A stretch of 64,000 bases of DNA, taken from a virus. Positions 1 through 64,000 of the stretch are shown in pieces. Below the pieces are notes generated by a model, which saw only the letters and a list, made by a program, of their open reading frames with translations, ran no database searches and was not told the origin of the DNA. The stretch is from positions 29,825 to 93,824 of IMG/VR virus record IMGVR_UViG_3300025941_000001; one strand, 5' to 3'. The translations under genes were made by a program, and so were the position numbers. How positions within the stretch are numbered: position 1 is the stretch's first letter; the number at the start of each line of letters is the position of its first letter.

Positions 1-2006
1 GCAACGCCGATCTCGACCTTGCCGATGATCTTTCCGTCACCGCCCGCGATGAGCGAATACGAAATGATCTTGCCCGTGGCGGTGCCGCCGGGCAAGCGCT
101 GATCGTTGAGCGTCGCGTTCTTGCGACACGAGAGACCGACCGCCTGTTCGAACGGGCAACTCCAACCAATCGTGACAGCCCGAGCGCGGTAGCGCAGCCG
201 GGCACGTGCCTTGCTGATGAGGTACTCAATCGAGCGCAGGCCCCGGGGCGTCGGAAAGAACGAGCGCGCCCGAACGTCATCGGCGGTGCCGCCAGCCGGA
301 ATAGACAGGCCCGGAGGATTGGGGCCGAGCACGGTCCATACCACGGACCCGTCGCTGATGTGCGAGCCGACGCTCGTCGAGAACGCGGGCGCGCGGATCA
401 GCGCGACCTTACGCGGAGCCGGAGGTGCTTCAACGTTCGTCGTAGCCGGAGGCGTATACGTGATGACCTCGTAGGTATCGTTCGTTCGGCCTTGTTGCGT
501 GCAGATGTAGTAACTGACTTGCGTCGGCACGGGCTCGAAGTCGCCGATGTTGTCGTTGAAGACTTGGTTTTGCATGAGCACGATCTGCCCGAGCGGAATG
601 GCCGACGCTGCCGACCAGCGCGGCGCAATCGTCGGCAAGCTCGTGCCCAAGCTGGCCCAATGCACGGTGCCGTCAATCGTAACTGTGCCCGGGATGTCGC
701 TGAATACCGGCTCGGTCGCGCCCGCCGTCCCTGCCTGAACGCAAATCTGGAAAGCCAAACCGCCCGGCGTCGTCGGGTTGTTCGGCGTGATGATCTGGGT
801 CAGGCCGACCGGCTGGCTCGCGAAGTTCGTCCACGCCGAGATTTCGAGAAGAGGTTGCCCCACTTCCACGGCTTGGATGGAGAGCAACTCGGTGTTCTGA
901 CTGACGGTCGGAGCCGCGAGGACCGACTGAGTATTCGCGATGAGATCGAACGCTAGCAACTCGGTGAAGTCGCGCTCGGCGTCGAAGCGGATTGTCATGT
1001 CCATGCTGACCGACCAAAGCGGCACAACGATGCCGCTGCTCGTCAGCGTCATCGGAATGTTCTGCGGCGGGTCGGAAGTCGGGAAGCAAAGCCCGCTCTG
1101 GAAATACCCGGCGAGCGCAACCGTCATCGGGTTCGGCGACATGAGCGCCGGGCCGCTGGAGTTGGTCGTCGCGGACGAGTTCGAACACTGGCCCGGGTTC
1201 GGGTCGGTGTTCGTCCACGAGTAGCTATACGACGCGGTCGGGGTTTGCGTGACGAAGAACACGTCGGTCGTGAAGCTCGACTGGCACTTGTAGCCCGCGC
1301 CGATGCTCGTGCCCGGCTTTGGCCAATCGCTGAGCAGGCTGTCGCCCGTATAGCTCTGCATGTTGAGCGTCGGGACTTCAAACGTCCCGGACGAGCGCTG
1401 GGTCCAGTGCGCGCCGGTCTCGACGCGGACGTTCGTCAGCGGCGGTTGTCCGAGATTGAGCGAGACGCTTTCGTAGAGCGCGTCCAGCACATCGAATACG
1501 ACGGTGCCGTCTTCGCCGTTGAGCACATCCGACGCGGTGATGTCCAGCGTCGTGCGGTCAATATGCCAGAGCGCCGACCAGCCTTCGAGAACCGTGTCCG
1601 GATCATCGCGCTTGGTCGCGTCGATCCAGAGCGGATCATAATAGGGCGCAGTCTTCATGGTTTCGGCGAGCCGCTGCTTGTTCGCGATGAACTGCGGCGA
1701 GCGCGCAACGAGTTGGATACTGACCTTCTCCCGGAACAGGTTCGTCGGCACGCCGACGAGGATGCCGAAGAAGAGCGGGACCAAGGTGCCGTTGTTGTCC
1801 CACGCAAGCCATGCCCACACATTGCGGCCGGGATTGAGCAGGCCGATGCGCGGGTTCCTGATGACCATGTCCAGCGACGGGACTTGACCTTCCTCGTGCT
1901 TCAATTCGAACGAGACGATGTCCTCGTCGAACACGTTCATCGTGCTCGGGTTGAACGTCGTCGCGTTCTCAGGGACCCACGCGAAGGTGAATGGGAGATT
2001 GGACAT
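1..2006 (-). CDS. Tail tip/hub-like structural protein (3' end runs off the window)
   Basis: Absent from the ORF track because there is no stop in the window. Manual translation from ATG at 2006 (TAATG overlap with the upstream gene) gives MSNLPFTFAWVPENATTFNP...GKIIGKVEIGV, open to base 1. It lies two genes after the tape measure. Confidence 0.75.
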   Translation of the reverse strand, partial: MSNLPFTFAWVPENATTFNPSTMNVFDEDIVSFELKHEEGQVPSLDMVIRNPRIGLLNPGRNVWAWLAWDNNGTLVPLFFGILVGVPTNLFREKVSIQLVARSPQFIANKQRLAETMKTAPYYDPLWIDATKRDDPDTVLEGWSALWHIDRTTLDITASDVLNGEDGTVVFDVLDALYESVSLNLGQPPLTNVRVETGAHWTQRSSGTFEVPTLNMQSYTGDSLLSDWPKPGTSIGAGYKCQSSFTTDVFFVTQTPTASYSYSWTNTDPNPGQCSNSSATTNSSGPALMSPNPMTVALAGYFQSGLCFPTSDPPQNIPMTLTSSGIVVPLWSVSMDMTIRFDAERDFTELLAFDLIANTQSVLAAPTVSQNTELLSIQAVEVGQPLLEISAWTNFASQPVGLTQIITPNNPTTPGGLAFQICVQAGTAGATEPVFSDIPGTVTIDGTVHWASLGTSLPTIAPRWSAASAIPLGQIVLMQNQVFNDNIGDFEPVPTQVSYYICTQQGRTNDTYEVITYTPPATTNVEAPPAPRKVALIRAPAFSTSVGSHISDGSVVWTVLGPNPPGLSIPAGGTADDVRARSFFPTPRGLRSIEYLISKARARLRYRARAVTIGWSCPFEQAVGLSCRKNATLNDQRLPGGTATGKIISYSLIAGGDGKIIGKVEIGV

Positions 2007-2476
2007 TAGATTTCCTCGGCGTCAAGCGTCCAGCCAATGACGTTCTTCCATTCGTCGAAATGCTGTTCGTGTGTGACGACACGCATCTCAAGAACCGGCC
2101 GGTAGAACGTATAGCCGCCCTCGACGTACTGAGAGCCGGAGACGGGGTTGCGTCCGTGCGGACCATTGCCGCCGGACGTGAGGTAGCAGAACACGAGCGC
2201 GCACTCGACGGTGATGTGCATGCCGGGCCAAACGTTGTCGAGCGGCGGGGCGGTCGAGTTGTCCGGCGCGCTGATCTTCGTAGAATACTTTCGGAACTGC
2301 GGAGCCGACAGGTCAATGAGCGTGCCGTTGATCGTGCGCTCCAATTGCGACGCCGCGCCGATCACTTCGGCGGTCTGCGACAACCCGCGCGCCTGATAGA
2401 GCATGTTGCCAAAGCTGGAGATCGTCAACAGCGTGTCGCTGTCAGCCGGGAGAATGTTATGGAATTGCGCTGGCAT
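2006..2476 (-). CDS. Distal tail-like virion protein
   Basis: 156 aa, directly after the tape measure, tightly coupled to both neighbours. Confidence 0.6.
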   Translation of the reverse strand: MPAQFHNILPADSDTLLTISSFGNMLYQARGLSQTAEVIGAASQLERTINGTLIDLSAPQFRKYSTKISAPDNSTAPPLDNVWPGMHITVECALVFCYLTSGGNGPHGRNPVSGSQYVEGGYTFYRPVLEMRVVTHEQHFDEWKNVIGWTLDAEEI

Positions 2477-2477
2477 G

Positions 2478-4772
2478 TTACCCTACCCATGAAGGCTTGG
2501 AGCCTGCGGCCGAAGTCTGGCGCGAGACTGCATAGTTGGCGAGGTCGTCAATCGTGCTCTTCGGCCCACGCAAACCATTGAAGGTGCGCTCGCCGATTGT
2601 CAGGTTAAGCGTGCTCGTCGGCCCGTTGCTCAGGCCGCCCGTGAGGCGCGACGGCGCAGCGACGCCGCCGCCCTGCGCGAAGCCGGGAAGCTGCATGTTG
2701 TTCAAGGCATGGAACAGCCCGGTGCCGTACTGTTGGACCGCCGCCGCCTTGATGACGAACTCGCCGCGCGACAGACGCGCGAGAATGCTGTCGCTCGTGG
2801 TCGTGCCCGGCCCGTCGATGGGACCGCCGGTCGCATGCCCCTTGACATCGCCGCCTTCGCTGGGCGTGTTCGCCTGCCCGCTGCTCGGCAGTTTGATCGC
2901 GGTCGCGCGATCAATTGCCGCGAGGCCCTTGATGATCTGCCCGATGATCTCGACCACGGTGGTCAGGAATTTGATGATCGCGTTGTCCTTGACCTTCTCC
3001 CACGCCTTACCCGCGATATCGACGATCTTTTCCCAGTTGGCGCGAAGAAGACCGACAGCGGTGATGACGAGACCGACAGCCACAACCATAACGCCGATTG
3101 GCCCGGTCGCGAGAGTGATGGCGACGCCAATGCCGATGATGATGCCCTTGAGGATCGTAGCCTGCTCTACGACGCCGCCGCCGAACAGCTTCGCGAACCA
3201 CGTCGCGGTATCTGCCAATGCCTTGACAGCCGCAGACAGTCCGGCTCCGAGGGCCGAGAGGCCGTCGATGAAGCCGTGAAGCAACCCGGTGTTACTCTCT
3301 ATGCTATCGCGGAGCCCGTTCAAGAACACGGTGAATGCGGGGGCGATAGCGAGCGCGAACCTCTGCGACAGGATGCTTATGGTCAAGTTGAGATTGGCCA
3401 GCGCGCCCCGGAAATGTTCTAGGTCATCGCGGGCTTTCTTGGTATCGAGTTCTTTGGTCGCGGCGTTGAGGTGCTCCAGCGCCCCGGTGTTGTGCTCCAA
3501 CACGTGCAGAATTTCAGATGCCGAAGCTCCGAGCGCCTGCATCGACGTGCCAGCGAGACGATTGACGATGGCCAATCGCTGTTGCCGAGTGATCAGGTGG
3601 TCGGTGTCCGCCGCAAAAGTGCGGCTCAGTTGGATGAGCGTCTCGTACCCAAGCTTGTCTGGGTTCTTGTTGCCCTCTTTTGCCTGAGCGATGATCGCGT
3701 TGGTCAAGTGCTGGACGGAAACCTCAGCCAGATTGACAGACTTGGCGGCCTCCTTGTTGCCCGCGACGATACCATCAAGCGCATCACGGATGCTGGCAAT
3801 ATTGGAAAGAGCGACCTTCTCCGCCCTTTGCTCCGCCTCAGCGCGTTGAATGATCGCTTCCTTGACGGCGTTCTGATCTTTGATACGCTGCTCGATGTCT
3901 TCGCGCGCATTCTTCGCGGCGCGACGAGCGAGGTCCTCCACGTCTTGTTCAAGCTGACGCTGCTTGAGTGAAGCCTGCGCGGCCTTCTCTTGCTGGGCCA
4001 GACGAGCGTCGGCCTCGGCCTTGCGCGCGGTATCGACCGCTTGCTGGGCCTGAGCGATGGCGAGACTTTCCTTCTCGGAAGCCGAGGGAGGCGTGCCCTT
4101 GGCAGTGGCGAGAGCCTGCACGGCAGACAACACGCCCAACTCCGCGCCGCGCACGGACTGGGCCGCGCCGAGTTGTTCGGACGCGGCGTGCTGGGCGGCG
4201 AAGGTCAGCTTGATGTACGCGGCTTCGAGCGCGTTGCTGTCGCGCGACATCTGCGCGAAACGTTCGGACGAGTTCTCGCTCAGGGCGGTTTGCGCCTCGC
4301 GCACACGCTGGATAGCGGTCGAGACGCGCAGCGTCGCCGCGTCATTCTCGGTCGCGTAGGTCTTGATGCTCTCGGCGATCTGTGGCCACTCACGCGCGAT
4401 GGTGATCGTGAGACGATTGGCGAACCGCTCAAACTGCTCGACCTTGACGCCTGCGCCTGCGAACGTGGCTTCGATATCTTGAAGCTGGCCAGCGGTCACG
4501 CCGAATGCGTCGGCGAGCAACGCGGTCTTCTGGGTCAATTCGGTTTGCTCTTCGATGAACTGGGTCGTCGCGGCGGTCACGCCAGAGATGACTTTCTCCA
4601 GCCCACTAAGAGCAAGTCCGGCGAGCGCGAACGAGGTCGCGCCCTTCTCGAATGCCGAGGTGAGCTTCTCAAAGCTCTCAGCGCCTTCCTCGCCAATCTT
4701 CTTGATCGACGAGATGAACTCGGTGTCGCCTTTGAGCAGAATTTCTGCGATAAGTGGATCAAGCTCAGCCAT
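2478..4772 (-). CDS. Tail tape measure protein
   Basis: 764 aa, Ala-rich helical, hydrophobic segments, C-terminal GHATGGPIDGPGTTTSDSILARLSRGEFV motif typical of TMPs. Confidence 0.9.
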   Translation of the reverse strand: MAELDPLIAEILLKGDTEFISSIKKIGEEGAESFEKLTSAFEKGATSFALAGLALSGLEKVISGVTAATTQFIEEQTELTQKTALLADAFGVTAGQLQDIEATFAGAGVKVEQFERFANRLTITIAREWPQIAESIKTYATENDAATLRVSTAIQRVREAQTALSENSSERFAQMSRDSNALEAAYIKLTFAAQHAASEQLGAAQSVRGAELGVLSAVQALATAKGTPPSASEKESLAIAQAQQAVDTARKAEADARLAQQEKAAQASLKQRQLEQDVEDLARRAAKNAREDIEQRIKDQNAVKEAIIQRAEAEQRAEKVALSNIASIRDALDGIVAGNKEAAKSVNLAEVSVQHLTNAIIAQAKEGNKNPDKLGYETLIQLSRTFAADTDHLITRQQRLAIVNRLAGTSMQALGASASEILHVLEHNTGALEHLNAATKELDTKKARDDLEHFRGALANLNLTISILSQRFALAIAPAFTVFLNGLRDSIESNTGLLHGFIDGLSALGAGLSAAVKALADTATWFAKLFGGGVVEQATILKGIIIGIGVAITLATGPIGVMVVAVGLVITAVGLLRANWEKIVDIAGKAWEKVKDNAIIKFLTTVVEIIGQIIKGLAAIDRATAIKLPSSGQANTPSEGGDVKGHATGGPIDGPGTTTSDSILARLSRGEFVIKAAAVQQYGTGLFHALNNMQLPGFAQGGGVAAPSRLTGGLSNGPTSTLNLTIGERTFNGLRGPKSTIDDLANYAVSRQTSAAGSKPSWVG

Positions 4773-5298
4773 TGCCGCCGCCCTTCAACTGCGCGTTCAA
4801 GATGTCCGGAAATTCCTCCATCACTCGCTTCTCGATTTCCGCGATGTGGAATTTCTTCGGAATGTTCACGCTGGGGACGCCGAAGTATTTCGGTGCGCGA
4901 TCTTTGATGGCAAACAAGAGCGGAGGTCCGCCCGCGTGCCGGTTGACAGAGAACAGTTTGTCGCCGTAGTCCTTCGGCTCGATGCCGACTGCATCGGTGC
5001 CGCTGATCGGAAGCCATAGGAGGGGCTTGCCGTGGATGGTGCCGCCGCTTTCGAAGATGTCCGCGCCGGGCGCATCGATCTTGGTCGTGATCGTGTGATC
5101 GCTGACCGTGACGCTCAAGCTGTTGAGGTACTGAGACCCGAAGTTGCCAGCGCCCGCGATGTCCGCCGAAATCTGTTGTTTCAGCATGGACGCGATCATG
5201 TTCTCCGCAGTCTTGAGCGCCGCGCTATACTTCTCGGCAGTCTCGTTGAGCCCCTTCTTGAACTCTTCGGTGTTGATGCGGAATGAAAGCTCCACCAC
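4765..5298 (-). CDS. Tail-associated protein
   Basis: 177 aa between the chaperone and the TMP; overlaps the TMP start. Confidence 0.55.
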   Translation of the reverse strand: MVELSFRINTEEFKKGLNETAEKYSAALKTAENMIASMLKQQISADIAGAGNFGSQYLNSLSVTVSDHTITTKIDAPGADIFESGGTIHGKPLLWLPISGTDAVGIEPKDYGDKLFSVNRHAGGPPLLFAIKDRAPKYFGVPSVNIPKKFHIAEIEKRVMEEFPDILNAQLKGGGNG

Positions 5299-5301
5299 GG
5301 T

Positions 5302-5589
5302 TCACAATTCCTTGTCCCATGTATCGAACTGTTTCTTGAGCGCCTTGTCATCCCCGCTGCTACCGAGGTTGAGCAGGCCGAGCATGTAGTAGAGATCTCG
5401 GAGCGCTCGCTTCTCAGCGAGGAAGGCATACGCCGCCATCTGTCGCGGCGTGTAGCCCCAGACTACGGCTGGGGGGTGACCGGCGGCGATGAGGGCCTCG
5501 ATGTTTGCTGCAATTTCATATCCGGCACCTTTGAAGAGAGGTCGGAGTTTGCTGCGTTGGCGAGGGTCATAATCCTCTGGGCGAAAGGG
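5302..5589 (-). CDS. -1 frameshift extension of the tail chaperone (GT-like)
   Basis: CCCTTTC at 5589-5583. The -1 frame is open to TGA at 5302: ...YEIAANIEALIAAGHPPAVVWGYTPRQMAAYAFL...DTWDKEL*. Confidence 0.7.
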   Translation of the reverse strand, partial: PFRPEDYDPRQRSKLRPLFKGAGYEIAANIEALIAAGHPPAVVWGYTPRQMAAYAFLAEKRALRDLYYMLGLLNLGSSGDDKALKKQFDTWDKEL

Positions 5590-5936
5590 GCGAAGCCTTT
5601 CGTGAAGGTCATACCTCCCACGGCTTCGAGAAGGTCCATCTGGTATTCGAACCCGATCTCGCTCGCGCGCTCTTCGGCTTCCTTATCGCCGAGTTGCCCG
5701 ACCGCTGCCGCGATGATCGCGGCGACGGCGTCGGGGGCGACGGTGATGAATACGCCGAGGTCGAACTTTTCCCCGGTGACCATGCCCAAAATCTTCGGGA
5801 AGCGCTTGATGATTTCGAGGCCGGTCTTGGCACTGATGCCTTGAACGGTGAGGTAACTGTCCCCGACCGGGATATCCTTGGACATCGGGACGAGGTCGGT
5901 CAGGTTGAGACCGGGCTTCTTCTTGCTCATGATCAT
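5463..5936 (-). CDS. Tail assembly chaperone (lambda G-like)
   Basis: Lies between tail tube and TMP and contains the slippery heptamer C CCT TTC. Confidence 0.75.
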   Translation of the reverse strand: MIMSKKKPGLNLTDLVPMSKDIPVGDSYLTVQGISAKTGLEIIKRFPKILGMVTGEKFDLGVFITVAPDAVAAIIAAAVGQLGDKEAEERASEIGFEYQMDLLEAVGGMTFTKGFAPFAQRIMTLANAANSDLSSKVPDMKLQQTSRPSSPPVTPQP

Positions 5937-5975
5937 TTCCTTGTATCAGCGGGGGAGACTGATGCGGTACGCTTA

Positions 5976-6230
5976 TCAGACGGTCCGAGGGTGCGGGGGC
6001 GGCCCGGCGGCGACGCCGCGCAGGGCGTTCGGATTGGTGACAGCGGCCTCGTCGTCGAACTCTTCTGCGGCGGCCTCGGGGGCGTCCTGCGGGGCCTCTG
6101 GAGCGGGGTCTTCCTCCGGGGCGACTTCCGGTGCCTTTTCCTGCGGCTCGCTCTGGACGCCTGCGCCAGCGTCGGCGGGGGCGGTTTCAGGGGCGATATC
6201 TTCCGGGGGCATTTCGGGGGCGTCGGTCAT
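5976..6230 (-). CDS. Acidic Pro/Ala/Glu-rich hypothetical protein
   Basis: 84 aa low-complexity ORF in the operon direction. Confidence 0.4.
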   Translation of the reverse strand: MTDAPEMPPEDIAPETAPADAGAGVQSEPQEKAPEVAPEEDPAPEAPQDAPEAAAEEFDDEAAVTNPNALRGVAAGPPPHPRTV

Positions 6231-6364
6231 GGGGGGTATCCTTTTTCAGGGGGCGGGTTTATCCGTGATAGGTTTTCACGGTGCGGAACGGTATTTCACG
6301 TTCCCGGGGGACAAAACCATAAGGCCGGGGCCTGATCTCCCGGGCGGGAAATCAGGCCAGAGGC

Positions 6365-6934
6365 TTAGAAGGCAACCGAGGGCGAGTTCGGCAGCGAGAC
6401 GGTCGCCGTGCCGAAGGTTCCGGCCGCTTGGTCGAACAGAACGTCACCTTCGAGTTCGATGACGCCCCACGTGTTGGCGATCAGGCCGAGGGCCTTCGAG
6501 GGCGACAGCTTGACGAGCGGGAACTCCACGGTCCAGATGGGGCCGATGTCGTTGGTGCCGACGAACTTGACCGCCCCGTAAATGACCGGGTTGGAGAAGA
6601 TGTCGATCACGTCCGGGGTCGGAGACGGCCCGCCGGTCGGAAGACCGAGCAGCGCGAAGCCCATGTTGCGCGCGGTCATCTCTTCGAGTTGCATGTTGAG
6701 CGTACCAGCGAGTTCGATGACGGCGGTGAAGTCCTTCACGCGCACGCCGGTCCGGCTGGAGAAGTGGTCGAGTTGCGTGACCTTCGCCAAGAACTCAAAC
6801 TGCGGGACGTTGCCGCAATCGACGAAGGCGGTCTCGCCGAGCAACTTGATGCTGACGATGCCCTTGCCGATGTAATAGTTGCCGATGTTCGGGCTAACAA
6901 GGGAGCCGGGGATGTGTTCGTTTCCAATGGGCAT
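6365..6934 (-). CDS. Major tail tube protein
   Basis: 189 aa with NYYIGKG...GNVPQFEF...LDHFSSRTG, upstream of the chaperone and followed by a hairpin. Confidence 0.8.
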   Translation of the reverse strand: MPIGNEHIPGSLVSPNIGNYYIGKGIVSIKLLGETAFVDCGNVPQFEFLAKVTQLDHFSSRTGVRVKDFTAVIELAGTLNMQLEEMTARNMGFALLGLPTGGPSPTPDVIDIFSNPVIYGAVKFVGTNDIGPIWTVEFPLVKLSPSKALGLIANTWGVIELEGDVLFDQAAGTFGTATVSLPNSPSVAF

Positions 6935-6945
6935 GGTTCTCTCCG

Positions 6946-7452
6946 TTAGGCATTCACGAGTTCATCGGGTATAAACGGATAGCCGAACGTGATCGACAAA
7001 CCCATCTGCCCTTTCATCTGGCGATTGCGCGCCAAGTCGGTGTAGCAACCGTCGAAAACAATTGACCCTGCGGAGCCGGTGAAGGTCGCGAGGTCCGGAT
7101 CATGAAGGATCAAATTCAAGATCGCTGCACGAGCCAAATTCAAATCTTCTCCTACGTTCGTGTTCTGCGGCTTGCGCACATCGAGCACGACGTAAATCTC
7201 TGGCGTCATCTTCATCATGCCGGGTCCGGAGCGTTCGCTTCGTCCCGACATCTGGGGGAAGCGTGGGTCCTTGACTTCGTCGGCATCCAAGAGGATGATA
7301 CCCGGAACCTTCTCTTTCGGAAGCTCATCGCGATTGTGCACGATGTTGCCCGCCGCGATATGGGTCCCGTCCGTAAGCGTAACGTCGAGGTTCGACAAAA
7401 TCTCGAAGAGCCTCGCCAAGATCAGTGCTCGCCTATCCGCCTTTGCCGTCAT
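6946..7452 (-). CDS. Tail terminator/completion protein
   Basis: Start MTAKADRR at 7452 (ATGA overlap); synteny before the tail tube. Confidence 0.55.
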   Translation of the reverse strand: MTAKADRRALILARLFEILSNLDVTLTDGTHIAAGNIVHNRDELPKEKVPGIILLDADEVKDPRFPQMSGRSERSGPGMMKMTPEIYVVLDVRKPQNTNVGEDLNLARAAILNLILHDPDLATFTGSAGSIVFDGCYTDLARNRQMKGQMGLSITFGYPFIPDELVNA

Positions 7453-7826
7453 TGACGCACCGTAAATTCCCAGAGTGCCGTTATCCCGGCGGGCGCAGTC
7501 TTCTTCGGCTTGCACGTCATCGGCAAGATTTCGTCGATCACTGGCGGGTCCGCTGGGGGTTGAACGAACGTCACCAATTGATCCTGCTCGTTGTCAGGCG
7601 GCATCAGTTGCACTTCCGAGTTTTTCGCCGACATGATGACCTTGCGGTCGGTCGGGTTGGCGAGATCGGAAGGCTTCTCACGCGGGATGTACTCGATGAT
7701 GACAACCCGACATGGGCGGTCCTCGGGGCTACTTCCTGCGCGACGGAGTACGGCGTCCATACCAAAGAAAGTGATAAGTTCGTCCGCGTCCGTAATCGCC
7801 TGATCATAGTCAAATTTCGTGGCCAT
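7449..7826 (-). CDS. Head closure/head-tail joining protein
   Basis: Start MATKFDY at 7826; size and synteny. Confidence 0.55.
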   Translation of the reverse strand: MATKFDYDQAITDADELITFFGMDAVLRRAGSSPEDRPCRVVIIEYIPREKPSDLANPTDRKVIMSAKNSEVQLMPPDNEQDQLVTFVQPPADPPVIDEILPMTCKPKKTAPAGITALWEFTVRQ

Positions 7827-7868
7827 TCTATGTGATCCTATGGTGCCGAACAACTAGCAACTTCGGGC

Positions 7869-8774
7869 TTACCGGATGACCGTCCGGCTGCCGCCCTGAC
7901 TGAGCAGTCCGGCCTTCGAGAGGATGCGGTCCACGTGCGGGAACGAAGCGAAGAAGCCGAGCCCGAACTTCGTATCGTAGGAGACGATGGTTTCGAGAGG
8001 GCCGACTTTCTTGGTGACAGACGAGGCCACGCCGCCATTGCCGACGAGGGCCGGGTCGTAGTCAGGCTGGAGATTGACGCCGTTGAGCACGCGAATGGCA
8101 AGCTCCGAACACGCGGCTTTGAGCGCCCTCGGAATGCCGTTGACCGTGTTCCCGTTGAGGTCCACGAGACCCTGACGCGGAAACTCGGTGCTCTGATTTG
8201 TCGTGCTGGAAACGAGGAACGGGCTGGAGATCAGCGCGTAGGGCGTAAGCCATCCTTCGAGGAAGTAGGCGTTCGCGCCGGGCAACACGCTGCCCATGCT
8301 CTGGAGACGCTTGACGCCGCCGAACCGATACTTCTGATCAAGGTAGTCGGTGCTTTGCACGATGGCGGCTTGGATGGCCGTGTCGGTCACAGCCGGGATG
8401 GAGTTGCCCCGGCTATCGTGATACTGCCGAAACTCGTCGATGGTCTCGTAGGCGTTGGCCGCGTTGATCTCGATGACGAGCGACTGCTCGCCGACGTTCG
8501 CGCCGGTCTGCCATGTGATCGTGCCGTTCGCAGGCCAATCGGCCATATTGGCGTTCGGGGCTGTGACGGAAAATTCGCTCGCGCTGAGAACCTGACAGAC
8601 GGTGAACGTCAACGACTGAAACGTCTCGTTGGAGAAGCCATCTTGATTGTTGAAGACGCCCTCATAGAGCCCGGTGTCTCCGACTTCAATGGGCGCGATG
8701 ACCGGCGACGGCGACGGCAACAACGTGAGTTGCGCCACGGTGCCGGTTTCGTTTTGGACGGAGAAGACGGCCAT
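7869..8774 (-). CDS. Head-tail adaptor (DnaT-like family) with N-terminal extension
   Basis: ANAY...YHDSRG...AAIVQSTDYLD...EFPR...IPRALKAACSELA...KKVGPLE pattern. Confidence 0.7.
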   Translation of the reverse strand: MAVFSVQNETGTVAQLTLLPSPSPVIAPIEVGDTGLYEGVFNNQDGFSNETFQSLTFTVCQVLSASEFSVTAPNANMADWPANGTITWQTGANVGEQSLVIEINAANAYETIDEFRQYHDSRGNSIPAVTDTAIQAAIVQSTDYLDQKYRFGGVKRLQSMGSVLPGANAYFLEGWLTPYALISSPFLVSSTTNQSTEFPRQGLVDLNGNTVNGIPRALKAACSELAIRVLNGVNLQPDYDPALVGNGGVASSVTKKVGPLETIVSYDTKFGLGFFASFPHVDRILSKAGLLSQGGSRTVIR

Positions 8775-8794
8775 TGAATATTCCCCAGCGTTAA

Positions 8795-8823
8795 AGCGCC
8801 GCCTGCACTATGCGGGCGGCGCT
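8795..8823 (-). terminator. Probable intrinsic terminator
   Basis: AGCGCCGCCTGCA/TGCGGGCGGCGCT hairpin followed by TTT on the minus strand. Confidence 0.55.
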
Positions 8824-8829
8824 CTGTGA

Positions 8830-9549
8830 TCAGTAGTTGACCGCTGCTTTGCGGGGGAGGAACGCGGGAGCCGGAGTGTGGCCCCGGCCGTTTCGACCGT
8901 TGTCCCGCTTGCGGTCCATCAGCGTCGCATCGACCGGGTTCTGAGCCATGTTCGGCTCAAAGCGGCTGCCGGTGATCCGCTCGCGCAGAACCTCTTGCTG
9001 ACGCTCAAGATGCTGCTTGATGTTGGCGGCGACCGAGATCGCCGGATACTTCGAAGCGTAGAGCGTGAGCGCCCGGTTCAACCGAGCCTCGGCCGCGACG
9101 AGCAAACGCTGCGCGTCCGCGATCTTGTTCTTCGCATCAGTGACGCCAGCCTCGGCGTCATCGACACGGCCCTTGGCGATAAGTCGGAGCCGTTCGTATT
9201 CGTCCTTTGCGTCGAGCGGATCATCGCGGTCTTCATCCGGGTCCGGAGGTCCCATGATCTTCGCGGCTACAACTGCCGCCGGAGACACGCCGTTGGCCGC
9301 AGCCTCGGCATTGATGGCATCGAGCCCGCCGGTTTCATCGCCGGGTTGTTCGTCCTCGGCGACACTATCCGAGGTCTTGCGCGCGAAGCCCGGGAGGGCG
9401 TCGTTGATCTGCGCTCGGGTGATGTCCTTGTCGTTGCAGAGCCGTTGCACTTCGGCGACGAGCGGAGCGCCGTCATCAGTCCAGAGCTTGTCGTCCTTGT
9501 GATCGAAAGATTGCAGGGCCTCTGCGATAGCTGCTTTGGGGGTCGTCAT
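8830..9549 (-). CDS. Hypothetical protein downstream of the capsid gene
   Basis: 239 aa, N-terminal DDKLWTDDGAP motif, coiled-coil region. Confidence 0.65.
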   Translation of the reverse strand: MTTPKAAIAEALQSFDHKDDKLWTDDGAPLVAEVQRLCNDKDITRAQINDALPGFARKTSDSVAEDEQPGDETGGLDAINAEAAANGVSPAAVVAAKIMGPPDPDEDRDDPLDAKDEYERLRLIAKGRVDDAEAGVTDAKNKIADAQRLLVAAEARLNRALTLYASKYPAISVAANIKQHLERQQEVLRERITGSRFEPNMAQNPVDATLMDRKRDNGRNGRGHTPAPAFLPRKAAVNY

Positions 9550-9669
9550 AGTTTCACCTCATGGTGCGGGGGACAAATCGATGCCCGGGGCTCGAAAGCC
9601 CCGGGCCGGGAAGCGACAGCGCGAGCCGAAAGTGTCCCCCTCTTAGCCCGCTGCCGTCGCCGTCCCGTT

Positions 9670-10365
9670 TCACGGAATGGCAGCGAGACTGGCGGCGGCG
9701 GAGACCGTTCGCGCGCCATACTTGGTGACCTTCGCGAAGATGACTGCGGCGGTGCTCGACAGGCGCGTTGCCTGCGCATCGAGATACGCGCCAAGCTGAC
9801 CGCCGGTCGCGCCGCTGGAATTGCGCCTCTTCGCAAGCGAGGCATAACGCTGATGGAGGTTGTACTCGCGGGGCGAGGGACCAGTCTGACCGGATACGTT
9901 GCTTGGCATTGGAACAGTCTCCCTACTTTGCTGCGGCGAGAGCTTCCCGCCGGTCTTGAAACTCGCTCTGTCTTCGACTTCGACCGAAACCCACTGACCC
10001 CAAAGACCGCGCACGGCCCTCGCAACCATTTGGTCCCGTGTCCCGGTTACCCGGAGCGGTCCCCACGAACCGCTGTATCCTTTTCCTTTGGCCCTATCCG
10101 GCTTCTCCGTCGAAGCGAACTGGCCCGAGGTGCCGACTGATCCTTGAGCCGCTGCGGCGTCGCGCAACTCAGTGACCTTGAGCGGTCCCCAAATCCCTGC
10201 CGAGCCTTTGAGCCTCGCAATGTCTGCCCGCTCGACTGGGCCGACACTTCCTTGCGCGCCGTCGTATCCGCGAAGCGCGGCCTGATCTCGCGTCTCGGTG
10301 ACCTTGAGCGGTCCCCAGATGCCGACCGAGCCCCTGAGCCGCGCGATGTCGGCTCTCTCCGACAC
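9670..10365 (-). CDS. Repeat-containing putative virion protein
   Basis: Three copies of G-x-WGPL[KR]VT-x-x-RD; ERADIARL[RK]GS appears twice. Confidence 0.6.
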   Translation of the reverse strand: MSERADIARLRGSVGIWGPLKVTETRDQAALRGYDGAQGSVGPVERADIARLKGSAGIWGPLKVTELRDAAAAQGSVGTSGQFASTEKPDRAKGKGYSGSWGPLRVTGTRDQMVARAVRGLWGQWVSVEVEDRASFKTGGKLSPQQSRETVPMPSNVSGQTGPSPREYNLHQRYASLAKRRNSSGATGGQLGAYLDAQATRLSSTAAVIFAKVTKYGARTVSAAASLAAIP

Positions 10366-10380
10366 GACATTCGACGCCTC

Positions 10381-10417
10381 AAAAAGAAAAGAGGCGGCGG
10401 TTTGTCCGCCGCCTCTT
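10381..10417 (-). terminator. Intrinsic terminator of the capsid gene
   Basis: GAGGCGGCGG/CCGCCGCCTC hairpin plus T-tract on the minus strand. Confidence 0.8.
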
Positions 10418-10450
10418 GGTTCACGCTAATTCACGCTATTCGCGGGAGCC

Positions 10451-11548
10451 TTAGCTCTCGCGGGTGATCAGGCGAGCCAGCTTGATCTGCTTGCGCTCCG
10501 GGAACACTCGGACCCACGAGTTGGAATGGGCGAGGTTGTTCGTGGTCGCGGCGTTGGTCGGGCCACCTTCGGTCGCCGGGCTGCCGACGTAGGCATGACC
10601 GACCGGATGGATACACCACTCGACGCGGTTGTAGAGCGTATCGCTGCCCGCGCCGTTACCACGGTCCGGGTTGCGGAAGACTTCGGTCGGGACGATGGGC
10701 GTACCCACGCCGAGACGGAACGAGGCAGGGCCGACCAGCCACGTATGGTAGATGCCTGCGGCGGTCTGCGCGCCGTTGGAAGCATCGCCCGCCGGGTTGG
10801 GCATACCGTCGTCCACGATCACGCGGCGGCCGAGGAAGGTCGGAATGTTGACCTTGCCTTCGCTATCCGGGATGAAGTCGATCAGGTTGTTCTTCTGGGC
10901 GGTGGAGTACACGATGGAGTGCATGAACACTGCCGTCACGTCCTCGGCCGCGTCGCCGAGCAGGGTCGCGGTGTCGATGAACGCCGACGCCGAGAAGTTG
11001 GTCACGCCAGCCGTGAAGCTGGAGCCCTTGATATCGTGGGTCAGGTCGTTCTGATGACCGTAGGCGGCATTGATGCCAAGCTGGCCGGAGCGACCGAGGG
11101 TCGGGTCGGCAAGCGCGTTGTTGGCGAAGATGCCGTTGGCGACCGCGACGAACGCACGCTGCAACCGGCGGACCCAGTAGTCGGACACGCGGCTCGCGAT
11201 GCTCTGCATCGGGTCGGACCCGGCCAGAGCGGTCGCCAGACGCATCGTGCTCCACGAGGCGTTACGGCTCAGACGAACCGCGACTTCGGCGGAGGTCTGG
11301 GTGATGTTCGGGGTCGAAGACGTGTTCGGGTCATCGCTCGACACGTTCTCGGCGGGGTCGCCGATGTCCTGCCAAGACGGGACCGTGAAGGTCAGGCCGC
11401 CGCCAGCGAGCAGGTTGTCGAGGAAGTCATCACGCGCGGCGACGCCGCTCTGGATGATCGCGGTCTTCTCCATCGTCAACTGTTGGGTATACGGCGTGAA
11501 GACGGCGGGGACGATAACGTCGCTGATCTGGGTGGACACGTTGACCAT
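10451..11548 (-). CDS. Major capsid protein
   Basis: Start MVNVSTQISDVIVPAVF at 11548 with GGAG RBS; coat-protein motifs (VSDYWVRR, FMHSIVY, PTFLGRRVIVDD, CIHPVG); followed by a strong terminator. Confidence 0.92.
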   Translation of the reverse strand: MVNVSTQISDVIVPAVFTPYTQQLTMEKTAIIQSGVAARDDFLDNLLAGGGLTFTVPSWQDIGDPAENVSSDDPNTSSTPNITQTSAEVAVRLSRNASWSTMRLATALAGSDPMQSIASRVSDYWVRRLQRAFVAVANGIFANNALADPTLGRSGQLGINAAYGHQNDLTHDIKGSSFTAGVTNFSASAFIDTATLLGDAAEDVTAVFMHSIVYSTAQKNNLIDFIPDSEGKVNIPTFLGRRVIVDDGMPNPAGDASNGAQTAAGIYHTWLVGPASFRLGVGTPIVPTEVFRNPDRGNGAGSDTLYNRVEWCIHPVGHAYVGSPATEGGPTNAATTNNLAHSNSWVRVFPERKQIKLARLITRES

Positions 11549-11676
11549 GATAATCTCCGATGGCTTGTGGGGTGGAAGCTTTTTCAAGCACCTCCCCATG
11601 GAGGTATCTTGGCTGATGCTGATGGGGTCACGACTGCCCTGCATAGGGGCGCGAAGCCATTGCAAATTCTGGCGTG

Positions 11677-11712
11677 AGATTATCGCACTAAATTCCGGAA
11701 AACAACTAGTAA
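11677..11712 (-). promoter_or_regulatory. Putative late promoter of the capsid gene
   Basis: ACTAG-TTGTTT-N17-TAATCT. Confidence 0.6.
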
Positions 11713-11773
11713 GTTCTCGCGCAAAAACGCGCCCCGTTTTTGACAGGGCGCGCTCTCATTCGTGAGGCAGATT

Positions 11774-12217
11774 TTAGTCTGCGCCGGAGCCGTCAGGCAG
11801 CGTCACAACCCAGCTTGTGATCGCAACAGTAGCGTGCTGCACGATGGAAGTCGTGTTGAGGATCATGTCGGCGGCAGAGGTGCCGACCGTACCCTGCACG
11901 ATGCAGACGCCCGCACTGTCGTAAGCGCGGAAGTAGCCTGCGGTGCCGGTCGCCGCCGCATCGGTGTCCGACGTGATGGCATTGGCCGTAGCAGTCGCGA
12001 GGCCATTCGAACCCGGATCAGTTGAGGCGGGAAACGCCGTTGTGCTGAGCGTGAGCGTCGAAAGCAGCGTGCCGCTGTCGGCGGTCTCGCACGTTGCTGG
12101 CATGGAGCCCGAGAAGATTTTGATGTGACCGGGGGTGCCGCCCACATTCAACTTCGCCAGCAACGCGTCCAGCGCAGCGCGAGCCGAAAGCATAGAGACC
12201 ATAGGATTAGCAGCCAT
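11774..12217 (-). CDS. Virion structural protein (fibre/decoration-associated)
   Basis: 147 aa, Thr/Ala-rich, IKIFSG...GTLL...GTAGYFR...QGTVG pattern common in phage fibre modules. Confidence 0.65.
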   Translation of the reverse strand: MAANPMVSMLSARAALDALLAKLNVGGTPGHIKIFSGSMPATCETADSGTLLSTLTLSTTAFPASTDPGSNGLATATANAITSDTDAAATGTAGYFRAYDSAGVCIVQGTVGTSAADMILNTTSIVQHATVAITSWVVTLPDGSGAD

Positions 12218-12247
12218 AGTTTTTCTCCCTCCTAGTAAGCTGGGCGT

Positions 12248-14350
12248 TTAACTGTCGAGGTAGCGGTACGAGTACCACTTACCGCTACCCGGCGTGCCCA
12301 GTAAGCCGCCGAGAATTGATTGACCGAAGCCTTGAAGGTTCATCACGATTGGCCCTTCGATAATAAGCTCGGCGTCCACGATATTTCCGAAGCCGCCTTG
12401 CTCGGTCTGGCCGAGGTTCGTGACGATGGTGCCGGAGAAAGTCTCTTCTCCGACCGCCGCAAAACTGGCGGGCGACAGGTTTGTGACAATAGGTCCGAAG
12501 ATAGCTGCCTCAAACGCGTCCACGCGTTGCGAGATGCCGCTGAGCACGGTGTTGACCGAGCCGACGATGATCTCCGCTTCAACGGCCAACTGACTGATGC
12601 CGGACAACGCTGTCGTTACATTGCCCGAGACCGAATAGATCGACGAGCCGTTGAGCGTTTGACCGATACCCGACAGCGTAGTTTGGATCGTGCCAGTGAA
12701 ACTCAGACTTGTCGATGAACCCGAAAGGCTTTGACTGATCTTGGTCAAGTTCGTCGCGATGGTGCCACTCGCGCCAGCCGTTTGCGTCCCGGACAGCGAT
12801 TGACTTGCGCCTGTCAGTGTCGTCGTGATTGTGCCCGACGAGTTCTGCGAGAAGTTGGCCGTGCCATTGGTGTCGCCCGACAGCGCGTCCGTGGACAACG
12901 TCCATTCGAGCGTGCTGTTCGTAGCCCACGTTTGCGTGCCAGAGCCCGATTGCGGGGCGGTCGTCCAAGCCAGTGCGTTCTGGCATGGCCCCGTCGTGCT
13001 GTTGCCAGTGGTGATGTGAGCGCTGCCGAACGTGTACCCGGCCGGTGCGCTACTGACATTCGTATTGCCCGTGGCCCCGTATTGACAGAGAAGGCCGAGC
13101 ACAAGATCGCTCGCCGACGAGAGCGCCCATGTCTTGCTCGGGAGCGTCGGAGTGAAGGCGTTGTCGTAGGTCGAATAGAGCCCGAGCGCCGTGTTCACGT
13201 CCCATGGTGCAGTCGGGGTCATCGACCCGATGAACGTGGCCCATGTAGTAAGCGTTCCGGAGGCTTGGTTCGCGGTGTTGGACAGCGCGATGCTGACCGT
13301 CACGTTGGAGCCGTGCGCGGCAGTTACGTTGGCCCACCAAACTTCTTGCGTGACGAACTCGACCCCGTTGCTCAAACCTTGGAATGGCGTGGCATCAAAT
13401 TGGAGTGCGCTGCGCCTGTGCCACGTATGGCCCGCGCTATCTGTGACGCCCGTGATCGGAACGTAGCCGAGGCCCACGCCGCCTTGCGTCAGGATATTAG
13501 CGACGATGATGCACGGGGCCGTATTCGTGAACGTGAACGTGGCGGGCGAGCCGGTGCCCGAGTTATTGTTGCCTGACGACAGGTTGCGAAGGTTCGCGAG
13601 ATCAATTGTCCCTGCGCTGGCCGACGAGCCGGTCGAAGTGCCGGAAAGCGCATCGCCCGTGAAGATGAACGATTGCTTCGTCTGAGTAGCCGCCAGCGTC
13701 GCAGTGCCCGCCGTGGCCTGCGTTTTGCTTTCGAAAAACATATGGAATTGGTTCGGCGACGTGCCGTTTGTTTGGTTGTTTTGCGCTGTCATACCCGTGC
13801 CAGCGGCGGATAAGGTCGAGTTGTTCGTCGAAGTCACTTCCGAGAGTAGCGCAATGAACTCGGAGTTGTTCTGAGACGTAGTCGCGCTCAGCGTGATCGC
13901 CGCCAGTGTAGACACTGGGTCGCCATAAGTCTGAGCCGAAGTGAGCAGGCCGGAGTTCGTATCCCATGGCGCGGAGGGCGTCGTGCTGCCCGTGATGCAT
14001 TGATAGAGGAACTGATACTCGACGCAAGCGCCATTGTTCGTGAGATTGAACGTGAGATTGCGGTTGGTCGAAGACACATCGTTCTTCCACCAAATTTCCT
14101 GCACGATGTAGTTCGCGTTCGCCGTGCTGCCAGCGCCCAGCCATGCCGATTGGAAGCGCACGCGCTTGCGGAGGTTCCACGTGCCGCCCGACGCATCCGT
14201 GATGCTGGACGTAGACGTGAACGAGCCGTTCGAATAGTACGAGATGAACATGATCGACACGCCGTTGGCATTGTTGACAATGCCTGCGGTGATCGTTGAG
14301 CCCGGAGTTGCGCCGGAGCCGTTCGAACTATTTGCATACGCGAGTGCCAT
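12248..14350 (-). CDS. Fibre/spike-like protein with a duplicated domain and C-terminal repeats
   Basis: 700 aa, Thr/Ser/Gly-rich. Two copies of TD-x-x-G-x-TW...QE[IV]WW...APWD-x-N...DALSG, then SGTIxTxLxGISQ-type repeats. Confidence 0.7.
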   Translation of the reverse strand: MALAYANSSNGSGATPGSTITAGIVNNANGVSIMFISYYSNGSFTSTSSITDASGGTWNLRKRVRFQSAWLGAGSTANANYIVQEIWWKNDVSSTNRNLTFNLTNNGACVEYQFLYQCITGSTTPSAPWDTNSGLLTSAQTYGDPVSTLAAITLSATTSQNNSEFIALLSEVTSTNNSTLSAAGTGMTAQNNQTNGTSPNQFHMFFESKTQATAGTATLAATQTKQSFIFTGDALSGTSTGSSASAGTIDLANLRNLSSGNNNSGTGSPATFTFTNTAPCIIVANILTQGGVGLGYVPITGVTDSAGHTWHRRSALQFDATPFQGLSNGVEFVTQEVWWANVTAAHGSNVTVSIALSNTANQASGTLTTWATFIGSMTPTAPWDVNTALGLYSTYDNAFTPTLPSKTWALSSASDLVLGLLCQYGATGNTNVSSAPAGYTFGSAHITTGNSTTGPCQNALAWTTAPQSGSGTQTWATNSTLEWTLSTDALSGDTNGTANFSQNSSGTITTTLTGASQSLSGTQTAGASGTIATNLTKISQSLSGSSTSLSFTGTIQTTLSGIGQTLNGSSIYSVSGNVTTALSGISQLAVEAEIIVGSVNTVLSGISQRVDAFEAAIFGPIVTNLSPASFAAVGEETFSGTIVTNLGQTEQGGFGNIVDAELIIEGPIVMNLQGFGQSILGGLLGTPGSGKWYSYRYLDS

Positions 14351-14814
14351 TACACGGGCTCACTGACAAAGAGACATCGAAGACCGGCCATAGCCGCGTC
14401 TGGCACTTCGGGCATCACAAGCCATAGGGGCGTGTGAGCAGGGATGGTTCGGTCGGCAAAGTCCAGCGTCGCATGTTGAGTGACGCCTTCGAAGTGCGCG
14501 GTGCCGATCACGTTGGCTCCGGTGCCGAGAAAGCCCGCGAGATTGTCCGTGAGGACGATGTCGCATGACCCGGCCGTTGGAAACGTGCACGAGACCGAAC
14601 TCAAGAGATCGCTCAGGCCGTTGAAGTAGTGCTCTCCGGTTTCGTTGAGCGCCAACTCGAAAGACTGAAACGACGTGAACGGGAACAGCGCCTCACTGTT
14701 GAGCCCGAGCACATGATATCGAACGAGCTTCCCCTTCTTGTTCCAGATATCGCTCTGGCGCAAATAGAAATCGTCGTTCAAGTCGTTGATGTAGAACTCG
14801 CCATTGACTGTCAT
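14350..14814 (-). CDS. Hypothetical fibre-module protein
   Basis: 154 aa, translationally coupled on both sides. Confidence 0.6.
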   Translation of the reverse strand: MTVNGEFYINDLNDDFYLRQSDIWNKKGKLVRYHVLGLNSEALFPFTSFQSFELALNETGEHYFNGLSDLLSSVSCTFPTAGSCDIVLTDNLAGFLGTGANVIGTAHFEGVTQHATLDFADRTIPAHTPLWLVMPEVPDAAMAGLRCLFVSEPV

Positions 14815-15056
14815 TCTGGGGGTCCGTCTCCGCTTGAGCCCGCTCCGATAATACTCCCGCCGCCGCCTCCGCCCTTTTGGATGATCCAGTGACGTTCAAG
14901 GACGGTCGAGACGGGACGAGGTTTGAGCGCGCCGAGCGTAGCGCCCGCCTGTCGCGCCTTGCGCGCGGCGACAGAGACGCCGTACTTTTTGACGTATTCG
15001 CCTTGCGCGGTGAGGTTCCAATTCTCCGGAGCCCAAGGATTGGCAACGTTCGTCAT
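14811..15056 (-). CDS. Small protein resembling the scaffold C-terminus
   Basis: NPWAPENWNLTAQG...QAGATLGALKP versus scaffold NPWSKAGWNMTKQG...QAGSFIGATKP; GAGG RBS. Confidence 0.7.
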   Translation of the reverse strand: MTNVANPWAPENWNLTAQGEYVKKYGVSVAARKARQAGATLGALKPRPVSTVLERHWIIQKGGGGGGSIIGAGSSGDGPPE

Positions 15057-15132
15057 CGGTGACTACCTCGCAAAGAAAAAGCGTGCCGCGATATTACTCG
15101 CGACACGCCGGGATTGATACTAGCAACTTCGC

Positions 15133-15996
15133 TTACGCCGCGTCAGCGGCGGGCTTAGTTGCGCCGATAAACGACCCGGCTTGCGCCGCGATCTCGCCAG
15201 CTTTCACTTCGCCAAGCTGACGCACGAGCGCGCCCTGCTTGGTCATGTTCCAGCCTGCCTTCGACCATGGGTTGTTCGACCCGCCGTAAGTGCCCTTCGG
15301 TCCGCCGCCTCCGCCGGAGCCGCCGCCGACCGATGCAGGCCACCAATGCGGTGCCTTCTCGACCATGTCGCGGAGCCATTCCTTGGGGGTCAGGCCCGGG
15401 ACGGTGCCGGGGACATCCTTGGTGATGATGCGCCCGTCCTCGGTCTTCTCGAAGATGCGGGAGCCGCGCAGAACCACGTCGTCGAGGGCGGTGACTTGCA
15501 CCTTCTCGGCCACGGCAGCATCACGGACAGTGCGCTCGATGCTGTCCATGGTGATGGAGCCTTTGAGGTTGGTGACTTCGCCATCCTTCTCCATGACGAG
15601 CTTTTTCTGTGCGTCGAGTTGACGCTCCAGATTGGACTTGTCGCGCTCCAGCGGAGCGACAGCCTGCTTGACGCGGGCCGCGATGATCGGCTCAAGCTTC
15701 TCTTGGTCGAGGTGACCATCCTTGTTGATGGCTTCGAGTTGAGCCTTCACAGTTTCAAGCTCGTTGGCCTGAGCGTGGAAAGCCTCGGCGTCAACGCCAT
15801 CGAACGAAGCGAGTGCGGTCTTCGTCGCCTTGTGGTCGGCCTTTTCCTTGCGGAGGGCTTCCTGCACGCGCTCGACATCCGCTTGCGTCTTCACGCCTTG
15901 GATGCCGGTCAACTCCCACTTGCCGTTGCGTTCCGTATAGAGGTCCGCATAGCCCTCCGGAATGTCTTCGGCGGTATCATAGATTGTCTTCAACAT
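15133..15996 (-). CDS. Capsid scaffolding protein
   Basis: 287 aa coiled coil, PHWWP-Gly linker-NPW...WNMTKQG tail, located between portal and capsid. Confidence 0.85.
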   Translation of the reverse strand: MLKTIYDTAEDIPEGYADLYTERNGKWELTGIQGVKTQADVERVQEALRKEKADHKATKTALASFDGVDAEAFHAQANELETVKAQLEAINKDGHLDQEKLEPIIAARVKQAVAPLERDKSNLERQLDAQKKLVMEKDGEVTNLKGSITMDSIERTVRDAAVAEKVQVTALDDVVLRGSRIFEKTEDGRIITKDVPGTVPGLTPKEWLRDMVEKAPHWWPASVGGGSGGGGGPKGTYGGSNNPWSKAGWNMTKQGALVRQLGEVKAGEIAAQAGSFIGATKPAADAA

Positions 15997-16025
15997 AGGA
16001 TTTCTCCATTACTGCCAACATCGGA

Positions 16026-16367
16026 TCATTCCGATGAGGACCCGGCCATCCGGGATTTGCGTTTGTGGAGCAATCCTTTGCCGAGGCGAAGGATATGCTG
16101 CCGGGTGATCTCCGTCGCGCCGTTGGCTCCGTTCAAGCGACGAGAACCGATGACGCGATGGGCGATATCAGTGTTGTCCTCGCCAGCGGTGAGGCCAACA
16201 CTAATTGCGGTATGGATGCGCTCGGCATCCTGAGCAGCGATGTTGCGCGCCCAGTGCGCAAGCTCGTGCCCGTGTATCTTGAGCACCTTCTTTTTGCCGG
16301 TGCGGAAGCGATGCTTGTCCCACGCGCCGCCGTCGTGCTCGTGATCTCCAATCTCTGGGTCGCTCAT
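16026..16367 (-). CDS. Short MuF/gp7-like minor head protein (fragment-sized)
   Basis: HGHELAHWA...RIHTAISVGLTAGEDNTDIAHRVIG...GATEITR resembles the head morphogenesis protein core. Confidence 0.5.
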   Translation of the reverse strand: MSDPEIGDHEHDGGAWDKHRFRTGKKKVLKIHGHELAHWARNIAAQDAERIHTAISVGLTAGEDNTDIAHRVIGSRRLNGANGATEITRQHILRLGKGLLHKRKSRMAGSSSE

Positions 16368-17353
16368 TTGCGTCCCTCATTCTCGGTCCAGTCCGGCATC
16401 AGCCCGATCTTCTGCGGCGCGAAGACCGTGTGCTCGGCGTCGGCGGTTCGGTTAGTTGCGCCGTGCGGGCCGTAGTTGACCCATGAGTTCTGTCCGCGCG
16501 TCTCCGATGTCATCGCTTTGCGCGCGAGGTCCGAATACATCGAGGCGTGAGAGCGCCAAGCGTTCTCTTCTCCCTCGGCGCGAAAACCATTGCCTTCTTT
16601 CAAGTGCCCCATCATGTCGTGCACGATGCGGAAAACGTCGTTGACGACCACGTGCCTGCCGTCGATCACTTCGCCGGTCGGCCGGAGCATCGGGTTCGTC
16701 TCGGCCTTGTCGTTGCTCTTGTCGGTCTTGTTGCCGTAGCCGAGGTCCGTGGGAAAGCCCCACCAATGATTGTTCTCGCTCACATCCATCGCCGCGAGAC
16801 GCGGCGAGAGCGCATAGGGGTCCTTCTGTCCGGGCTTGACCCACTCGACCTTGAGCCCGGTCTGCTTGATCACGTCCCACTGAGCGAGCGTCTCTTTCGC
16901 CATCGCCTCGTAGCTGGCCTTGACCTCGGGGTTGTTCGGGTCATCCTTCATCTTGTCGTATTCGTCGGCGATCTTCGCGGCGCGCTCTTTGTCGAGCTTC
17001 GCGTACTCGGTCGGCGGCGAGTACGGCATCCCGGCCTTGTCCATGTAGGCCTTCGCCGCGTCGCGGAGCCGACCGATGGGACCGGGGACGTACCACTGAT
17101 CGCCCAGTTGAATAGGCTTTTGCGGCAGTCCGACGAGCGGCTTCGCGCCCGCTGCAACTTTCTCCGCCTGCGCCTGCGCTTCCTCGGGCGTGCTCGCGCC
17201 CGCGTGCGCGGCCGGACCGATGGGTCGCTGTTCCGGCGGGTGCATCGGCTGTTGCGTGACAGCCGCGCTCGCTGCCGCTACGCCCTTGAGCGGAACGTCT
17301 TGCGTGCCGAACTCGCCGTGGTTGTTGCGAGCCTGTGCGGGGTTATATGTCAC
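16364..17353 (-). CDS. Hypothetical head-region protein with HDxxGH motif
   Basis: 329 aa; NDVFRIVHDMMGH...GF...GEENAW...SETRGQNSW; N-terminus YNPAQARNNHGEFG. Confidence 0.75.
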   Translation of the reverse strand: MTYNPAQARNNHGEFGTQDVPLKGVAAASAAVTQQPMHPPEQRPIGPAAHAGASTPEEAQAQAEKVAAGAKPLVGLPQKPIQLGDQWYVPGPIGRLRDAAKAYMDKAGMPYSPPTEYAKLDKERAAKIADEYDKMKDDPNNPEVKASYEAMAKETLAQWDVIKQTGLKVEWVKPGQKDPYALSPRLAAMDVSENNHWWGFPTDLGYGNKTDKSNDKAETNPMLRPTGEVIDGRHVVVNDVFRIVHDMMGHLKEGNGFRAEGEENAWRSHASMYSDLARKAMTSETRGQNSWVNYGPHGATNRTADAEHTVFAPQKIGLMPDWTENEGRK

Positions 17354-17594
17354 TGGGCAGATGCTCTCTCAAATGGCGAAACGCCGCCTTGATGTGATGA
17401 TGGCGGAGCGCAACGATCTTTTTCGTCAACTCGTCTCGGGTCAGCATGGCATCGCTGACCTTTGTTCGATTGACGCCCGCCACGTCCATCAAGTTCGTCT
17501 CGATGAGGTCGCGAATTTGCGGTTCGCAACCATCAAGGATGTCGATGGCCTCGTGAAAGGTCTTTACGATGTGCGCTCCGGCCGGATCACTCAT
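17343..17594 (-). CDS. Hypothetical protein
   Basis: 83 aa coupled to the portal stop. Confidence 0.55.
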   Translation of the reverse strand: MSDPAGAHIVKTFHEAIDILDGCEPQIRDLIETNLMDVAGVNRTKVSDAMLTRDELTKKIVALRHHHIKAAFRHLREHLPSDI

Positions 17595-19306
17595 GCGCCG
17601 CCTTTGGTCTTCCCGGCCGACGCGCCCTTCTTGCCGACCTTGCGCTTCAACGGAACAGGTGACCCACGCGTATGGCCCTTTGGACTTTGACTGTTCGGTT
17701 TGATCGGAACGTTCGAATTGGGAGGCGCAGTCGATGCAGGCCCAGCCGGAGGTGCAGTACCGGCGGGAGGTGCAGTGGCTCCGGGCGTGCCCGCAGCCGG
17801 ATCAGAGATAGGGTCGTTGCCCTCATCCAAGAATGTATCATCGGTGACAGACTGTTGGAACGGCCCAACCATCGTGCCGAGCATCGACGCGGCTTCCTCT
17901 TCGATCTGTGCGTTCTCTTCTTCAAAATCCATCTCCGTCATGTCGTTAAGCTTCATCATGCGGTGCATAGAACGAAGAGACAGGGGCAGGCCCAGTTGCT
18001 TCGCTTGCATGAAGGCAAGCAGAGCAGCGCCAGCGACAGTCTGATCGGCGAAGTCGGTCGTCGGTTTGACACTGACTTCATCCGGGTCTTCTCCAACCCA
18101 CTCGGCCGCGTACTTGAGCGCTCGCTCAAGCCCGGCTCCGGCGGCCTTCGCCACGGACGAGATCGTGGTCGTGCGCGCCGCCAGTCGAATGCGGAGCGCC
18201 TCGCCGCTCTGGCCAGTGTCAGTGCCGACATCCAAAAACGCGTTGCCCTCTTGGGCCGCGCGCATCTTGTCGTTCTCCAGCGATTGACGCATCTCGCCGA
18301 GACCGGCGGCCGAAACGCCGATGTACTTCGCGTCGCCGCCGATGCGGAGGTCGATCACGCCCTTGTTGCCGACGCGCAGAGTGTTGGGCGCGGCTTCATC
18401 GACGTTGCCGCCGATGATGACGAGGGTGTTCTGGCCCTGCAAGTAGAGCGTCTGCCGGTAGTCGGCTTCGCCGCGATAGATCGCGAGCGACAGGTTCGAC
18501 AGGCCGAGCAATGGGGAAATCTCGGGCTCGGGCACGAGATCGTTCGCGCCGATGAAGACGAACGGGATTTCGTCGAGCGTCTTGCCCGCGATGCTAGGAT
18601 AGATGAAATCCGTGAGTTGCGGCATGTTCGTGTCATTGACCTTTACGGCGACGCCGAACGGCGCGCCCGGGGGCGGACGCTCCCATCCGCTATCAAGCTC
18701 CGCCTGTCCGCCACGAGTGAGGACGCGGTACTTGCGCTCGGTCTTCCACGTGAAGCCCTCACGCCGATAGCCGCTCTCGTCGAGCACGACGAGTTCAAGC
18801 TCTTGCATGCCTTCGTCCAGTTTCCCCGCGTCCCAGTTGATGATGCGCTCGGGATTGTAGAACGAAATGTAGGGAGTTGCCTTGTCGGCATCGACGCCCT
18901 GCGGCGTATCGACAAGCAGGCCGCAGCGCCCGTAGACGAGTTGCGCGACGTTGATCCTGCGGAGCAACGCTTGCAAACCTTCGCCCTGCACGGTCGCCTT
19001 CGTCATCATGTCTTCGAGTTTCTTCGGCAGCACGATCTCGGCGGGCTTGTTGTGCATGATGCCGACCATGGCTTTGACGGCATCCTTGACCACGTCATGG
19101 TAGTAGGCGCGCAACAGATACGCCTCGTAGTCTTTCCAGCCGGGGGAGGTCGGCGTCGTCATCCCGTCCTGCACCATGCCCTCGGTCGCCGGGAGATAAT
19201 CGAGACGCTTCGATTTCACCGCGCGCTCGCCCGCGTAGGTGTCGCTCATCTGTATCCATTCGCCGAGCCGCTCGACGTATTCGGGATGCTTGTCCGGGAG
19301 TGCCAT
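17591..19306 (-). CDS. Portal protein (DUF4055 type)
   Basis: HPEY...YLP...YEAYLLRA...GRCGLLVD...IINW...IPFVFIG...SGEALRIR; follows TerL. Confidence 0.92.
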   Translation of the reverse strand: MALPDKHPEYVERLGEWIQMSDTYAGERAVKSKRLDYLPATEGMVQDGMTTPTSPGWKDYEAYLLRAYYHDVVKDAVKAMVGIMHNKPAEIVLPKKLEDMMTKATVQGEGLQALLRRINVAQLVYGRCGLLVDTPQGVDADKATPYISFYNPERIINWDAGKLDEGMQELELVVLDESGYRREGFTWKTERKYRVLTRGGQAELDSGWERPPPGAPFGVAVKVNDTNMPQLTDFIYPSIAGKTLDEIPFVFIGANDLVPEPEISPLLGLSNLSLAIYRGEADYRQTLYLQGQNTLVIIGGNVDEAAPNTLRVGNKGVIDLRIGGDAKYIGVSAAGLGEMRQSLENDKMRAAQEGNAFLDVGTDTGQSGEALRIRLAARTTTISSVAKAAGAGLERALKYAAEWVGEDPDEVSVKPTTDFADQTVAGAALLAFMQAKQLGLPLSLRSMHRMMKLNDMTEMDFEEENAQIEEEAASMLGTMVGPFQQSVTDDTFLDEGNDPISDPAAGTPGATAPPAGTAPPAGPASTAPPNSNVPIKPNSQSPKGHTRGSPVPLKRKVGKKGASAGKTKGGA

Positions 19307-19375
19307 GGTTGATCCTATCTGGGGGCGATGCGGTCTAGCACCGTTAACCCTGTTTGTAAATAGCCCTTGACAGAA

Positions 19376-20971
19376 TTAAGCGCCTGTGCGTCCGGACTTC
19401 ATAGTCCGAACCTCGAAGCGGAGCATGTATCGCGTTTCGTCGCCGTTATGATCTTCGCTCTCGTCGTCAACGTCGTCGATCTTCAACTCGTCACGCGGGA
19501 GGACAGGGACGCAACGAAGCCATTGAGGGCATTCGGTGGTGATGAACAGGCCGGGCGTTTCCCGGAAGCCGCCCGGGGGCCGCTTGGTCGCCTTGAGGGC
19601 TTTACGGATTTGCTCCCATCCCTGCTCACGCGAGCCCGCGCCCTTGTCGGCGCGTTCCCAGAAAATGCCGCGATGCTTGACGCCGTTGATCGTGACCGGC
19701 TTCTCGAAGTCGTTCGCGATGGTGACCTCGGAGCCGTTCGTGTTGTCGTCGAAGATTTGCGTGTCGGCCGGGCCGCGCGAGACGCGGGTCCACGATGCAT
19801 CGGCTGCGCGCAGGCCCCACTTGATCTCGCGCTCGATGATGCCCTTCGCGATGTCGGGGATGAGCATGCGCGAGCCTTCGTTCGCGACGCCGCGCCAGCC
19901 GTACCATTCCTTGAACCGAAACTTGTCGCCGCGCAGGGTCGAGCGCACGCGTCCATCGCGAAGCTTGAGATCGGTGCCGTCGCTGACAGCGTACCAGCCG
20001 ACCGAGAACGGCTTCGACGAACCGTGGTCGTATGCGCGATAGATTTTCCAGCCCGCCGGAATGTCGAACGGCTCCATGACGACCGTGTCGCGATATTCAT
20101 ACCAGATGTCGTCGAACATGCCGCCCGCGACGATGTCCCACGACCCATCGAGCCACGCTGCCTTTTCCGATGCGTTGCGCGCAGCGGCGGCGATACGGCC
20201 TTTGTACTCGGGGTCGGCGTGCAAGAGCAATTGGTTCTCGTCGAGATACCCGTGGATGGCGCGACGCGGCGGTTCCTTGTTGCCCTCGGCGTCAATATCT
20301 CCGACGATGAGCGGACCGACGCACGGACGCGTGCCGTTCGGCCCCATCTCGCCGTTGATCGGCAGCCGCCAGCGCGCCTTGACCCAGTTGTGGCCGACGC
20401 CGTATGGGTTCGTCGTCGCACGGATTTTGCGCGGCATGCCCTTGATGGTCGAACGCGAGCACGAGAACATGCTCTTGTAGCAATCCGGGTTCGGCCAGTT
20501 GGTCAACTCTTCCCAACCAATCCACGGATAAGCGTGGCCGTGGTAGTTGTCGTAGTCGCTGCGAACGTTGAAGTGCGCGAAGTAGAGACGCTCGCCCGTG
20601 GGCCACTCCCACATCGTCTTCACTTCGTTGTAAATCGCATCGGGCCAGATGCGCTTGATCCATTTCTTCGACTTCTCGATGATGTCGCGCAACTGCGGAT
20701 GGGTCTGACGGAAGAGGATGCCTTTCCATTCCGCGCCGTGGCCTTTACCGATCTCTTGACAGAAATCCATGATGAGCGCGTCGGTCTTGCCCGGGCCGCG
20801 CGTACCCTCGTAGAGAACCTCGACAGTCGGATCAGCGAGAAAGAACGTTTGCGAGCCGGGTTGGGGAGCCCAAGCGACTTGCTTCAACACGCCGTTAGCG
20901 TCCCGCACATACGGGACGTACTCGCCGTTGATCGACTTGAAAGTCTCGACTGATCCGGTAAGCTCAAACAT
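19376..20971 (-). CDS. terL: Terminase large subunit
   Basis: Walker A YEGTRGPGKT, Walker B WIGWEE, ATTNPYG, nuclease acids in YDHG and EDHNGDE. Confidence 0.95.
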   Translation of the reverse strand: MFELTGSVETFKSINGEYVPYVRDANGVLKQVAWAPQPGSQTFFLADPTVEVLYEGTRGPGKTDALIMDFCQEIGKGHGAEWKGILFRQTHPQLRDIIEKSKKWIKRIWPDAIYNEVKTMWEWPTGERLYFAHFNVRSDYDNYHGHAYPWIGWEELTNWPNPDCYKSMFSCSRSTIKGMPRKIRATTNPYGVGHNWVKARWRLPINGEMGPNGTRPCVGPLIVGDIDAEGNKEPPRRAIHGYLDENQLLLHADPEYKGRIAAAARNASEKAAWLDGSWDIVAGGMFDDIWYEYRDTVVMEPFDIPAGWKIYRAYDHGSSKPFSVGWYAVSDGTDLKLRDGRVRSTLRGDKFRFKEWYGWRGVANEGSRMLIPDIAKGIIEREIKWGLRAADASWTRVSRGPADTQIFDDNTNGSEVTIANDFEKPVTINGVKHRGIFWERADKGAGSREQGWEQIRKALKATKRPPGGFRETPGLFITTECPQWLRCVPVLPRDELKIDDVDDESEDHNGDETRYMLRFEVRTMKSGRTGA

Positions 20972-21788
20972 CGTCGTCGCCGCCCTCTTCGAATGTCACG
21001 GTCGGACGCCCGGTCTTGCGGTAGTTGCTCTCGATTTCGTTGAGGTCGGTAGCCGCAATCGTTCGCATCGGGACCACGAGCACGCCGCCGCGCACGTTGA
21101 CATCGACGCTGGCCTTGTTGCCATAGGTCTTCGACATGCGGGTCTTGAGGATGAACATCGCAAGGTCCGGGTCCATCTTGTAGACAGTCTCCGGAACGGG
21201 AGCGCCGAACTCGTCGGTGAGATAGTTATCCGGGACAAGCTCGGGCAAGCCGAGATCGCGCGCATCCGCGAGCTTCTTTGGGTCGTACTTGTATTGCACA
21301 CGTCCCTGATAGACGAGCGTCTCGTCGTAGCCGGTCGCGCGCTTGATCGTCGCAGCCTCGACCTTCTGGACGCCCGCCTCCATGGCGATGTCCCACGCTT
21401 CATGGAAGCGCACGGTGTTGTCGTCGGTGCCATTCTCGTCGTCGTCGCCCATGACGATGTCGAAGCCATCCCCCGGTGCGCCTTCGAATGATTTCTGGAG
21501 CCAATATTTCAACGTCGTGTAGTTGATGCCGAGCCGACGCGCGACATCAGCGCCGACCGGCATTTCGGTCGCGTAGCTCAGCGCACGGTTGAGGCGTTCG
21601 GGGGTGTTCTTGCGGGCTGCGCGATTGACAGGGTAAGATCGCGAGCGCTCTAGGACGGCTTTGCCTGATCGGTCGAGGGGCACTGCGCCGTCAAGTAGGT
21701 TCTCTTCGGGCTCGGCGACCGGGTCGGGGCCAAGCATCTCATCAAGCTCTTTGTCGCCGCTCATGCGGTGGTTCCTCTCAGTATTCAC
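20964..21788 (-). CDS. terS: Terminase small subunit
   Basis: Immediately upstream of TerL; HTH plus FHEAWDIA...VEAATIKRATGY...LAMFILK...YG. True start may be MSGDK. Confidence 0.75.
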   Translation of the reverse strand: MNTERNHRMSGDKELDEMLGPDPVAEPEENLLDGAVPLDRSGKAVLERSRSYPVNRAARKNTPERLNRALSYATEMPVGADVARRLGINYTTLKYWLQKSFEGAPGDGFDIVMGDDDENGTDDNTVRFHEAWDIAMEAGVQKVEAATIKRATGYDETLVYQGRVQYKYDPKKLADARDLGLPELVPDNYLTDEFGAPVPETVYKMDPDLAMFILKTRMSKTYGNKASVDVNVRGGVLVVPMRTIAATDLNEIESNYRKTGRPTVTFEEGGDDDV

Positions 21789-21880
21789 CGCACAAGCGAT
21801 GGAGCGCGCACATGCGCGCCTCGTCCTATACGGGTTCGCGCATAATCTCAGATTATGCGCGTTCGCGTATCATTCGGTCG

Positions 21881-22258
21881 TCAGATTGATCCGTCTTCGA
21901 GAATGGACGGATAGAGGCGGGCCGGAAGCGCGCCGTAGTTCATCGCGCAGCCTTTGACAAAGCGCACGACCAAAATCATCGGGCTGTCTTCTTTCATGCG
22001 ATAGAACATGAAGGTCGTATCGTCGGGCAACTTGAAGTCCGCGCCCATATAGTTCTTGGCGAAGTTCTTGGCCTCGTCGCCCTCGACTTTCTTGAGAGCG
22101 ATGCCCTGTTTGCCGACCTTGTCTTCGAGCGACTTGGTGACGCTCTCATACGAGAAGCATGTAGCCTCCGCCGGTTTCGCCGCCGACTTGGGCGGGGTCT
22201 TGGCGAAGGCTGGAGTGATGGCGAGCAGCGCAACGAGGGACAACGATGCGAGCTTCAT
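21881..22258 (-). CDS. Exported protein with signal peptide
   Basis: MKLASLSLVALLAITPAFA signal sequence; two Cys. Confidence 0.7.
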   Translation of the reverse strand: MKLASLSLVALLAITPAFAKTPPKSAAKPAEATCFSYESVTKSLEDKVGKQGIALKKVEGDEAKNFAKNYMGADFKLPDDTTFMFYRMKEDSPMILVVRFVKGCAMNYGALPARLYPSILEDGSI

Positions 22259-22261
22259 GGT

Positions 22262-22582
22262 TCACCTCTGATAGTTGCCGCCCATGGCGCGCTTGGTCGC
22301 GGCCCTGACGTTGTTCGTCGGGAAACTGATCTTGCTGTCGCGCGCCTTCATGCCGGGGTGCGTCGTGATCGGCGTCTGATCGACCTTGCGGGTCTGCCAG
22401 TCGCCAGCATCGGCACTCGGGTCCGCCGGGAGACCATAGTCGCGATCCATGCGCGTGCTCTGGCCGGGAAGGTCGCTCGACGGTCCCTGATAGCCGTTCT
22501 GGCCGTAGCCATTCTTGGCCTTCTGCTTGGAACCTATGAGGGCGTCGGAGCCCGCAGCTTGAGCGTCAATTGGGTCGGTCAT
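22262..22582 (-). CDS. Small disordered late protein
   Basis: 106 aa, Gly/Gln/Asp-rich, AAGGA RBS. Confidence 0.7.
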   Translation of the reverse strand: MTDPIDAQAAGSDALIGSKQKAKNGYGQNGYQGPSSDLPGQSTRMDRDYGLPADPSADAGDWQTRKVDQTPITTHPGMKARDSKISFPTNNVRAATKRAMGGNYQR

Positions 22583-22600
22583 TGGTCAAATCCTTCGGGG

Positions 22601-22945
22601 TTAGCGGCCGAGGTTCGACGCCTCGGTGAGCACAGCATGGCCGAGGTTGCCGTTGACCGACTGGCCGTTGGCGTCCTTCATGCCCCACTTCGCGGGCGCG
22701 TCCGGAAACTTCTTGAGCTTCGGCGACGGGCTCAGCGGGTTCGCCGGGTCCGCGTCGGGGCCGACGCCGGGATTGGCCGGGCTCACGCCCGCCATCTCAG
22801 CGGTGCGGTCGCGCATGCCATACGTGGTCGGGAATTTCGTCTGGGGCCGCTTTGCAGCGCCATCGCGCGCAATGTTGGTGTTGGTCAGGTCCTTCATGCC
22901 TTGCTTGGCAGGGGCCGCAGTGCCGCCGTTCGTCTGATACGCCAT
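22601..22945 (-). CDS. Small disordered late protein
   Basis: 114 aa with repeated GM[KR]D; GAGGA RBS; upstream promoter motif. Confidence 0.7.
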   Translation of the reverse strand: MAYQTNGGTAAPAKQGMKDLTNTNIARDGAAKRPQTKFPTTYGMRDRTAEMAGVSPANPGVGPDADPANPLSPSPKLKKFPDAPAKWGMKDANGQSVNGNLGHAVLTEASNLGR

Positions 22946-23024
22946 GATGAGGTCCTCGCGTGCGCAGATGTGATTTCGCCGCCAAGCTTACTAGGCTTGA
23001 CGGCGACAAACAACTAGCATGTTC

Positions 23025-23222
23025 TCAGCACGCGCTTATCGGGGATGTCGGCCCCATCGGGCCTGTCGTAGGCGGTCCGTTCGCTCCCGGAGCCGCTCCC
23101 GTGCCCGGGCTGCCCGGAAGGACCGGAGCAGGGTCGCGAAGGGGCGCACGCTGGCTTTTAGGATGGCCATTGGCCAGCGCTCGCGCCGCGTCGTCGTTGT
23201 CAACAGTGATCGGGTTTGCCAT
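23025..23222 (-). CDS. Small Pro-rich protein carrying the PKS-x-x-AP motif
   Basis: AARALANGHPKSQRAPLRD. Confidence 0.55.
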   Translation of the reverse strand: MANPITVDNDDAARALANGHPKSQRAPLRDPAPVLPGSPGTGAAPGANGPPTTGPMGPTSPISAC

Positions 23223-23225
23223 CGG

Positions 23226-23675
23226 TTACTCCCCCGTGCCGCCTGTCCGGATTTCTTTTCCATGCTTGACATCCCAGATGGCGATTTGGTTGTGCTTGCG
23301 GCCAGTGTTGACGGCCTCACGCTTGCTTCTGATGTTGTGGGATACGTCGAGATATGTTTTGCCGGTTTCCTTGTCGGTCCAGCCGCCGATGTGCGCTCGT
23401 GGATCACGCAACACGTCGGCGTGCGCGTTGGCATATTGCGAGATGATTTCGTGGCCCTGCGGACCGCTCAGCGCCTTCTCGGAAACGATTTGCGTGTGGC
23501 CGGGTATCGAAACCATAAAGCCGTTCGACGGCATGCGCCCGTTCGTCGGTCGAACCGAGAAGCCGCCGGGGTTGCCGGTGACAGTCTTGATCACGCTGGG
23601 ATGGAGCGGGAGCTTGCCGATTTTGGCGACGCCCGAGTTGTGGGCGTTGGAGCCGTGGCCGAGTGCGTCTTTCAT
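23226..23675 (-). CDS. MKDALGHGS-leader protein 8
   Basis: Leader plus a folded domain GGWTDKETGKTYLDVS...NQIAIWD. Confidence 0.85.
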   Translation of the reverse strand: MKDALGHGSNAHNSGVAKIGKLPLHPSVIKTVTGNPGGFSVRPTNGRMPSNGFMVSIPGHTQIVSEKALSGPQGHEIISQYANAHADVLRDPRAHIGGWTDKETGKTYLDVSHNIRSKREAVNTGRKHNQIAIWDVKHGKEIRTGGTGE

Positions 23676-23676
23676 G

Positions 23677-24009
23677 TCAGAGCCATTTCGATTTCTTGAT
23701 GGGATGTTCGTTGCCTTGGTAACGTTTGCGCGCCTCGCGCTCGTCGATCAGCGAGCGGAGGTGCGCGGTATTGGCGCGATACTCATCGAAGATCGGATGG
23801 CCGGTCATTTGCATGATCTCGTTGCCCTTGACCATGCCGTGACCCATGTCGATGAGCTTGCTGTTGATCTCGCTGCTCTTCGCCTGCGCCTTCTCATACG
23901 CCTTGAGCAGGGCAGCACGCGGCAACTCCGAAATAGGTTTCGGCTTGCGCGGCAACGTCTCGATGCCAGTGTTGTGCGCGTTGGAGCCGTGACCGAGCGC
24001 GTCCTTCAT
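23677..24009 (-). CDS. MKDALGHGS-leader protein 7
   Basis: MKDALGHGSNAH start. Confidence 0.85.
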   Translation of the reverse strand: MKDALGHGSNAHNTGIETLPRKPKPISELPRAALLKAYEKAQAKSSEINSKLIDMGHGMVKGNEIMQMTGHPIFDEYRANTAHLRSLIDEREARKRYQGNEHPIKKSKWL

Positions 24010-24296
24010 TTGAACCCCCGACGAGCGTCGCGATCTGTCTTCATCTCTTTCTTGAAATTCTTGACCATGAACCCATTGTGATCTCGGAGCGCGGAGACAG
24101 CCCGATCAAGATTGGCCTTCTCCATCCGGTATTCGGTTGAGGTTCTGATGTGCTCCGGCGGCAGCCCCAAGGGGCCTCTTGGGTACTTATCCATGGCACG
24201 AGCATGCTGCTCAACGGTCGCGGTCAGGCCCGCGTTGTGCGCGCGATGGAATGCATAGTCATGGGCATTGCTGCCGTGGCCGAGAGCGTCCTTCAT
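24006..24296 (-). CDS. MKDALGHGS-leader protein 6
   Basis: MKDALGHGSNAH start, ATGA overlap. Confidence 0.85.
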   Translation of the reverse strand: MKDALGHGSNAHDYAFHRAHNAGLTATVEQHARAMDKYPRGPLGLPPEHIRTSTEYRMEKANLDRAVSALRDHNGFMVKNFKKEMKTDRDARRGFK

Positions 24297-24529
24297 TTGA
24301 TCCTCACACGCGAGTTGGGATTGTCAACGCGATGAAACTGGGCGATCTTCTCGGCGACAGCGCGACGGCGCGAGCCGCCGACCTTCTGCCAGATGTTGCC
24401 CGAGGTCGTGACCTTCTGCCCGGCCGCCGTGACGCCGTGGAAAGCGATGTGCTTCTCGACCTTGAACTGATGGCGCGGCGACTTGAAAGCTCCGCGTCCG
24501 TTGCTGCCGTGTCCGAGTGGGTCTTTCAT
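24293..24529 (-). CDS. MKDPLGHGS-leader protein 5
   Basis: Variant leader, ATGA overlap. Confidence 0.8.
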   Translation of the reverse strand: MKDPLGHGSNGRGAFKSPRHQFKVEKHIAFHGVTAAGQKVTTSGNIWQKVGGSRRRAVAEKIAQFHRVDNPNSRVRIK

Positions 24530-24765
24530 GGCGTCCTCTTCATGCTGTTATAGCCCCGCTCCCACTCCGCCGCAAGTGCCCCGTCATTTGGGGTTAACAA
24601 TTCGTTGTGCGGGTTCTCCGCCGGACGCCCGAGCCGCCGGGCCTCGCGTCCCTTGTAGAAGGCGATCTCCAGCGGGGACATGGACGGCGTCGGCGTGAAC
24701 TTCGAATGCGGCACCAAAATGGAAACGCCGACCGAGTGGGTCGGCTTTGGAAATCGTTGGGCCAT
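24526..24765 (-). CDS. Hypothetical protein without leader, inside the array
   Basis: 79 aa coupled on both sides. Confidence 0.6.
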   Translation of the reverse strand: MAQRFPKPTHSVGVSILVPHSKFTPTPSMSPLEIAFYKGREARRLGRPAENPHNELLTPNDGALAAEWERGYNSMKRTP

Positions 24766-25253
24766 TAGCGCCCCTTGAGCAGCCGGTGGATTGCACTTGC
24801 TTCCTTACCGCCGATACGCCGCCCGCTGCGGTTCGACGAAGCAATGGCCTTGTTGACCGCGTCGGGGCTGTAACCATGACGACCGAGCGTGCTGTCCGGA
24901 GACGGGTTGCTCGGCCGCATGGTCGGGCCTGTGCCCTTCGACGCACCGTAATCGTGCATGCTGTCGTGGATTGGGGCCGGTGCCGACTTCGGTCCGCTCG
25001 CGAGCGAGGCCTTTGCGTCCTGATCGGCGTAGCGCTGCAACTGGAACTGGGCGGTCGCGTGAGCGTCGGCGATGTCGTCCGTGTGACTGTCGGCCTTCGA
25101 TTGATAGACGCCGTTGTGGAAAAATTTAACGACCTTCTCGCCCCACTCCGGGTTGTTGTAGACCTTCGCCGAGTGCGGTCCGTTGACATGCGTCTTGATC
25201 AGACGCATTCCCCTCGTGCCCGTGTCGCTGCCGTGGCCCTTTGCGTCCTTCAT
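24765..25253 (-). CDS. MKDAKGHGS-leader protein 4
   Basis: Variant leader; contains SGPKSAPAPIHDSM. Confidence 0.85.
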   Translation of the reverse strand: MKDAKGHGSDTGTRGMRLIKTHVNGPHSAKVYNNPEWGEKVVKFFHNGVYQSKADSHTDDIADAHATAQFQLQRYADQDAKASLASGPKSAPAPIHDSMHDYGASKGTGPTMRPSNPSPDSTLGRHGYSPDAVNKAIASSNRSGRRIGGKEASAIHRLLKGR

Positions 25254-25322
25254 GATCAGTCCTCGTTGTTGAGATCGCCCGCAGACAACGAGCCATGGTA
25301 GCGTGTAGCCGCTGCGCTCTTG

Positions 25323-25796
25323 TCACTTGTTGTGATACCGGATATCGAACCCGTGTTGGTATGAGGTGGACACGCTCCGAGCTTTTGGATGCTTCGCGAA
25401 AGCCTCGGCTGCCGCCGCTTCGCGAGTGGCGTGCGGGCCGTACTCGCCGAGCTTGGAGCCGTTCTTCGACGAGACCCGAGCATATAGCGGGCGAACGCCG
25501 CTCGCTACCATGCTGTCGTGCGTCGGAGCCGGGTCCGATTTCGGGGTGCCGCTGTGAAGCTGATCCGCTGGCGCGTCCGACTTGCCGCCGCGCGCCCGAT
25601 ACGCGAGCACGGTCGAGGCGTCGTTGACTTGGTCCGCGTACTTGTTGATGCCGCGCTGATCGCCCATCTCTTGCGCGTTGCGACCGGCCTCGTGAGCATC
25701 CCGTTGGATGTAACGAAGCTCATCGTTCGTCTTCGCGTGATAGGCGTGACCCGGAATTGGTCGCGCGTTGGAGCCGTGTCCCAGTGCGTCCTTCAT
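25323..25796 (-). CDS. MKDALGHGS-leader protein 3
   Basis: Leader; contains SGTPKSDPAPTHDSM. Confidence 0.85.
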   Translation of the reverse strand: MKDALGHGSNARPIPGHAYHAKTNDELRYIQRDAHEAGRNAQEMGDQRGINKYADQVNDASTVLAYRARGGKSDAPADQLHSGTPKSDPAPTHDSMVASGVRPLYARVSSKNGSKLGEYGPHATREAAAAEAFAKHPKARSVSTSYQHGFDIRYHNK

Positions 25797-26203
25797 GACT
25801 TGAACTTTCCAAGACCGCCTGCGAAGTGTCCGCCATTGAACCGAGGCGCGGGCGACTTCTTGGTGCTCATGGTCATCCCGGTGTTGGATGACGCTGCACG
25901 ATACTTGCCCAGTTGCTTCGAGGTGTTGATTTTGGTGATCTCGCGCGTGGACTTGTTCTTGTAGCTCGTGTTCGGCTGCGATGCCTTCACGAACAGGTCG
26001 CGTCGAAATCCCGGATTGGTCGTTGCAAGGTGATTGGCCATGGCCTCGACGCGAGCGTCGTGCCCGGCCGGATCATTGACAGCCTTGGAGCGGAGGTCGG
26101 CGGCGATCTGCTCGAAGTGACGCCGACCGAGCTTGGCCGGGAGCGCCTTGATCATCGCCGAATGAACTCCGGCGTCGGAGCCGTGGCCGAGTGCGTCTTT
26201 CAT
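25793..26203 (-). CDS. MKDALGHGS-leader protein 2
   Basis: Leader; basic protein. Confidence 0.85.
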   Translation of the reverse strand: MKDALGHGSDAGVHSAMIKALPAKLGRRHFEQIAADLRSKAVNDPAGHDARVEAMANHLATTNPGFRRDLFVKASQPNTSYKNKSTREITKINTSKQLGKYRAASSNTGMTMSTKKSPAPRFNGGHFAGGLGKFKS

Positions 26204-26206
26204 GGT

Positions 26207-26482
26207 TCACATTCCTTTGCGGCCGACTTCGCCATTGCGAATGCGCGTGACGAGGTTGCGATTGTACTCGCGTTCTGGAGATCGATCATTCCACGTCTGG
26301 AGCGGGGCCTTGATCATCGTTTTGCCCATCGCGCTCATGAGCGCTGCGCTTGCCGAGGCGTTCGACGACTGCGGGATGCCGCCGCCCTTGAGCGAGGTCA
26401 CGTGCGTCAATCGCGCCCTGAGCGCATCGAGCATTGCGCCGTCGCCGGAGCCGTTGCTCCCGTGGCCGAGTGCATCCTTCAT
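26207..26482 (-). CDS. MKDALGHGS-leader protein 1
   Basis: Leader; GGAG RBS. Confidence 0.85.
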   Translation of the reverse strand: MKDALGHGSNGSGDGAMLDALRARLTHVTSLKGGGIPQSSNASASAALMSAMGKTMIKAPLQTWNDRSPEREYNRNLVTRIRNGEVGRKGM

Positions 26483-26494
26483 CGGAGGGCTCCG

Positions 26495-26734
26495 TCAGAC
26501 GTTGTGGTAGGTGCTGTCGTGCTTGCCGAGAACGGCGTCGGCCTTGTGCCTGATCTTCGCGGCCTGCTCGGGGGACAGCTTGCCTTTCGCGACCATCTGG
26601 GTCGCACGGGCCTTGGCGTTCGCGGCATGCGATGGGTCGTTGACCGGGTACTTCCCGGGCTGGCCCTTCTTGCCGGGCAGCGCGAATTTTCCCTTGGGCA
26701 GCGCGTTGCGTTTCTTGGCTGTGAGTTTGGCCAT
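26495..26734 (-). CDS. Small basic protein resembling DUF6582
   Basis: Start at ATG 26734 with GGAGG RBS: MAKLTAKKRNALPKGKFALPG...KYPVNDPSHAANAKARA. Confidence 0.75.
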   Translation of the reverse strand: MAKLTAKKRNALPKGKFALPGKKGQPGKYPVNDPSHAANAKARATQMVAKGKLSPEQAAKIRHKADAVLGKHDSTYHNV

Positions 26735-26766
26735 GGCGGCCTCCGGATGTCTCGATCTGGGGCGAG

Positions 26767-26802
26767 AGATTATCCCAGACGAGACCCCGGGGCAACTAGC
26801 AA
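26767..26802 (-). promoter_or_regulatory. Putative late promoter GCTAG-TTGCCC-N17-TAATCT driving the leader array
   Basis: Same architecture is seen near 7851, 11703, 15119 and 23011. Confidence 0.6.
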
Positions 26803-27120
26803 TTACATCAGGTCCGCGAACTCGTCGGTCGCCGGGTTGGCGTCGGCTGTCTCTTGCGGGATGGAGCCGGTGCTCCGAGCCTCGGCCGCATCGGTGTCCC
26901 GCTTCGTCGGGGGCCGAGCTTTCACGCTGCCGGTCGTCATCGCGAGCATCAATGCCTTGACCGGGTCCACGTCTTCGGCGAACGAGACGCCGAACTTCGA
27001 GGACATCGCGTAGGAGCCGCGCCACTTCGTTCCGTTCTGCGATGGCGTCAGACTGATGTGGCTGATCTCGCCGCGCGCAGCGAGGTTGCGGATTGCATCT
27101 TCAAGCGTGAGGGTCGTCAT
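26803..27120 (-). CDS. Hypothetical protein
   Basis: MTTLTLEDAIRNL...DEFADLM; GGAG RBS. Confidence 0.65.
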   Translation of the reverse strand: MTTLTLEDAIRNLAARGEISHISLTPSQNGTKWRGSYAMSSKFGVSFAEDVDPVKALMLAMTTGSVKARPPTKRDTDAAEARSTGSIPQETADANPATDEFADLM

Positions 27121-27248
27121 CGGGCGCGTCTCCAGTGATGGGCCGGTAGGGCTTCGGCTCAGGGGTTGCAGGTTTGGGCTTGGCACGGAAGTCCTCCCAC
27201 GCCTTCCGACGTTCCTCTTGCGAGATGATCAGGAACGTCGGGATGCCG

Positions 27249-29213
27249 TCATTTGTTGCGTTCGGCATACTCGCGTGCCTTCTGTTGTCGCTCGCGACGG
27301 AGATCGGAAAACTTCGCGAGCAAATCGCTTAACAGGTCGAGCGCCTCGTCTTCTGAGAAGTGCGCGACGTAGTCAGCGATGGTGACCGTGATCTCAGTCC
27401 CTATCGCCTTGACGAAGCCGCCTTGCGGCGGAGCCCAGACGATGTGAGTGCCGACCGAAGGTTGACCCTCGGCGATGACACGCTTGACCGTTCGAATAGA
27501 CCGTTTGCGGATTTCAGCCATTGCCGTCTGTCTCCGGGTTGTAGTTTTGCCAGCCCGCGTCATACGCGCATTTGACGTACTCGTCAAACACTTCGTCGGC
27601 CTCGGGCTTGAACTTGCACAGTCGGTGAAACTCCGGCCATGTCTTCGGCGTGTCGCCGGGCGAGCACTCTTCGACGCCCGGAACGAACATGCAAACCTTG
27701 ACCGCTCGGTCGCTCAGCCATTGGATGCGAACGTCGCCAAGCTCCATCGCCTTCCCGTGCCCACGCTTGAGCATCAGTATGCGAACGGCGTCGCCCGGGT
27801 ACTGTGGCTCGGTCCACAAACTCATTTGTTCGCCTCGGTGTTGATCCACTCTCGCGCTATTTCGAGGGTGTCAGCTTTCAATTCAGCATCGCCTCCACCA
27901 TGAACGAAAAACGGTCCAGTGTAAACTCCGTCTACGGTTCGCCCGTTCTCGAAGGTCGAGATCGTGAAGCCGCGATAGAGAAGCTGATCGTAGTCGCCCG
28001 GGTATTGATGCGTTGCGGTGTATAGGATCATGTCGGCGGGTTTTTGGACCCGCCAACCATTGACGCTGACTAGGTCCGTGTCGATCTTCACGCGGCCATC
28101 TGCACTCATCGCCGACATCCCATGGCAGGATGCACGATGCGGCCTTCGTCGGTCCACATGACGACCGGCGAGCAGACGCGCTGCTCGTGGCGGGCTTTGC
28201 CGATCTCCGATTGCGTCGCCGGAGGTCCGACGATAATCATCCCGGAGTTGGTGCCGAGGTTCCAGCCGTAGTAGTGGTGATTGACGCTAAAGCCGGAACG
28301 GTTCCAGTCGTCGTATGCCTTCGCGGGGGACACGACGCTGACCGCGACGAGCGCGGCCAATATCAACTTCTTCATTTGAGGTCCTTTCGTTGCCAGACTT
28401 TGAATTTGTAGTGTCCCTTCGTGCTGGCGAGAAGGTACTTGCAAACTTCGTTGCCGACAGAGTACGGGACGCCGCCGGTGTAACTGAAATCTCCCGTCAC
28501 GCCGTAGGGGCGATGCGTGATGACTTCGGTGTCGGTGATCTGGGTCACGACGGCGGTGCCGAACGGACCATCGAAAACTTCGATGACATCCGCGAGCCGA
28601 AGCTCAGTGAGATCGACCGTGATCGGAAACTTGATCTTGTCAGCCATGTTCAACTCCCATCATGCGCGCGGCGAATTGCTTGCCCTCATCGACCCATTGC
28701 GCGAGCGAAAGGTCGTTGAGCCTCGCCACCATGACTGACAGCGTATCATAACGCTTGCCGTCATCGAAGACGAAGTAGAGATAGCCCTTGCCCTTGACAA
28801 GCTCCAAAGGGAGCTTGCTGGCGGAGAACACGTTGTTGACGGTTCGCAGTTGCACGTCACGCCTCGGCTTTCGCTTTGCCGCAGTATTTCTGAGAAGCGA
28901 CCGCCTCGGCGACGCTCCAGCTAAACGCATCCGGCGCGACGAGCTTGCGCCATTCGAAGTTGTCCGGCCCGAACCAAATCTTGACGGCGACCGGATGGTC
29001 GAAGTCGGCAGCGGTGACCCGCTTCTCGCCGACGACCTTCGAGAGCGAACCGTAAGAGCAGAAGCCGACTTCGGTGGTCGTGCCCTGCACATACTTGCGG
29101 TTCTTGTTGAGAACCATGCCGCCGGTTCCGAGCCATGTTTTGCCGTTGCCCTCGTAGTCGGTCATTTCCTTGCGGGTTTCAAGGTTGAAAAAGTAAACGC
29201 GAAATTGTGACAT
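27249..29213 (-). other. Cluster of about 7 small overlapping hypothetical genes
   Basis: Coupled ORFs ending at 27249, 27514, 27822, 28106 (signal peptide), 28372, 28660 and 28857. Confidence 0.6.
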
Positions 29214-29234
29214 CTGTCTGGCCTCTCGTTGCTG

Positions 29235-29395
29235 ATGACCCGGATGTAGCGCATCCCGGATGAGCCCGCAAGCCGAACCGTGTGACGTGGTTAACACTTC
29301 GATAACGCCCGGCTGGCCGGGGTTTTAACCGTGCGTAAACCATAGGCCGAGGTGTCGCTTGCGGGTCCATCCGGGATGCGCTACGTCATGGTCAT
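29235..29395. repeat. 39-bp imperfect inverted repeat forming divergent twin promoters
   Basis: Arms 29235-29273 and 29357-29395 match at 34/39 positions; each reads CTTGCGG-N17-TAC(A/G)TC outward. Confidence 0.75.
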
Positions 29396-29422
29396 GCCCA
29401 ATCCCGGGCTGGAGCGCAAGCG

Positions 29423-30674
29423 ATGCCGAAATTCTCTGCCACTTCTATCGCCGACCTCTTCACCGCTGAGCGCGACGCGGGTCGCGTCGCTCGCCGGGTC
29501 GAGTACATCGTCGCCTGCGAAGCGAGCGATGGCTCTTGGTGCGAGTTCGATGGCGACGACTACTTCCATGCGAAGCGTCTCGCCGACAACGCGGTCGATG
29601 TTCTCGGCGCGCGTGGCTGCTCGGTCTGGCGCGTGCGCCTGATGGACGGCGAAGTCGTGAAGCCGAAATGCTATGAGGTGTTCGCGTGACACAAGCTGTT
29701 CCTTTCTGTGCCGACCGTTGGCTCGCCTTCTACGTCGGCCGTGATGGCAAGATGCGCGTCGCTCGCGACGCGCGTGGCCTGCCAATCGAATGTGAAACCG
29801 AGCAACTCGCGCTCTCGGTCGCACGATATCGCCGCAAGCGCATGAGGATTTGGAAATGACCACGTATCCGGCCCTCTGTCGGCGCAAGCCAAAGGCCCAT
29901 TGGGAGGTCGTCGCCGGGCTGGAGTGGACGCGCAAGCGCGACGGCTTCGACAACTCAGGGCGGCCGATGTATGACTACGAGGCCCACCACGGAAGCGTGC
30001 ACTTCCACATCACGCGCGCCACGGACGCGGGCTTCGGTATCAGCGTGCACGATAGCGACGCGAAGCAATATCTGACCCATCACTTCGGCTTCGAGTGGCG
30101 ACGCACGCTCAAAGCCTGCCATGCTCGCGCCGTCGAGATCATGGACGCAATTCGAAGGAAAGAACATGACGCACGTGGAAAAGCTGGTAGCTGACGGCGT
30201 CGTCGAGGTTCGCGACGGCAGGGTCTATCTGACCCGACAAGCGTGGAACGATGCAGTGAAGGGCACGCCCTACGAAGAGCGCGGTCTGTATCACTTCGTC
30301 GGCTTCAAGGATGATCGATACCTGACGGCGGTGAAGACATTCGGCAAGCCGGATTTCGTTCACCGCTTTTGGGACCGAAGAGCCCGGGACGAGGTCGCCC
30401 CGGGAGACGTGGTCTTCTTCGCCGAGGGAGACGAGACCCAGCCCGTGCGCGAGTTCGCGTTCGACGACAGCGCCAACTTTTGAGGACCGTCATGGAAAAC
30501 GAGATGTTCACGTTCGTCGTGCTCACGACCGAAAGTCATCGGGTCGAGCATCGTTATCACTCACGCGAACAGGCCGACCGGCTCTTCGACCGGCTGACCC
30601 TTGAGCCCGGCGCAATCTCCGTCGCGTTCTACTGCGCGTCGGTCGGGGGTTGCGTCAATGCTTGGCACGCTTGA
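29423..30674 (+). other. Plus-strand island of about 5 small hypothetical genes
   Basis: ORFs 29423-29689, 29856-30194, 30166-30483, 30492-30674, downstream of the right repeat arm. Confidence 0.6.
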
Positions 30675-32159
30675 AGACGAGATCACGCTGGAGCTTGCTA
30701 GGCTCCGGCGTGCGGCCCTCGCGCGAGCGCGCGAGCGCGCAGCTTCCCAGCAACTGGGCGAGGCATGGATTGGGCTCGAAGCGCCTTCCGCGCCGCCTCC
30801 AGAGACCGCCGGTAGTCGGCGAGCATCTGATCGAACATCATGTTCGACGGAGCGGCCCTAGCTGCGCCCGGGGTCCGCTCCAGAAGCGAGATCGCCGCAG
30901 CTAGACTAGCTGTCACCGCGACGAACGGGTCCCGTGTCTTTTCGCGGGTCTTATTTTCGGAATTTACGAAATGTGTCATCTCGGTCCGGAACCGGCGGAG
31001 ACGCCGGGCTTGACCGAGCAAGCCCGAGACTGTGATGTCTCGGGCTATCTCGTCCATCGAGCGCAGGATTTGCTCGGGGGTCCGTCTCACGCCGACTGTT
31101 CCCCGGTTACCACCTTCTTGAGCCGTTTGCCGACGCTGGCGAGCCCGCCCAGAAGCCCGACAGGGGCCGGGGCCGGGACAGCGCCCCGCTTGACCGAGCG
31201 ATACGGGTAGGGCTTGCTGCGCGGCACGCCGGTATACTGGCGGCCGACGAAGATCGGGGTCGGCCTCCGGTCGCCGACCGGCTTCGCCGGAACCTGCGGC
31301 AGCGTCTCGGTGAGCCGCACGGTGTTGAGCCGCTTGCCGCTCTCATCCGTGATGCGCTTGACGAGGGTCCGGCCTCGGACGCCCTTGGTCGTGATCATGT
31401 CGCCCTTATCCGCGACGAACGCCTTGGCGTTGCGGTACGGCCTGAGCGGCGACTTGTTGATTTTCTTCCGACGTGTCTTGGCCATTGGCCGACCCTCCGT
31501 TGCTGATGAAGCTTACTGTTGAATGCCGCCCGACCCGTGATCCGGCGTCTCCGGCGGCAGCGTGAGCGTGAAGTCCACTGCGGGCTTCGCGATCTCGTCG
31601 GCGTAGTCCTTCAACCATGGGCCGACTGCGTTCTGGAGCGCCATGAAATGCTTCGCTTGCGCCGCCGGTTCATTCGGCGAAAAGCTCGCGAGGATCATCA
31701 GGTGAAGTCCGCGCAGGATCAGTTGTTCGGCTGACGTGGCCATGTGGGTTCTTCCTTCGTTGGACGGTGCAATAGATTGAGCCGGGCTCGACGCGAGCGT
31801 AGGTGATCTCTACTAGACCCGCATCGACGATGAGGTCAAGAAGTTTTTCACGGTCGCTCGCGTCGAGGCATTTCATAGGTCGTCGTACTTTCCCTGTTCG
31901 ATCTCTGTGACGCGCCCGGAGCCGATGTTGTGTCGGCGTCCCATCTTCGCGCGGCTCAGCCCTGCGTATCGCGGGTCGGCGAGATCGCGTAGAACCGCGT
32001 CTCGAATTTCCTTGTTGACCCGATTGCACTCGACACGGGCATGACGAATAGACTTGTCTCGCTTCATCAGCACGAGTGCTTCCGCTAGATCATCTAGCGG
32101 CCGGAGACCGGTGAGAACTTCGTCAACGATCTCCCGCGCTTTGGGGACATCACTGGGCA

Positions 32160-33014
32160 TCAGTCGCCTCCGCCTCCGCCGCCGCCGCCGCCGCTGTCGC
32201 CTCCGCCGGAGGACGATGAGCCGCTGTCGTAGCTCGATGAGCTATAGGACGACGAGCTATCGCTCACGCTCGGTGCGCTCGGGGCCGTGTAACTCGGTGC
32301 AGGCTCCGGCATCGGTTCACTGCGCGCGGCATAGCCGCCGACCGTGTCGCCGGGCTGATACTTCGGGTCCTGATCCGACGAACCCTTAAAGCTCGCCGGA
32401 TCACTGAGCGGATCAGCACTCGCGCTGGCCACGATACCGACAGCAACAGCCGTGGCGACCGGGTCGTTCGTCCACGAGCCCGAGGCTCCAGCGCCCGCAT
32501 ACTCGCCGCCCTGTCCGTTGTAGGGCTTCTCGGGGTCGATGGCGATGCCGCTGGAGACGTGACAGTACGACGACTGATGGTCAGCAAAAAGGACCTCGTA
32601 AAGGATCAGGTACGTGATCCAATCCGTGCCATTGTCCGGCTGCTTGCGGGGTTGGTCCCACGCATGAGCAACTGCGTTCTGGATACCCGCGATGTTGAGC
32701 GCGGGCTTACCGAGCCATCGGCGTTCGATGTTGACGCGCTCCAGTTGACGCGGCGTCAGATAGATGGTCGATGGCACATACGGCGCGGCAAGCGTCGGGC
32801 TCTTGCGCATCGGACGCATCCTGCGACGATGACCAAACGTTCCGGGGCTCCGCTCTTCGCGCTTGATCTGGGCGAAGGTGGTGACGTGTCCGTCAACCTT
32901 CGGCTTGGCGAGCGGCGACCGAGGGCGCGTCAAGACCATGATCACGATGGCGACAGCGAAAACTAAGAACACGAGAAGTAACTCCATAGCTAGGTCCCTT
33001 CGATGATCTTCCAT
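32160..33014 (-). CDS. Membrane-anchored protein with Ser/Gly-rich tail
   Basis: N-terminal TM segment; ends SSSSYDSGSSSSGGGDSGGGGGGGGGD. Confidence 0.7.
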   Translation of the reverse strand: MEDHRRDLAMELLLVFLVFAVAIVIMVLTRPRSPLAKPKVDGHVTTFAQIKREERSPGTFGHRRRMRPMRKSPTLAAPYVPSTIYLTPRQLERVNIERRWLGKPALNIAGIQNAVAHAWDQPRKQPDNGTDWITYLILYEVLFADHQSSYCHVSSGIAIDPEKPYNGQGGEYAGAGASGSWTNDPVATAVAVGIVASASADPLSDPASFKGSSDQDPKYQPGDTVGGYAARSEPMPEPAPSYTAPSAPSVSDSSSSYSSSSYDSGSSSSGGGDSGGGGGGGGGD

Positions 33015-35379
33015 TGATAGGATGCGCGCTGAGCGTCGTGAAACGCAACCCGATGTGCGCGCTCGCCCTTCGGGTTGAAGTAGTAGAGCAGTTTGTCTTC
33101 CTTCACATACCGCATTGTCCAGCCGACCGTCATCGTCGCGTCGTCACGGACGGCGACGCCACTCTCGGCCGCTTTGATCGCCGCGTTCAAGTCCATGAGT
33201 GCACAAGGCTCCAGACAAGCAAGATCGTCGGGCCGACGATGGTCACGGCGTAGGTTCGTAGCTGCATTTCGGTCATCGGATCATCCAGTATGAGACCGCA
33301 CCGCCGACGATGACGAGCGCGAAGATGATCGCGATAGCTGTTTCAAATGGCATCGTCAAGTCCTTTCGCGCGAGCGTCCCATCCGGCCGCGAAGCCATCC
33401 TTGATCGCTGCGACCACGACCGAGTTGTATCGGTTGGCGTAGTGAGCCTCGACGATGAACCGGCTACAGGCCTCGTCCCGAGCGCTACGCACGGGGACGG
33501 GAGTGCGGCCGGGCTGTTCGGGGAGCGGCGGCACGGGCATGCGCCACGGTTCGTTTCTGGGGGCTGGCGGGCCTACTCGGTCTGACATGGTTTGCATCCA
33601 CGGTTAGGAGGTGACGACACTTGACGCACGTGATCATGTCCGACTGCGTCGAGCAGAAAAATTGATTTCCGTTTCGCGCGATGAGATCGTAGCGCGTCGG
33701 ACCGGCGGCCGAGACTACGGGATGATCGATGGTCCGGCCGCAGCGTGTTCGTACCGTTGGCACCTCGCCAGTCGGGACTGGGTCGATGACCATGTGCACG
33801 ATCATGGCGCGCTTAGGTTTATTCGGGTGCGTTGTCACGATGACACTCCTGACATTCCCACTGAGCGCCGTCAGGCGTCGCGTTCTCGCGTTGGCGTTTC
33901 CACCAATTGCAAGTGACGCAACAGAAGACCATGCTGTCGAGCGCCTGCAAAAATCTTTGATCGTCCACGACAGCGGCGACGGTCTCGTCGTTGTCGGCGA
34001 GGTCCTCAAGGCTGTCGGTAGTGTATTCGAGCTTCTGCGCCGCCTTAGCCGCGAGCGCGATCACGTCGGACACGTCGAGCCTCCGATGTTCATGCACGTG
34101 CACTTGGGATAGCGACAGGGATCATTCGTGTTGCGCTCTCCGCACTTCGAGACGTTCGGCGGGATGACCCGGCCGTTGGCGACCTCGTAGTCGAAATAGG
34201 CTGGTGGCGAAAAGCGGCACGCAGCCTCGTGACCGACCATGTTGTCAGGGCACGTGCACGGCCTGACAGGCTTGATCGCAAAAGCACGCTCGCCTTTGTT
34301 GTATCGCGCCTCCGGGACCCAGCGCGCGTATCGCCACGGACGCGTGTCGTAGGCGTCCTCGACGCGACGGTAGTGAACCCATTCAAGCCATACCGTTCCG
34401 TCCGGGGTCCACTTCGGGGTCCACGCAAAGCACACGCCGCGATCTGGGGTCGGCTTGTTGATGATCATGACGTAGTTACCTCGACGGTTTTGTCGGACGA
34501 CAGAACAGCGGTGACGCCCGAGACATCGATCTCGTGAAACTTGTCCGGCCGGAAGTAGAGCCGGAGCATCGCGTGATGACCCGCACGCACGACCTCCAGC
34601 GAGAGAACCCTGTCCGTGATGATACGGAGCCCGTTGAAGCCTACGCGCACTGGAGCGGCCTCGGTCAATTGCACGGGCTCGTCGAGATCGTGATCGTCGG
34701 CGATGCCCCAGAGCGACGCGGTCGCGACAGCCCAGACGCGGCAGCGCGGATCATGGCGTGCATTGATAGCGCCCCTCATAGCATCATCCCACTATCCCGA
34801 TGATGAGCAGGCCCACGGCGATGGCGCGCAGGATCAGCACACGCGTATCCATTCGATTGGTCTCGCCCTGCATCCGCATCAGCATCAGTTGGCGACGATG
34901 ACGTTCCTGTTGAAGCTCGAAGTCGTCCATCGTTTTAGCTCCAGAGCCGAGCAGCCATGTAGGCGAAGACGCCGCATGCGATCAGCGAGCACGCGATGTG
35001 GACGCCGAGCTTGTTGCGCGCTCGAAACTCCGGCGCAGGCCGGAACAGCTTCACGACGAAGAACAGGGCGAGCGCCCAGAACGGGAGCGAAGCAACTTGC
35101 CAAGCGGTGAGGCCGAAGTCGAGAACGTTCATGGTCATCGTTCCTTTTGTTTGATCGTCGAGACAGGATACCAGCGCCGCGTTATGCCGCACTCGACCTC
35201 GTCGAACCCACTGACCGGGTCGTCGATGGTGAAGCACAATCCGTGGTGTTCGTCAAGCTTCAATGCTTGCACGGTGCCAGCTTCGCCGTTGAACGTGGCG
35301 ATAGCTTTGCCCACGAGATCGCGCTCGGCCTGATGAAGCCAATCCACAATGCGGAGGGCAGCGCTTTCGTAGACGTGGC

Positions 35380-35961
35380 TCATTCGATCTCCAGTCCTGA
35401 GAAGCGAGCACCGAGCGCGTCCTTCGGCTCGTCGAACTCGTCCGTGAGTGTATCGCTCGGGAAGCTGACCTCGACCGGCGGCTTCCATCGCCTCGCGTTC
35501 GGGCCGACCTTGATCCGCTCGCGCAGCCGGTCCGGCAACGGCGGGGCCGGGGTAAGCGCGACCTCTGGGTCGGAGCCCGCACGCTTGACATCCTTGGCCG
35601 CGACGACGCCAAGGTGCGCGGTCACTGCGATCTTATCCCGGACAGGGCCGAAGTCGGCCGAGCCCTCGGTCGTGAACTTGATCAGGCCCTCGCGGTAGAG
35701 GTACTCGCCGAAACGCGCAGCGAGCCCGCGCTCGATGGGCATCTGTAGCTTTGCGAAGTCCGACGCCGGGTATGTGGTCGTGACCTTCGTCGCCCGCACA
35801 CGCTTGAACGGCACCATGCAACACTGGGGGCATGGAAATTCCTTGAACGTCGGGTTCGTTATTGAGACCTCGGTCTCTGCCGCTTCCCCGGATAGCTCCA
35901 TCAATGGCCATACCGCGAGGTTGACGGTCTTCTCGCCTCGGCAAACATCACAGTACGGCAT
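35380..35961 (-). CDS. Zn-finger hypothetical protein ending RFSGLEIE
   Basis: CDVC...CPQC. Confidence 0.7.
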   Translation of the reverse strand: MPYCDVCRGEKTVNLAVWPLMELSGEAAETEVSITNPTFKEFPCPQCCMVPFKRVRATKVTTTYPASDFAKLQMPIERGLAARFGEYLYREGLIKFTTEGSADFGPVRDKIAVTAHLGVVAAKDVKRAGSDPEVALTPAPPLPDRLRERIKVGPNARRWKPPVEVSFPSDTLTDEFDEPKDALGARFSGLEIE

Positions 35962-38089
35962 TGAGATCGTCCTCGAAGTAGAGGTTGCCGAACAGGATGG
36001 AGGTCACGACGAACGCGCCGCCGAGGAAGGCGTGCGAGCCCCAGAGTGTCCCGGAGAAGATCGCGACGACAGGATCAACGACGCCGTGAAACACGGCGAG
36101 CCAGACGAGGTAGTCCGCGATCAGTTTCATCGCACGTGTCCCGTTAAAAACATCACAGCGGTTATCCCGAGCACGAGCGCCGAGAGCGAGACCCACGCAA
36201 GCGAGATGCCTGTGATCCGCCAGAAAGCACGCTCGCGCTCCAGCCGCTTCCCGATGCGTCGGTTGCGCGCCGCGATGCGAAGCTGCTTGGCGAGATCGAA
36301 GTCGTCAGAATGGTCGGCCACTTTTCCCGCCCGCTCGTTTGTGCGCGCGGCTTCCCGCGACGAAGCACGTGACCACGAACCCAAAGCCGAACCACGCCGA
36401 CGCGGCGGCCATCCACCACGGATGGTCGGCGAACGGCGCAGCAATGGCGAAGACCGCGCAGAGCGCAAGCAGCACGCGAGCAGCAATGGCTTCGCGCTGC
36501 ATCTGGAGCCGCAACAGTTGCGTGGCTGGGTCCGGAAACACTGGCGAAAGCTTGCGCTTCTCAGCGAAGAACTTCTGATCGTTGTTGAGGTGGTCGAGCG
36601 GCATGCGGATTGCTCCATAGCGGTGATCGGCCCCATGGCCGATCTCACATCAGGCTGTCGATATCCGCCTGTCGGCGGGCCTCGGCGTCGTCGCTGTCTA
36701 AGCCATCACTGGCGGGCTTGTCAAGCTGAGCCTGCAAATATTTTCGAGCCTCCCGCTGCTCGGTCGCGATGATCCGCGCGCAGTGAACGCATCCGCCGCC
36801 CGCGACGTAGCGAACATAGGTGCCGCACTTCGCGTGACGCGAGCCGGTGTAAGTGCGCAGGCCCAGCGCGAGCGCGTTCTGGCGGTCTTCGTTGATCGGT
36901 CGTCCTGTCATGGTCAGTCATCCTCGTAGCATGCGACGCACTTGCCGTTGAGCCCGGCGAGGCATGGAACGTCCTTGCCATGGCACGCGGAGCCGTTGCG
37001 ATTGTGAGACTTGCGAACCGGCTTCGCCCCGTGGCACTCCCATCGAGCGGCGTCGCTCGGCGCGAGCTTCGCGTGCTGCGGAGCATCTGATTTGTCAGTC
37101 ATGACTTCTCGTCCTTCTTCGGTTGCGCGTAGTCGTTGCGCGCCGTCAGTGAACCGTGCGACAGGATGTAGTGGTTCGGCGGGATGGTCGCATTGTGGAA
37201 CGCGCCCTGCAACATCCCGGCCTTCAATCGCTTCATCGCGTGCTTGCGTTGCGCGGCCGATGGCTGCGAATGCTCGATGACTATTTTCATTTTGGGTTCC
37301 CTCGCCGCGTGACGGAGCCGGGCTCGATGGTGATCGACCCGTTGACGCCGATGCGCTTGCCGCCGCAATAGATGTCACCGCCGCCCGTGGGCATCGGTTG
37401 CGCGACCGCATAGCACGTCATGTCGTAGCCGAGCTTCGCCGCTCGGTCGTAGAGGCTCTTCGGCAGATAGACCGGATAGCTTGTTGGGCCGGGCCACGTC
37501 GGCAGCGCTTCCATGATCTTCTGCATCGCCTGCGGCACGAGGTAACTATCCGGGACGCCCGCGATGATGTGCGGCGTGAGACCCTTCTCTCGATGGCTCA
37601 TATGATGATCTCGCCCGCTGTCGGCTCGCGTCCGGGATAGTGCACGCCCGCGCGCTGCTCGTCCGTGATCGTCGCGTTGATCACGCTGATGCGCTCGTCG
37701 GTCTTGCGGACTTGCTCTCGCATGTCGTCGCGGACGAACGTCGAGCGCGCCTCGTAGCCGAGCGCCCGCATGATGGCGCGCTGATTTTCGAGGATCAGCT
37801 TCTCGCTGTCGGTGTTCATTGGCGTGCGACCTCCGGCGGCATGTCGAGCTTCCACGCATTGGCGCGAAGCTCGGCGCGGAGATCGTTGCGCATCTCCGGC
37901 TCGTGATCGCCGACGCAAACATGCGTTTCGGATTTCAGGAAGTGGTGCGTCAGCGCCTTGGCGCGAGCGATGTGGACATCGTTGTCAACGCGGAATGCCG
38001 GATGGAGCTTCTTGCGATAGGGCATGATCGCCTCTGTGGCAGGGGACGGGAGTTTTTCCCTAATTGAGAACCTGTCCGGTGTCAAGCTC

Positions 38090-38960
38090 GAATTTTTCTT
38101 AATCCCATATTTTTATTTTTCTAAATTTCGGTTCAAAAACGAGGAAGTGTGTGGAAGCTAGGGGGCATAGGCAGTCCCGACCTCGCTCGAAATCTGGGTC
38201 CTACCCCGTAACTCGCCCGGCCCCATTTTAGCACGTACCGGGGGTCGCGTCAACGCATGAGTTCGCGTTAACCTTAATAGTTAAGGTTAATAGGTTCATC
38301 ACTTACTATGTGATGTATGTCACGTATAGTATCGTCTATTAACCTTAATAGTTAAGGTTAATGCCACATAGGTAGTATAGTGGGGTAGACATACCCCTGT
38401 GTACGTGGTAGCAGGAGCATATTAACGTTAATAATCAACCATTTAGCCCCCTACAGGGGGTGTTAATCTAAAGAATTAAGGTTAATCTCGCGTGCGGGAT
38501 TAAGGTTAATGGTTAAGGTTAACGCGCCACGTCGAGGCGTTAATCATAACTCTAAATTAGTGCCTTCGTCCCTGACGCTAGGAGGCGGAGCCATCCCTCA
38601 CAAAAGGGCCATTACTCAGCAACTCAGCACTTTGCCTCACTCCTATACTATAACAATCTTATACTGGGTAAAGGGCTATGTACTGAGATAGTGAGAAATG
38701 TGGTCGTTCTCAATGGGATAAGCTGACAATTCCGGTGAGAACAGTATTTGAGAAGCTGAGAAATGACAAACCTCCACACGGGCGAATACGCGAGCAATGA
38801 CAAGGCCGTAGCAAGGGATTTAGGTTTATTGCGGCCCCAACCGTAGAGCGCAAAAAGTGGAAAAAGACCCCTGAAAAACGGCCTCGTCGATGCAAGAAAC
38901 CCAATGTTTATGCGGGTCGGCGAAAACGGTTGACAGCATGAAAACGGCCTGTTAAGGCGT
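38090..38960. promoter_or_regulatory. AT-rich non-coding divergence region with TTAAGGTTAA repeats (origin or packaging-site candidate)
   Basis: Palindrome TTAACCTTAA-TAG-TTAAGGTTAA at 38268-38290 and 38339-38361; half-sites at 38476, 38500, 38513; TTGACA boxes point outward on both sides. Confidence 0.65.
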
Positions 38961-39033
38961 TTTGAGGTCGATATCTCAGACTTTTCTCACTACTTGCTCA
39001 GGTCTTTCTCAGACTATTTCTAAGGTCGAACTC

Positions 39034-42000
39034 ATGCACCCATATCGCGGAGCCCATCGCAGACTTGACCGGCTGGCCATCGGTGAAAGCTCCCTGCTCA
39101 GGACCCCGGCCGGGATGAGCTTGCAAGATCATCGGCGGAGTGTTACGAACGCGGTGAACCATCTCAACCGATCACGCGACCGGCCGGGACGGCTCAAGGT
39201 CAGGGCTGAATTGCACGGTGTCCGCGTCACGAGGGTCCAACCCATGACGATGGACGAGGCGGTTTCCGCGCTCGACCGTCTCGTGCCACTCAAGATTTAG
39301 ATCAATGCCGCGCATCGGCCGCCGCCCCGGGGAGAAACCAATGGCTTCGTTACTGTCCACCATGACCACGGTGATCGGCCGTTTGCCGGAGAGGGTCAAA
39401 GTCGAAATTTATAGGATGGCGAACGCGGCCCCTGAGCGCGGCATGTCCGTGATCGTGGACGGCGTCAGCAATTACGAGGCGCGGAGCATCATCGACCACG
39501 TGATCAGGTTGGAGCAAGCGCGCGGCGAGCGCGAGGTGTTGACACCAACGAAATATGGAAATAGGTTCTCCGGCCTCGACCTCGACGGCGACAGCAAATG
39601 AGCCTCTTTCGCAGCAAATCAAAATCAGGGCCACGGCTCGTTGCCATCACGGTCAACAAGTACGCGACGCCCACGCTTGAGAACGCGGCATGCCCGTTCT
39701 CGGTCGGCGTGATGAACCTGACCCAAGCCGAGGCTGACAAGCTGTCTGAGTACGCGGTGCAGCTACAGTGTGATCGGTCGATCACGGCGACCGAGATGCG
39801 CGAGCGCGAGAAGAACGTTATGATCGGCAACAGCCCGGCCTATTCGAACATGGTCAGCGATGTCGAAGCCAATCTCAAGCGCGAGATCGAACGCGTGAAA
39901 GCTGAGCGAGCACTAAAGCGCGCGGAGCGCAACGCGTATGGTGATGCTCCCGGCTTCGCCAACGGCGGCGAGGTGCCGAACGCGTTCAACGATAAGATGG
40001 AGGCCATCGGTCGCGCGTTGAAGGAAGGCATGATCAGCGCGGACGCGGCGATGGCGGCGATGAAAGAGTTTGGCCAAGTCGTCGGTGACGGCGGCTATGA
40101 CTACGGCGGCGACCCGGATGGGCTCAAGTTTCCCACGAACGAGAGCGTCTATGCGGCTGCCGGTGAGAGGTTGCGCCGTGAAGCGCTCGCTGATATAGAG
40201 CGCGCGGACGCACGCAAGCAGAAAGCGATTGAAGACGCGAAGCCGAGGAACAGGTTCTCAGGATTGGACATCGAATGAGCAAGCGCATCAGAAGCAAAAG
40301 CAAATACCGCACGGCGCGTCGGCGTAGCGAACGGCGCGTCAACTTCGACATCGAGACGAGGGGCGTAATGGGCGACAGCCACATCGGTCGGCTGGATCAA
40401 TTGCTGACCTACGCGGTCGCGGCCGGGATGACAGCGGGCGACGAGGTCGTGATCGTGCACATGGGCGATCACATCAACGATTGTCGTCTCAAGCCGCACC
40501 ACCTCCCCATGGACGAGGCCCACATCAAGCGATGCAACCAAGAGATCGCGCGCATGTTCGCACCTCGCATGGACTGGCCGTCTATCCGTGATGAGCGGCG
40601 AGACCCGGCGACCGGGCGCATCATGCCCGTTCGCGTTAACGATGAGGACGAGTGATGCGCGAGTTCGTGCTCGGAATGCTTTTTGCGCTTGCCATCATCG
40701 GTTGGATGGTCTATGTGGACCCACTCATCAGCGCGCACGTATGGTGCGCGGTGAGCCAAAGCGAACGGTGTTTTCGATGAGCAAGCAGCGAACAGAATAC
40801 CGCGATGATGCCACTGACAAGCTTGTCGCTCTCGTGCGCGAACACGTGCAAGGCCATCATATGGGCGAGCTTGTCTTCCTGCCCCAGTGCGGACGGTGTT
40901 ACGTCACGGCGGTCGAGCCCGCATCGATTGAGCGGATCAACAACAACGCCGAGGACTGCATAGCGGTCCACGTGATCAGGGTGCGAGCATGAGCGAGCAG
41001 TGGGGAACGATCAGCGCGACCAAGTACGGCGAGACGGTTGACTTTCCGCTCTACCCGGGGCAGAACTCATTCGGCGAGGCCGACGTGTTCGTTGCGAATT
41101 GCAAGGCCACGATGCGTCGCGAGTTCATGGCGCTGCGCGGCTATCCGCTCTACGCCGTCCAGCAATGGCTTGTTGATCGCGGCTATACATACGAGGTGAA
41201 GTGATGAAACTTACAAACCCTGTTCGGTTTGCCTGCATCGTCGGTGGCGCTCTCATCAGCTTCATGATATCGACTGAGGTCGGTTGGGCATTCCTCGCTG
41301 GCGCTACGGTGGCCAGCTTTAGTGTGGAGTTTAGGTAACATGGCGAAGTGCATTCAACTCGTCGGTCAGGGCGTCCCGGTTCGTATGAGCGATGAGGACG
41401 CGTTCCAAGTGGTCGAGCGTGACCACGATGGGCAGTATTGCCCCAAGCGCGTGTGGAAAGAAGAGCGCGCATCCGAGTATCGTGTGAAGGAAGGCGACAA
41501 CTGCCTAGCGAAGCTCGTGGGCGACAGGATCACGAGCGCGACGACGCTGGCGCGGAGCGATCAACATGCGCGTAGACGTTAAGGCACTGCGCCTCCAAGC
41601 GTGGCGCGCGGAAGAGTTCTACGCGGAGTTCATTCGCTACGCGAAGAGCATCGGCTGTCGCGTCAACGGTGAAGAGATCATCAGCGACGATGATCAGGCG
41701 CAGAAGCTCGCCAATTGGTGGAAGGACAGAACATGACGTTCATCGCAGAGGGCGGCGGTCGCACGGTGACCAACGGCTCGGTCTATGACGCGCGCAAAGT
41801 GTATCAGGTCGTGGCCAATGTGGTGCTCGACGAGGTCCGGAGCGTCTACGGTACGGGCGAGGTCGAGAAGACAGTCAAGCAAGTGACCGAGCAGCGCGTG
41901 TATCACTTCATTGCCGCGAACGAGGCATTGGCCCGGGTACTCTACGACGAGAAGTTCGCCAGCCCGTCGTGGCGGCACACGCTCATCAGTATCACGCCGC

Positions 42001-43610
42001 TGTTCTGTATCGACGGCGAGATCAATTGGGGACACAAGTGATATGAGCACGAACATCCACGTTAACTCCATCACTGCTACCATCACGGATACCGGCTACC
42101 CTGTCTGGGTCAATCTCACGCACGAGACGGCGGGCTGCTCGCACTTCTTTGGCACGATGAGCCATCGAGAGCTTGTCGATCTCAAGTTCGCAGTCGAGCG
42201 CTCAATCGCGGCTGCACGCGAGGCGTTGCCCGAGGGTCACAAACACGAGGTTGATTGACATGCGCGAAGTGAACATGGGCGACGGAAAGATACTGCACAT
42301 GCCTGACACTGAGCAGCGCGAGGCGACGCCGATCTTCGTCCCGTATTGTCGTTGCCACGTGCGATTGGGTAACGACTACTACTTCTTGCCTCGCAACTCT
42401 TGCCTGTTCGGCACATGCGACAATCCCGAAGGTCGGCAGCCATGATCCTGCGCATCATATTCATAACCGTCTTCATCCTTGGCATCGGTGGGCTCGAAGC
42501 TCAGCTTCGAAACATCCACGAGGACCTCGTGCGATTGGAGCAACGGCGATGAACCTGTCCAGCGCAGAACTGATGGTCGAGTACCGTGCGAAGCTCAAGA
42601 CGCTGCGCAAGGCGCGCGAGGCATGCGACCCCGGGCACAACACGGTCAGCGTCAAGACGTGGTATCACGGCGAAGAGTTCGATCTCGCTGCGTTGCTATC
42701 AAAGGCGAGCGTGCGCGCTCAGCTTGCCATCATGCTCGACCGTGAGATCGCCGCGCTCACGCGAGATATCGAAGCGCACGGCGTCAACGTGGATGAATGA
42801 TCATGGGCGTGCAGGATGACTACAACGAGGCGTGGGAGGCTGGCGAGCGCGCCGGTCGGCGTGACGAGATCGAACGGTGCGCGATGCTGTGCACGATGCG
42901 CGGCGACATCAGCCGGGAGACGGCGAAGCGTCTGCGCGCCGAGGGCTCGTACACCACGCGCGCCATCTGGCCCCCGTTCAAGAAGTCAACCCACGTGCAT
43001 CCGAAGTGGGAGAAGAACGCGGAATGGTTTGATCTCGTCGCCAAGGCGTTCGATACTCTGGCGCGCGGCGTTCGTCTGGGATGGGACCCGCGCAAGCTGG
43101 AGCCCAAGACCGACGAGGTCGTCGATCTCCAAGTGTTCATCCCGTGTCAGCACTGCATCGAGCCGATGGACTGTGCATCGGTGCAGACGTGCGAGCACGG
43201 TGTCCCTGACCGTATGGTGACGCATGTCCGCACCAAGACAAAGTGAAGCCGCCCGGCTTCTCACGATCTCGCCTAGCCTGCCTGACCGCAACGTGGCTGC
43301 GATGATCGCGGCCATGATGCTTGAGATTGACCGTCAGCCCTATTGGTTCTCAATCAACCATGACACTCGCCCGCCCGCGTGCCGAGCCTGTCGGCTCGAC
43401 TACGATTGGAATTTGAAGGGTCGCGTCGGCATAAAGACGATGGACCGAGAACGAGCCCGGCGATGGATCACGCATGCGCTGTTGCTCCAGTATCAGGTAT
43501 CGCGTGAAGGCGGAAAGCCATTGACATCGTCGCTGGAGATTGCTAGACGGCGAGCAGCCAACCATCAACGTCCCCCATCGGAGAACACGGATGACGATAT
43601 TCCCTTCTGA
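39034..43610 (+). other. Rightward run of about 17 small hypothetical genes
   Basis: Coupled ORFs including 39034-39300, 39305-39601, 39598-40278, 40275-40655, 40989-41204, 42549-42800, 42797-43246, 43224-43610. Confidence 0.6.
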
Positions 43611-44286
43611 CGGTCGCCCGCCCCGCGTTGATCGAACCGATCTCTCGCCCAACGCGAAGCGCGTGGAGGTGTCGGACCCGACCCTCGCTGCGTTCCACGC
43701 GCCGAGAGACGAGCCTGTGCCGACGTATGACCACGTGATGATCGACATCGAGACTTTGTCCCTGTCGAAGCATAACGCGCTGATCCTGTCGGTTGGCATG
43801 GTCGAGTTCACGCCCGAACCACTGGAAGCGCCGAGATTTGGAAACCGCGCGCTCATCATCCCCAACATCGAGCAGCAACTATTGCTCGGTCGCGAGGTCA
43901 GCAAGGGCACGCAAAAGTTCTGGCGTGAGCAGAAGCCCGAGGCCTCGGCGCACTGGGCAGTCTATGGCGGCGAGCGTGCGTCCATCCGAACGATGTGCAA
44001 GCTAATCAAGACGTTCTGCGCGAACTCGTCGCGCGTGTGGGCCAACGGCACGCAATTCGATCTGACCAATCTCGAAGTGATCAACGAGCAACTCGGCGCT
44101 GAGAGCGTCGGCGATCTCTGGCACTATCAGGCCCCGCGTGACATGCGGACCTTCTGTCGCGAGAACCCAACAACCCGGCTCGTCCCTATCGGGGACGCGC
44201 TCGACATTCCGGGAGTACCTCATGAGCCAGTCTACGACTGCATCTCCCAAGCGTGGAAAGTCTGGAGCCACTGGCCCCAAGCCTAA
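43591..44286 (+). CDS. DEDDh 3'-5' exonuclease (ExoVIII N-terminal/RNase AS-like)
   Basis: HVMIDIETL, ILSVG, VWANGTQFD, RDMRT, HEPVYDC motifs. Confidence 0.85.
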   Translation: MTIFPSDGRPPRVDRTDLSPNAKRVEVSDPTLAAFHAPRDEPVPTYDHVMIDIETLSLSKHNALILSVGMVEFTPEPLEAPRFGNRALIIPNIEQQLLLGREVSKGTQKFWREQKPEASAHWAVYGGERASIRTMCKLIKTFCANSSRVWANGTQFDLTNLEVINEQLGAESVGDLWHYQAPRDMRTFCRENPTTRLVPIGDALDIPGVPHEPVYDCISQAWKVWSHWPQA

Positions 44287-44460
44287 ACTCTTGACCGGCG
44301 CGGACCGAAGGAAGTTCTTCGATCTCATCGACAAGACTAGCTCGCGCTACAACGGCGAGCGTGTGGTGGCTCGGCTCCAGTTGAACGCGTTCGTCATCAA
44401 GAAGGGCGAGGACATCTGCAAAGCCACGTACCTCGACGAAAAGGACAAGAGGAAACGCAA

Positions 44461-46248
44461 ATGACCACGTTCCGTGAGAAGTCAGATATCGGCAGCGTGA
44501 AGATCAGCCTAGGCCCGGTGTTCTCTGTCAATCCGCAGTGCGTGGAAAGGATCGTGACATTGCCCGAGAGCATCGGCGACCCCACATGGATCAATGTCCA
44601 TTGCTATGGTGACATCGTGCTCCAAACTGAGCTTGAGAGCCCGCAGACGTGCAAGGACCTCGTCGCGGAGTTCATCGCAGCCAACCCGGCTATCCGAGTT
44701 GAAGAGTTCAAATAGATGACCCGCGTTCCCGCCAAGGACTTCGAGCCCGCTCGGCTCATACAGGACTACATCGACGAAGAGCGAGCCCGATGCGCTGCTC
44801 TCGTGCGAGCGTATCGCCCTTGGCATAGCCGCGAGTTCCTGTCATACTGCATCGAGAACTCGGTGCAGCTTGCCGACCGCGACGCGGCCCGGAAACGGTT
44901 CGATGAGTTGAAGACCGACGATGACGACGACATAGAGGACCTAATGTGATGCGTGGACATGGCCCAGTGACGACCAACGAACGACAGGCGGCCCGGCCGG
45001 AATGGCTTGAGCCTATCCGTGATGGGATGAACAAGCACCGCCGGTTCATCTGGATCAAACGGGGAGGCACGGCGAGTTCCTCGGGCTCCGGCCCGCAGGG
45101 GCGCAAAGCCACTCGCCGAGCCCTTCTATCGCGTGCCATGGCCGAGCGCGCCGGAGTGGCGCAGGCCGTCACCGCGCGACAGGCGGCCCGCGTGGCCGAG
45201 AAGGCGAGGCCTCTGGCGATCATCTGGCCGGACCGGGCGAAGGAGGGCTGGCCCCATGCGTAAGTTAAGCGAACCGACGCTGCAATGGTTCGAAAGCTAC
45301 GAGGTCCGCGAGGGCAAGGACGGCAAGCCGGGCATCTATATCCGGGACTACAACTGCCGACTGGCCACATTCAACGCCAACACGGCGGCGCTCCAGACGC
45401 GGCTCAAGCTTCTCTTCGAGCGTGCCAATGCGCCCAAGATCAAACCGAAACGCAAACGCAAGCCGCCCCCGATCAATGAGGCGTGGGGACCCGGCTCGGG
45501 GAATTGGTGATCCATGGCAGACGTGATTGAGATGACAGGTCGTCAGCGGCGCATGATCCGCAAGGCGACCGAGGACTACGTCGCCACTCGTGAAGAGCGC
45601 GAGCGGCTGATGCGCGCCATCATCGAATTGTATTGGGCGCATCGCGATGGCAAATAGCAGCGTCATTTGGTGCGACCGAGGTTGGATGCCGTATCACTAC
45701 GGCTTCTGTCCCAACAAGCGTTCGTGGGACGACGAGATGAAGCGTCTCGCCATCCCCGAGCGGGTGCCGTATCCCGAACTCTACGACGGCCGGTGCACGC
45801 ACTTCACCAACACTCATGATCACAACGCGTGCTCTATCGTGACGATCAGGCCCGGCAATAAATCCGCGCTCGAAGTGATCAGCATGTTGACGCACGAGGC
45901 CGTGCACGTTTGGCAGGCGATGCGCGATGCCATCGGCGAGACGCATCCGTCGAGCGAGTTCGAAGCGTATTCCATCCAAGCCATCTCGAAGAACCTGATC
46001 AAGGCCTACGAACAGGGCCGGTGCAAATTGGTTTTGAGAGGCAAGAAAGGTCGGGGTTTCTGATGTCTGCGCCATCCTCTCTTGAGTGTCAGTGCCCGAT
46101 CTCCTACACAGTGAAGTCGCTCCCGGATGGACGCCGGGTCGCTCAGTGGGATCAAGAGCCGCCGAGCCTGATGCAGATGTGCTTTGGCCGGTGCCAGCGC
46201 TGCGGCCTCCCCTATCATACCGAGTTCTCGACCGACGAGCCCGTGTGA
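44461..46248 (+). other. Small hypothetical genes
   Basis: 44461-44715, 44716-44949, 44946-45263, 45647-46063 (HEAVH zincin-like motif). Confidence 0.55.
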
Positions 46249-46610
46249 TGTATCGCATCTGGCTTGATACCGCGTGCACGGTTTGCGCGCTCGTGTCCTA
46301 TGAGGACTACGAGTGGGCGCTCCAGTGGAAATGGCAAATCACGTGGGACCGGCACAAACGTAAGGCCTACGCCACGCGCTCGGCGAGCACGCACGGCGGG
46401 CGTCGGATCAAATACTATCTGCACAAGGAAGTGCTCAAGCGGTCGATGAAGCTCCCGCCCTCGGCCAAGCATACCATGGGCGACCACGGCGACGGTAACA
46501 GCCTGAATTGTGAGCGGTGGAACCTTGACTGGGCGACGCCCTCCCAGAACCGCAGAACAGCCCGCCCATGCGCCCGGCCGGAGCCGGTCCCGGAAGACAT
46601 CCCCTTTTAA
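46248..46610 (+). CDS. HNH endonuclease-like protein
   Basis: ALVSYEDY...YLHKEV...DHGDGNSLNCERWNL...TPSQN; ends EDIPF. Confidence 0.75.
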   Translation: MYRIWLDTACTVCALVSYEDYEWALQWKWQITWDRHKRKAYATRSASTHGGRRIKYYLHKEVLKRSMKLPPSAKHTMGDHGDGNSLNCERWNLDWATPSQNRRTARPCARPEPVPEDIPF

Positions 46611-46645
46611 GCAAATCGCCCAGCGCTTGCGCGCCGGGCGAGATG
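46611..46645. terminator. Hairpin between the convergent HNH gene and tmRNA
   Basis: TCGCCCAGCGC/GCGCCGGGCGA stem. Confidence 0.55.
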
Positions 46646-46985
46646 AGGCCGTTCTGTTGCGAGGTGGCCCGGACCCCAGCCGGTTACGCCGCGAGGCGCA
46701 TTTCGACAGGGAAATTGTCGTTGTTTGCGACAGTTTCAGGGTGACCCGATAACGGCGGTATCATGCCGAGTTCACTCTACGACTTCCATTGGCGTCCATC
46801 GAGCCTATTTCGGCCCCATCAGAGACAGCGCGAGACCCTTCGTAGAGGCGTCGCGACTTGAGCGCACGGTATCCATACCGCTTCGCGCTGTCCGTGGTGG
46901 AGCCGCCGGGTACTGCCCCCGGGTCTGACCGCCTGACATCGTAACATTCAGAACCATCGCTCGCACTGGTCAACCACACGCTACC
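46646..46985 (-). ncRNA. ssrA: Permuted two-piece tmRNA (alphaproteobacterial type), tag ANNDNFPVEMRLAA*
   Basis: Acceptor piece ends GACCCGGGGGCAGTACCCGGCGGCTCCACCA (CCA end at 46895), then a 77-nt intervening segment. Coding piece starts GGGGCCGAAATAGG at 46817; tag frame 46728-46684. Outer ends are approximate. Confidence 0.92.
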
Positions 46986-47079
46986 CATCCTGTCCGCGTC
47001 GGCTCTGTGAACCGTCATTGACAGGCCAAAGCCTTGTCCGTTGCGTGCGAGCGTGACGAGAATAGCGCGTCTAATCTCG

Positions 47080-49428
47080 TCATGTCAAGGTGGGATCAGT
47101 AAATTCCTCTGACGCGTCGCCGCCGTCATCGTCTGGGATGATCGCTTCGAGCGGCTGATTTTTCCCGGCTTTGATCTTGTCGTCTTCATAGATTTTGCCT
47201 GCGCTCGCGCGTGGCATCGCCGTGAGGATGCCGCCGGAGCCGTTAATCGCTATGAGACGGGGACGCTTGCCGCTCGGCGTCAGACATTGTCCGAGGTCGG
47301 AACCGGATAGCTCAGTGAGCAAAAATTTCTTGATGGTGCTGTGAAGCCGGAAGCCCTTGGTCTCCAGCCTCTTCGGCAACATCAGGATCACGTCTTCGAC
47401 CGTGACGGCGCGAGCCGACAATGGCCACTCGCCGCGATTGTCATTGAGCCAATGCTCAAGATCGCCCATAGCCGCCCGCTTCATCCCGGCCTTCGCTTCG
47501 GTGCGAGGTGCCGGTTGCTGGCCGCTGTAGCCCGCGAGATCGCGATTGAGCAGCGAGTACATCACTGCGCCCATCGCGGCCGGGTCATCAAGTTTGGCGA
47601 ACAGCCGGTCGAAGTATCCACTGGCCGACTTGGCTCGCGCCTCTTCCTCGGTGCGGTCGGTGCGGATCACGAGGTATCGGCGGTCGGTGTTGTCGAGGTC
47701 GAGCGCGGCGTCGTCATTGGTGAATGCGAGCACGCCGAAACAGCTATCGACCATCATGCTGTCGATGCCTTTCTTCTCGACGTTGATGCGGTCCTCGGTG
47801 ATGATGTCGTGCAACGCCTCCTTGACCGCGCGCTTATCAGAGGCGCGCAACTCTTCGATCACGATGAGCTTGCACTGGAGCGCCCACGCATTGAACCGGC
47901 CCGAGAGGCCGTTCTGCGGAACGATGGAGACGTTCGCCGGATGCAGGATGCGCGACAGCACTCGACCGATGAAGCTCTTGCCCGTGCCGTTGACCTCGCC
48001 TTGGATAATCAGTGCGTGCTTCGGTTTCTTTTCGAGGTTCTGCAACAGCCAAGCCATCCAATTCAACAAATGGTTTCGGTAGGTCTCGTCAGGGAAAAGG
48101 TATTCGAGATGCTCATTCCACCACGTCAAGTCGCCTTCGGCAGCTTCGATGTCCGGCTGGCGATACAGATTGAAGGTCTGGCCGAACTCAAGCGACTGCG
48201 GCTGACCGGGCTTGAACCCGACGCGCAAGAACTGTTGAAGCCCGCCCTTCTTTTCGCGGAAGAGCTTGTCCGAGCCGCTGCCTGTCTTCGGCGCGAGGAT
48301 GCTGTTGAACGCGCTGTCGAACGACTTCACGTCCCAGACATCCCGGTCATTGTTATTGAGCGGGTCAGTTTTGCAGATGAACCGCTTCATGTTGATGATC
48401 CAAACCCACTGATCAATGATCTCGTTTTTGGTCTTCGGCCGACCCGGGTCGTCACCGCGCGACTTATCACGGGCACGAGCGGCGTCGCGCTCTTTCTTCT
48501 GCGCCTTGATCTTCTTTTTGCTGCCCATCGGCGTGATCGGTGGCGGGGGATCATCAGAGAAGTCAGCCTCGGCGGTTTTGCCGCCGACCTTCGAGAGGTT
48601 CGCGTAGGTGTAGGCTCCGGCCATCTTCTTTTCGAGGTCTTCCATGTCCCACGGCGGTTCGCATCGCGGGTTGAAATACTCGTTGAGAAGCTGTGCACCA
48701 AGCTGTTGCGAGATGCCGAGGTCCTTCAAGTAGTACGCGGCCTTGAGCAGCGCGAAGTCTCCGCCCGAGCCCTGAATTGAAGGCTCGGCATCGCTCTTCA
48801 AGAAGTCAATCGCGGTGTCGATGTTCGCTTGCTTGTCGAGTTCGACCACGACCTCGCCCGCGTCCGTGATGCGGGACTTGGTCTTCGCTGTTTTGATCGT
48901 GTCGTAAATCCATTCGGGGCAGCGAACCGCCTCGGCGTTGTTGCCGACGTAACTCGTGCCATCATCGAACGTGCAGCCGGGGATGAGCGTATAGTTCGGA
49001 CTGTCGATGTCTTTGCCGATGCCGTTCTCGCCCAGAGCCATGATGTGCTCGGGATGCGTGTCGTCGGCCCAACCTTCGTAGACCATGTGGAAGCCGCCGG
49101 ACGGCGTCGTGGTGCGCTCGGTCTCCGGCCAACCGTACATCAAGTCCAAATCATCATACGTGATCTGCCCGGTCTTGCCTTTGGCTGCGTTCGTGTCTAC
49201 GTCGGCGACGAGCAATTTGGATTTGCGATGCGCGACGCCCCAGTTACAGCCGGGCCACTGAGCCTCCCACGCGCGCAACTGCTCGGGGTCGTTGCTTGCG
49301 TCCTCAAGATTGTTCTTGATGGTCGGCGGAAACTTCGCGCCCGGCTTGATTGGAAACAAAAACCGACGCTGAAAATGTCGGTCAATGTAGTCCACGGCAA
49401 GGCTGAGAGTGCGTTGTCGAACTGGCAT
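47080..49428 (-). CDS. Bifunctional primase-polymerase fused to a DUF5906-type NTPase/helicase
   Basis: N-terminal LFPIKPGAKFP...NWGV...ADVD...TPSGGFH; Walker A GEVNGTGKS; IVIEE; DRRY. Start taken at MPVRQ (49428). Confidence 0.88.
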   Translation of the reverse strand: MPVRQRTLSLAVDYIDRHFQRRFLFPIKPGAKFPPTIKNNLEDASNDPEQLRAWEAQWPGCNWGVAHRKSKLLVADVDTNAAKGKTGQITYDDLDLMYGWPETERTTTPSGGFHMVYEGWADDTHPEHIMALGENGIGKDIDSPNYTLIPGCTFDDGTSYVGNNAEAVRCPEWIYDTIKTAKTKSRITDAGEVVVELDKQANIDTAIDFLKSDAEPSIQGSGGDFALLKAAYYLKDLGISQQLGAQLLNEYFNPRCEPPWDMEDLEKKMAGAYTYANLSKVGGKTAEADFSDDPPPPITPMGSKKKIKAQKKERDAARARDKSRGDDPGRPKTKNEIIDQWVWIINMKRFICKTDPLNNNDRDVWDVKSFDSAFNSILAPKTGSGSDKLFREKKGGLQQFLRVGFKPGQPQSLEFGQTFNLYRQPDIEAAEGDLTWWNEHLEYLFPDETYRNHLLNWMAWLLQNLEKKPKHALIIQGEVNGTGKSFIGRVLSRILHPANVSIVPQNGLSGRFNAWALQCKLIVIEELRASDKRAVKEALHDIITEDRINVEKKGIDSMMVDSCFGVLAFTNDDAALDLDNTDRRYLVIRTDRTEEEARAKSASGYFDRLFAKLDDPAAMGAVMYSLLNRDLAGYSGQQPAPRTEAKAGMKRAAMGDLEHWLNDNRGEWPLSARAVTVEDVILMLPKRLETKGFRLHSTIKKFLLTELSGSDLGQCLTPSGKRPRLIAINGSGGILTAMPRASAGKIYEDDKIKAGKNQPLEAIIPDDDGGDASEEFTDPTLT

Positions 49429-49625
49429 GTGGACCTTTCCGGGGCGGGGCGATGTGCGTCCTAGCACAATTTCGTTAACCAATGCAAGCCCTTTGAGGCC
49501 TCTTGACAATCGGGTACTAGATGCGGTAGGCCTCGACTTCGACTGTCGTCTAGGAGTAGGACACTCTGGCACCCCCAGAGAGACGGGAGGCGCGACCACT
49601 TCCCCGGTTGATCCAAGGGTTCTCG

Positions 49626-50216
49626 ATGTATCTCGATATCATCAACTCAAAAGAGGCGAACGAGATCATCAACGGCAAGCACTATCTCGGCCGTGTCGTT
49701 TATCAGCCATCGTTCTGTTTCGCCACTGCCGAGCGCGATGCTGTTGCGATCTATTCGCCGCCGGTCGCAGCCCACTTCAAGAACGTGCTGACGAAACCGC
49801 TAGAACTTGTGCGTCTGTGGCAGAGTGATGATCAGTCGCGCAAGGTTGGCGCTGTGCTCGCGACTTCGATGCGCGCAGTCCGCAAGCTCTCGCCTGAGAG
49901 CGATTGCATTTTCAGCTACGCCGACCCCGGCGCTATCAACCCTCGCACTGGCGAGCCTCACACTGGCGTCGTCTACAGGGCTACCGGATGGACGTATCTT
50001 GGCACGTCGCGCGTGACTGACTATTGGCTCGACGAGTTCAATGAAGCTGTATCTTCGCCGGTCATGTATCGCCGACACAAGACGAAGAGCCGCGTGAAGC
50101 TGACCGCGATGGGCTATCGCCTCGTCGAGAAGCCGCCAAAGCACCTCTACGTTTACGGGCTGCGGAAGACGCCTGCCGAGGTGCGGTCGATCATCGGCGG
50201 ACAGTACGAGAGTTGA
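49626..50216 (+). CDS. Mom-family (GNAT) adenine-modification protein
   Basis: KHYLGR...LELVRLW...FSYADP...HTGVVYRATGWTYLG...KHLYVYGL. Confidence 0.8.
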   Translation: MYLDIINSKEANEIINGKHYLGRVVYQPSFCFATAERDAVAIYSPPVAAHFKNVLTKPLELVRLWQSDDQSRKVGAVLATSMRAVRKLSPESDCIFSYADPGAINPRTGEPHTGVVYRATGWTYLGTSRVTDYWLDEFNEAVSSPVMYRRHKTKSRVKLTAMGYRLVEKPPKHLYVYGLRKTPAEVRSIIGGQYES

Positions 50217-50350
50217 CCCAGCCGATTTTTCTGCTTGACACGATAGTCGGCTTGTGGTTTTTCGCGTCTGTCTCCATCGCCTCGAAGGCACCGGAGACAG
50301 CAACGAGCAACGCCCGTGGGGCACCGCTCAGCGATGAAGGGTTACACAAA

Positions 50351-51424
50351 ATGGCATCCCCAACCATAACTAATGGGATCGAGATCGAAACGTCGAAGAT
50401 GTTTATCGACGCTGTCGAAATGAAGATATTCCCGGGCAACGTGCGCCGGGCTCATGGCCCCGAAGGCAACGGATATCAGCGTGATCCGTACAAGCGCATC
50501 AAGTGGCTGGCCAAACGCTCTAAGACCTTTAACCGCTCTCTGCTTCGCACCATCGAAGTGTCCCCGCGTGCTGATGGTACTTTCGCCATCATCGACGGCG
50601 GCGGGCGCTGGGTGATGTCGCAGTTGGCGCGAGGGGTCACAAAACTTCATTGCCGCGTGCACCACAACCTCACACGCGAGCAAGAAGCTCAACTGTTTCA
50701 CGACTTCGACCGCGAGATTTATCGCTTGCGGGGCATTGACGGCTTCCTCGCGTTGATGCGCGCGGGCGATGTCACTGCCAATGTGATCGCCAAAATGGTC
50801 GAACCGTTCCGTGTCGCGGTCTCGGGCAAGAACACGATCAAGTGCGTCGGGCAGTTTGCAGCCACGATGCAGACGCCCCACGGTCAGCGCGTGTTGGATA
50901 CAACGAGCACGCTCATCGCTAAGAACTGGTGCGGCTACGACAAGGCCACGGGGACCTTCGCATCTCCGTGCTCCATTGATGGTCTCCTGTTCATGTCGGT
51001 TGCCCTTGTGGTGGACGCCGTCAACGAGGCCATCGAAGCCGAGGGTTGGGATGCGTCCGTCGAGAAAGCCTACAAGGGGTATCTCGACCTCGTCCTGTCG
51101 AAAAACTCGGCGGCCAACGTCGTCGCGTATCTCAAGAAAAACTACCCGACTGAAAAGACCGTTCCCGCTACGCTCATCGCGGCAAAATGGCTCGCCAAAA
51201 AGACCCGGGCGTTTGCGATCAAGGACGGCAACGAAGTGTTGACAGACGGCATGATTGACGGCCGCCTGTATGAGGCCTACTCCGAGCCGCGTACCTACGG
51301 CAACCGCATGGAGGCCGAACGCAAGGCCGCCGAGGGTGCCTCCGAGGGCGTGATCAAGGGCAAGGTCAAGTCGAGGAAGGCCAAGAAGGTCGCCGACGAC
51401 CACGACGACGCCTTCCTCGAATAA
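50351..51424 (+). CDS. ParB-like N-terminal domain protein (DUF6551-like)
   Basis: YQRD...VSPRADGTFAIIDGGGRW...LTREQEAQLF. Confidence 0.7.
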   Translation: MASPTITNGIEIETSKMFIDAVEMKIFPGNVRRAHGPEGNGYQRDPYKRIKWLAKRSKTFNRSLLRTIEVSPRADGTFAIIDGGGRWVMSQLARGVTKLHCRVHHNLTREQEAQLFHDFDREIYRLRGIDGFLALMRAGDVTANVIAKMVEPFRVAVSGKNTIKCVGQFAATMQTPHGQRVLDTTSTLIAKNWCGYDKATGTFASPCSIDGLLFMSVALVVDAVNEAIEAEGWDASVEKAYKGYLDLVLSKNSAANVVAYLKKNYPTEKTVPATLIAAKWLAKKTRAFAIKDGNEVLTDGMIDGRLYEAYSEPRTYGNRMEAERKAAEGASEGVIKGKVKSRKAKKVADDHDDAFLE

Positions 51425-52099
51425 CGATTGACAATCGACCCCCTTTGGTTTAGGAGCCAAAGGGGCTTTCTTATCCCCCTAACCCAACGGAGAACCCCCA
51501 TGGGCGTAGACCCATCGTTTCTGTTTGACGTAGTCTTCATCGACACGCCGCCCGAGCGCATCGCGCGTCCGGCTCGGCCCCAGCGCAAGAAGCGCAATAA
51601 GCCGATGAAGGTCAGCATGCTGTTGCACTTCTACGCATGCGCCGAGCCGTTCGCTCCGGAGAAGTGCCGCACCTCCCCGGCCTACACGCAATTCGTCAAA
51701 GAGCTTCTGCACGACGGGCTCATCGAGCGCCCGTCGAAGCGCGAGCGCTTGGAGAACCCGGGCTGGGCATACCGCACGACGGCGAAGGGCGACGCGCTCG
51801 TCAACGCCATCTGCACAGTGCAGAACCCGGTCGAGCGGGTTCACTGGGTCATCCCCGAGTGAAGTGCGCGTGCGGGACGATATTCGAACCGCACGGCAAT
51901 TCGAAAACGTGCTCGCCGGAGTGTAGTGCGAAACGCACCAAGCTCCGCGAGCGCGCATACTGGGCTGCGCATCCCGAGACGCGTGCGCTCGCTCAATTCA
52001 GGCGTCGTGAAGTGGCCGAGAAGATCGCCGCCAAGCGTTTCAATACCAAGCTCGACCGGCTCGTGAAACTTCTTTTCAAACTCACTGGAGAACAACCTC

Positions 52100-52516
52100 A
52101 TGACGGCAATCGAACAGGGCAACGCGGGGAAACTCGCCGACCATCTGATCGCGACCGAGGTCGCGATACAGGACAAGATGTGGGGCGACGCAAACGAACG
52201 CGCCGACACCACGGGCGATCAAATGATGACTGCCGCTATGGCGCAACTCGTGTTGCTCCAGCGTAAGCTCGCGGGAGACCCGAGCGACGAAGCCGTCAAG
52301 CTGGCGCAAGAGTTCTATCCGTCGGATTGGAATGGCTTCCGTGACTACGGTTCGAACGTTGCGAACCTCGTGGTCGCCGCTGCCTTCTTGCGCAGCGAAA
52401 TCAAGCGGCGCATTCTCGGCGGTGAAGACACGACGCGCGCCAAGCGCGGCGAAGCCTACAAGGGACCCGACCTTCCGTATGTGTCGTCAGAAGAGGCTGC
52501 CGCCTCGCTCCAGTGA
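52100..52516 (+). CDS. Hypothetical protein
   Basis: 138 aa, GGAG RBS, YPSDW...NLVVAAAFL motif. Confidence 0.7.
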   Translation: MTAIEQGNAGKLADHLIATEVAIQDKMWGDANERADTTGDQMMTAAMAQLVLLQRKLAGDPSDEAVKLAQEFYPSDWNGFRDYGSNVANLVVAAAFLRSEIKRRILGGEDTTRAKRGEAYKGPDLPYVSSEEAAASLQ

Positions 52517-52602
52517 AAATACTGCGCCTAACCCGCTTGACAGGTGACTGTCGAGCGGGGTAGGACCGCGCCATTGAAATTTCAAACCCGGAGTGTCCCC
52601 CA

Positions 52603-53085
52603 ATGTCCGACGCACTGCTCACACGAATTGCGGAGGGTATCGACGCCCTGCGCGCCGATATCAAGAAGCTCGGCGGTGCATCCGCTGGCGCTACTCCGTC
52701 GAAGCCCGGCCCGGATGCCGCCGCTGCCAAGGCCGCCGCCAAGAAGGCCGCCGACGAAAAAGCCGCCGCTGACAGGGCCGCCGCCGACAAGGCCGCCGCT
52801 GCATCCAAGACCACAACCAAGCCGACCAGCGGTCCGGCCGCAGGCACCAAGGCTCCGGGCGGCAAGCATACCGTCGAGCAGGTTCGGGAGATCATCCGCA
52901 AGGTTGCCGCCGACGCCAACCTCGGCAAGCAGACGGCCAAGGATATTCTCGCCGACGATGGCGGCGTGGAAAAGGTCGTCGATCTCAAGCCCGAGAACTA
53001 CGACAAGGTCTATGAAGCGTGCGAGGTCGCGCTCAAGGCCGAAGGCGGCGGCGCTCCGGCGTCCGACGATGACGATTTGATGTAG
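52603..53085 (+). CDS. Ala/Lys-rich replication-module protein
   Basis: Own TTGACA promoter and downstream hairpin; C-terminal GVEKVVDLKPENY domain. Confidence 0.7.
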   Translation: MSDALLTRIAEGIDALRADIKKLGGASAGATPSKPGPDAAAAKAAAKKAADEKAAADRAAADKAAAASKTTTKPTSGPAAGTKAPGGKHTVEQVREIIRKVAADANLGKQTAKDILADDGGVEKVVDLKPENYDKVYEACEVALKAEGGGAPASDDDDLM

Positions 53086-53161
53086 GGTTGCGCGGCCGGA
53101 GGGCGGCACAGATAGGTCGCGATTGTGCCGCCCCACTTTTCCTCTTGCTTGAGATATTACC

Positions 53162-53746
53162 ATGAAGACCGATCTGACGTTCATCAAGCCATTCGTCGCG
53201 AACGCCCTCCAAGACGACCGGCGAGAGTGGACTGTCCAAGGGTTCGGCTTCTTGCGCACGTACTTCGGCCCGGCCGACGCCCCGAAGAAATTTCGGCTCA
53301 ACCTCTGGCACAGCCGGTTCACGGTGCCGAACGTCTCGACAATCCACGATCATCCGTGGGACCTCACGTCCCTGATCATCGCTGGCCAGATGGTCAATCA
53401 ACGGTATCGCATCGGCCACGCATCGCTCGACCGCACGCATCATTACACGACGATCAAGACCGGCGTCGGCGGCGGGCTGGAGCGCAACGACATGCGCGAC
53501 TGCGCGCTCATCAAGTACCCCTCAGAAATCTATCGTCCCGGCGACAGCTATAAGCAACACGCCGAGGAAATTCACGAAACGATTTTCGCGGACGGCACCG
53601 TCACGCTCAACGAGCGCATCGGCGATACCGAGCACGCTCGCGTGTTCTGGCCGTACCAAACCGACTGGGTCGATGCATTCCCGCGCCCGGCTACGCGCGA
53701 GGAAGTTGCCGACACGGTCCTCATGTCGCTCAGGGAGTGGTTCTAA
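53162..53746 (+). CDS. Cupin-fold hypothetical protein
   Basis: RLNLWH...IHDHPWD...IH motif. Confidence 0.65.
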   Translation: MKTDLTFIKPFVANALQDDRREWTVQGFGFLRTYFGPADAPKKFRLNLWHSRFTVPNVSTIHDHPWDLTSLIIAGQMVNQRYRIGHASLDRTHHYTTIKTGVGGGLERNDMRDCALIKYPSEIYRPGDSYKQHAEEIHETIFADGTVTLNERIGDTEHARVFWPYQTDWVDAFPRPATREEVADTVLMSLREWF

Positions 53747-54045
53747 TGGCCACGGAAAAACGACAGGTCTCCATTGTCGGCTCCAGCTTCTATCCGGGAG
53801 CGGCTGACTGGCTGCCTCGGCTCGGTCCGGGACAGATAGTCCGGTTGGAGCGCGAGCCCGACAACAAGTACGACGAGAACGCCATCAGCGTTCACATCTT
53901 TCAACAGCAACTTGGTCATCTGCCGCGAGGGTTCGCAGCCGAAGTCGCGCCACTGATCGATGCTGGCAAATCGATCAAGGCATGGAAGTCGCGGGACCCG
54001 CGCTTCGCAGGCTCCGGCGTCCTCGTGGTGGAGTGGGAAACGTGA
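53746..54045 (+). CDS. HIRAN domain protein
   Basis: IVGSSFY...LEREPDNKYDENAISV...LGHLPR. Confidence 0.88.
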   Translation: MATEKRQVSIVGSSFYPGAADWLPRLGPGQIVRLEREPDNKYDENAISVHIFQQQLGHLPRGFAAEVAPLIDAGKSIKAWKSRDPRFAGSGVLVVEWET

Positions 54046-54446
54046 GCGTCAAGACTGTCAAGGTCATCAAGCCGACCGGCCTATTTCTGACCGAAGACGT
54101 GCTCCGCAACACTTACGGGCTGTTGCATTCGTGCGAGCCGTTCTGCTACTGGGGCTTGCCCGAGAAGCATGACGTGATCTTCAAAGTGATGAAGATGCGC
54201 GACACGGCTGGCGATCACTCGTATGACAAGGCCAAGCGCATTCACACAATCCGGATTAGCTCGCGATGTGTCGCGACCTATCATCGGCTCGGCATGATCA
54301 TGGGCCACGAGATGGTGCACGTTGCCGAGGTCGAACTCAAGACCGTCACGCCCGGGGCGATGCACAACCTCGCCTTCCTGCGCATGTCCAACGAGGTCTG
54401 CGGCTGTCATGGCTTCGACCGTCACGACTTCGCGGAGATCGAATGA
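54042..54446 (+). CDS. SprT-like zinc metalloprotease domain protein
   Basis: HEMVH plus downstream HNLAF. Confidence 0.6.
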   Translation: MSVKTVKVIKPTGLFLTEDVLRNTYGLLHSCEPFCYWGLPEKHDVIFKVMKMRDTAGDHSYDKAKRIHTIRISSRCVATYHRLGMIMGHEMVHVAEVELKTVTPGAMHNLAFLRMSNEVCGCHGFDRHDFAEIE

Positions 54447-55021
54447 CCCCCGAGCAAGCCGCCGAGATCATCAACTCAACCGAGCCGGGCTGGCGCGTTC
54501 TCGCGGTCGCGGTGCCGACCCGCGCGCTCCGCGTCATCGGGGATGACCTCGGGCTCAAGTTTCGCGTCGAGCAACTCGACCCGGGCACGGGGCCGTTGAA
54601 GGGCGTCTACACATGGAGGCCAGTCTCCACGCACGCGGGCGATGAGAGCTTCGAGAGCTTCGGCCCGGCGATACAGGATATGTGCACCAAGCAGGTTCGG
54701 CTCAAGGAAAAGATCAAGCTCGCTCAACACGAGAGCCGCATGGCTCGCATCAAGGCAGAGAACCCGCATGGCACAGCCCACTAGCGCCGCAGTCGTCCGG
54801 CACATCACGCGGGATCACGTCATCATCGCGCCTGAGAAGGGCTATACGGTGACCGTGTTCAACCTCGCCGAGGGTAACGTCGAAGCTATCGTCGCCGCCG
54901 ATGATGGCTCTGAAACCATTCGCCTGCTCGTCGCAGGCCCCGGCCCTGACCAAACGATGTCGATCAAGACCGACAAGAGCGGCGTCGTCGATATTGTCTA
55001 CACTGCAACCGAGGAACAGCC

Positions 55022-55384
55022 ATGAGCAGCCTTCTACAGCACGCCAAGTTCGAACTCCGCAACGCGGGCCTCTTCGACGCCGACGCCGACTACGGCGGCG
55101 ATGTCGCCGTGCAGGCCACGTCCCTGATGGAGGTGTTCGCGGCGTATGGACATTCCGGCGGAAGCGCCGAGCAAACGCTCAAGGTCTTCGAGACGCTCGC
55201 CCGGGGTCTGCCACTGTCGCCGCTGACCGGCGATGATAGCGAGTGGGAGAAAGAGCGGCCCGGCACGGGGATGCAACAGAACGCGCGCTGCATCCACGTG
55301 TTCAAGGACAATGAGATGTCGTGGGATGTTCGTTTCGGTCGCAAGCCGATCACGTTCCCCTACGCCCCGCCGGAGAAGTTTTAA
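55022..55384 (+). CDS. Conserved-looking phage hypothetical protein
   Basis: GHSGGSA...LSPLTGDDSEW...QNARCIHVFK. Confidence 0.7.
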   Translation: MSSLLQHAKFELRNAGLFDADADYGGDVAVQATSLMEVFAAYGHSGGSAEQTLKVFETLARGLPLSPLTGDDSEWEKERPGTGMQQNARCIHVFKDNEMSWDVRFGRKPITFPYAPPEKF

Positions 55385-55537
55385 TGGCCACATTCATCGG
55401 GGCGATAGTGTGGGCGGTCGCGGTCTTCATCGTCGCCGGTCTTCTGTCGCTCCCAATCTCATGGCAACTCATCACGTTCGGCGTCGCGTGCAGCATGGTA
55501 AGCGACATGATCCGGGATGTGGTCAAAAAGGATTAAC

Positions 55538-56821
55538 ATGGCCCACGCAAAGCTTTCGCCCTCGGCCTCGCATCGGTGGATGAATTGTCCCGGCTCCATC
55601 GCCCTCATCGGCGATGATAGCTCGACGACAAATCAGGCGGCGATGCTCGGCACCGCCGCGCACAAGCTCATCGAAATCATGATCCAGAACGATCATCACG
55701 AGGCGCGCGAGTACCACGGCTCGACCTTCCTCGTGAAGGCGGACGGCGACGAAGAGACCGAGTATTATCCGCCCGGCACGCCCGCGCTCGACCCCGAGCA
55801 AGCGCGTCCGGGATGGTTCATGTTCATCGCCGACGAGAAGATGATAGAAGGCGTGCAGCAAACCATTGACGAGGTGGACCGGCTCAAGATGGAGATGTGC
55901 GAAGGGACGGAAGTCTTCTCCGAGCGCTATCTCGACGGCTCGTGGCTCGACGAACGTCTCGGCGGCACGGCCGACGTGACCTTGGTCGAGCCGTTCGGCT
56001 GGATCAACCTCGTCGATCACAAGAACGGCTATATCCTCGTCGAGGCCAAGGACAACGATCAGCTAAAGCAGTACGGTGTCTTTTTGTTGCACGAGCATCC
56101 CGACGCCGAGGGCGTCACGGTGACGATCTCGCAACCGAACGCGCCGCACGCCGAGGGGCTGATCCGCTCGGAACGCTTCACCGCTGATGAGTTGAAGCTC
56201 TACGAAATCCAGATGAAGCAAGCGGCCGAGGCAACCTCGTTGCCGAACGCCCCGCTGCGCGCTGGCGATTGGTGCCTTTGGTGCCCGGCCAAGACGCGGT
56301 GCAAGGCCTATGACGCAATGCTGCTCGAAGAGGCTGGCATCGACTTCGCCGAGGAAGAGCCGCCCGCGATGCTCCCGACGCCGGTCACGACCGCCGACCT
56401 CGCGCACAAGATGGAATGGGTCCCCGTGATCGAAGCGTGGATTGGCAACATCAAGGCCGACATCCAACGCGAGCTTGAGAACGGCAACGAGGTGCCCGGC
56501 TGGAAACTCGTGCGCGGTCGCTCGAAGCGCCGATGGATGAGCGAGGCCGCTGTCAAGGAAAAGCTGATCGACGAACTGGGTCTGGCCGAGGCCGATCTGC
56601 TCGTCGAGCCCAAGCTCAAGACGCCTGCGCAAATCGAGAAGCTCGGCGTCGGCAAGGAACAGCGGAAGGCGGTCAAGGCCGCCGTCAGTGAATTGGCGTT
56701 CATGCCCAACGGCGCGCTCGCCATCGCACCGTCGTATGATCCGCGCGAGGCCGCGAGCGCACTCGATGACGCGGCCAACGAGTTCATGACTGACGAGGAT
56801 GATGGGGATGACTTCTCATGA
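55538..56821 (+). CDS. DUF2800 Cas4-like PD-(D/E)XK nuclease
   Basis: HAKLSPSASHRWMNCPGS, GTAAH, GGTAD, VDHKNG, WCLWCPAKTRC, GWKLVRGRSKRRW. Confidence 0.9.
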   Translation: MAHAKLSPSASHRWMNCPGSIALIGDDSSTTNQAAMLGTAAHKLIEIMIQNDHHEAREYHGSTFLVKADGDEETEYYPPGTPALDPEQARPGWFMFIADEKMIEGVQQTIDEVDRLKMEMCEGTEVFSERYLDGSWLDERLGGTADVTLVEPFGWINLVDHKNGYILVEAKDNDQLKQYGVFLLHEHPDAEGVTVTISQPNAPHAEGLIRSERFTADELKLYEIQMKQAAEATSLPNAPLRAGDWCLWCPAKTRCKAYDAMLLEEAGIDFAEEEPPAMLPTPVTTADLAHKMEWVPVIEAWIGNIKADIQRELENGNEVPGWKLVRGRSKRRWMSEAAVKEKLIDELGLAEADLLVEPKLKTPAQIEKLGVGKEQRKAVKAAVSELAFMPNGALAIAPSYDPREAASALDDAANEFMTDEDDGDDFS

Positions 56822-57042
56822 TCACGCAAGCTGACATCGACCGCGATCTCGCGCACGCTCAGGAGAATGGTTTCTTCACCGACATGAAGCGGTGCACGGT
56901 CGCCGAGATCGTGCTCGACCTTCAAACATACTCGCAAACATGCGAGGATGAGCCCGACGAAGTCTTGACGCCGCTAGTGCAAGCGTGGTATGACGCCCAA
57001 CTCTTTGGGGATAGCCAAGCTGGTAAGGCGGCGGACTGTTAA
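56818..57042 (+). CDS. Hypothetical protein whose 3' end overlaps the tRNA
   Basis: ATGA-coupled to the nuclease; stop codon lies in the tRNA anticodon loop. Confidence 0.5.
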   Translation: MITQADIDRDLAHAQENGFFTDMKRCTVAEIVLDLQTYSQTCEDEPDEVLTPLVQAWYDAQLFGDSQAGKAADC

Positions 57043-57079
57043 TCCGTGATCGTAGGTTCGAACCCTACTCCCCGAGCCA
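57005..57079 (+). tRNA. tRNA-Asn(GTT)
   Basis: Acceptor stem TTGGGGA/TCCCCGA, D-arm, GCGGA-CTGTTAA-TCCGT anticodon arm, GTAGG-TTCGAAC-CCTAC T-arm, encoded CCA. Confidence 0.93.
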
Positions 57080-57099
57080 AATTCAAAGAGGGAGCCACC

Positions 57100-57447
57100 A
57101 TGCAGCCGACCACGACACGCGGAGCCCAGTATAATTTCCAGAAGCCGGAAAACTGGAACGACGAAGAGCAGGGCGCGTCCTGCGGCGATCTCCAAGTGCG
57201 CAAGCAGATGTCCGGACCGCAAGGCCGCATCGAATGCGTAAGCGCGTGGAAGCCCAGCGTCGAGGACCTCGCGCTGCTCAACCGTGGCGGCGTCGTCGAG
57301 CTTGCGATCTGTGCGCTTGATCAGCCGGTCGTCGGCATGTGCGTGGTCGAGCCTGTCGGCGGCATCCTCGAAAGCGATCAGGCATCGCTCGACCGAGCGA
57401 TCACAATCAACGAGCACGCCCATGGAGACGACAGCCATGGGGCATGA
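57100..57447 (+). CDS. Hypothetical protein
   Basis: GGAG RBS; PENWN...CGDL...SAWKPS...LNRGG. Confidence 0.7.
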   Translation: MQPTTTRGAQYNFQKPENWNDEEQGASCGDLQVRKQMSGPQGRIECVSAWKPSVEDLALLNRGGVVELAICALDQPVVGMCVVEPVGGILESDQASLDRAITINEHAHGDDSHGA

Positions 57448-58162
57448 CGAGCACGGCCCGGCGTATCCCGAGCCGCCCAAGGACAGTGTCCCGGTCCTGC
57501 TCTCGCGCGGTGAGTACCGCATCTCCCGGGAGGCATATGAACACTATGGAGCCGACATGCTCGAAGCCCTCAATCGTCCGCCGTATCGCTGCCCGATTTG
57601 TCGTGGTGATAGCTGGCGCTATGTTGAATGCGAGTATCCGGGTTGTCCTGATGGTCGTGATCGTGGACATCCGCATGCGGCGCTCCGGGAGACGTATGAC
57701 GGACCGGCACCTTCGAAGCATCCCGTAGCGCGGGTTCTGTTCGGCTGCGCGCTCGTCATCGCGCTCGTCATGTATATGATGTGGCCGCGCTCGGCTCCGG
57801 CTATGGATCACGGCTTCAACCCGGACAACGCGACCGTGAAGTGGATGGAGAGCCTCCAGCGTCCGAACACGCCCGGCTCGTGCTGCGGCAAGGGCGACGG
57901 CTACCCGGTCGAGGACTACTGGCCGAACCCGGACGGCTCGTGGACAGCGAAGATCGGCGACGGCTCAGCCATGAAGTATCCGGACGGCACGACCCGCGAG
58001 TATATCGCCAGCGGCACCGAGGTCATCGTGCCGAGAGAACTCGTCAATCCGTGGGATGACGACCTTGGCAACCCGACCGATGTCAGTTGGCTTTTCATGA
58101 CCGTTCACGCGGCCGAAGTTGGCACGATCTATTGCCTCATTCGGCATCCTCAAGGGGGATAA
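57437..58162 (+). CDS. Mosaic membrane protein with a Cys-rich exported domain
   Basis: TMP-like motif, CxxC, TM helix, SCCGKGDG domain; start uncertain. Confidence 0.6.
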   Translation: MGHDEHGPAYPEPPKDSVPVLLSRGEYRISREAYEHYGADMLEALNRPPYRCPICRGDSWRYVECEYPGCPDGRDRGHPHAALRETYDGPAPSKHPVARVLFGCALVIALVMYMMWPRSAPAMDHGFNPDNATVKWMESLQRPNTPGSCCGKGDGYPVEDYWPNPDGSWTAKIGDGSAMKYPDGTTREYIASGTEVIVPRELVNPWDDDLGNPTDVSWLFMTVHAAEVGTIYCLIRHPQGG

Positions 58163-58313
58163 AAATGACTTGTGAAAGTTGCGCGCGTCGTCGTGTTGAG
58201 ATGGCGATCATCGTGAAGGCCGGGCAGGAGTGGATCAAAAACCCAGCCGGTCCGAGGGTGGACGAGATCATCCTTCGTCTCCGCGCGGAAGCCATTGCCA
58301 AGGGGGAATTGAA

Positions 58314-58934
58314 ATGACGTTGCTCGACCGTGTTCTGGAGCTTTGGATCACTGTCGTCATGATTGTCGGGGGATATCAGTTTTACTTCTGGGCGCAGCGC
58401 CAGACGTTTTTCGATGCCCGATACTTCGAGACGAAGTGGGATCAAAAGATCAACTTTGATCCGCGCTGGGTCTGGATTTATTCCGGGCTCTACTACCCGA
58501 TGATCCTGCTCGCCGCGCTGTCGGTGCCGACGTGGACCGAGTACGCCTACACGGTCGGCTGTTTTCTCTCACTGCTCGCCATACAGGTGACGTTCTTCGT
58601 CCTCTGGCCGGTCGCCATTCCAGCGACGTGGCGCGATGCGGCGCACGTGCACGAGGCGCGCGGCTCCAAGCCGCACTCGATGCGTATGCTCGACATGGTC
58701 TGGAGCTACGACAAGCTCCGCAATAGTCTGCCTAGCATGCACGTGAGCGTCGCCATGATGGTTGATCTAACCATCGGCCGCAACTGGCCGACCATGGGGA
58801 TCATCTGCGCGGCGTTCCCGTTGCTGATCGCGATCTCCGCGCTCAAAACCAAGCAGCACTATGTCGTGGATGTCGTCCCCGGGGCGCTGCTCGGGGCTGC
58901 AACATTTTTCGCTTGGCATCAATTTATCGCTTGA
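58314..58934 (+). CDS. PAP2-superfamily integral membrane phosphatase/phosphotransferase
   Basis: Multiple TM segments; NSLPSMHV and KQHYVVDVVPG catalytic motifs. Confidence 0.85.
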   Translation: MTLLDRVLELWITVVMIVGGYQFYFWAQRQTFFDARYFETKWDQKINFDPRWVWIYSGLYYPMILLAALSVPTWTEYAYTVGCFLSLLAIQVTFFVLWPVAIPATWRDAAHVHEARGSKPHSMRMLDMVWSYDKLRNSLPSMHVSVAMMVDLTIGRNWPTMGIICAAFPLLIAISALKTKQHYVVDVVPGALLGAATFFAWHQFIA

Positions 58935-58956
58935 CATAGGGTTAACACTTCGTTAA
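58931..58956 (+). promoter_or_regulatory. TTGACA promoter overlapped by a consensus CtrA box
   Basis: GTTAACACTTCGTTAA at 58941-58956 equals TTAA-N7-TTAAC on the minus strand. Confidence 0.6.
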
Positions 58957-59013
58957 TACCCGTCCCTGCCAAGTCCAATTATCACATCACATCAAATCGA
59001 AAGGACGGACACC

Positions 59014-59640
59014 ATGGCAAACGCTGCTACAACTGCGCCCGGCAAAAAGGGCTCCCGCTTGCTGACCCCGAAGTTCCGCGTCAGCTTCCCCCAAGTCTTC
59101 GAGAAGGCCAGCTACAACAACGGGACCCCTCGGTTCTCGCTCGTCGGCCTGTTCTACCCGAAGCAATTCACCGACGCCGACAAGGCCAAGTGGGATGCCA
59201 TCAAGAAGAAACTCGGCGAGGTTTGCGTCGAGTTCTTCAAGAAGGACATCAAGACCATGAAGGAAGATCGGTCTTTCAAAATCCCCTTCCACAAGGGGAA
59301 CGAGAAGGACTATCAGGGCTACGGTGATCCGGACATGGTGTTCTTCTCCATGGCCAACTCGAAGCGTCGCCCGCAAATCCTCGACGTGTCGGGCAACGCC
59401 ATCACGGCCGAGAACTCGGAAGAGTTCTACGCCGGTTGCTGGGCTCGCGCCTCGGTCAACCCCTACGCCTTCAACAACATCGGCAAGGGTCTGGCCATCG
59501 GTCTGGGCAATATTCAGAAGCTCGGCGACGACGAGAGCTTCGAAGGCTTCACCTCGGCCGAGGACGATTTCGGCGATGATCCGGCCGAAGGTTTCGGCTC
59601 GGATGACGACGATCTCGGCGGTGACGACGATCTGGGCTAG
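59014..59640 (+). CDS. Single-stranded DNA-binding protein (DUF2815/gp2.5-like)
   Basis: RVSFPQVF...FYAGCWARASV...GLGNIQKLGDDE, acidic tail. Confidence 0.88.
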   Translation: MANAATTAPGKKGSRLLTPKFRVSFPQVFEKASYNNGTPRFSLVGLFYPKQFTDADKAKWDAIKKKLGEVCVEFFKKDIKTMKEDRSFKIPFHKGNEKDYQGYGDPDMVFFSMANSKRRPQILDVSGNAITAENSEEFYAGCWARASVNPYAFNNIGKGLAIGLGNIQKLGDDESFEGFTSAEDDFGDDPAEGFGSDDDDLGGDDDLG

Positions 59641-59704
59641 TCTCGGGCACAGTCCCGTAACGGCAAGCCGTATCCGCGCTGATGACACAGCCGGGAGACT
59701 ATTA

Positions 59705-59738
59705 GGGGCGCGATTTCGGTTCACCGATTTCGCGCCCC
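59705..59738 (+). terminator. Hairpin after the SSB gene
   Basis: GGGGCGCGA...TCGCGCCCC; no clear T-tract. Confidence 0.45.
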
Positions 59739-60082
59739 AACCATATTGACAGCCTTTTGAGACAGTGCTTTGTCATGGCATTCTGTCCCCTCTGGAAAGG
59801 TCCTTCAATGTCCCCAACCGAAACGAAGATTGAGCTTGTCACAGAGAGCATCGAGGCTCTCGTGCTCGCCGAGGTCATCGCTACCAACCCCGCGTGCTCC
59901 GAACACGAACGGCACATCGCCGTCAAGAATGTTCGCGACGCCCGCGAGTGCCTCTCGAAGGCGCTCAAGGAATTTCTGGCACCGACGCTGCGCGTCGTGC
60001 GAGTACAGGATCAGCGCATCGCTGGCGCTATCGAGCGCACGGTCACGCGCACCACGGTCGAAGATCGTCGGCCCAATCTCGC

Positions 60083-62635
60083 ATGATCACTCTGGATTTC
60101 GAAACCCGTAGCGCCGCCGACCTCATCAAGTGGGGACAGCGACGCTATGCGCTCGATACGAGCACGCAAGCTCTCTGCTTGGCGTGGACGTTCGATCAAG
60201 AGGACGAGGTCCATCTCTGGCACCGCGATCATCCATGGATTAAGAAGAGCCCACGCCCTGACCGGCTCATCGAACGCATTAGGAGTGGCGAGAAGGTCGA
60301 GGCCCACAACGCGGGTTTCGAGTTCAATATCTGGAATGAAACACTTCGCCGGGAGTTTCCTGAGTTCGACGTGGAGTTGACAGTCGATCAGATGCACTGT
60401 TCGGCGGCGAAGGCCTCATGTCTGTCTCTGCCCCGGGGACTGGAGGACGCCATTCGCGCGGTCGGCCTGCCTGATCACAAGATCGCGGACGGCAAGCGCC
60501 TGATCAACAAGCTGTCGAAGCCAATGCCTCGGCGGGCTGTTATTGAAGTGCCCGGCGATACGTTCCGCGAAGTGATGCGGTCCCAGATGAACGAACTCTG
60601 GGAGCCCGGCGAGTACGTCACTGAGCAAACTGTCTACGGCATCGCGGATGAAGTAGCTGACGAATACGGAGACAGCGCGCCGGTCGCAATCCGCGAGGCG
60701 GTCCGGAATGACTTTCATCGCGCGGTCAAGACTGGCGTCCTGACATTCGTCGAAGACGGTCTCTATCGCTGGACCGAAAAGCCGCCCAAACCGATCAAGC
60801 TGACCGGCGTCAAACAGGTTTCCAGCAAGAGCCCAATCGAGTTCTGCGAAGAGGAAGAAGAGCACCGCAAAAACTGGGCCTATTGCAAGGGCGACGTGAT
60901 CGCCGAGCGCGGCCTGTCCAACTTTTGCCCGGAGATGTCCGAGCAAGAGCGTCGATACTGGCTGATGGACTTCCGGATGAACCTCCGGGGCATCAAGCTC
61001 GACAAGAAGGCGGCCCGCGTCGCGCTCGACATGGCCGCGAAAGAAACCGACAGGCTCAACGGCGAGCTAAAAGACATCACTGGAGGCGTTGTCGAGAAGG
61101 GCTCCCAACGTGCCGTCCTGCTTAAATGGGCGAACGGGCGGCTCGTAGAACTCGGTCGTGACCCGCTTGAGAACACAAAGGCTGACACGCTTTCATTCGC
61201 GCTCGACGGCGTCCCGACCAAGGCTGGCGACGAGGCCTTCGAGGCGGCCGAAGATCGCATGAAAGAGGCGTGGGACGCTCTCGGCGAGGAAGGCGCGCGG
61301 GTCAACCGGGCGCTGCGCATATGCATGGAGGTGAACCGCTCGTCGGTCGCCAAGTACAAGCGCATGGTGCAGTCGGTCTGCCCGGACGGACGCCTGCACG
61401 ATATCATGCTCTACAACGGAGCCGACCGCACTGGACGGTGGTCCGGCAAGGGCGTGCAGCCCCACAACTTCGTTCGCGGCTACGGCGCGGGATACAAGGG
61501 CCTCACTTCGGACGGGCTCGACGAGATGGGCGACGCGTGGCGCGATATCATGTCGCTCGACCGCGAACTCGTCACGCTCCAGTGGGGCGAGCCCATGGTT
61601 GCTCTGGCCAAAGCCTGTCGCGGCGCGCTGATCGCGAGCCCGGGCAAAGAACTCTACGCGGCCGACTTCAACGCCATCGAAGCTCGCAAGCTCGCGTGGC
61701 TGTCGGGCTGTGCTGACATGCTCGCGATGTTCGTTCCGGGCAAAGATATTTACTGCGACATGGCATCCGCCATCTATGGTCGCACCATCACGAAAGCCGA
61801 CAAGTCGGAGCGTAACCTCGGCAAGAAAGCCATCCTCGGGCTGGGCTACGCGATGGGCTGGGAGAAATTCCAAGCGACCGTCTACATGGATGAAGGCATC
61901 TGGCTCGACGATGAGTTCTGTCAGATGGTGGTCCGCGTCTATCGCAAAGACAAGTACCCCGAGGTCCCGGCGCTCTGGCGCGCGACCGAGAAGGCGGCTA
62001 TCGCGGCTGTCCTCGAAGGCGGCGAGCACTATTGCGGCGGCGATGAGTTCGGCATCGGGGCCGTCTCCTACTTCATGAGCGATGACGGCAACTTCCTGCA
62101 TTGCCGTCTGCCCTCGGGTCGTCTGCTCGCGTATCTCTATCCGCGCGTCAACATGCGTGTCACTTATCGCTTCGCCGCGCTCAATGCTCGCGGTCGGCCG
62201 ACGACTGTCAACTTCCCGGCGAAGAAGAGCGTCGCCCAGCATCGTGTCCGCTGGCACGCCGAGAAGATGGCCGCCAAGCAGAACAAAACGCTTCTGCCTG
62301 ATCCGCCAGAGAGCTTCATCTCGCCGCACCTCTCGTTCATGGGCCGCGATACCTACACCAAGCAGTGGAAGCGCTGCGGCACGCACGGCGGCTCGCTCGT
62401 CGAGAACTACGATCAGGCATCGTCGCGTGATCTGCTCGCCGAGGCTATGCTGCGCGTCGATGAGTTGCCCGAGTTCGATCTGCTTTTGTCCATCCATGAC
62501 GAAGTGATCGCAGAAGCGGCCAAAGGCACTTGCAAAGTTCACGAGTTTGAGGCAATCATGTCCGAGGTGCCGGACTGGGCACCGAACATGCCCATCACAG
62601 CCGAAGGTTGGGTCGGACCAAGACTAAGAAAATAG
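60083..62635 (+). CDS. DNA polymerase, family A, with 3'-5' exonuclease
   Basis: LDFETRS, AHNAGFE, YCKGDV, TGRWSG, motif A ADFNAIEAR, motif B RNLGKKAILGLGY, motif C IHDEV; start MITLDFE at 60083. Confidence 0.95.
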   Translation: MITLDFETRSAADLIKWGQRRYALDTSTQALCLAWTFDQEDEVHLWHRDHPWIKKSPRPDRLIERIRSGEKVEAHNAGFEFNIWNETLRREFPEFDVELTVDQMHCSAAKASCLSLPRGLEDAIRAVGLPDHKIADGKRLINKLSKPMPRRAVIEVPGDTFREVMRSQMNELWEPGEYVTEQTVYGIADEVADEYGDSAPVAIREAVRNDFHRAVKTGVLTFVEDGLYRWTEKPPKPIKLTGVKQVSSKSPIEFCEEEEEHRKNWAYCKGDVIAERGLSNFCPEMSEQERRYWLMDFRMNLRGIKLDKKAARVALDMAAKETDRLNGELKDITGGVVEKGSQRAVLLKWANGRLVELGRDPLENTKADTLSFALDGVPTKAGDEAFEAAEDRMKEAWDALGEEGARVNRALRICMEVNRSSVAKYKRMVQSVCPDGRLHDIMLYNGADRTGRWSGKGVQPHNFVRGYGAGYKGLTSDGLDEMGDAWRDIMSLDRELVTLQWGEPMVALAKACRGALIASPGKELYAADFNAIEARKLAWLSGCADMLAMFVPGKDIYCDMASAIYGRTITKADKSERNLGKKAILGLGYAMGWEKFQATVYMDEGIWLDDEFCQMVVRVYRKDKYPEVPALWRATEKAAIAAVLEGGEHYCGGDEFGIGAVSYFMSDDGNFLHCRLPSGRLLAYLYPRVNMRVTYRFAALNARGRPTTVNFPAKKSVAQHRVRWHAEKMAAKQNKTLLPDPPESFISPHLSFMGRDTYTKQWKRCGTHGGSLVENYDQASSRDLLAEAMLRVDELPEFDLLLSIHDEVIAEAAKGTCKVHEFEAIMSEVPDWAPNMPITAEGWVGPRLRK

Positions 62636-62645
62636 GGGGACTGGA

Positions 62646-62858
62646 ATGTCACTGAAAACGCCCGAGGAAGAAATCGAGATCACGGATATCGAGGATGCGA
62701 CCGAGTACAGCATCGGCTACAACATCCCCGATGGAGAGATGAGCATCCGCTTCTATAACGAGTTCGGCGTCCTGAGTTCTTACGTCACGGACGCGGCCGG
62801 GGCCTACGAGTTGGCGAACAGGATTTTACGGGCATACGACAAACTCGAAGGACTGTAA
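62646..62858 (+). CDS. Hypothetical protein
   Basis: 70 aa, acidic, in operon. Confidence 0.6.
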   Translation: MSLKTPEEEIEITDIEDATEYSIGYNIPDGEMSIRFYNEFGVLSSYVTDAAGAYELANRILRAYDKLEGL

Positions 62859-62861
62859 CCA

Positions 62862-63542
62862 ATGGTCAAACTGCATCCTCTCGCGCCTCCCGAGGCGTCA
62901 CCGCTCAGTCGGCCCACATCCAAGGGGCTCGGCGGCAAAGTCGATCATCGCACGGGCATGGATGACGAGGGGTATTACATCCGGACTTTCTCGGCGCGCA
63001 AGATGTACTTCGACCGCGTCGAAGAGCACGACTACGACATCCGGGATATCGCGCACGCGCTGGCCTCTCGCGTGCGGTGGACCGGCCATGTCAAGCGCAT
63101 CAACGGTCGCTTCATCTCCATAGGCCAGCACTCGTGCGTCGTGCACGACATCATCGCGAAGATGAAGAACGCGACGCCGTCGAAGCGCAAGCAAGGCCTC
63201 TTGCATGACGGCGCAGAGGCGTATATGCCCGACTTCCCGAGCCCACTGAAATGGTGGATGAGATCGAAAGGCAACGACGAACTCTTCAAGCTGGAGAACA
63301 GAGTGGACGAGGCGTTGTGCAAGAAATTGGGCATCCAATATCCGTGGGACCCGGAGATCAAGGAAGCCGATCTCATCGCCCTCGCAACCGAGAACAGGGA
63401 CTACATGCCGAAGGGCCACGAACGGTCCTTCATGTCGCCCCCGTTGAAGAGGCCCATCGTGCTCTGGGGTGTCGAGCGCACGAACCGCGAGTTTTTGAAG
63501 CGGTGGGAAGCAATCCTAACAGAAGAAAAGGCGCAGGCATGA
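62862..63542 (+). CDS. HD-domain 5'-deoxynucleotidase (YfbR-like)
   Basis: DIAHALA...RWTGH...SIGQHS...LLHDGAEAY...D...PLK...EAD. Confidence 0.85.
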   Translation: MVKLHPLAPPEASPLSRPTSKGLGGKVDHRTGMDDEGYYIRTFSARKMYFDRVEEHDYDIRDIAHALASRVRWTGHVKRINGRFISIGQHSCVVHDIIAKMKNATPSKRKQGLLHDGAEAYMPDFPSPLKWWMRSKGNDELFKLENRVDEALCKKLGIQYPWDPEIKEADLIALATENRDYMPKGHERSFMSPPLKRPIVLWGVERTNREFLKRWEAILTEEKAQA

Positions 63543-63763
63543 GCACGGAACGTCCGTCAAAGGGGCTATTGGTTTTTCAGTGTGACGCGTGCTATGACGA
63601 GCAGCACGAGTTCTCGAAGGCCGAGGGTGACGACATCAACAACTTCGCCGAGTGTTGGCGCACGCTGCGCGAAGAGGGATGGACGATACAAGGCAAGGAC
63701 CACTTCTGTCCCGACTGCTCAGAAACGGCAAAGGCGGACCGTGACAATCCCTTCCGAAGATAG
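63539..63763 (+). CDS. Small Zn-finger protein
   Basis: CDAC...GW...HFCPDC. Confidence 0.65.
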   Translation: MSTERPSKGLLVFQCDACYDEQHEFSKAEGDDINNFAECWRTLREEGWTIQGKDHFCPDCSETAKADRDNPFRR

Positions 63764-64000
63764 CGATGAATGGCTTGAGTGGTTTCTCGGTCCGGAGCCT
63801 GTCAAGTCGGCGTGGTCGCACCAAGCTCGGGAGTTCGACGAACACAAGGACGACCGATGCCGCGCGCTGCTCTGGACGATGCGAACGGGCAAGACGAAGG
63901 CCGTCATCGACAAAGCGCTCTATCAGTACGATCAAGGCAACATCGAAGGCGTAGTCGTCCTCGCGCCGAACGGCATTCACATCAACTGGGTCCTCAACGA
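63741..64000 (+). CDS. SNF2-family helicase (5' part, truncated by the window)
   Basis: Manual translation from GTG 63741: ...WSHQARE...ALLWTMRTGKTKAVID...VVVLAPNGIHINW. Confidence 0.8.
   Translation, partial: MTIPSEDSDEWLEWFLGPEPVKSAWSHQAREFDEHKDDRCRALLWTMRTGKTKAVIDKALYQYDQGNIEGVVVLAPNGIHINWVLN

What the first reader, a model, noticed from the sequence alone, without database searches (positions are those of the whole stretch)
23226..26482. Array of eight mostly unrelated small proteins sharing an N-terminal MKDALGHGS tag: candidate capsid-loading/injection signal system
Seen: eight translationally coupled genes (starts 26482, 26203, 25796, 25253, 24529, 24296, 24009, 23675) begin MKD[AP][LK]GHGS[ND] and then largely diverge. 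The leader DNA varies at synonymous sites (AAA/AAG, GCA/GCG/GCT, GGC/GGT/GGA, Ser as both TCC and AGC), so selection acts on the peptide rather than on a DNA repeat. The array sits just upstream of terS/terL, behind the same promoter motif as the capsid gene, and the products are small and basic. Established: T4 internal proteins use a shared ~10-aa N-terminal capsid-targeting sequence and are injected with the DNA (IPI* blocks GmrSD). Inference: this is a modular tag-plus-cargo system that loads diverse effectors, possibly anti-defence, into the head. No prohead protease is visible, so the tag may not be cleaved.
Basis: partly seen in the sequence, partly recalled or inferred. Interest (0 to 1): 0.95.

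Follow-up and report, generated by a model that had tools for sequence, protein, structure and literature searches.

The report
Shared leader peptide on phage cargo proteins
Eight small, basic, late phage genes next to the DNA-packaging genes all start with the same nine residues (MKDALGHGS). The same peptide follows T4-type capsid-targeting leaders and joins the modules of giant head-associated effector proteins in other phages, so it is most likely an undescribed leader for proteins the virus carries in its particle and delivers to the host.

Summary
Exactly eight co-oriented, mostly overlapping ORFs (window 23226-26482, minus strand) begin M-K-D-[AP]-[LK]-G-H-G-S-[ND]. None occurs elsewhere in the complete 93.8-kb phage genome, and 0 are expected by chance.

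Selection acts on the peptide: every Gly codon and both Ser codon families are used. The array recurs at the same position (p79 - array - p114 - p106 - terS - terL - portal) in about 25 uncultivated relatives, with 3-11 tagged genes and at least 28 cargo families. A profile search finds 362 protein clusters.

New findings:
- The box also occurs internally, 2-4 times, in 265-1707-aa multidomain proteins, often just after an XkdF/DUF2213 prohead-protease-like domain.
- It occurs directly after T4-CTS-like leaders in T4-like phages that encode a gp21-type protease.
- Cargo domains include ART-PolyVal, zincin-like proteins, and a fold found in a T7-like internal virion protein.
- Tagged proteins are basic (median pI 10).
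- The tag is disordered ahead of a folded domain.

Best reading: an unbundled polyvalent-protein arsenal whose KD box marks virion-packaged cargo. Whether the box docks, processes or ejects is unresolved. An earlier follow-up in this scan reached the same reading on another genome.

The parts
26769..26802 (-). Late promoter-like element (TTGCTAGTTG, 18 nt, GATAAT) heading the array operon
   Evidence: the CTAGTTG core occurs only 5 times in the 94-kb genome. Four copies precede the array operon, the p114/terS operon, the capsid gene and the adaptor gene (the fifth, at 31816, was not examined), and a variant precedes the scaffold gene.
26495..26734 (-). Untagged 79-aa first gene of the operon (p79, phrog_16160), conserved at the head of every related array
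   Evidence: phrog_16160, E 2.9e-22; synteny in about 20 loci.
26207..26482 (-). Tagged gene 1, 91 aa, pI 10.6
25793..26203 (-). Tagged gene 2, 136 aa, pI 10.6; cargo family with ...LQRRHFE.IAA.L... found in 12 loci
25323..25796 (-). Tagged gene 3, 157 aa; carries the second motif (...SG.PKS..AP.HDSM) at about 25509-25562
24765..25253 (-). Tagged gene 4, 162 aa; N-terminal domain matches phrog_7884; second motif at about 24957-25010
   Evidence: (E 2.6e-14).
24526..24765 (-). Untagged ribosome-modulation-factor-like gene inside the array
   Evidence: Pfam RMF, 29.3 bits against a cut-off of 27.9; conserved in related arrays.
24293..24529 (-). Tagged gene 5, 78 aa, pI 11.8; the most widely conserved small cargo (11 loci)
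24006..24296 (-). Tagged gene 6, 96 aa; cargo matches phrog_7560; untagged homologues lie in early-type regions of T4-like phages
23677..24009 (-). Tagged gene 7, 110 aa
23226..23675 (-). Tagged gene 8, 149 aa; residues 1-18 disordered, the rest a confident alpha/beta domain. The same domain forms the C-terminal part of phrog_3170, lies inside Synechococcus phage P60 gp34 (internal virion protein), and occurs in large multidomain phage proteins
22601..22945 (-). p114: conserved low-complexity protein that always follows the array, with three conserved GM[KRT]D motifs
22262..22582 (-). p106: second conserved low-complexity protein between the array and terS
20964..21788 (-). Small terminase subunit
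19376..20971 (-). Large terminase subunit
17591..19306 (-). Portal protein
   Evidence: phrog_145, E 2e-108.
16364..17353 (-). Post-portal 329-aa protein matching the N-terminal part of phrog_3170; carries a different conserved N-terminal leader (M-T-Y-N-P-x-Q-x-R-N-N-H-G-E-F)
15133..15996 (-). Head scaffolding protein (no protease domain)
   Evidence: phrog_206, E 1.7e-37.
10451..11665 (-). Major capsid protein
   Evidence: phrog_247, E 1.7e-100.

Best explanation
The eight genes are an 'unbundled polyvalent protein'. They form a set of small, basic accessory or effector domains made late together with the head. These domains are carried inside the virion and delivered to the next host with the DNA. 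Each carries the same flexible N-terminal leader, the 'KD box' K-D-A-x-G-H-G-S-[NDE], often followed by H-x-x-G-[VI]-x-x-[VI]-G-K. The KD box acts at or next to the mature N-terminus of a head-internal protein. In this phage, which has a scaffold and no detectable protease, it is the only shared element. It most likely serves as the short linear motif by which cargo is recruited to or retained in the procapsid, a functional analogue of the T4 capsid-targeting sequence that is not removed. In phages that have a prohead protease, the same box lies immediately downstream of the cut site (after a T4-CTS-like peptide or a hydrophobic-x-x-hydrophobic-hydrophobic-K/E-A/E junction). There, processing exposes it. 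Shown: the motif, peptide-level selection on it, its lineage-wide synteny, its three contexts, the cargo domain families, the basic charge, and the disorder of the leader. Inferred: late expression (from the promoter motif), packaging, the docking role, delivery to the host, and any anti-defence activity. The confidence given (0.5) is for the full statement including the docking role; that the eight proteins are virion cargo at all I put at about 0.7.
For: Motif, chance level and peptide-level selection are set out under the observation check. (1) Conserved system: 32 IMG/VR stretches from about 25 contigs carry arrays of 3-11 tagged genes at the same place, all co-oriented with terS/terL/portal. 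There are at least 28 cargo clusters among 106 unique cargos. The profile search gives 362 clusters at E<=1e-3, and 132 of the 149 listed carry the box at the N-terminus. (2) Virion association. The operon shares the promoter-like motif of the capsid, scaffold and adaptor genes. Stray tagged genes lie directly after the portal (L001) and after the tape-measure gene (G001, G004). The cargo-8 domain is embedded in P60 gp34 'internal virion protein' and is fused to a p329-like protein among the head genes of mycobacteriophage Rizal. BFVD matches include 800-1100-aa Zeta-toxin/XkdF proteins. (3) Effector-type cargos: ART-PolyVal above the gathering score in L011, L022 and L024; HEIGH zincin-like cargos in L007 and L008. 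(4) In T4-like records that encode an S77 gp21-type protease, the box follows N-termini such as MKSF..YL.EA, which resemble the T4 CTS MKTYQEFIAE (PMC8442874). (5) Internal boxes lie after XkdF/DUF2213 domains (P0123, L102, L068) and next to MuF and Acb1+ART proteins. (6) Homologues without the box lie in early or replication regions of cultured T4-like phages. This fits functions needed early, which here are pre-made. (7) Tagged proteins have a median pI of 10.0 against 6.6 for other small ORFs (p=1e-16), like the basic T4 internal proteins. (8) AF2: residues 1-18 have pLDDT below 50 and the rest above 85. (9) Nine of 119 cargo-8 homologues replace the box with other N-terminal leaders, which indicates modular leaders.
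Against: There is no direct evidence of packaging. No cultured relative carries the tag, so no virion proteome exists. In T4-like phages a separate CTS-like peptide precedes the box, and neighbouring CTS-like genes lack it, so the box is not needed for CTS-type targeting there. The box is identical in phages that share no detectable protein. That is hard to reconcile with docking on fast-evolving structural proteins, and it hints at a universal partner (a host factor, DNA, a conserved fold feature) or intrinsic chemistry. Its invariant residues are polar or glycine (K, D, G, H, G, S), unlike typical hydrophobic docking peptides. Its position after protease domains fits a cleavage-site role equally well. 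In G009 the tagged genes sit in the replication region, not in a structural operon.
Confidence: 0.5

Rival explanations
1. Processing-junction element. The KD box is the primed (downstream) side of a prohead-protease cleavage site in polyvalent polyproteins. In this phage the domains became separate genes, and the box is kept because an unrecognised phage or host protease still trims or recognises it, or because it has a secondary role.
For: There are 2-4 internal boxes per protein in 13 large proteins, preceded by a conserved hydrophobic-x-x-hydrophobic-hydrophobic-[KE]-[AE] segment. The first box comes immediately after XkdF or DUF2213 domains in P0123, L102 and L068. In T4-like phages the box follows L/I-x-E-type sites and an S77 protease is present.
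Against: The complete genome has no match to six prohead-protease families, and there is nothing upstream of the box except Met. Yet K, D, G, H, G and S are invariant in more than 100 free-standing genes. A pure cleavage site would decay once the genes are separate.
Confidence: 0.2
2. Ejection or host-side leader. The box is not needed for loading. It acts after maturation, either as the flexible N-terminal end that is threaded first through portal and tail, or as a short motif that binds a conserved host factor once the proteins are in the new cell.
For: The box always lies at, or within 1-2 residues of, the predicted mature N-terminus. It is identical across phages with no shared proteins, which favours a universal partner. 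It is optional on CTS-like proteins of G009. The leader is disordered and glycine-rich.
Against: No known precedent exists for an ejection signal, and no candidate host partner was identified. The hosts of the lineages differ widely (GC 39% against 61%).
Confidence: 0.15
3. Not virion cargo. The eight are ordinary late cytoplasmic accessory proteins, and the shared N-terminus serves expression, stability or recognition by a common modifying enzyme or chaperone in the producing cell.
For: No packaging data exist. An untagged RMF-like gene sits in the same operon. The tagged DUF6267 and cytidylyltransferase genes of T4-like phages sit in a replication region. A lysine codon at position 2 is generally favourable for initiation (general knowledge).
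Against: An expression-level role does not explain invariant D, G, H, G, S with free synonymous change. It also does not explain internal copies in polyproteins, the link to CTS-like leaders and prohead-protease domains, or the cargo families shared with internal virion and polyvalent proteins.
Confidence: 0.1
4. DNA-level repeat. The shared 27 nt is a recombination or regulatory sequence, or an assembly artefact.
For: The copies sit at identical positions relative to the start codons.
Against: Third-codon positions vary freely, and Ser is encoded by both AGY and TCN. The upstream DNA is not conserved. The motif is found in about 100 independent contigs with GC from 39 to 65%.
Confidence: 0.02

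Closest known systems
T4 internal proteins (IPI, IPII, IPIII, Alt) with the capsid-targeting sequence MKTYQEFIAE, and the hypervariable ip loci of T-even phages (PMC8442874, PMC3012670, PMC12373910)
   Same: Unrelated small basic proteins share only a roughly 10-residue N-terminal leader. The cargo sets vary between related phages, and an ART occurs among the cargos. The concept is the same: pre-made proteins injected with the DNA, some of them anti-restriction.
   Different: The leader sequence is unrelated. No gp21-type protease exists here, so the leader is probably not removed. The phage is a siphovirus-type with a separate scaffold. In T4-like metagenomic phages the KD box comes after a CTS-like peptide, so it is a distinct element.
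Polyvalent proteins of phages and conjugative elements (Iyer et al. 2017, PMC5512222)
   Same: The domain repertoire overlaps (ART-PolyVal, zincin peptidases, MuF/XkdF/Zeta-toxin neighbours). The genes lie beside head genes, and delivery with the DNA is the predicted role. The KD box joins modules inside such giant proteins.
   Different: Here each module is a separate gene of 78-162 aa. The paper text I searched does not mention this junction or leader motif ('linker' occurs 0 times).
MuF/SPP1 gp7-family head proteins with C-terminal toxin or effector domains
   Same: Both give effectors a ride in the capsid. The genes lie next to the portal. The cargo-8 domain is fused to a post-portal protein family in other phages (phrog_3170).
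   Different: The eight proteins have no MuF domain. If there is an attachment, it would be non-covalent, through the leader.
Phage P1 Dar antirestriction system (DarA, DarB, Hdf, Ulx, DdrA/B)
   Same: Several head-internal anti-defence proteins are loaded during head morphogenesis.
   Different: There is no sequence relation, P1 proteins are large, and no common leader is known to me.
Encapsulin cargo-loading peptides and the C-terminal targeting tail of the HK97 prohead protease
   Same: A short conserved terminal peptide loads diverse cargo into an HK97-fold shell, and the peptides are conserved across very divergent shells.
   Different: Those peptides are mostly C-terminal and hydrophobic. 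The resemblance of L-G-H-G-S to the encapsulin G-S-L-x-I-G-S-L type rests on my memory only and was not tested. Position 5 (L) of the KD box is variable.

Membership tests
T4-type capsid-targeting sequence / internal proteins | N-terminal decapeptide of the MKTYQEFIAE type | tested here: not met
   The window leaders read MKDALGHGSN. CTS-like peptides occur only in T4-like records, upstream of the box. The T4 CTS sequence is taken from PMC8442874.
T4-type capsid-targeting sequence / internal proteins | Removal of the leader by a gp21-type (S77) prohead protease at L/I-x-E | tested here: not met
   No S77, S78, S78_2, DUF2213, S49 or ClpP match in the complete genome. No L/I-x-E follows the leader.
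T4-type capsid-targeting sequence / internal proteins | Leader-dependent incorporation into the prohead and injection with the DNA | not testable with these tools
   This needs virion proteomics or reporter fusions.
T4-type capsid-targeting sequence / internal proteins | Small, highly basic, mutually unrelated proteins in a variable locus | tested here: met
   pI 9.5-11.8; median pI 10.0 against 6.6; at least 28 cargo clusters, and array content varies between relatives.
Polyvalent proteins (Iyer et al. 2017) | 2-15 effector domains in one polypeptide | tested here: not met
   The eight window proteins have one or two modules each. Large proteins with internal KD boxes exist elsewhere.
Polyvalent proteins (Iyer et al. 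2017) | Domain families characteristic of polyvalent proteins | tested here: met
   ART-PolyVal above the gathering score in three tagged cargos of relatives. The cargo-8 fold occurs in Zeta-toxin/XkdF multidomain phage proteins. For the window's own other seven cargos no such family was found.
Polyvalent proteins (Iyer et al. 2017) | Genomic association with virion (portal, MuF, head) genes | tested here: met
MuF-family effector carriers | Phage_Mu_F domain in the protein | tested here: not met
   No Pfam match in any of the eight. A MuF domain is found only in a neighbouring 1201-aa protein of L068.
Ribosome modulation factor (untagged gene in the array) | Pfam RMF match above the gathering score | tested here: met
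   29.3 bits against a cut-off of 27.9, E 8.8e-7. Function not tested.

The most novel reading that the evidence does not exclude
The KD box is a portable, lineage-independent N-terminal 'cargo leader' recognised by a structurally conserved feature of tailed-phage heads (the HK97-fold shell interior or the portal). It would be an encapsulin-like cargo-loading system operating in true viruses, from T4-like myoviruses to siphoviruses. Under this reading the roughly 10-25-residue leader alone suffices to load, and perhaps eject, any protein, and the 362+ tagged clusters form a ready-made catalogue of injected effectors and anti-defence proteins.
Probability: 0.2. Interest if true: 0.9.

Novelty: new variant of a known kind. 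Interest (0 to 1): 0.8.

Why it matters
If the KD box marks virion-delivered proteins, it gives a simple sequence handle for finding injected phage proteins in metagenomes. That would include hundreds of clusters of unknown function, which are the class most likely to hold first-strike anti-defence factors, and they come from phages that have never been cultured. It would also show that the T4 internal-protein strategy and the 'polyvalent protein' strategy are two packagings of one modular system: separate genes against polyproteins, with or without protease. It would offer a short tag for loading foreign proteins into phage particles that have no maturation protease. The identity of the box across phages with no other shared protein raises a well-posed question about what conserved partner reads it.

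Tried and rejected
- Co-folding of capsid protein, scaffold and tagged protein 8 gave no verdict (score 0.00). This is not evidence either way. The portal, p113 and p329 could not be tested because only one job was allowed.
- AF2 of p329 with a 4-row alignment gave pLDDT 42 and was unusable.
- Foldseek against the PDB found no match for the cargo-8 domain.
- The search for homologous proteins with 'longer' lengths found no fused forms by shared words. Fused forms were found by PHROG, tblastn and BFVD instead.
- The search for related loci for P0123 and P0127 in IMG/VR found nothing.
- No cultured phage carries the tag on cargos 4, 5 or 8.
- No paper mentions the motif.
- The HExxH in p113 (16026-16367) was considered as a hidden protease and rejected, because it is not conserved in the L012 orthologue.
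- tblastn of the window proteome against the T4-like record G009 gave no shared gene that could encode a common receptor.
- The idea that the KD box is a variant of the other N-terminal leader ([RH]-[DN]-x-x-G-x-[WF]) rests on pattern similarity only. It was not supported at the junctions of P60 gp34 or Rizal gp102.


Full report
**What is there**

The window is the larger part of a complete 93,824-bp phage genome with terminal overlap, GC 61%. On the minus strand between 26482 and 23226 lie eight ORFs of 78-162 aa that begin M-K-D-[AP]-[LK]-G-H-G-S-[ND].
- The whole genome holds no other copy.
- The degenerate DNA pattern gives 8 hits against 0.00 expected in shuffles.
- The genes overlap by 1 or 4 nt or are 1-3 nt apart, apart from one 69-nt gap.
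- An untagged ribosome-modulation-factor-like gene (24526-24765; Pfam RMF just above its cut-off) is embedded in the array.
- An untagged 79-aa gene (26495-26734, phrog_16160) heads the operon.
- Downstream follow two conserved low-complexity proteins (p114, p106), then terS, terL, portal, an 83-aa ORF, a 329-aa protein, a 113-aa MuF-like fragment, scaffold, and further on the capsid gene.

A promoter-like element (TTGCTAGTTG, 18 nt, GATAAT) precedes the array operon. Its CTAGTTG core occurs only five times in the genome. The other copies examined precede the p114/terS operon, the capsid gene and the head-tail adaptor gene, and a variant precedes the scaffold gene. Late co-expression with the head genes is an inference from this.

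**Selection is on the peptide**

In 103 unique leaders from this and related phages, Lys2 uses AAA and AAG. Gly6 and Gly8 use all four codons. Ser9 is AGY in 88 and TCN in 15. K, D, G, H, G and S never change. Only Ser9 is free of ascertainment bias. The DNA upstream of the start codons is not conserved beyond a ribosome-binding site.

**A conserved system in an uncultivated phage clade**

- The exact back-translated pattern hits 32 IMG/VR stretches from about 25 contigs.
- A six-frame scan yields 132 tagged ORFs.
- In every locus with enough context the order is p127 - p79 - [3-8 tagged genes, usually with the RMF-like gene] - p114 - p106 - terS - terL - portal, all co-oriented. terL identity to the window ranges from 63 to 100%.
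- Whole records hold 5-11 tagged genes and none in the reversed-pattern control.
- A few tagged genes lie elsewhere, always in structural modules: directly after the portal (L001), or after the tape-measure gene next to tail-tip genes (G001, G004).
- Only one bacterial genome out of 185,579 species carries the pattern, an alphaproteobacterial MAG with a single tagged gene near a terL.
- Cargos fall into at least 28 clusters.
- A profile of the first 36 residues finds 362 clusters among 1.84 billion representatives. Of the 149 listed, 132 carry the box at the N-terminus.

**What the cargos are**

The window's cargos have no Pfam family. Three match PHROGs of unknown function that lack the leader.

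Cargo 8:
- It has 119 homologues. 110 of them are tagged, and the other nine carry different N-terminal leaders.
- Its AF2 model is confident from residue 20 onward (pLDDT 85-96), with residues 1-18 disordered.
- The fold has no PDB match, but it matches many phage proteins, including 800-1100-aa proteins labelled Zeta toxin or XkdF.
- By sequence it lies inside the 1640-aa 'internal virion protein' gp34 of Synechococcus phage P60.
- It forms the C-terminal part of phrog_3170. The N-terminal part of that family is homologous to the window's post-portal p329, and its mycobacteriophage member sits among head genes.

In relatives, tagged cargos include three ART-PolyVal ADP-ribosyltransferases above the gathering score and HEIGH zincin-like proteins.

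Cargo 6 has untagged homologues in early-type regions of T4-like phages.

Tagged proteins are strikingly basic, with median pI 10.0 against 6.6 for other small ORFs of this genome (p=1e-16). The T4 internal proteins are also basic (PMC8442874).

**The box is not only an N-terminal tag**

The top profile hits are large proteins (265-1707 aa) with 2-4 internal copies of [AE]-K-D-[AP]-x-G-H-G-S-[NDE]. These copies are 100-500 residues apart, are not preceded by Met, and each follows a hydrophobic-x-x-hydrophobic-hydrophobic-[KE]-[AE] segment such as ...EFVAKE or ...DFIAKE.
- In P0123 the first box follows a Peptidase_S78_2 (XkdF) domain by six residues.
- A second IMG/VR scan found 82 further stretches.
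- In L102, an XkdF-domain protein carries a box and a 124-aa C-terminal module. It lies next to a 695-aa Acb1 + ADP-ribosyltransferase protein.
- In L068, a DUF2213 protein carries a box and a 260-aa module, next to a 1201-aa MuF protein.
- One cargo of the window's clade is homologous to the module that follows an internal box in P0143.

**The box after T4-like targeting peptides**

In a further lineage the box follows N-termini such as MKSFLTYLKEE, MKSFKGYLLEA and MITFKELFEA. These resemble the experimentally defined T4 capsid-targeting sequence MKTYQEFIAE (PMC8442874).
- The two near-complete records of this lineage encode a gp21-type S77 prohead protease.
- In the complete 160-kb record G009, four neighbouring genes have CTS-like N-termini. 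Two of them, a DUF6267 ligase-like protein and a cytidylyltransferase, continue with the KD box.
- Their homologues in cultured cyanophages and a pelagiphage lack both elements.
- Cleavage at the T4-type L/I-x-E site would leave the box one residue from the new N-terminus. This is an inference.

**Interpretation**

All three contexts place the box at, or next to, the mature or predicted-mature N-terminus of proteins whose domain content, neighbours or leaders point to the inside of the phage head. The window's array is therefore best read as the modules of a polyvalent protein encoded as separate genes. I put the odds that these proteins are virion cargo at roughly 0.7.

What the box itself does is less certain.
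- This genome has no detectable prohead protease and nothing upstream of the box except Met. Even so, the box is under strict purifying selection, so it cannot be a mere cleavage site.
- Docking or retention in the procapsid is the simplest role (about 0.45-0.5).
- Three points argue for caution: the box is optional on CTS-like proteins, it is chemically polar, and it is identical in phages that share no detectable protein.
- These points keep alive a processing-site role, an ejection or threading role, and a host-directed role.

**Comparison and novelty**

Functionally, the closest system is the T-even internal-protein loci. There, unrelated small basic proteins share only a leader, and Ip1-3 inhibit Type IV restriction enzymes (PMC12373910). 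By domain content, the closest is the polyvalent proteins of Iyer et al. (PMC5512222).
- The leader is not a member of the T4 CTS family: the sequence and protease tests were not met.
- The eight proteins are not themselves polyvalent.
- I found no Pfam family, PHROG annotation or paper that describes the motif.
- An earlier follow-up in this scan (e1-3265086) reached the same general reading on a seven-gene array in another genome. The present work confirms it independently.
- New here are the CTS-plus-box context, the adjacency to protease domains, the charge statistics, the promoter class, the alternative leaders and the stray tagged genes in tail modules.

**Limits**

- No expression or proteome data exist.
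- The functions of seven of the eight cargos remain unknown.

Noticed in passing
window 24526-24765 (-): An untagged ribosome-modulation-factor-like gene (Pfam RMF, 29.3 bits) sits in the middle of the tagged array and is conserved there in most related phages. A phage RMF could silence host ribosomes.
   Followed up: partly
window ~25509-25562 and ~24957-25010 (-); 17 of 108 unique tagged proteins in loci L003-L027: A second short linear motif, A-x-x-L-x-S-G-x-K-S-x-x-[AV]-P-x-H-[DS]-[SA]-M, lies between an N-terminal domain and a C-terminal extension in otherwise unrelated cargos. In some proteins it follows the KD box directly. Function unknown (a second docking or processing site?).
   Followed up: partly
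window 22601-22945 and 22262-22582 (-): Two conserved low-complexity proteins (p114, p106) always lie between the array and terS and have no Pfam or PHROG family. p114 has three conserved G-M-[KRT]-D motifs, and the third reads W-G-M-K-D-A-N-G, which is reminiscent of the tag.
   Followed up: partly
window 16364-17353 (-); L012:6884-9298 and 9729-10754; proteins P0096, P0100, P0102, P0103: A different conserved N-terminal leader, M-x-[FY]-[DN]-P-x-[QE]-x-R-[DN]-x-x-G-x-[WF], heads the post-portal proteins (one of them with an HEIAH zincin motif). It replaces the KD box on four cargo-8 homologues. A third leader (MWSDESRKAALEARRAKG) occurs on three others.
   Followed up: partly
G009 (loci L116-L117) 103970-110155: A complete 160-kb T4-like metagenomic phage has four adjacent genes with T4-CTS-like N-termini (for example MKNYRELIKE), encoding DUF6267 ligase-like and cytidylyltransferase-like enzymes. 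This suggests nucleotide-modifying enzymes packaged in the head.
   Followed up: partly
L102:8042-10126 (-): A 695-aa protein combines an anti-CBASS Acb1 domain with an ADP-ribosyltransferase exoenzyme domain. It lies directly upstream of an XkdF protease-KD box-cargo gene.
   Followed up: no
window 12248-14350 (-): A 700-aa Ser/Thr/Asn/Gly-rich ORF with internal repeats lies between the scaffold and capsid genes. It is variable among relatives and may be a head fibre or decoration protein (other notes of the scan mention a glycosylation cassette).
   Followed up: no
L034:6760-7014 and L035 (alphaproteobacterial MAG, two contigs): Two near-identical copies of a single 83-aa tagged gene lie about 2.5 kb from a terL homologue (45-47% identity). 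They are the only hits in 185,579 species genomes. Probably prophages or GTA-like elements.
   Followed up: no
L042:2-439 and L079:1741-4041 (197-kb viral contig): Proteins beside the KD-box polyproteins start with ...KF.V.HHDDKGRF... or ...KFVESEHPRVPAG..GGGEF.... These are further recurrent N-terminal leader types in polyvalent-protein-rich phages.
   Followed up: no

Follow-up and report, generated by a model that had tools for sequence, protein, structure and literature searches.

A phage-encoded, circularly permuted two-piece tmRNA of the alpha type with its own tag

Identity and overall architecture

A phage-encoded, circularly permuted, two-piece tmRNA gene (ssrA) of the alpha type, carrying its own tag, is present on the minus strand of the window, the 64,000-nucleotide stretch of viral DNA analysed here (IMG/VR record IMGVR_UViG_3300025941_000001, positions 29,825 to 93,824), whose numbering is used throughout unless stated otherwise. 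It is very probably a working ssrA owned by a phage of an alphaproteobacterium, which would provide extra ribosome-rescue capacity during infection. In an Rfam cmscan search at the gathering threshold, the alpha_tmRNA model (RF01849) matched 47015..46642 (-) over its whole length (model positions 1-355 of 355) with 116.7 bits against a gathering score of 50 (E 3.8e-31), while the tmRNA_permuted model (RF04321) matched 46955..46684 (-) with 106.7 bits against 47 (model positions 1-213). An earlier note, made from the letters alone, had proposed a permuted two-piece tmRNA and named an Infernal search with the alpha_tmRNA model as a check; both covariance models were matched full length and well over their gathering scores. 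Read on the minus strand, the gene has the permuted order, with the CCA-ending 3' half of the tRNA-like domain (TLD) upstream of the 5' half and an intervening segment (IVS) between them. The landmarks that the note had described were likewise recovered, namely an acceptor piece whose CCA (46897-46895) ends at 46895, a self-pairing intervening segment at 46894-46818 in which ACAGCGCGA...UCGCGCUGU are paired in the predicted fold, a coding piece starting with GGGGCCG at 46817, and a tag that ends in AA before its stop codon. The gene is also, as had been remarked, invisible among the open reading frames, since those that overlap it (46761-47018 on the minus strand and 46510-46752 on the plus strand) are all spurious. 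The gene otherwise is ordinary and resembles a standard alpha-type tmRNA; two-piece tmRNAs of phages are an already published kind (PMC9004378), to which it adds one more.

Genomic context and relatives

The gene lies within a bona fide phage genome and not in flanking host DNA. The virus record spans 93.8 kb with 99-bp direct terminal repeats (DTRs), is estimated to be 100% complete, and has a G+C content of 61% and seven tRNA genes. The phage, which is uncultured, is a tailed one of about 94 kb and probably virulent; judged by DNA polymerase, the isolate closest to it is Roseobacter phage RDJL3 (44% amino acid identity). The tmRNA sits in the replication module after a Prim-Pol primase and is flanked by phage primase, exonucleases, and DNA polymerase. 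The upstream gene (47080..49599, -) encodes a Prim-Pol/DUF5906 primase-helicase (PF09250, 63.3 bits; PF19263, 68.7 bits; phrog_1156, 2.4e-45), and the convergent downstream gene (46086..46610, +) encodes a conserved 174-aa protein with weak similarity to HNH endonucleases (phrog_959, 5e-5), without a Pfam match, and with 68-72% amino acid identity in the related contigs G001 and G003. The synteny recurs in three independent viral contigs (G001, G003, and G004), each with a homologous tmRNA after the primase; these primases have 55-62% amino acid identity to that of the window. Among 50,697 phage records, blastn gave no match to the tmRNA in a distant search (E <= 1e-5) and none to the 40-60 kb part of the window in a near search, and an exact 22-mer from the 5' end of the coding piece had no match in IMG/VR.

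tmRNA genes are frequent targets of integration and integrative elements bear fragments of them, according to PMC4383910 and PMC9004378, so the gene might be considered an attP site or what is left of an integration into a host ssrA; alternatively, the contig might be a chimera that contains host DNA. The gene shares with the ssrA-targeting elements and prophages of the Islander database (PMC4383910) the presence of an ssrA sequence on a mobile element; however, theirs is a 3' fragment beside an integrase, whereas the window has a whole gene in a genome without integrase. No tyrosine recombinase was found in the complete genome (best PF00589 match 12 bits, the cut-off being 27.1), nor was any match to the serine recombinase/resolvase family (PF00239), which extends the absence of an integrase, previously noted for the neighbourhood, to the entire genome. 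In addition, the gene is 23-27% diverged from all bacterial tmRNAs compared, and a chimera is ruled out by the DTR ends and the synteny shared with the three contigs. The probability of this explanation is therefore next to negligible, and the earlier argument against an att site holds for a gene that is full length and has its own promoter and terminator.

The promoter is of the sigma-70 type (cCTTGACA-18-TATTCT; 47059..47088, -) and agrees with the consensus at 10 of 12 positions. A consensus scan returned one such site against 0.4 expected in shuffles, which by itself is weak evidence, but the promoter-like element suggested earlier (TTGACA-18-TATTCT, 47088..47059) is kept in the three relatives, where CTTGACA-N17-TA(C/G/G)(G/G/T)CT sites stand upstream of the tmRNA in G004, G003, and G001, respectively, amid sequence that is otherwise unconserved. 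A TTCACA... candidate directly upstream of the Rfam match in the window was rejected, its spacing being wrong and its sequence degenerate. The gene ends at an intrinsic terminator (46606..46641, -) made of an 11-bp GC-rich stem with a GCAA loop followed by UUUGCUU, and equivalent hairpins of other sequence occur in G003 and G004. Unlike in phage Melnitz, no riboswitch or further RNA adjoins the gene in an Rfam search at E <= 1, whose sub-threshold matches fell only on the terminator hairpin.

RNA structure and its conservation

The 5' leader of the precursor (46956..47058, -) has GCTCGCAC...ACGGACAAGGCTTTGGCCT in common with G004 and a small hairpin just 5' of helix P2, and positions 1-60 of the Rfam model align to it. 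Rfam alignments, the helix listing, and pair counts delimit the two pieces that follow. The acceptor piece (46895..46955, -) comprises the 5' strands of P2, the T-arm (CCGGG/GGCAGUA/CCCGG), the 3' strand of the acceptor stem (CGGCUCC, 46905-46899), the discriminator A (46898), and the encoded CCA. The coding piece (46642..46817, -) contains the 5' strand of the acceptor stem, the D-loop analogue GAAAUAGG, the 3' strands of P2, the pseudoknot PK1, the tag reading frame, and a 3' pseudoknot; together the two pieces form a 7-bp acceptor stem (GGGGCCG with CGGCUCC) that resembles that of tRNA-Ala and includes the G3.U pair. The PK1 block GGCAUGAUACCGCCGUUAUCGGGUCA (46742..46767, -), a 26-mer identical to bacterial PK1, recurs unchanged in 8 viral contigs and in the genomes of at least 120 alphaproteobacteria, an invariance that reflects ascertainment because the loci were chosen by having this block.

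Pairs were counted on a structure taken from the window copy itself and hence biased towards it; in this structure, 40 of the 41 modelled pairs are formed in the window copy, and 86.4% of cells are paired across 17 sequences, compared with 32-49% when the partners are slid. Double changes were observed at 16 pairs in these sequences, and the observed values were reached by none of 500 shuffles. In the acceptor stem, all cells (100%) are paired, G3.U is present in 17/17 sequences, and the only two double changes both occur in phage copies, from G5-C to C5-G in the window and from C6-G to U6-A in G004.

The nearest bacterial tmRNAs are those of Nitrobacteraceae (~73-77% identity). In an even sample of 400 alphaproteobacterial genomes, none was closer than that of Bradyrhizobium sp. 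NFR13, and the rest matched only universal blocks of ~30 nt; no conclusion depends on two unpublished genomes in this sample. The tmRNA phylogeny points to a putative host near Nitrobacteraceae. Against the alpha model, the phage copies score 98-135 bits versus 148-184 bits for the Nitrobacteraceae genes, and they stand on long branches, a combination that could reflect relaxed constraint; together with G004, in which 5/41 modelled pairs are unformed in the register of the window copy, it would suit a neutral passenger or a decaying host-derived copy that is useless to the phage. A passenger or decaying copy is highly improbable, given that all four phages, despite primases of only 55-62% identity, carry the gene at one and the same locus, that changes in several stems (acceptor, T, P2, and outer IVS) are compensated, and that G3.U, the CCA, the promoter and terminator, and the frame of the tag have all been kept. 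The shared locus and promoter, the compensatory stem changes, and the invariant G3.U in the relatives indicate that the gene is under selection and represents neither contamination nor a relic of an att site.

The 77-nt IVS (46818..46894, -; predicted fold -34.0 kcal/mol) consists of an 11-bp outer stem around three small hairpins, one of them the conserved GCGGUAUGGAUACCGUGC, and is homologous in G003 and G004, its outer stem carrying four compensatory pairs. The conserved hairpin occurs once in the window; when it was used as a probe, the matches beyond the known relatives, in three viral contigs, were chance matches within coding sequence without a tmRNA. A small open reading frame within the IVS was likewise discarded, as it has no ribosome-binding site and its frames and peptides are unconserved among the window, G003, and G004. 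It is conceivable, though quite unlikely, that this phage lineage, of soil or freshwater type and alphaproteobacterial in host, has reshaped and retained its tmRNA not merely as a spare but as an instrument dedicated to infection, for example against host ribosome-stalling systems, or with the strictly conserved hairpin of the excised segment, GCGGUAU(G/U)GAUACCGUGC, acting as another functional RNA or as a site of regulation.

The tag

The tag reading frame (46684..46728, -) runs from the resume codon GCA (46728-46726) to the stop codon TAA (46686-46684) and encodes ANNDNFPVEMRLAA. Phage tags vary in the middle but retain NDN and a terminal (L/V)AA, the NDN motif being present in all four phages. 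The fourth nucleotide before the resume codon of the window tmRNA is U (CUGUC preceding GCA). In E. coli tmRNA, this position is A, and start-site fidelity is therefore not assured.

The window tag is identical to none of the bacterial tags compared, and the RNA differs by ~25% from its closest bacterial counterpart. These features would fit a modulator, that is, a phage RNA that competes for SmpB with the tmRNA of the host, or a divergent tag that re-routes proteins and changes which of them are destroyed, and a TLD-only phage tmRNA of the DS6A type has been said to resemble tmRNA inhibitors (PMC4131195). Nevertheless, the mRNA-like domain is complete, including the resume codon and the stop, and the tag has its C-terminal RLAA in common with those of Nitrobacteraceae (ANDNVALNEVRLAA), which, along with the retention of NDN in 4/4 phages, argues for the ordinary degradation route and makes modulation improbable.

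Comparison with known tmRNA systems

In its order of acceptor piece, IVS, and coding piece, the gene is like the alphaproteobacterial two-piece tmRNA exemplified by ssrA of Caulobacter crescentus (Keiler, Shapiro and Williams 2000, as cited in PMC9004378). Both also have a TLD bearing G3.U, the helices of P2, the sequence of PK1, a tag of the form ANDN...AA, and a 3' pseudoknot. The IVS likewise has counterparts of 69-78 nt with a stem-closed multi-hairpin shape in the genes of Afipia, Tardiphaga, and Nitrobacter. Unlike these genes, the window copy is virus-borne and 23-27% diverged from its nearest bacterial counterparts, with acceptor pair 5 flipped to C-G, a tag with an additional N and a central FPVEM, and a conserved hairpin of its own in the IVS. 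Many Bradyrhizobium genes read CCACCT, whereas the window gene encodes CCA fully.

Full-length phage tmRNAs, including two-piece ones, have been published (PMC9004378; PMC4131195), and two-piece tmRNAs accounted for 53/133 unique phage tmRNA sequences in a 2022 survey (PMC9004378). The closest parallels are marine myophages, such as the OM43 phage Melnitz and pelagimyophages such as Mosig (PMC9004378), in which a complete permuted ssrA of the alpha type is likewise carried by a phage without integrase, stands behind a host-type early promoter, and occurs in several, though not necessarily all, members of a group. However, the window phage belongs to an unrelated lineage with 61% G+C, and its tmRNA is akin to that of Nitrobacteraceae and not of SAR11, with no glutamine riboswitch or other Rfam element attached. 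The one-piece tmRNAs of mycobacteriophages such as Bxz1 and Catera, of Bacillus phage G, and of the TLD-only DS6A (PMC4131195) are similar in being phage-borne ssrA genes without a phage SmpB and with a presumed role in infection, but they are non-permuted, and their hosts are Gram-positive or actinobacterial; DS6A also has no tag reading frame, in contrast to the window gene. The window gene thus extends two-piece phage tmRNAs beyond marine myophages, with a tmRNA that traces to bacteria of the Bradyrhizobium family.

Proposed function

To our knowledge, no role has yet been experimentally shown for any phage tmRNA, and well-defined, conserved examples are therefore useful raw material. Ribosome rescue, as the earlier note proposed, is the best-supported reading, which we infer from intact charging and tagging elements and from compensatory changes across four diverged phages. 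In the proposed mechanism, host RNA polymerase would start at the CTTGACA-18-TATTCT promoter and stop at the hairpin terminator, yielding a precursor of ~440 nt, and the stem-closed 77-nt IVS would offer ends in the manner of a pre-tRNA, so that host RNase P could cleave 5' of G46817 and host 3' processing could bare the encoded CCA at 46895. The resulting acceptor piece (at least 61 nt) and coding piece (~176 nt) would be held together by the 7-bp acceptor stem and helix P2, and host AlaRS would alanylate the RNA via G3.U70. The complete phage genome has no SmpB gene, and host SmpB would therefore be needed; with EF-Tu, it would bring the charged RNA to ribosomes that have stalled on an mRNA that is broken or lacks a stop codon. 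Translation would then restart at GCA and add (A)ANNDNFPVEMRLAA, giving products that end in ...AANNDNFPVEMRLAA, which the NDN motif and the C-terminal LAA may direct to the SspB/ClpXP route of the host. The expected gain is more ribosome rescue at a time when host mRNA is being degraded or overloaded by the phage.

A possible but unlikely variant is counter-defence, in which the phage tmRNA would mainly rescue ribosomes stalled through cleavage of mRNA or tRNA by host abortive-infection nucleases, or would replace host tmRNA inactivated on infection. This variant fits all the evidence for general rescue; moreover, the host-type promoter and the place among early or replication genes imply that the RNA would be present early, and the phage bears seven tRNA genes, which are often taken as translation insurance. 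On the other hand, there is no sequence tie to any defence system and no recognisable anti-defence gene adjacent to the tmRNA, and general relief of stalling accounts for the data equally well.

Detection by ARAGORN

ARAGORN, which the earlier note had named as another check, did not bear the gene out, returning no tmRNA for it at default settings or with -ps95. With -ps90, a call was made elsewhere, at genome positions c[74963,75395] with the tag ARLAVLALADLVAFEPLQRRFA, and was dismissed as implausible. The program also failed on five of the six other viral permuted tmRNAs tested. As the survey of phage tmRNAs that covers the marine myophages relied on ARAGORN (PMC9004378), which misses such genes, published counts of two-piece phage tmRNAs are probably underestimates. 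The covariance models RF01849 and RF04321 recover permuted tmRNAs that ARAGORN misses.

Identity and architecture of the gene

The minus-strand gene that the earlier note had read as a permuted two-piece tmRNA is confirmed by matches well above gathering to both Rfam models, namely RF01849 (alpha_tmRNA; 116.7 bits, gathering 50, model positions 1-355, 47015-46642) and RF04321 (tmRNA_permuted; 106.7 bits, gathering 47, 46955-46684). ARAGORN, the other program proposed there as a check, did not report the gene with default or relaxed scoring. The elements placed by the note can each be read directly on the strand: the acceptor 3' strand CGGCUCC, then the discriminator A and a CCA ending at 46895; a self-pairing 77-nt intervening segment (46894-46818) with paired ends ACAGCGCGA and UCGCGCUGU; a coding piece whose first bases, GGGGCCG from 46817, complete a 7-bp acceptor stem containing G3.U; and a tag frame GCA...TAA (46728-46684) encoding ANNDNFPVEMRLAA. 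The promoter-like element suspected upstream was likewise found, as TTGACA-18-TATTCT at 47088-47059 (-); at the other end of the gene, positions 46641-46606 (-) contain an 11-bp GC-rich hairpin and then UUUGCUU. The observation is thus confirmed and its interpretation supported, and the whole IMG/VR record contains no other tmRNA gene.

Genomic setting and related phages

The source record (93,824 bp), of which the window spans positions 29825-93824, has 99-bp direct terminal repeats and an IMG/VR completeness rating of 100%. A Prim-Pol/DUF5906 primase-helicase gene (47080-49599, -) lies directly upstream of the tmRNA on the same strand, with exonuclease genes (43540-44286 and 55517-56821) and a family A DNA polymerase gene (59894-62635) nearby. 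By polymerase, the closest isolate is Roseobacter phage RDJL3 (44% amino-acid identity), and no DNA-level match to the phage was found in 50,697 phage records. The claim that no integrase lies nearby holds genome-wide, with no tyrosine recombinase above the cut-off (best 12 bits, cut-off 27.1) and no serine recombinase found.

The primase and a 26-mer from the pseudoknot-1 region served as queries for relatives. Three syntenic IMG/VR contigs, G001 (61 kb), G003 (84 kb) and G004 (14.5 kb), share with the window the order of replication genes, primase, tmRNA, a convergent conserved 174-aa gene and exonuclease; their primases are 55-62% identical to that of the window, and their tmRNAs score 102.6, 135.3 and 98.1 bits, respectively. 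A further contig, G002, comes from a very close relative (six-frame tblastx segments at roughly 90% identity or above) but is uninformative on the tmRNA because it stops inside the primase gene. CTTGACA-N17/18-TAnnCT precedes the tmRNA in all four phages amid otherwise unconserved sequence, and in G001 this promoter comes after the terminator of the primase gene. A GC hairpin plus T-tract, differing in stem sequence, closes the gene in the window, G003 and G004. The tmRNA gene is therefore transcribed as a unit of its own, one that is conserved in this phage lineage.

The convergent gene facing the tmRNA terminator (46086-46610, +) encodes one of the best-conserved products of the region (68-72% amino-acid identity in G001 and G003), with weak HNH-endonuclease similarity (phrog_959, 5e-5) and no Pfam match. 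The phage also carries seven tRNA genes (Pro, Gln, Thr, Ile, Ala, Gly, Asn), none adjoining the tmRNA; tRNA-Asn(GUU) (57005-57079, +) is the only one inside the window, the others lying at genome positions 8907-9418 and 12098-12186.

Selection on RNA structure

Rfam helices were mapped on an alignment of 17 sequences (3 phage, 1 other viral and 13 Nitrobacteraceae-type bacterial genes). Standard pairs occupy 86.4% of cells, compared with 32-49% after shifting the partners by 1-3 columns, and both partners have changed in 16 of the 40 pairs; none of 500 shuffles reached the observed values. The acceptor helix is paired in 100% of cells, with G3.U in 17/17 sequences, and its two double changes occur only in phage copies (pair 5 flipped to C-G in the window; pair 6 U-A in G004). 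P2a reads GGUUC/GAACU in the window and G003 versus GGCGC/GUGCU in bacteria, and the closing pair of the G003 T-stem is flipped. In the window, 40 of 41 modelled pairs form, a figure that favours this copy because the register was derived from it. Readings of the gene as an att site, contamination or a pseudogene are each contradicted, since there is no recombinase, the gene is whole, the record has direct-terminal-repeat ends, the syntenic contigs are independent and compensatory changes are present.

Intervening segment

The segment is homologous in the window, G003 and G004 (77-79 nt), with four compensatory pairs in its outer stem between the window and G003 and no conserved ORF across the three. 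Its 18-nt hairpin GCGGUAU(G/U)GAUACCGUGC (46863-46880, -), unique in the window, is identical in G003 and has a single loop substitution in G004; unlike this nearly invariant element, the mature tmRNAs are only 70-83% identical. The hairpin may act in processing, bind a protein or, as DNA, serve as an operator. Stem-closed, multi-hairpin segments of similar length also occur in Afipia, Tardiphaga and Nitrobacter genes; the design of the precursor was therefore inherited.

Unlike these 77-79-nt segments, that of G001 (IMGVR_UViG_3300050119_000050) spans ~500 nt and encloses a 133-aa LAGLIDADG homing-endonuclease ORF (L005:1636-2037, +; Pfam LAGLIDADG_3, 31 bits, cut-off 22.5; LAGLIDADG_1, 24.4 bits, cut-off 23.1), with no group I intron detected in it. 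For tmRNA, PMC11915505 reports homing-endonuclease genes only within T-loop group I introns. An unrelated viral contig, G006 (IMGVR_UViG_3300016667_000583), has a permuted tmRNA gene of 774 nt whose intervening segment encloses a 144-aa HNH-type homing-endonuclease ORF (L138:1665-2099, +; phrog_655, 2.3e-14). Another unrelated 63-kb viral contig, G005 (IMGVR_UViG_3300020577_004322), carries a very compact permuted tmRNA of 216 nt (L136:1501-1716, -) matching alpha model positions 40-274; it lies on a very long branch (0.57), and rough parsing gives an almost absent intervening segment and, by regex, the candidate tag VNDNVPFAERRVAA.

Tag peptide and proposed function

The related phages encode the tags AHNDNFPAEMRLAA (G004), ANDNNVAVEALALAA (G003) and VNDNVPMSEMALAA (G001, resume codon GUG), and Nitrobacteraceae tags follow ANDNV(A/R/S)(L/M)N(E/D)VRLAA. 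None of the bacterial tags compared is identical to that of the window, which preserves NDN and the C-terminal LAA. In ssrA tags, ClpX recognises the C-terminal LAA and the SspB adaptor the N-terminal part; proteins carrying the phage tag are accordingly expected to enter the usual proteolysis route.

Judged from sequence, the gene most likely encodes a functional tmRNA that releases stalled ribosomes during infection. It would be transcribed early by host RNA polymerase, matured by host enzymes to two paired pieces, charged by host AlaRS and put to work on stalled ribosomes by host SmpB together with EF-Tu; no SmpB gene was found in the phage genome. Less probably, the tmRNA has a specific counter-defence role or competes with host tmRNA, readings that draw no support from this analysis.

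Known phage tmRNAs and their detection

Catalogues of phage tmRNAs go back to the mycobacteriophage examples (PMC4131195). In a 2022 survey, 402 of 18,146 phage genomes carried tmRNA, with 53 of 133 unique sequences two-piece and 50 of these 53 from marine or aquatic phages (PMC9004378); a 2025 tmRNA database holds 79 phage sequences (PMC11915505). The present tmRNA is of the same kind as the published two-piece forms (PMC9004378) but comes from a different phage lineage and bacterial source, and its novelty is modest.

ARAGORN (-m) detected one of seven viral permuted tmRNAs tested (including the window gene, 46642-47015, and loci L137, L005, L136, L138 and L134) versus seven of nine bacterial ones (missing Afipia L071 and Bradyrhizobium RDT10 L097), and Rfam models detect all seven viral genes. 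ARAGORN-based counts of phage permuted tmRNAs are therefore likely underestimates.

Probable bacterial origin

The 26-mer query occurs in at least 120 loci of alphaproteobacteria, a set biased by that probe; among them, the closest genes to the window's mature pieces are from Bradyrhizobium, Afipia and Tardiphaga (73-77% identity); the G004 copy is 81-86% identical. Across 400 evenly sampled alphaproteobacterial genomes (two unpublished, on which no claim rests), alignment extends past universal ~30-nt blocks only for the Bradyrhizobium centre. The maximum-likelihood tree groups the window with G004 (SH-aLRT 99) and G001 with G003 (83), both on long branches, and joins the phage copies to the Nitrobacteraceae clade (86) outside its crown group (93). 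An old capture from a host probably of the Bradyrhizobium family, followed by faster evolution in phages, would fit this pattern.

In many tmRNA genes of Bradyrhizobium and Nitrobacter the sequence is ...CUCCACCU (alignment A1, columns ~120-131; L017, L084, L053 and others), and the last A of CCA is thus absent from the gene; full CCA is encoded in all four phage copies and also in Afipia and Tardiphaga genes.
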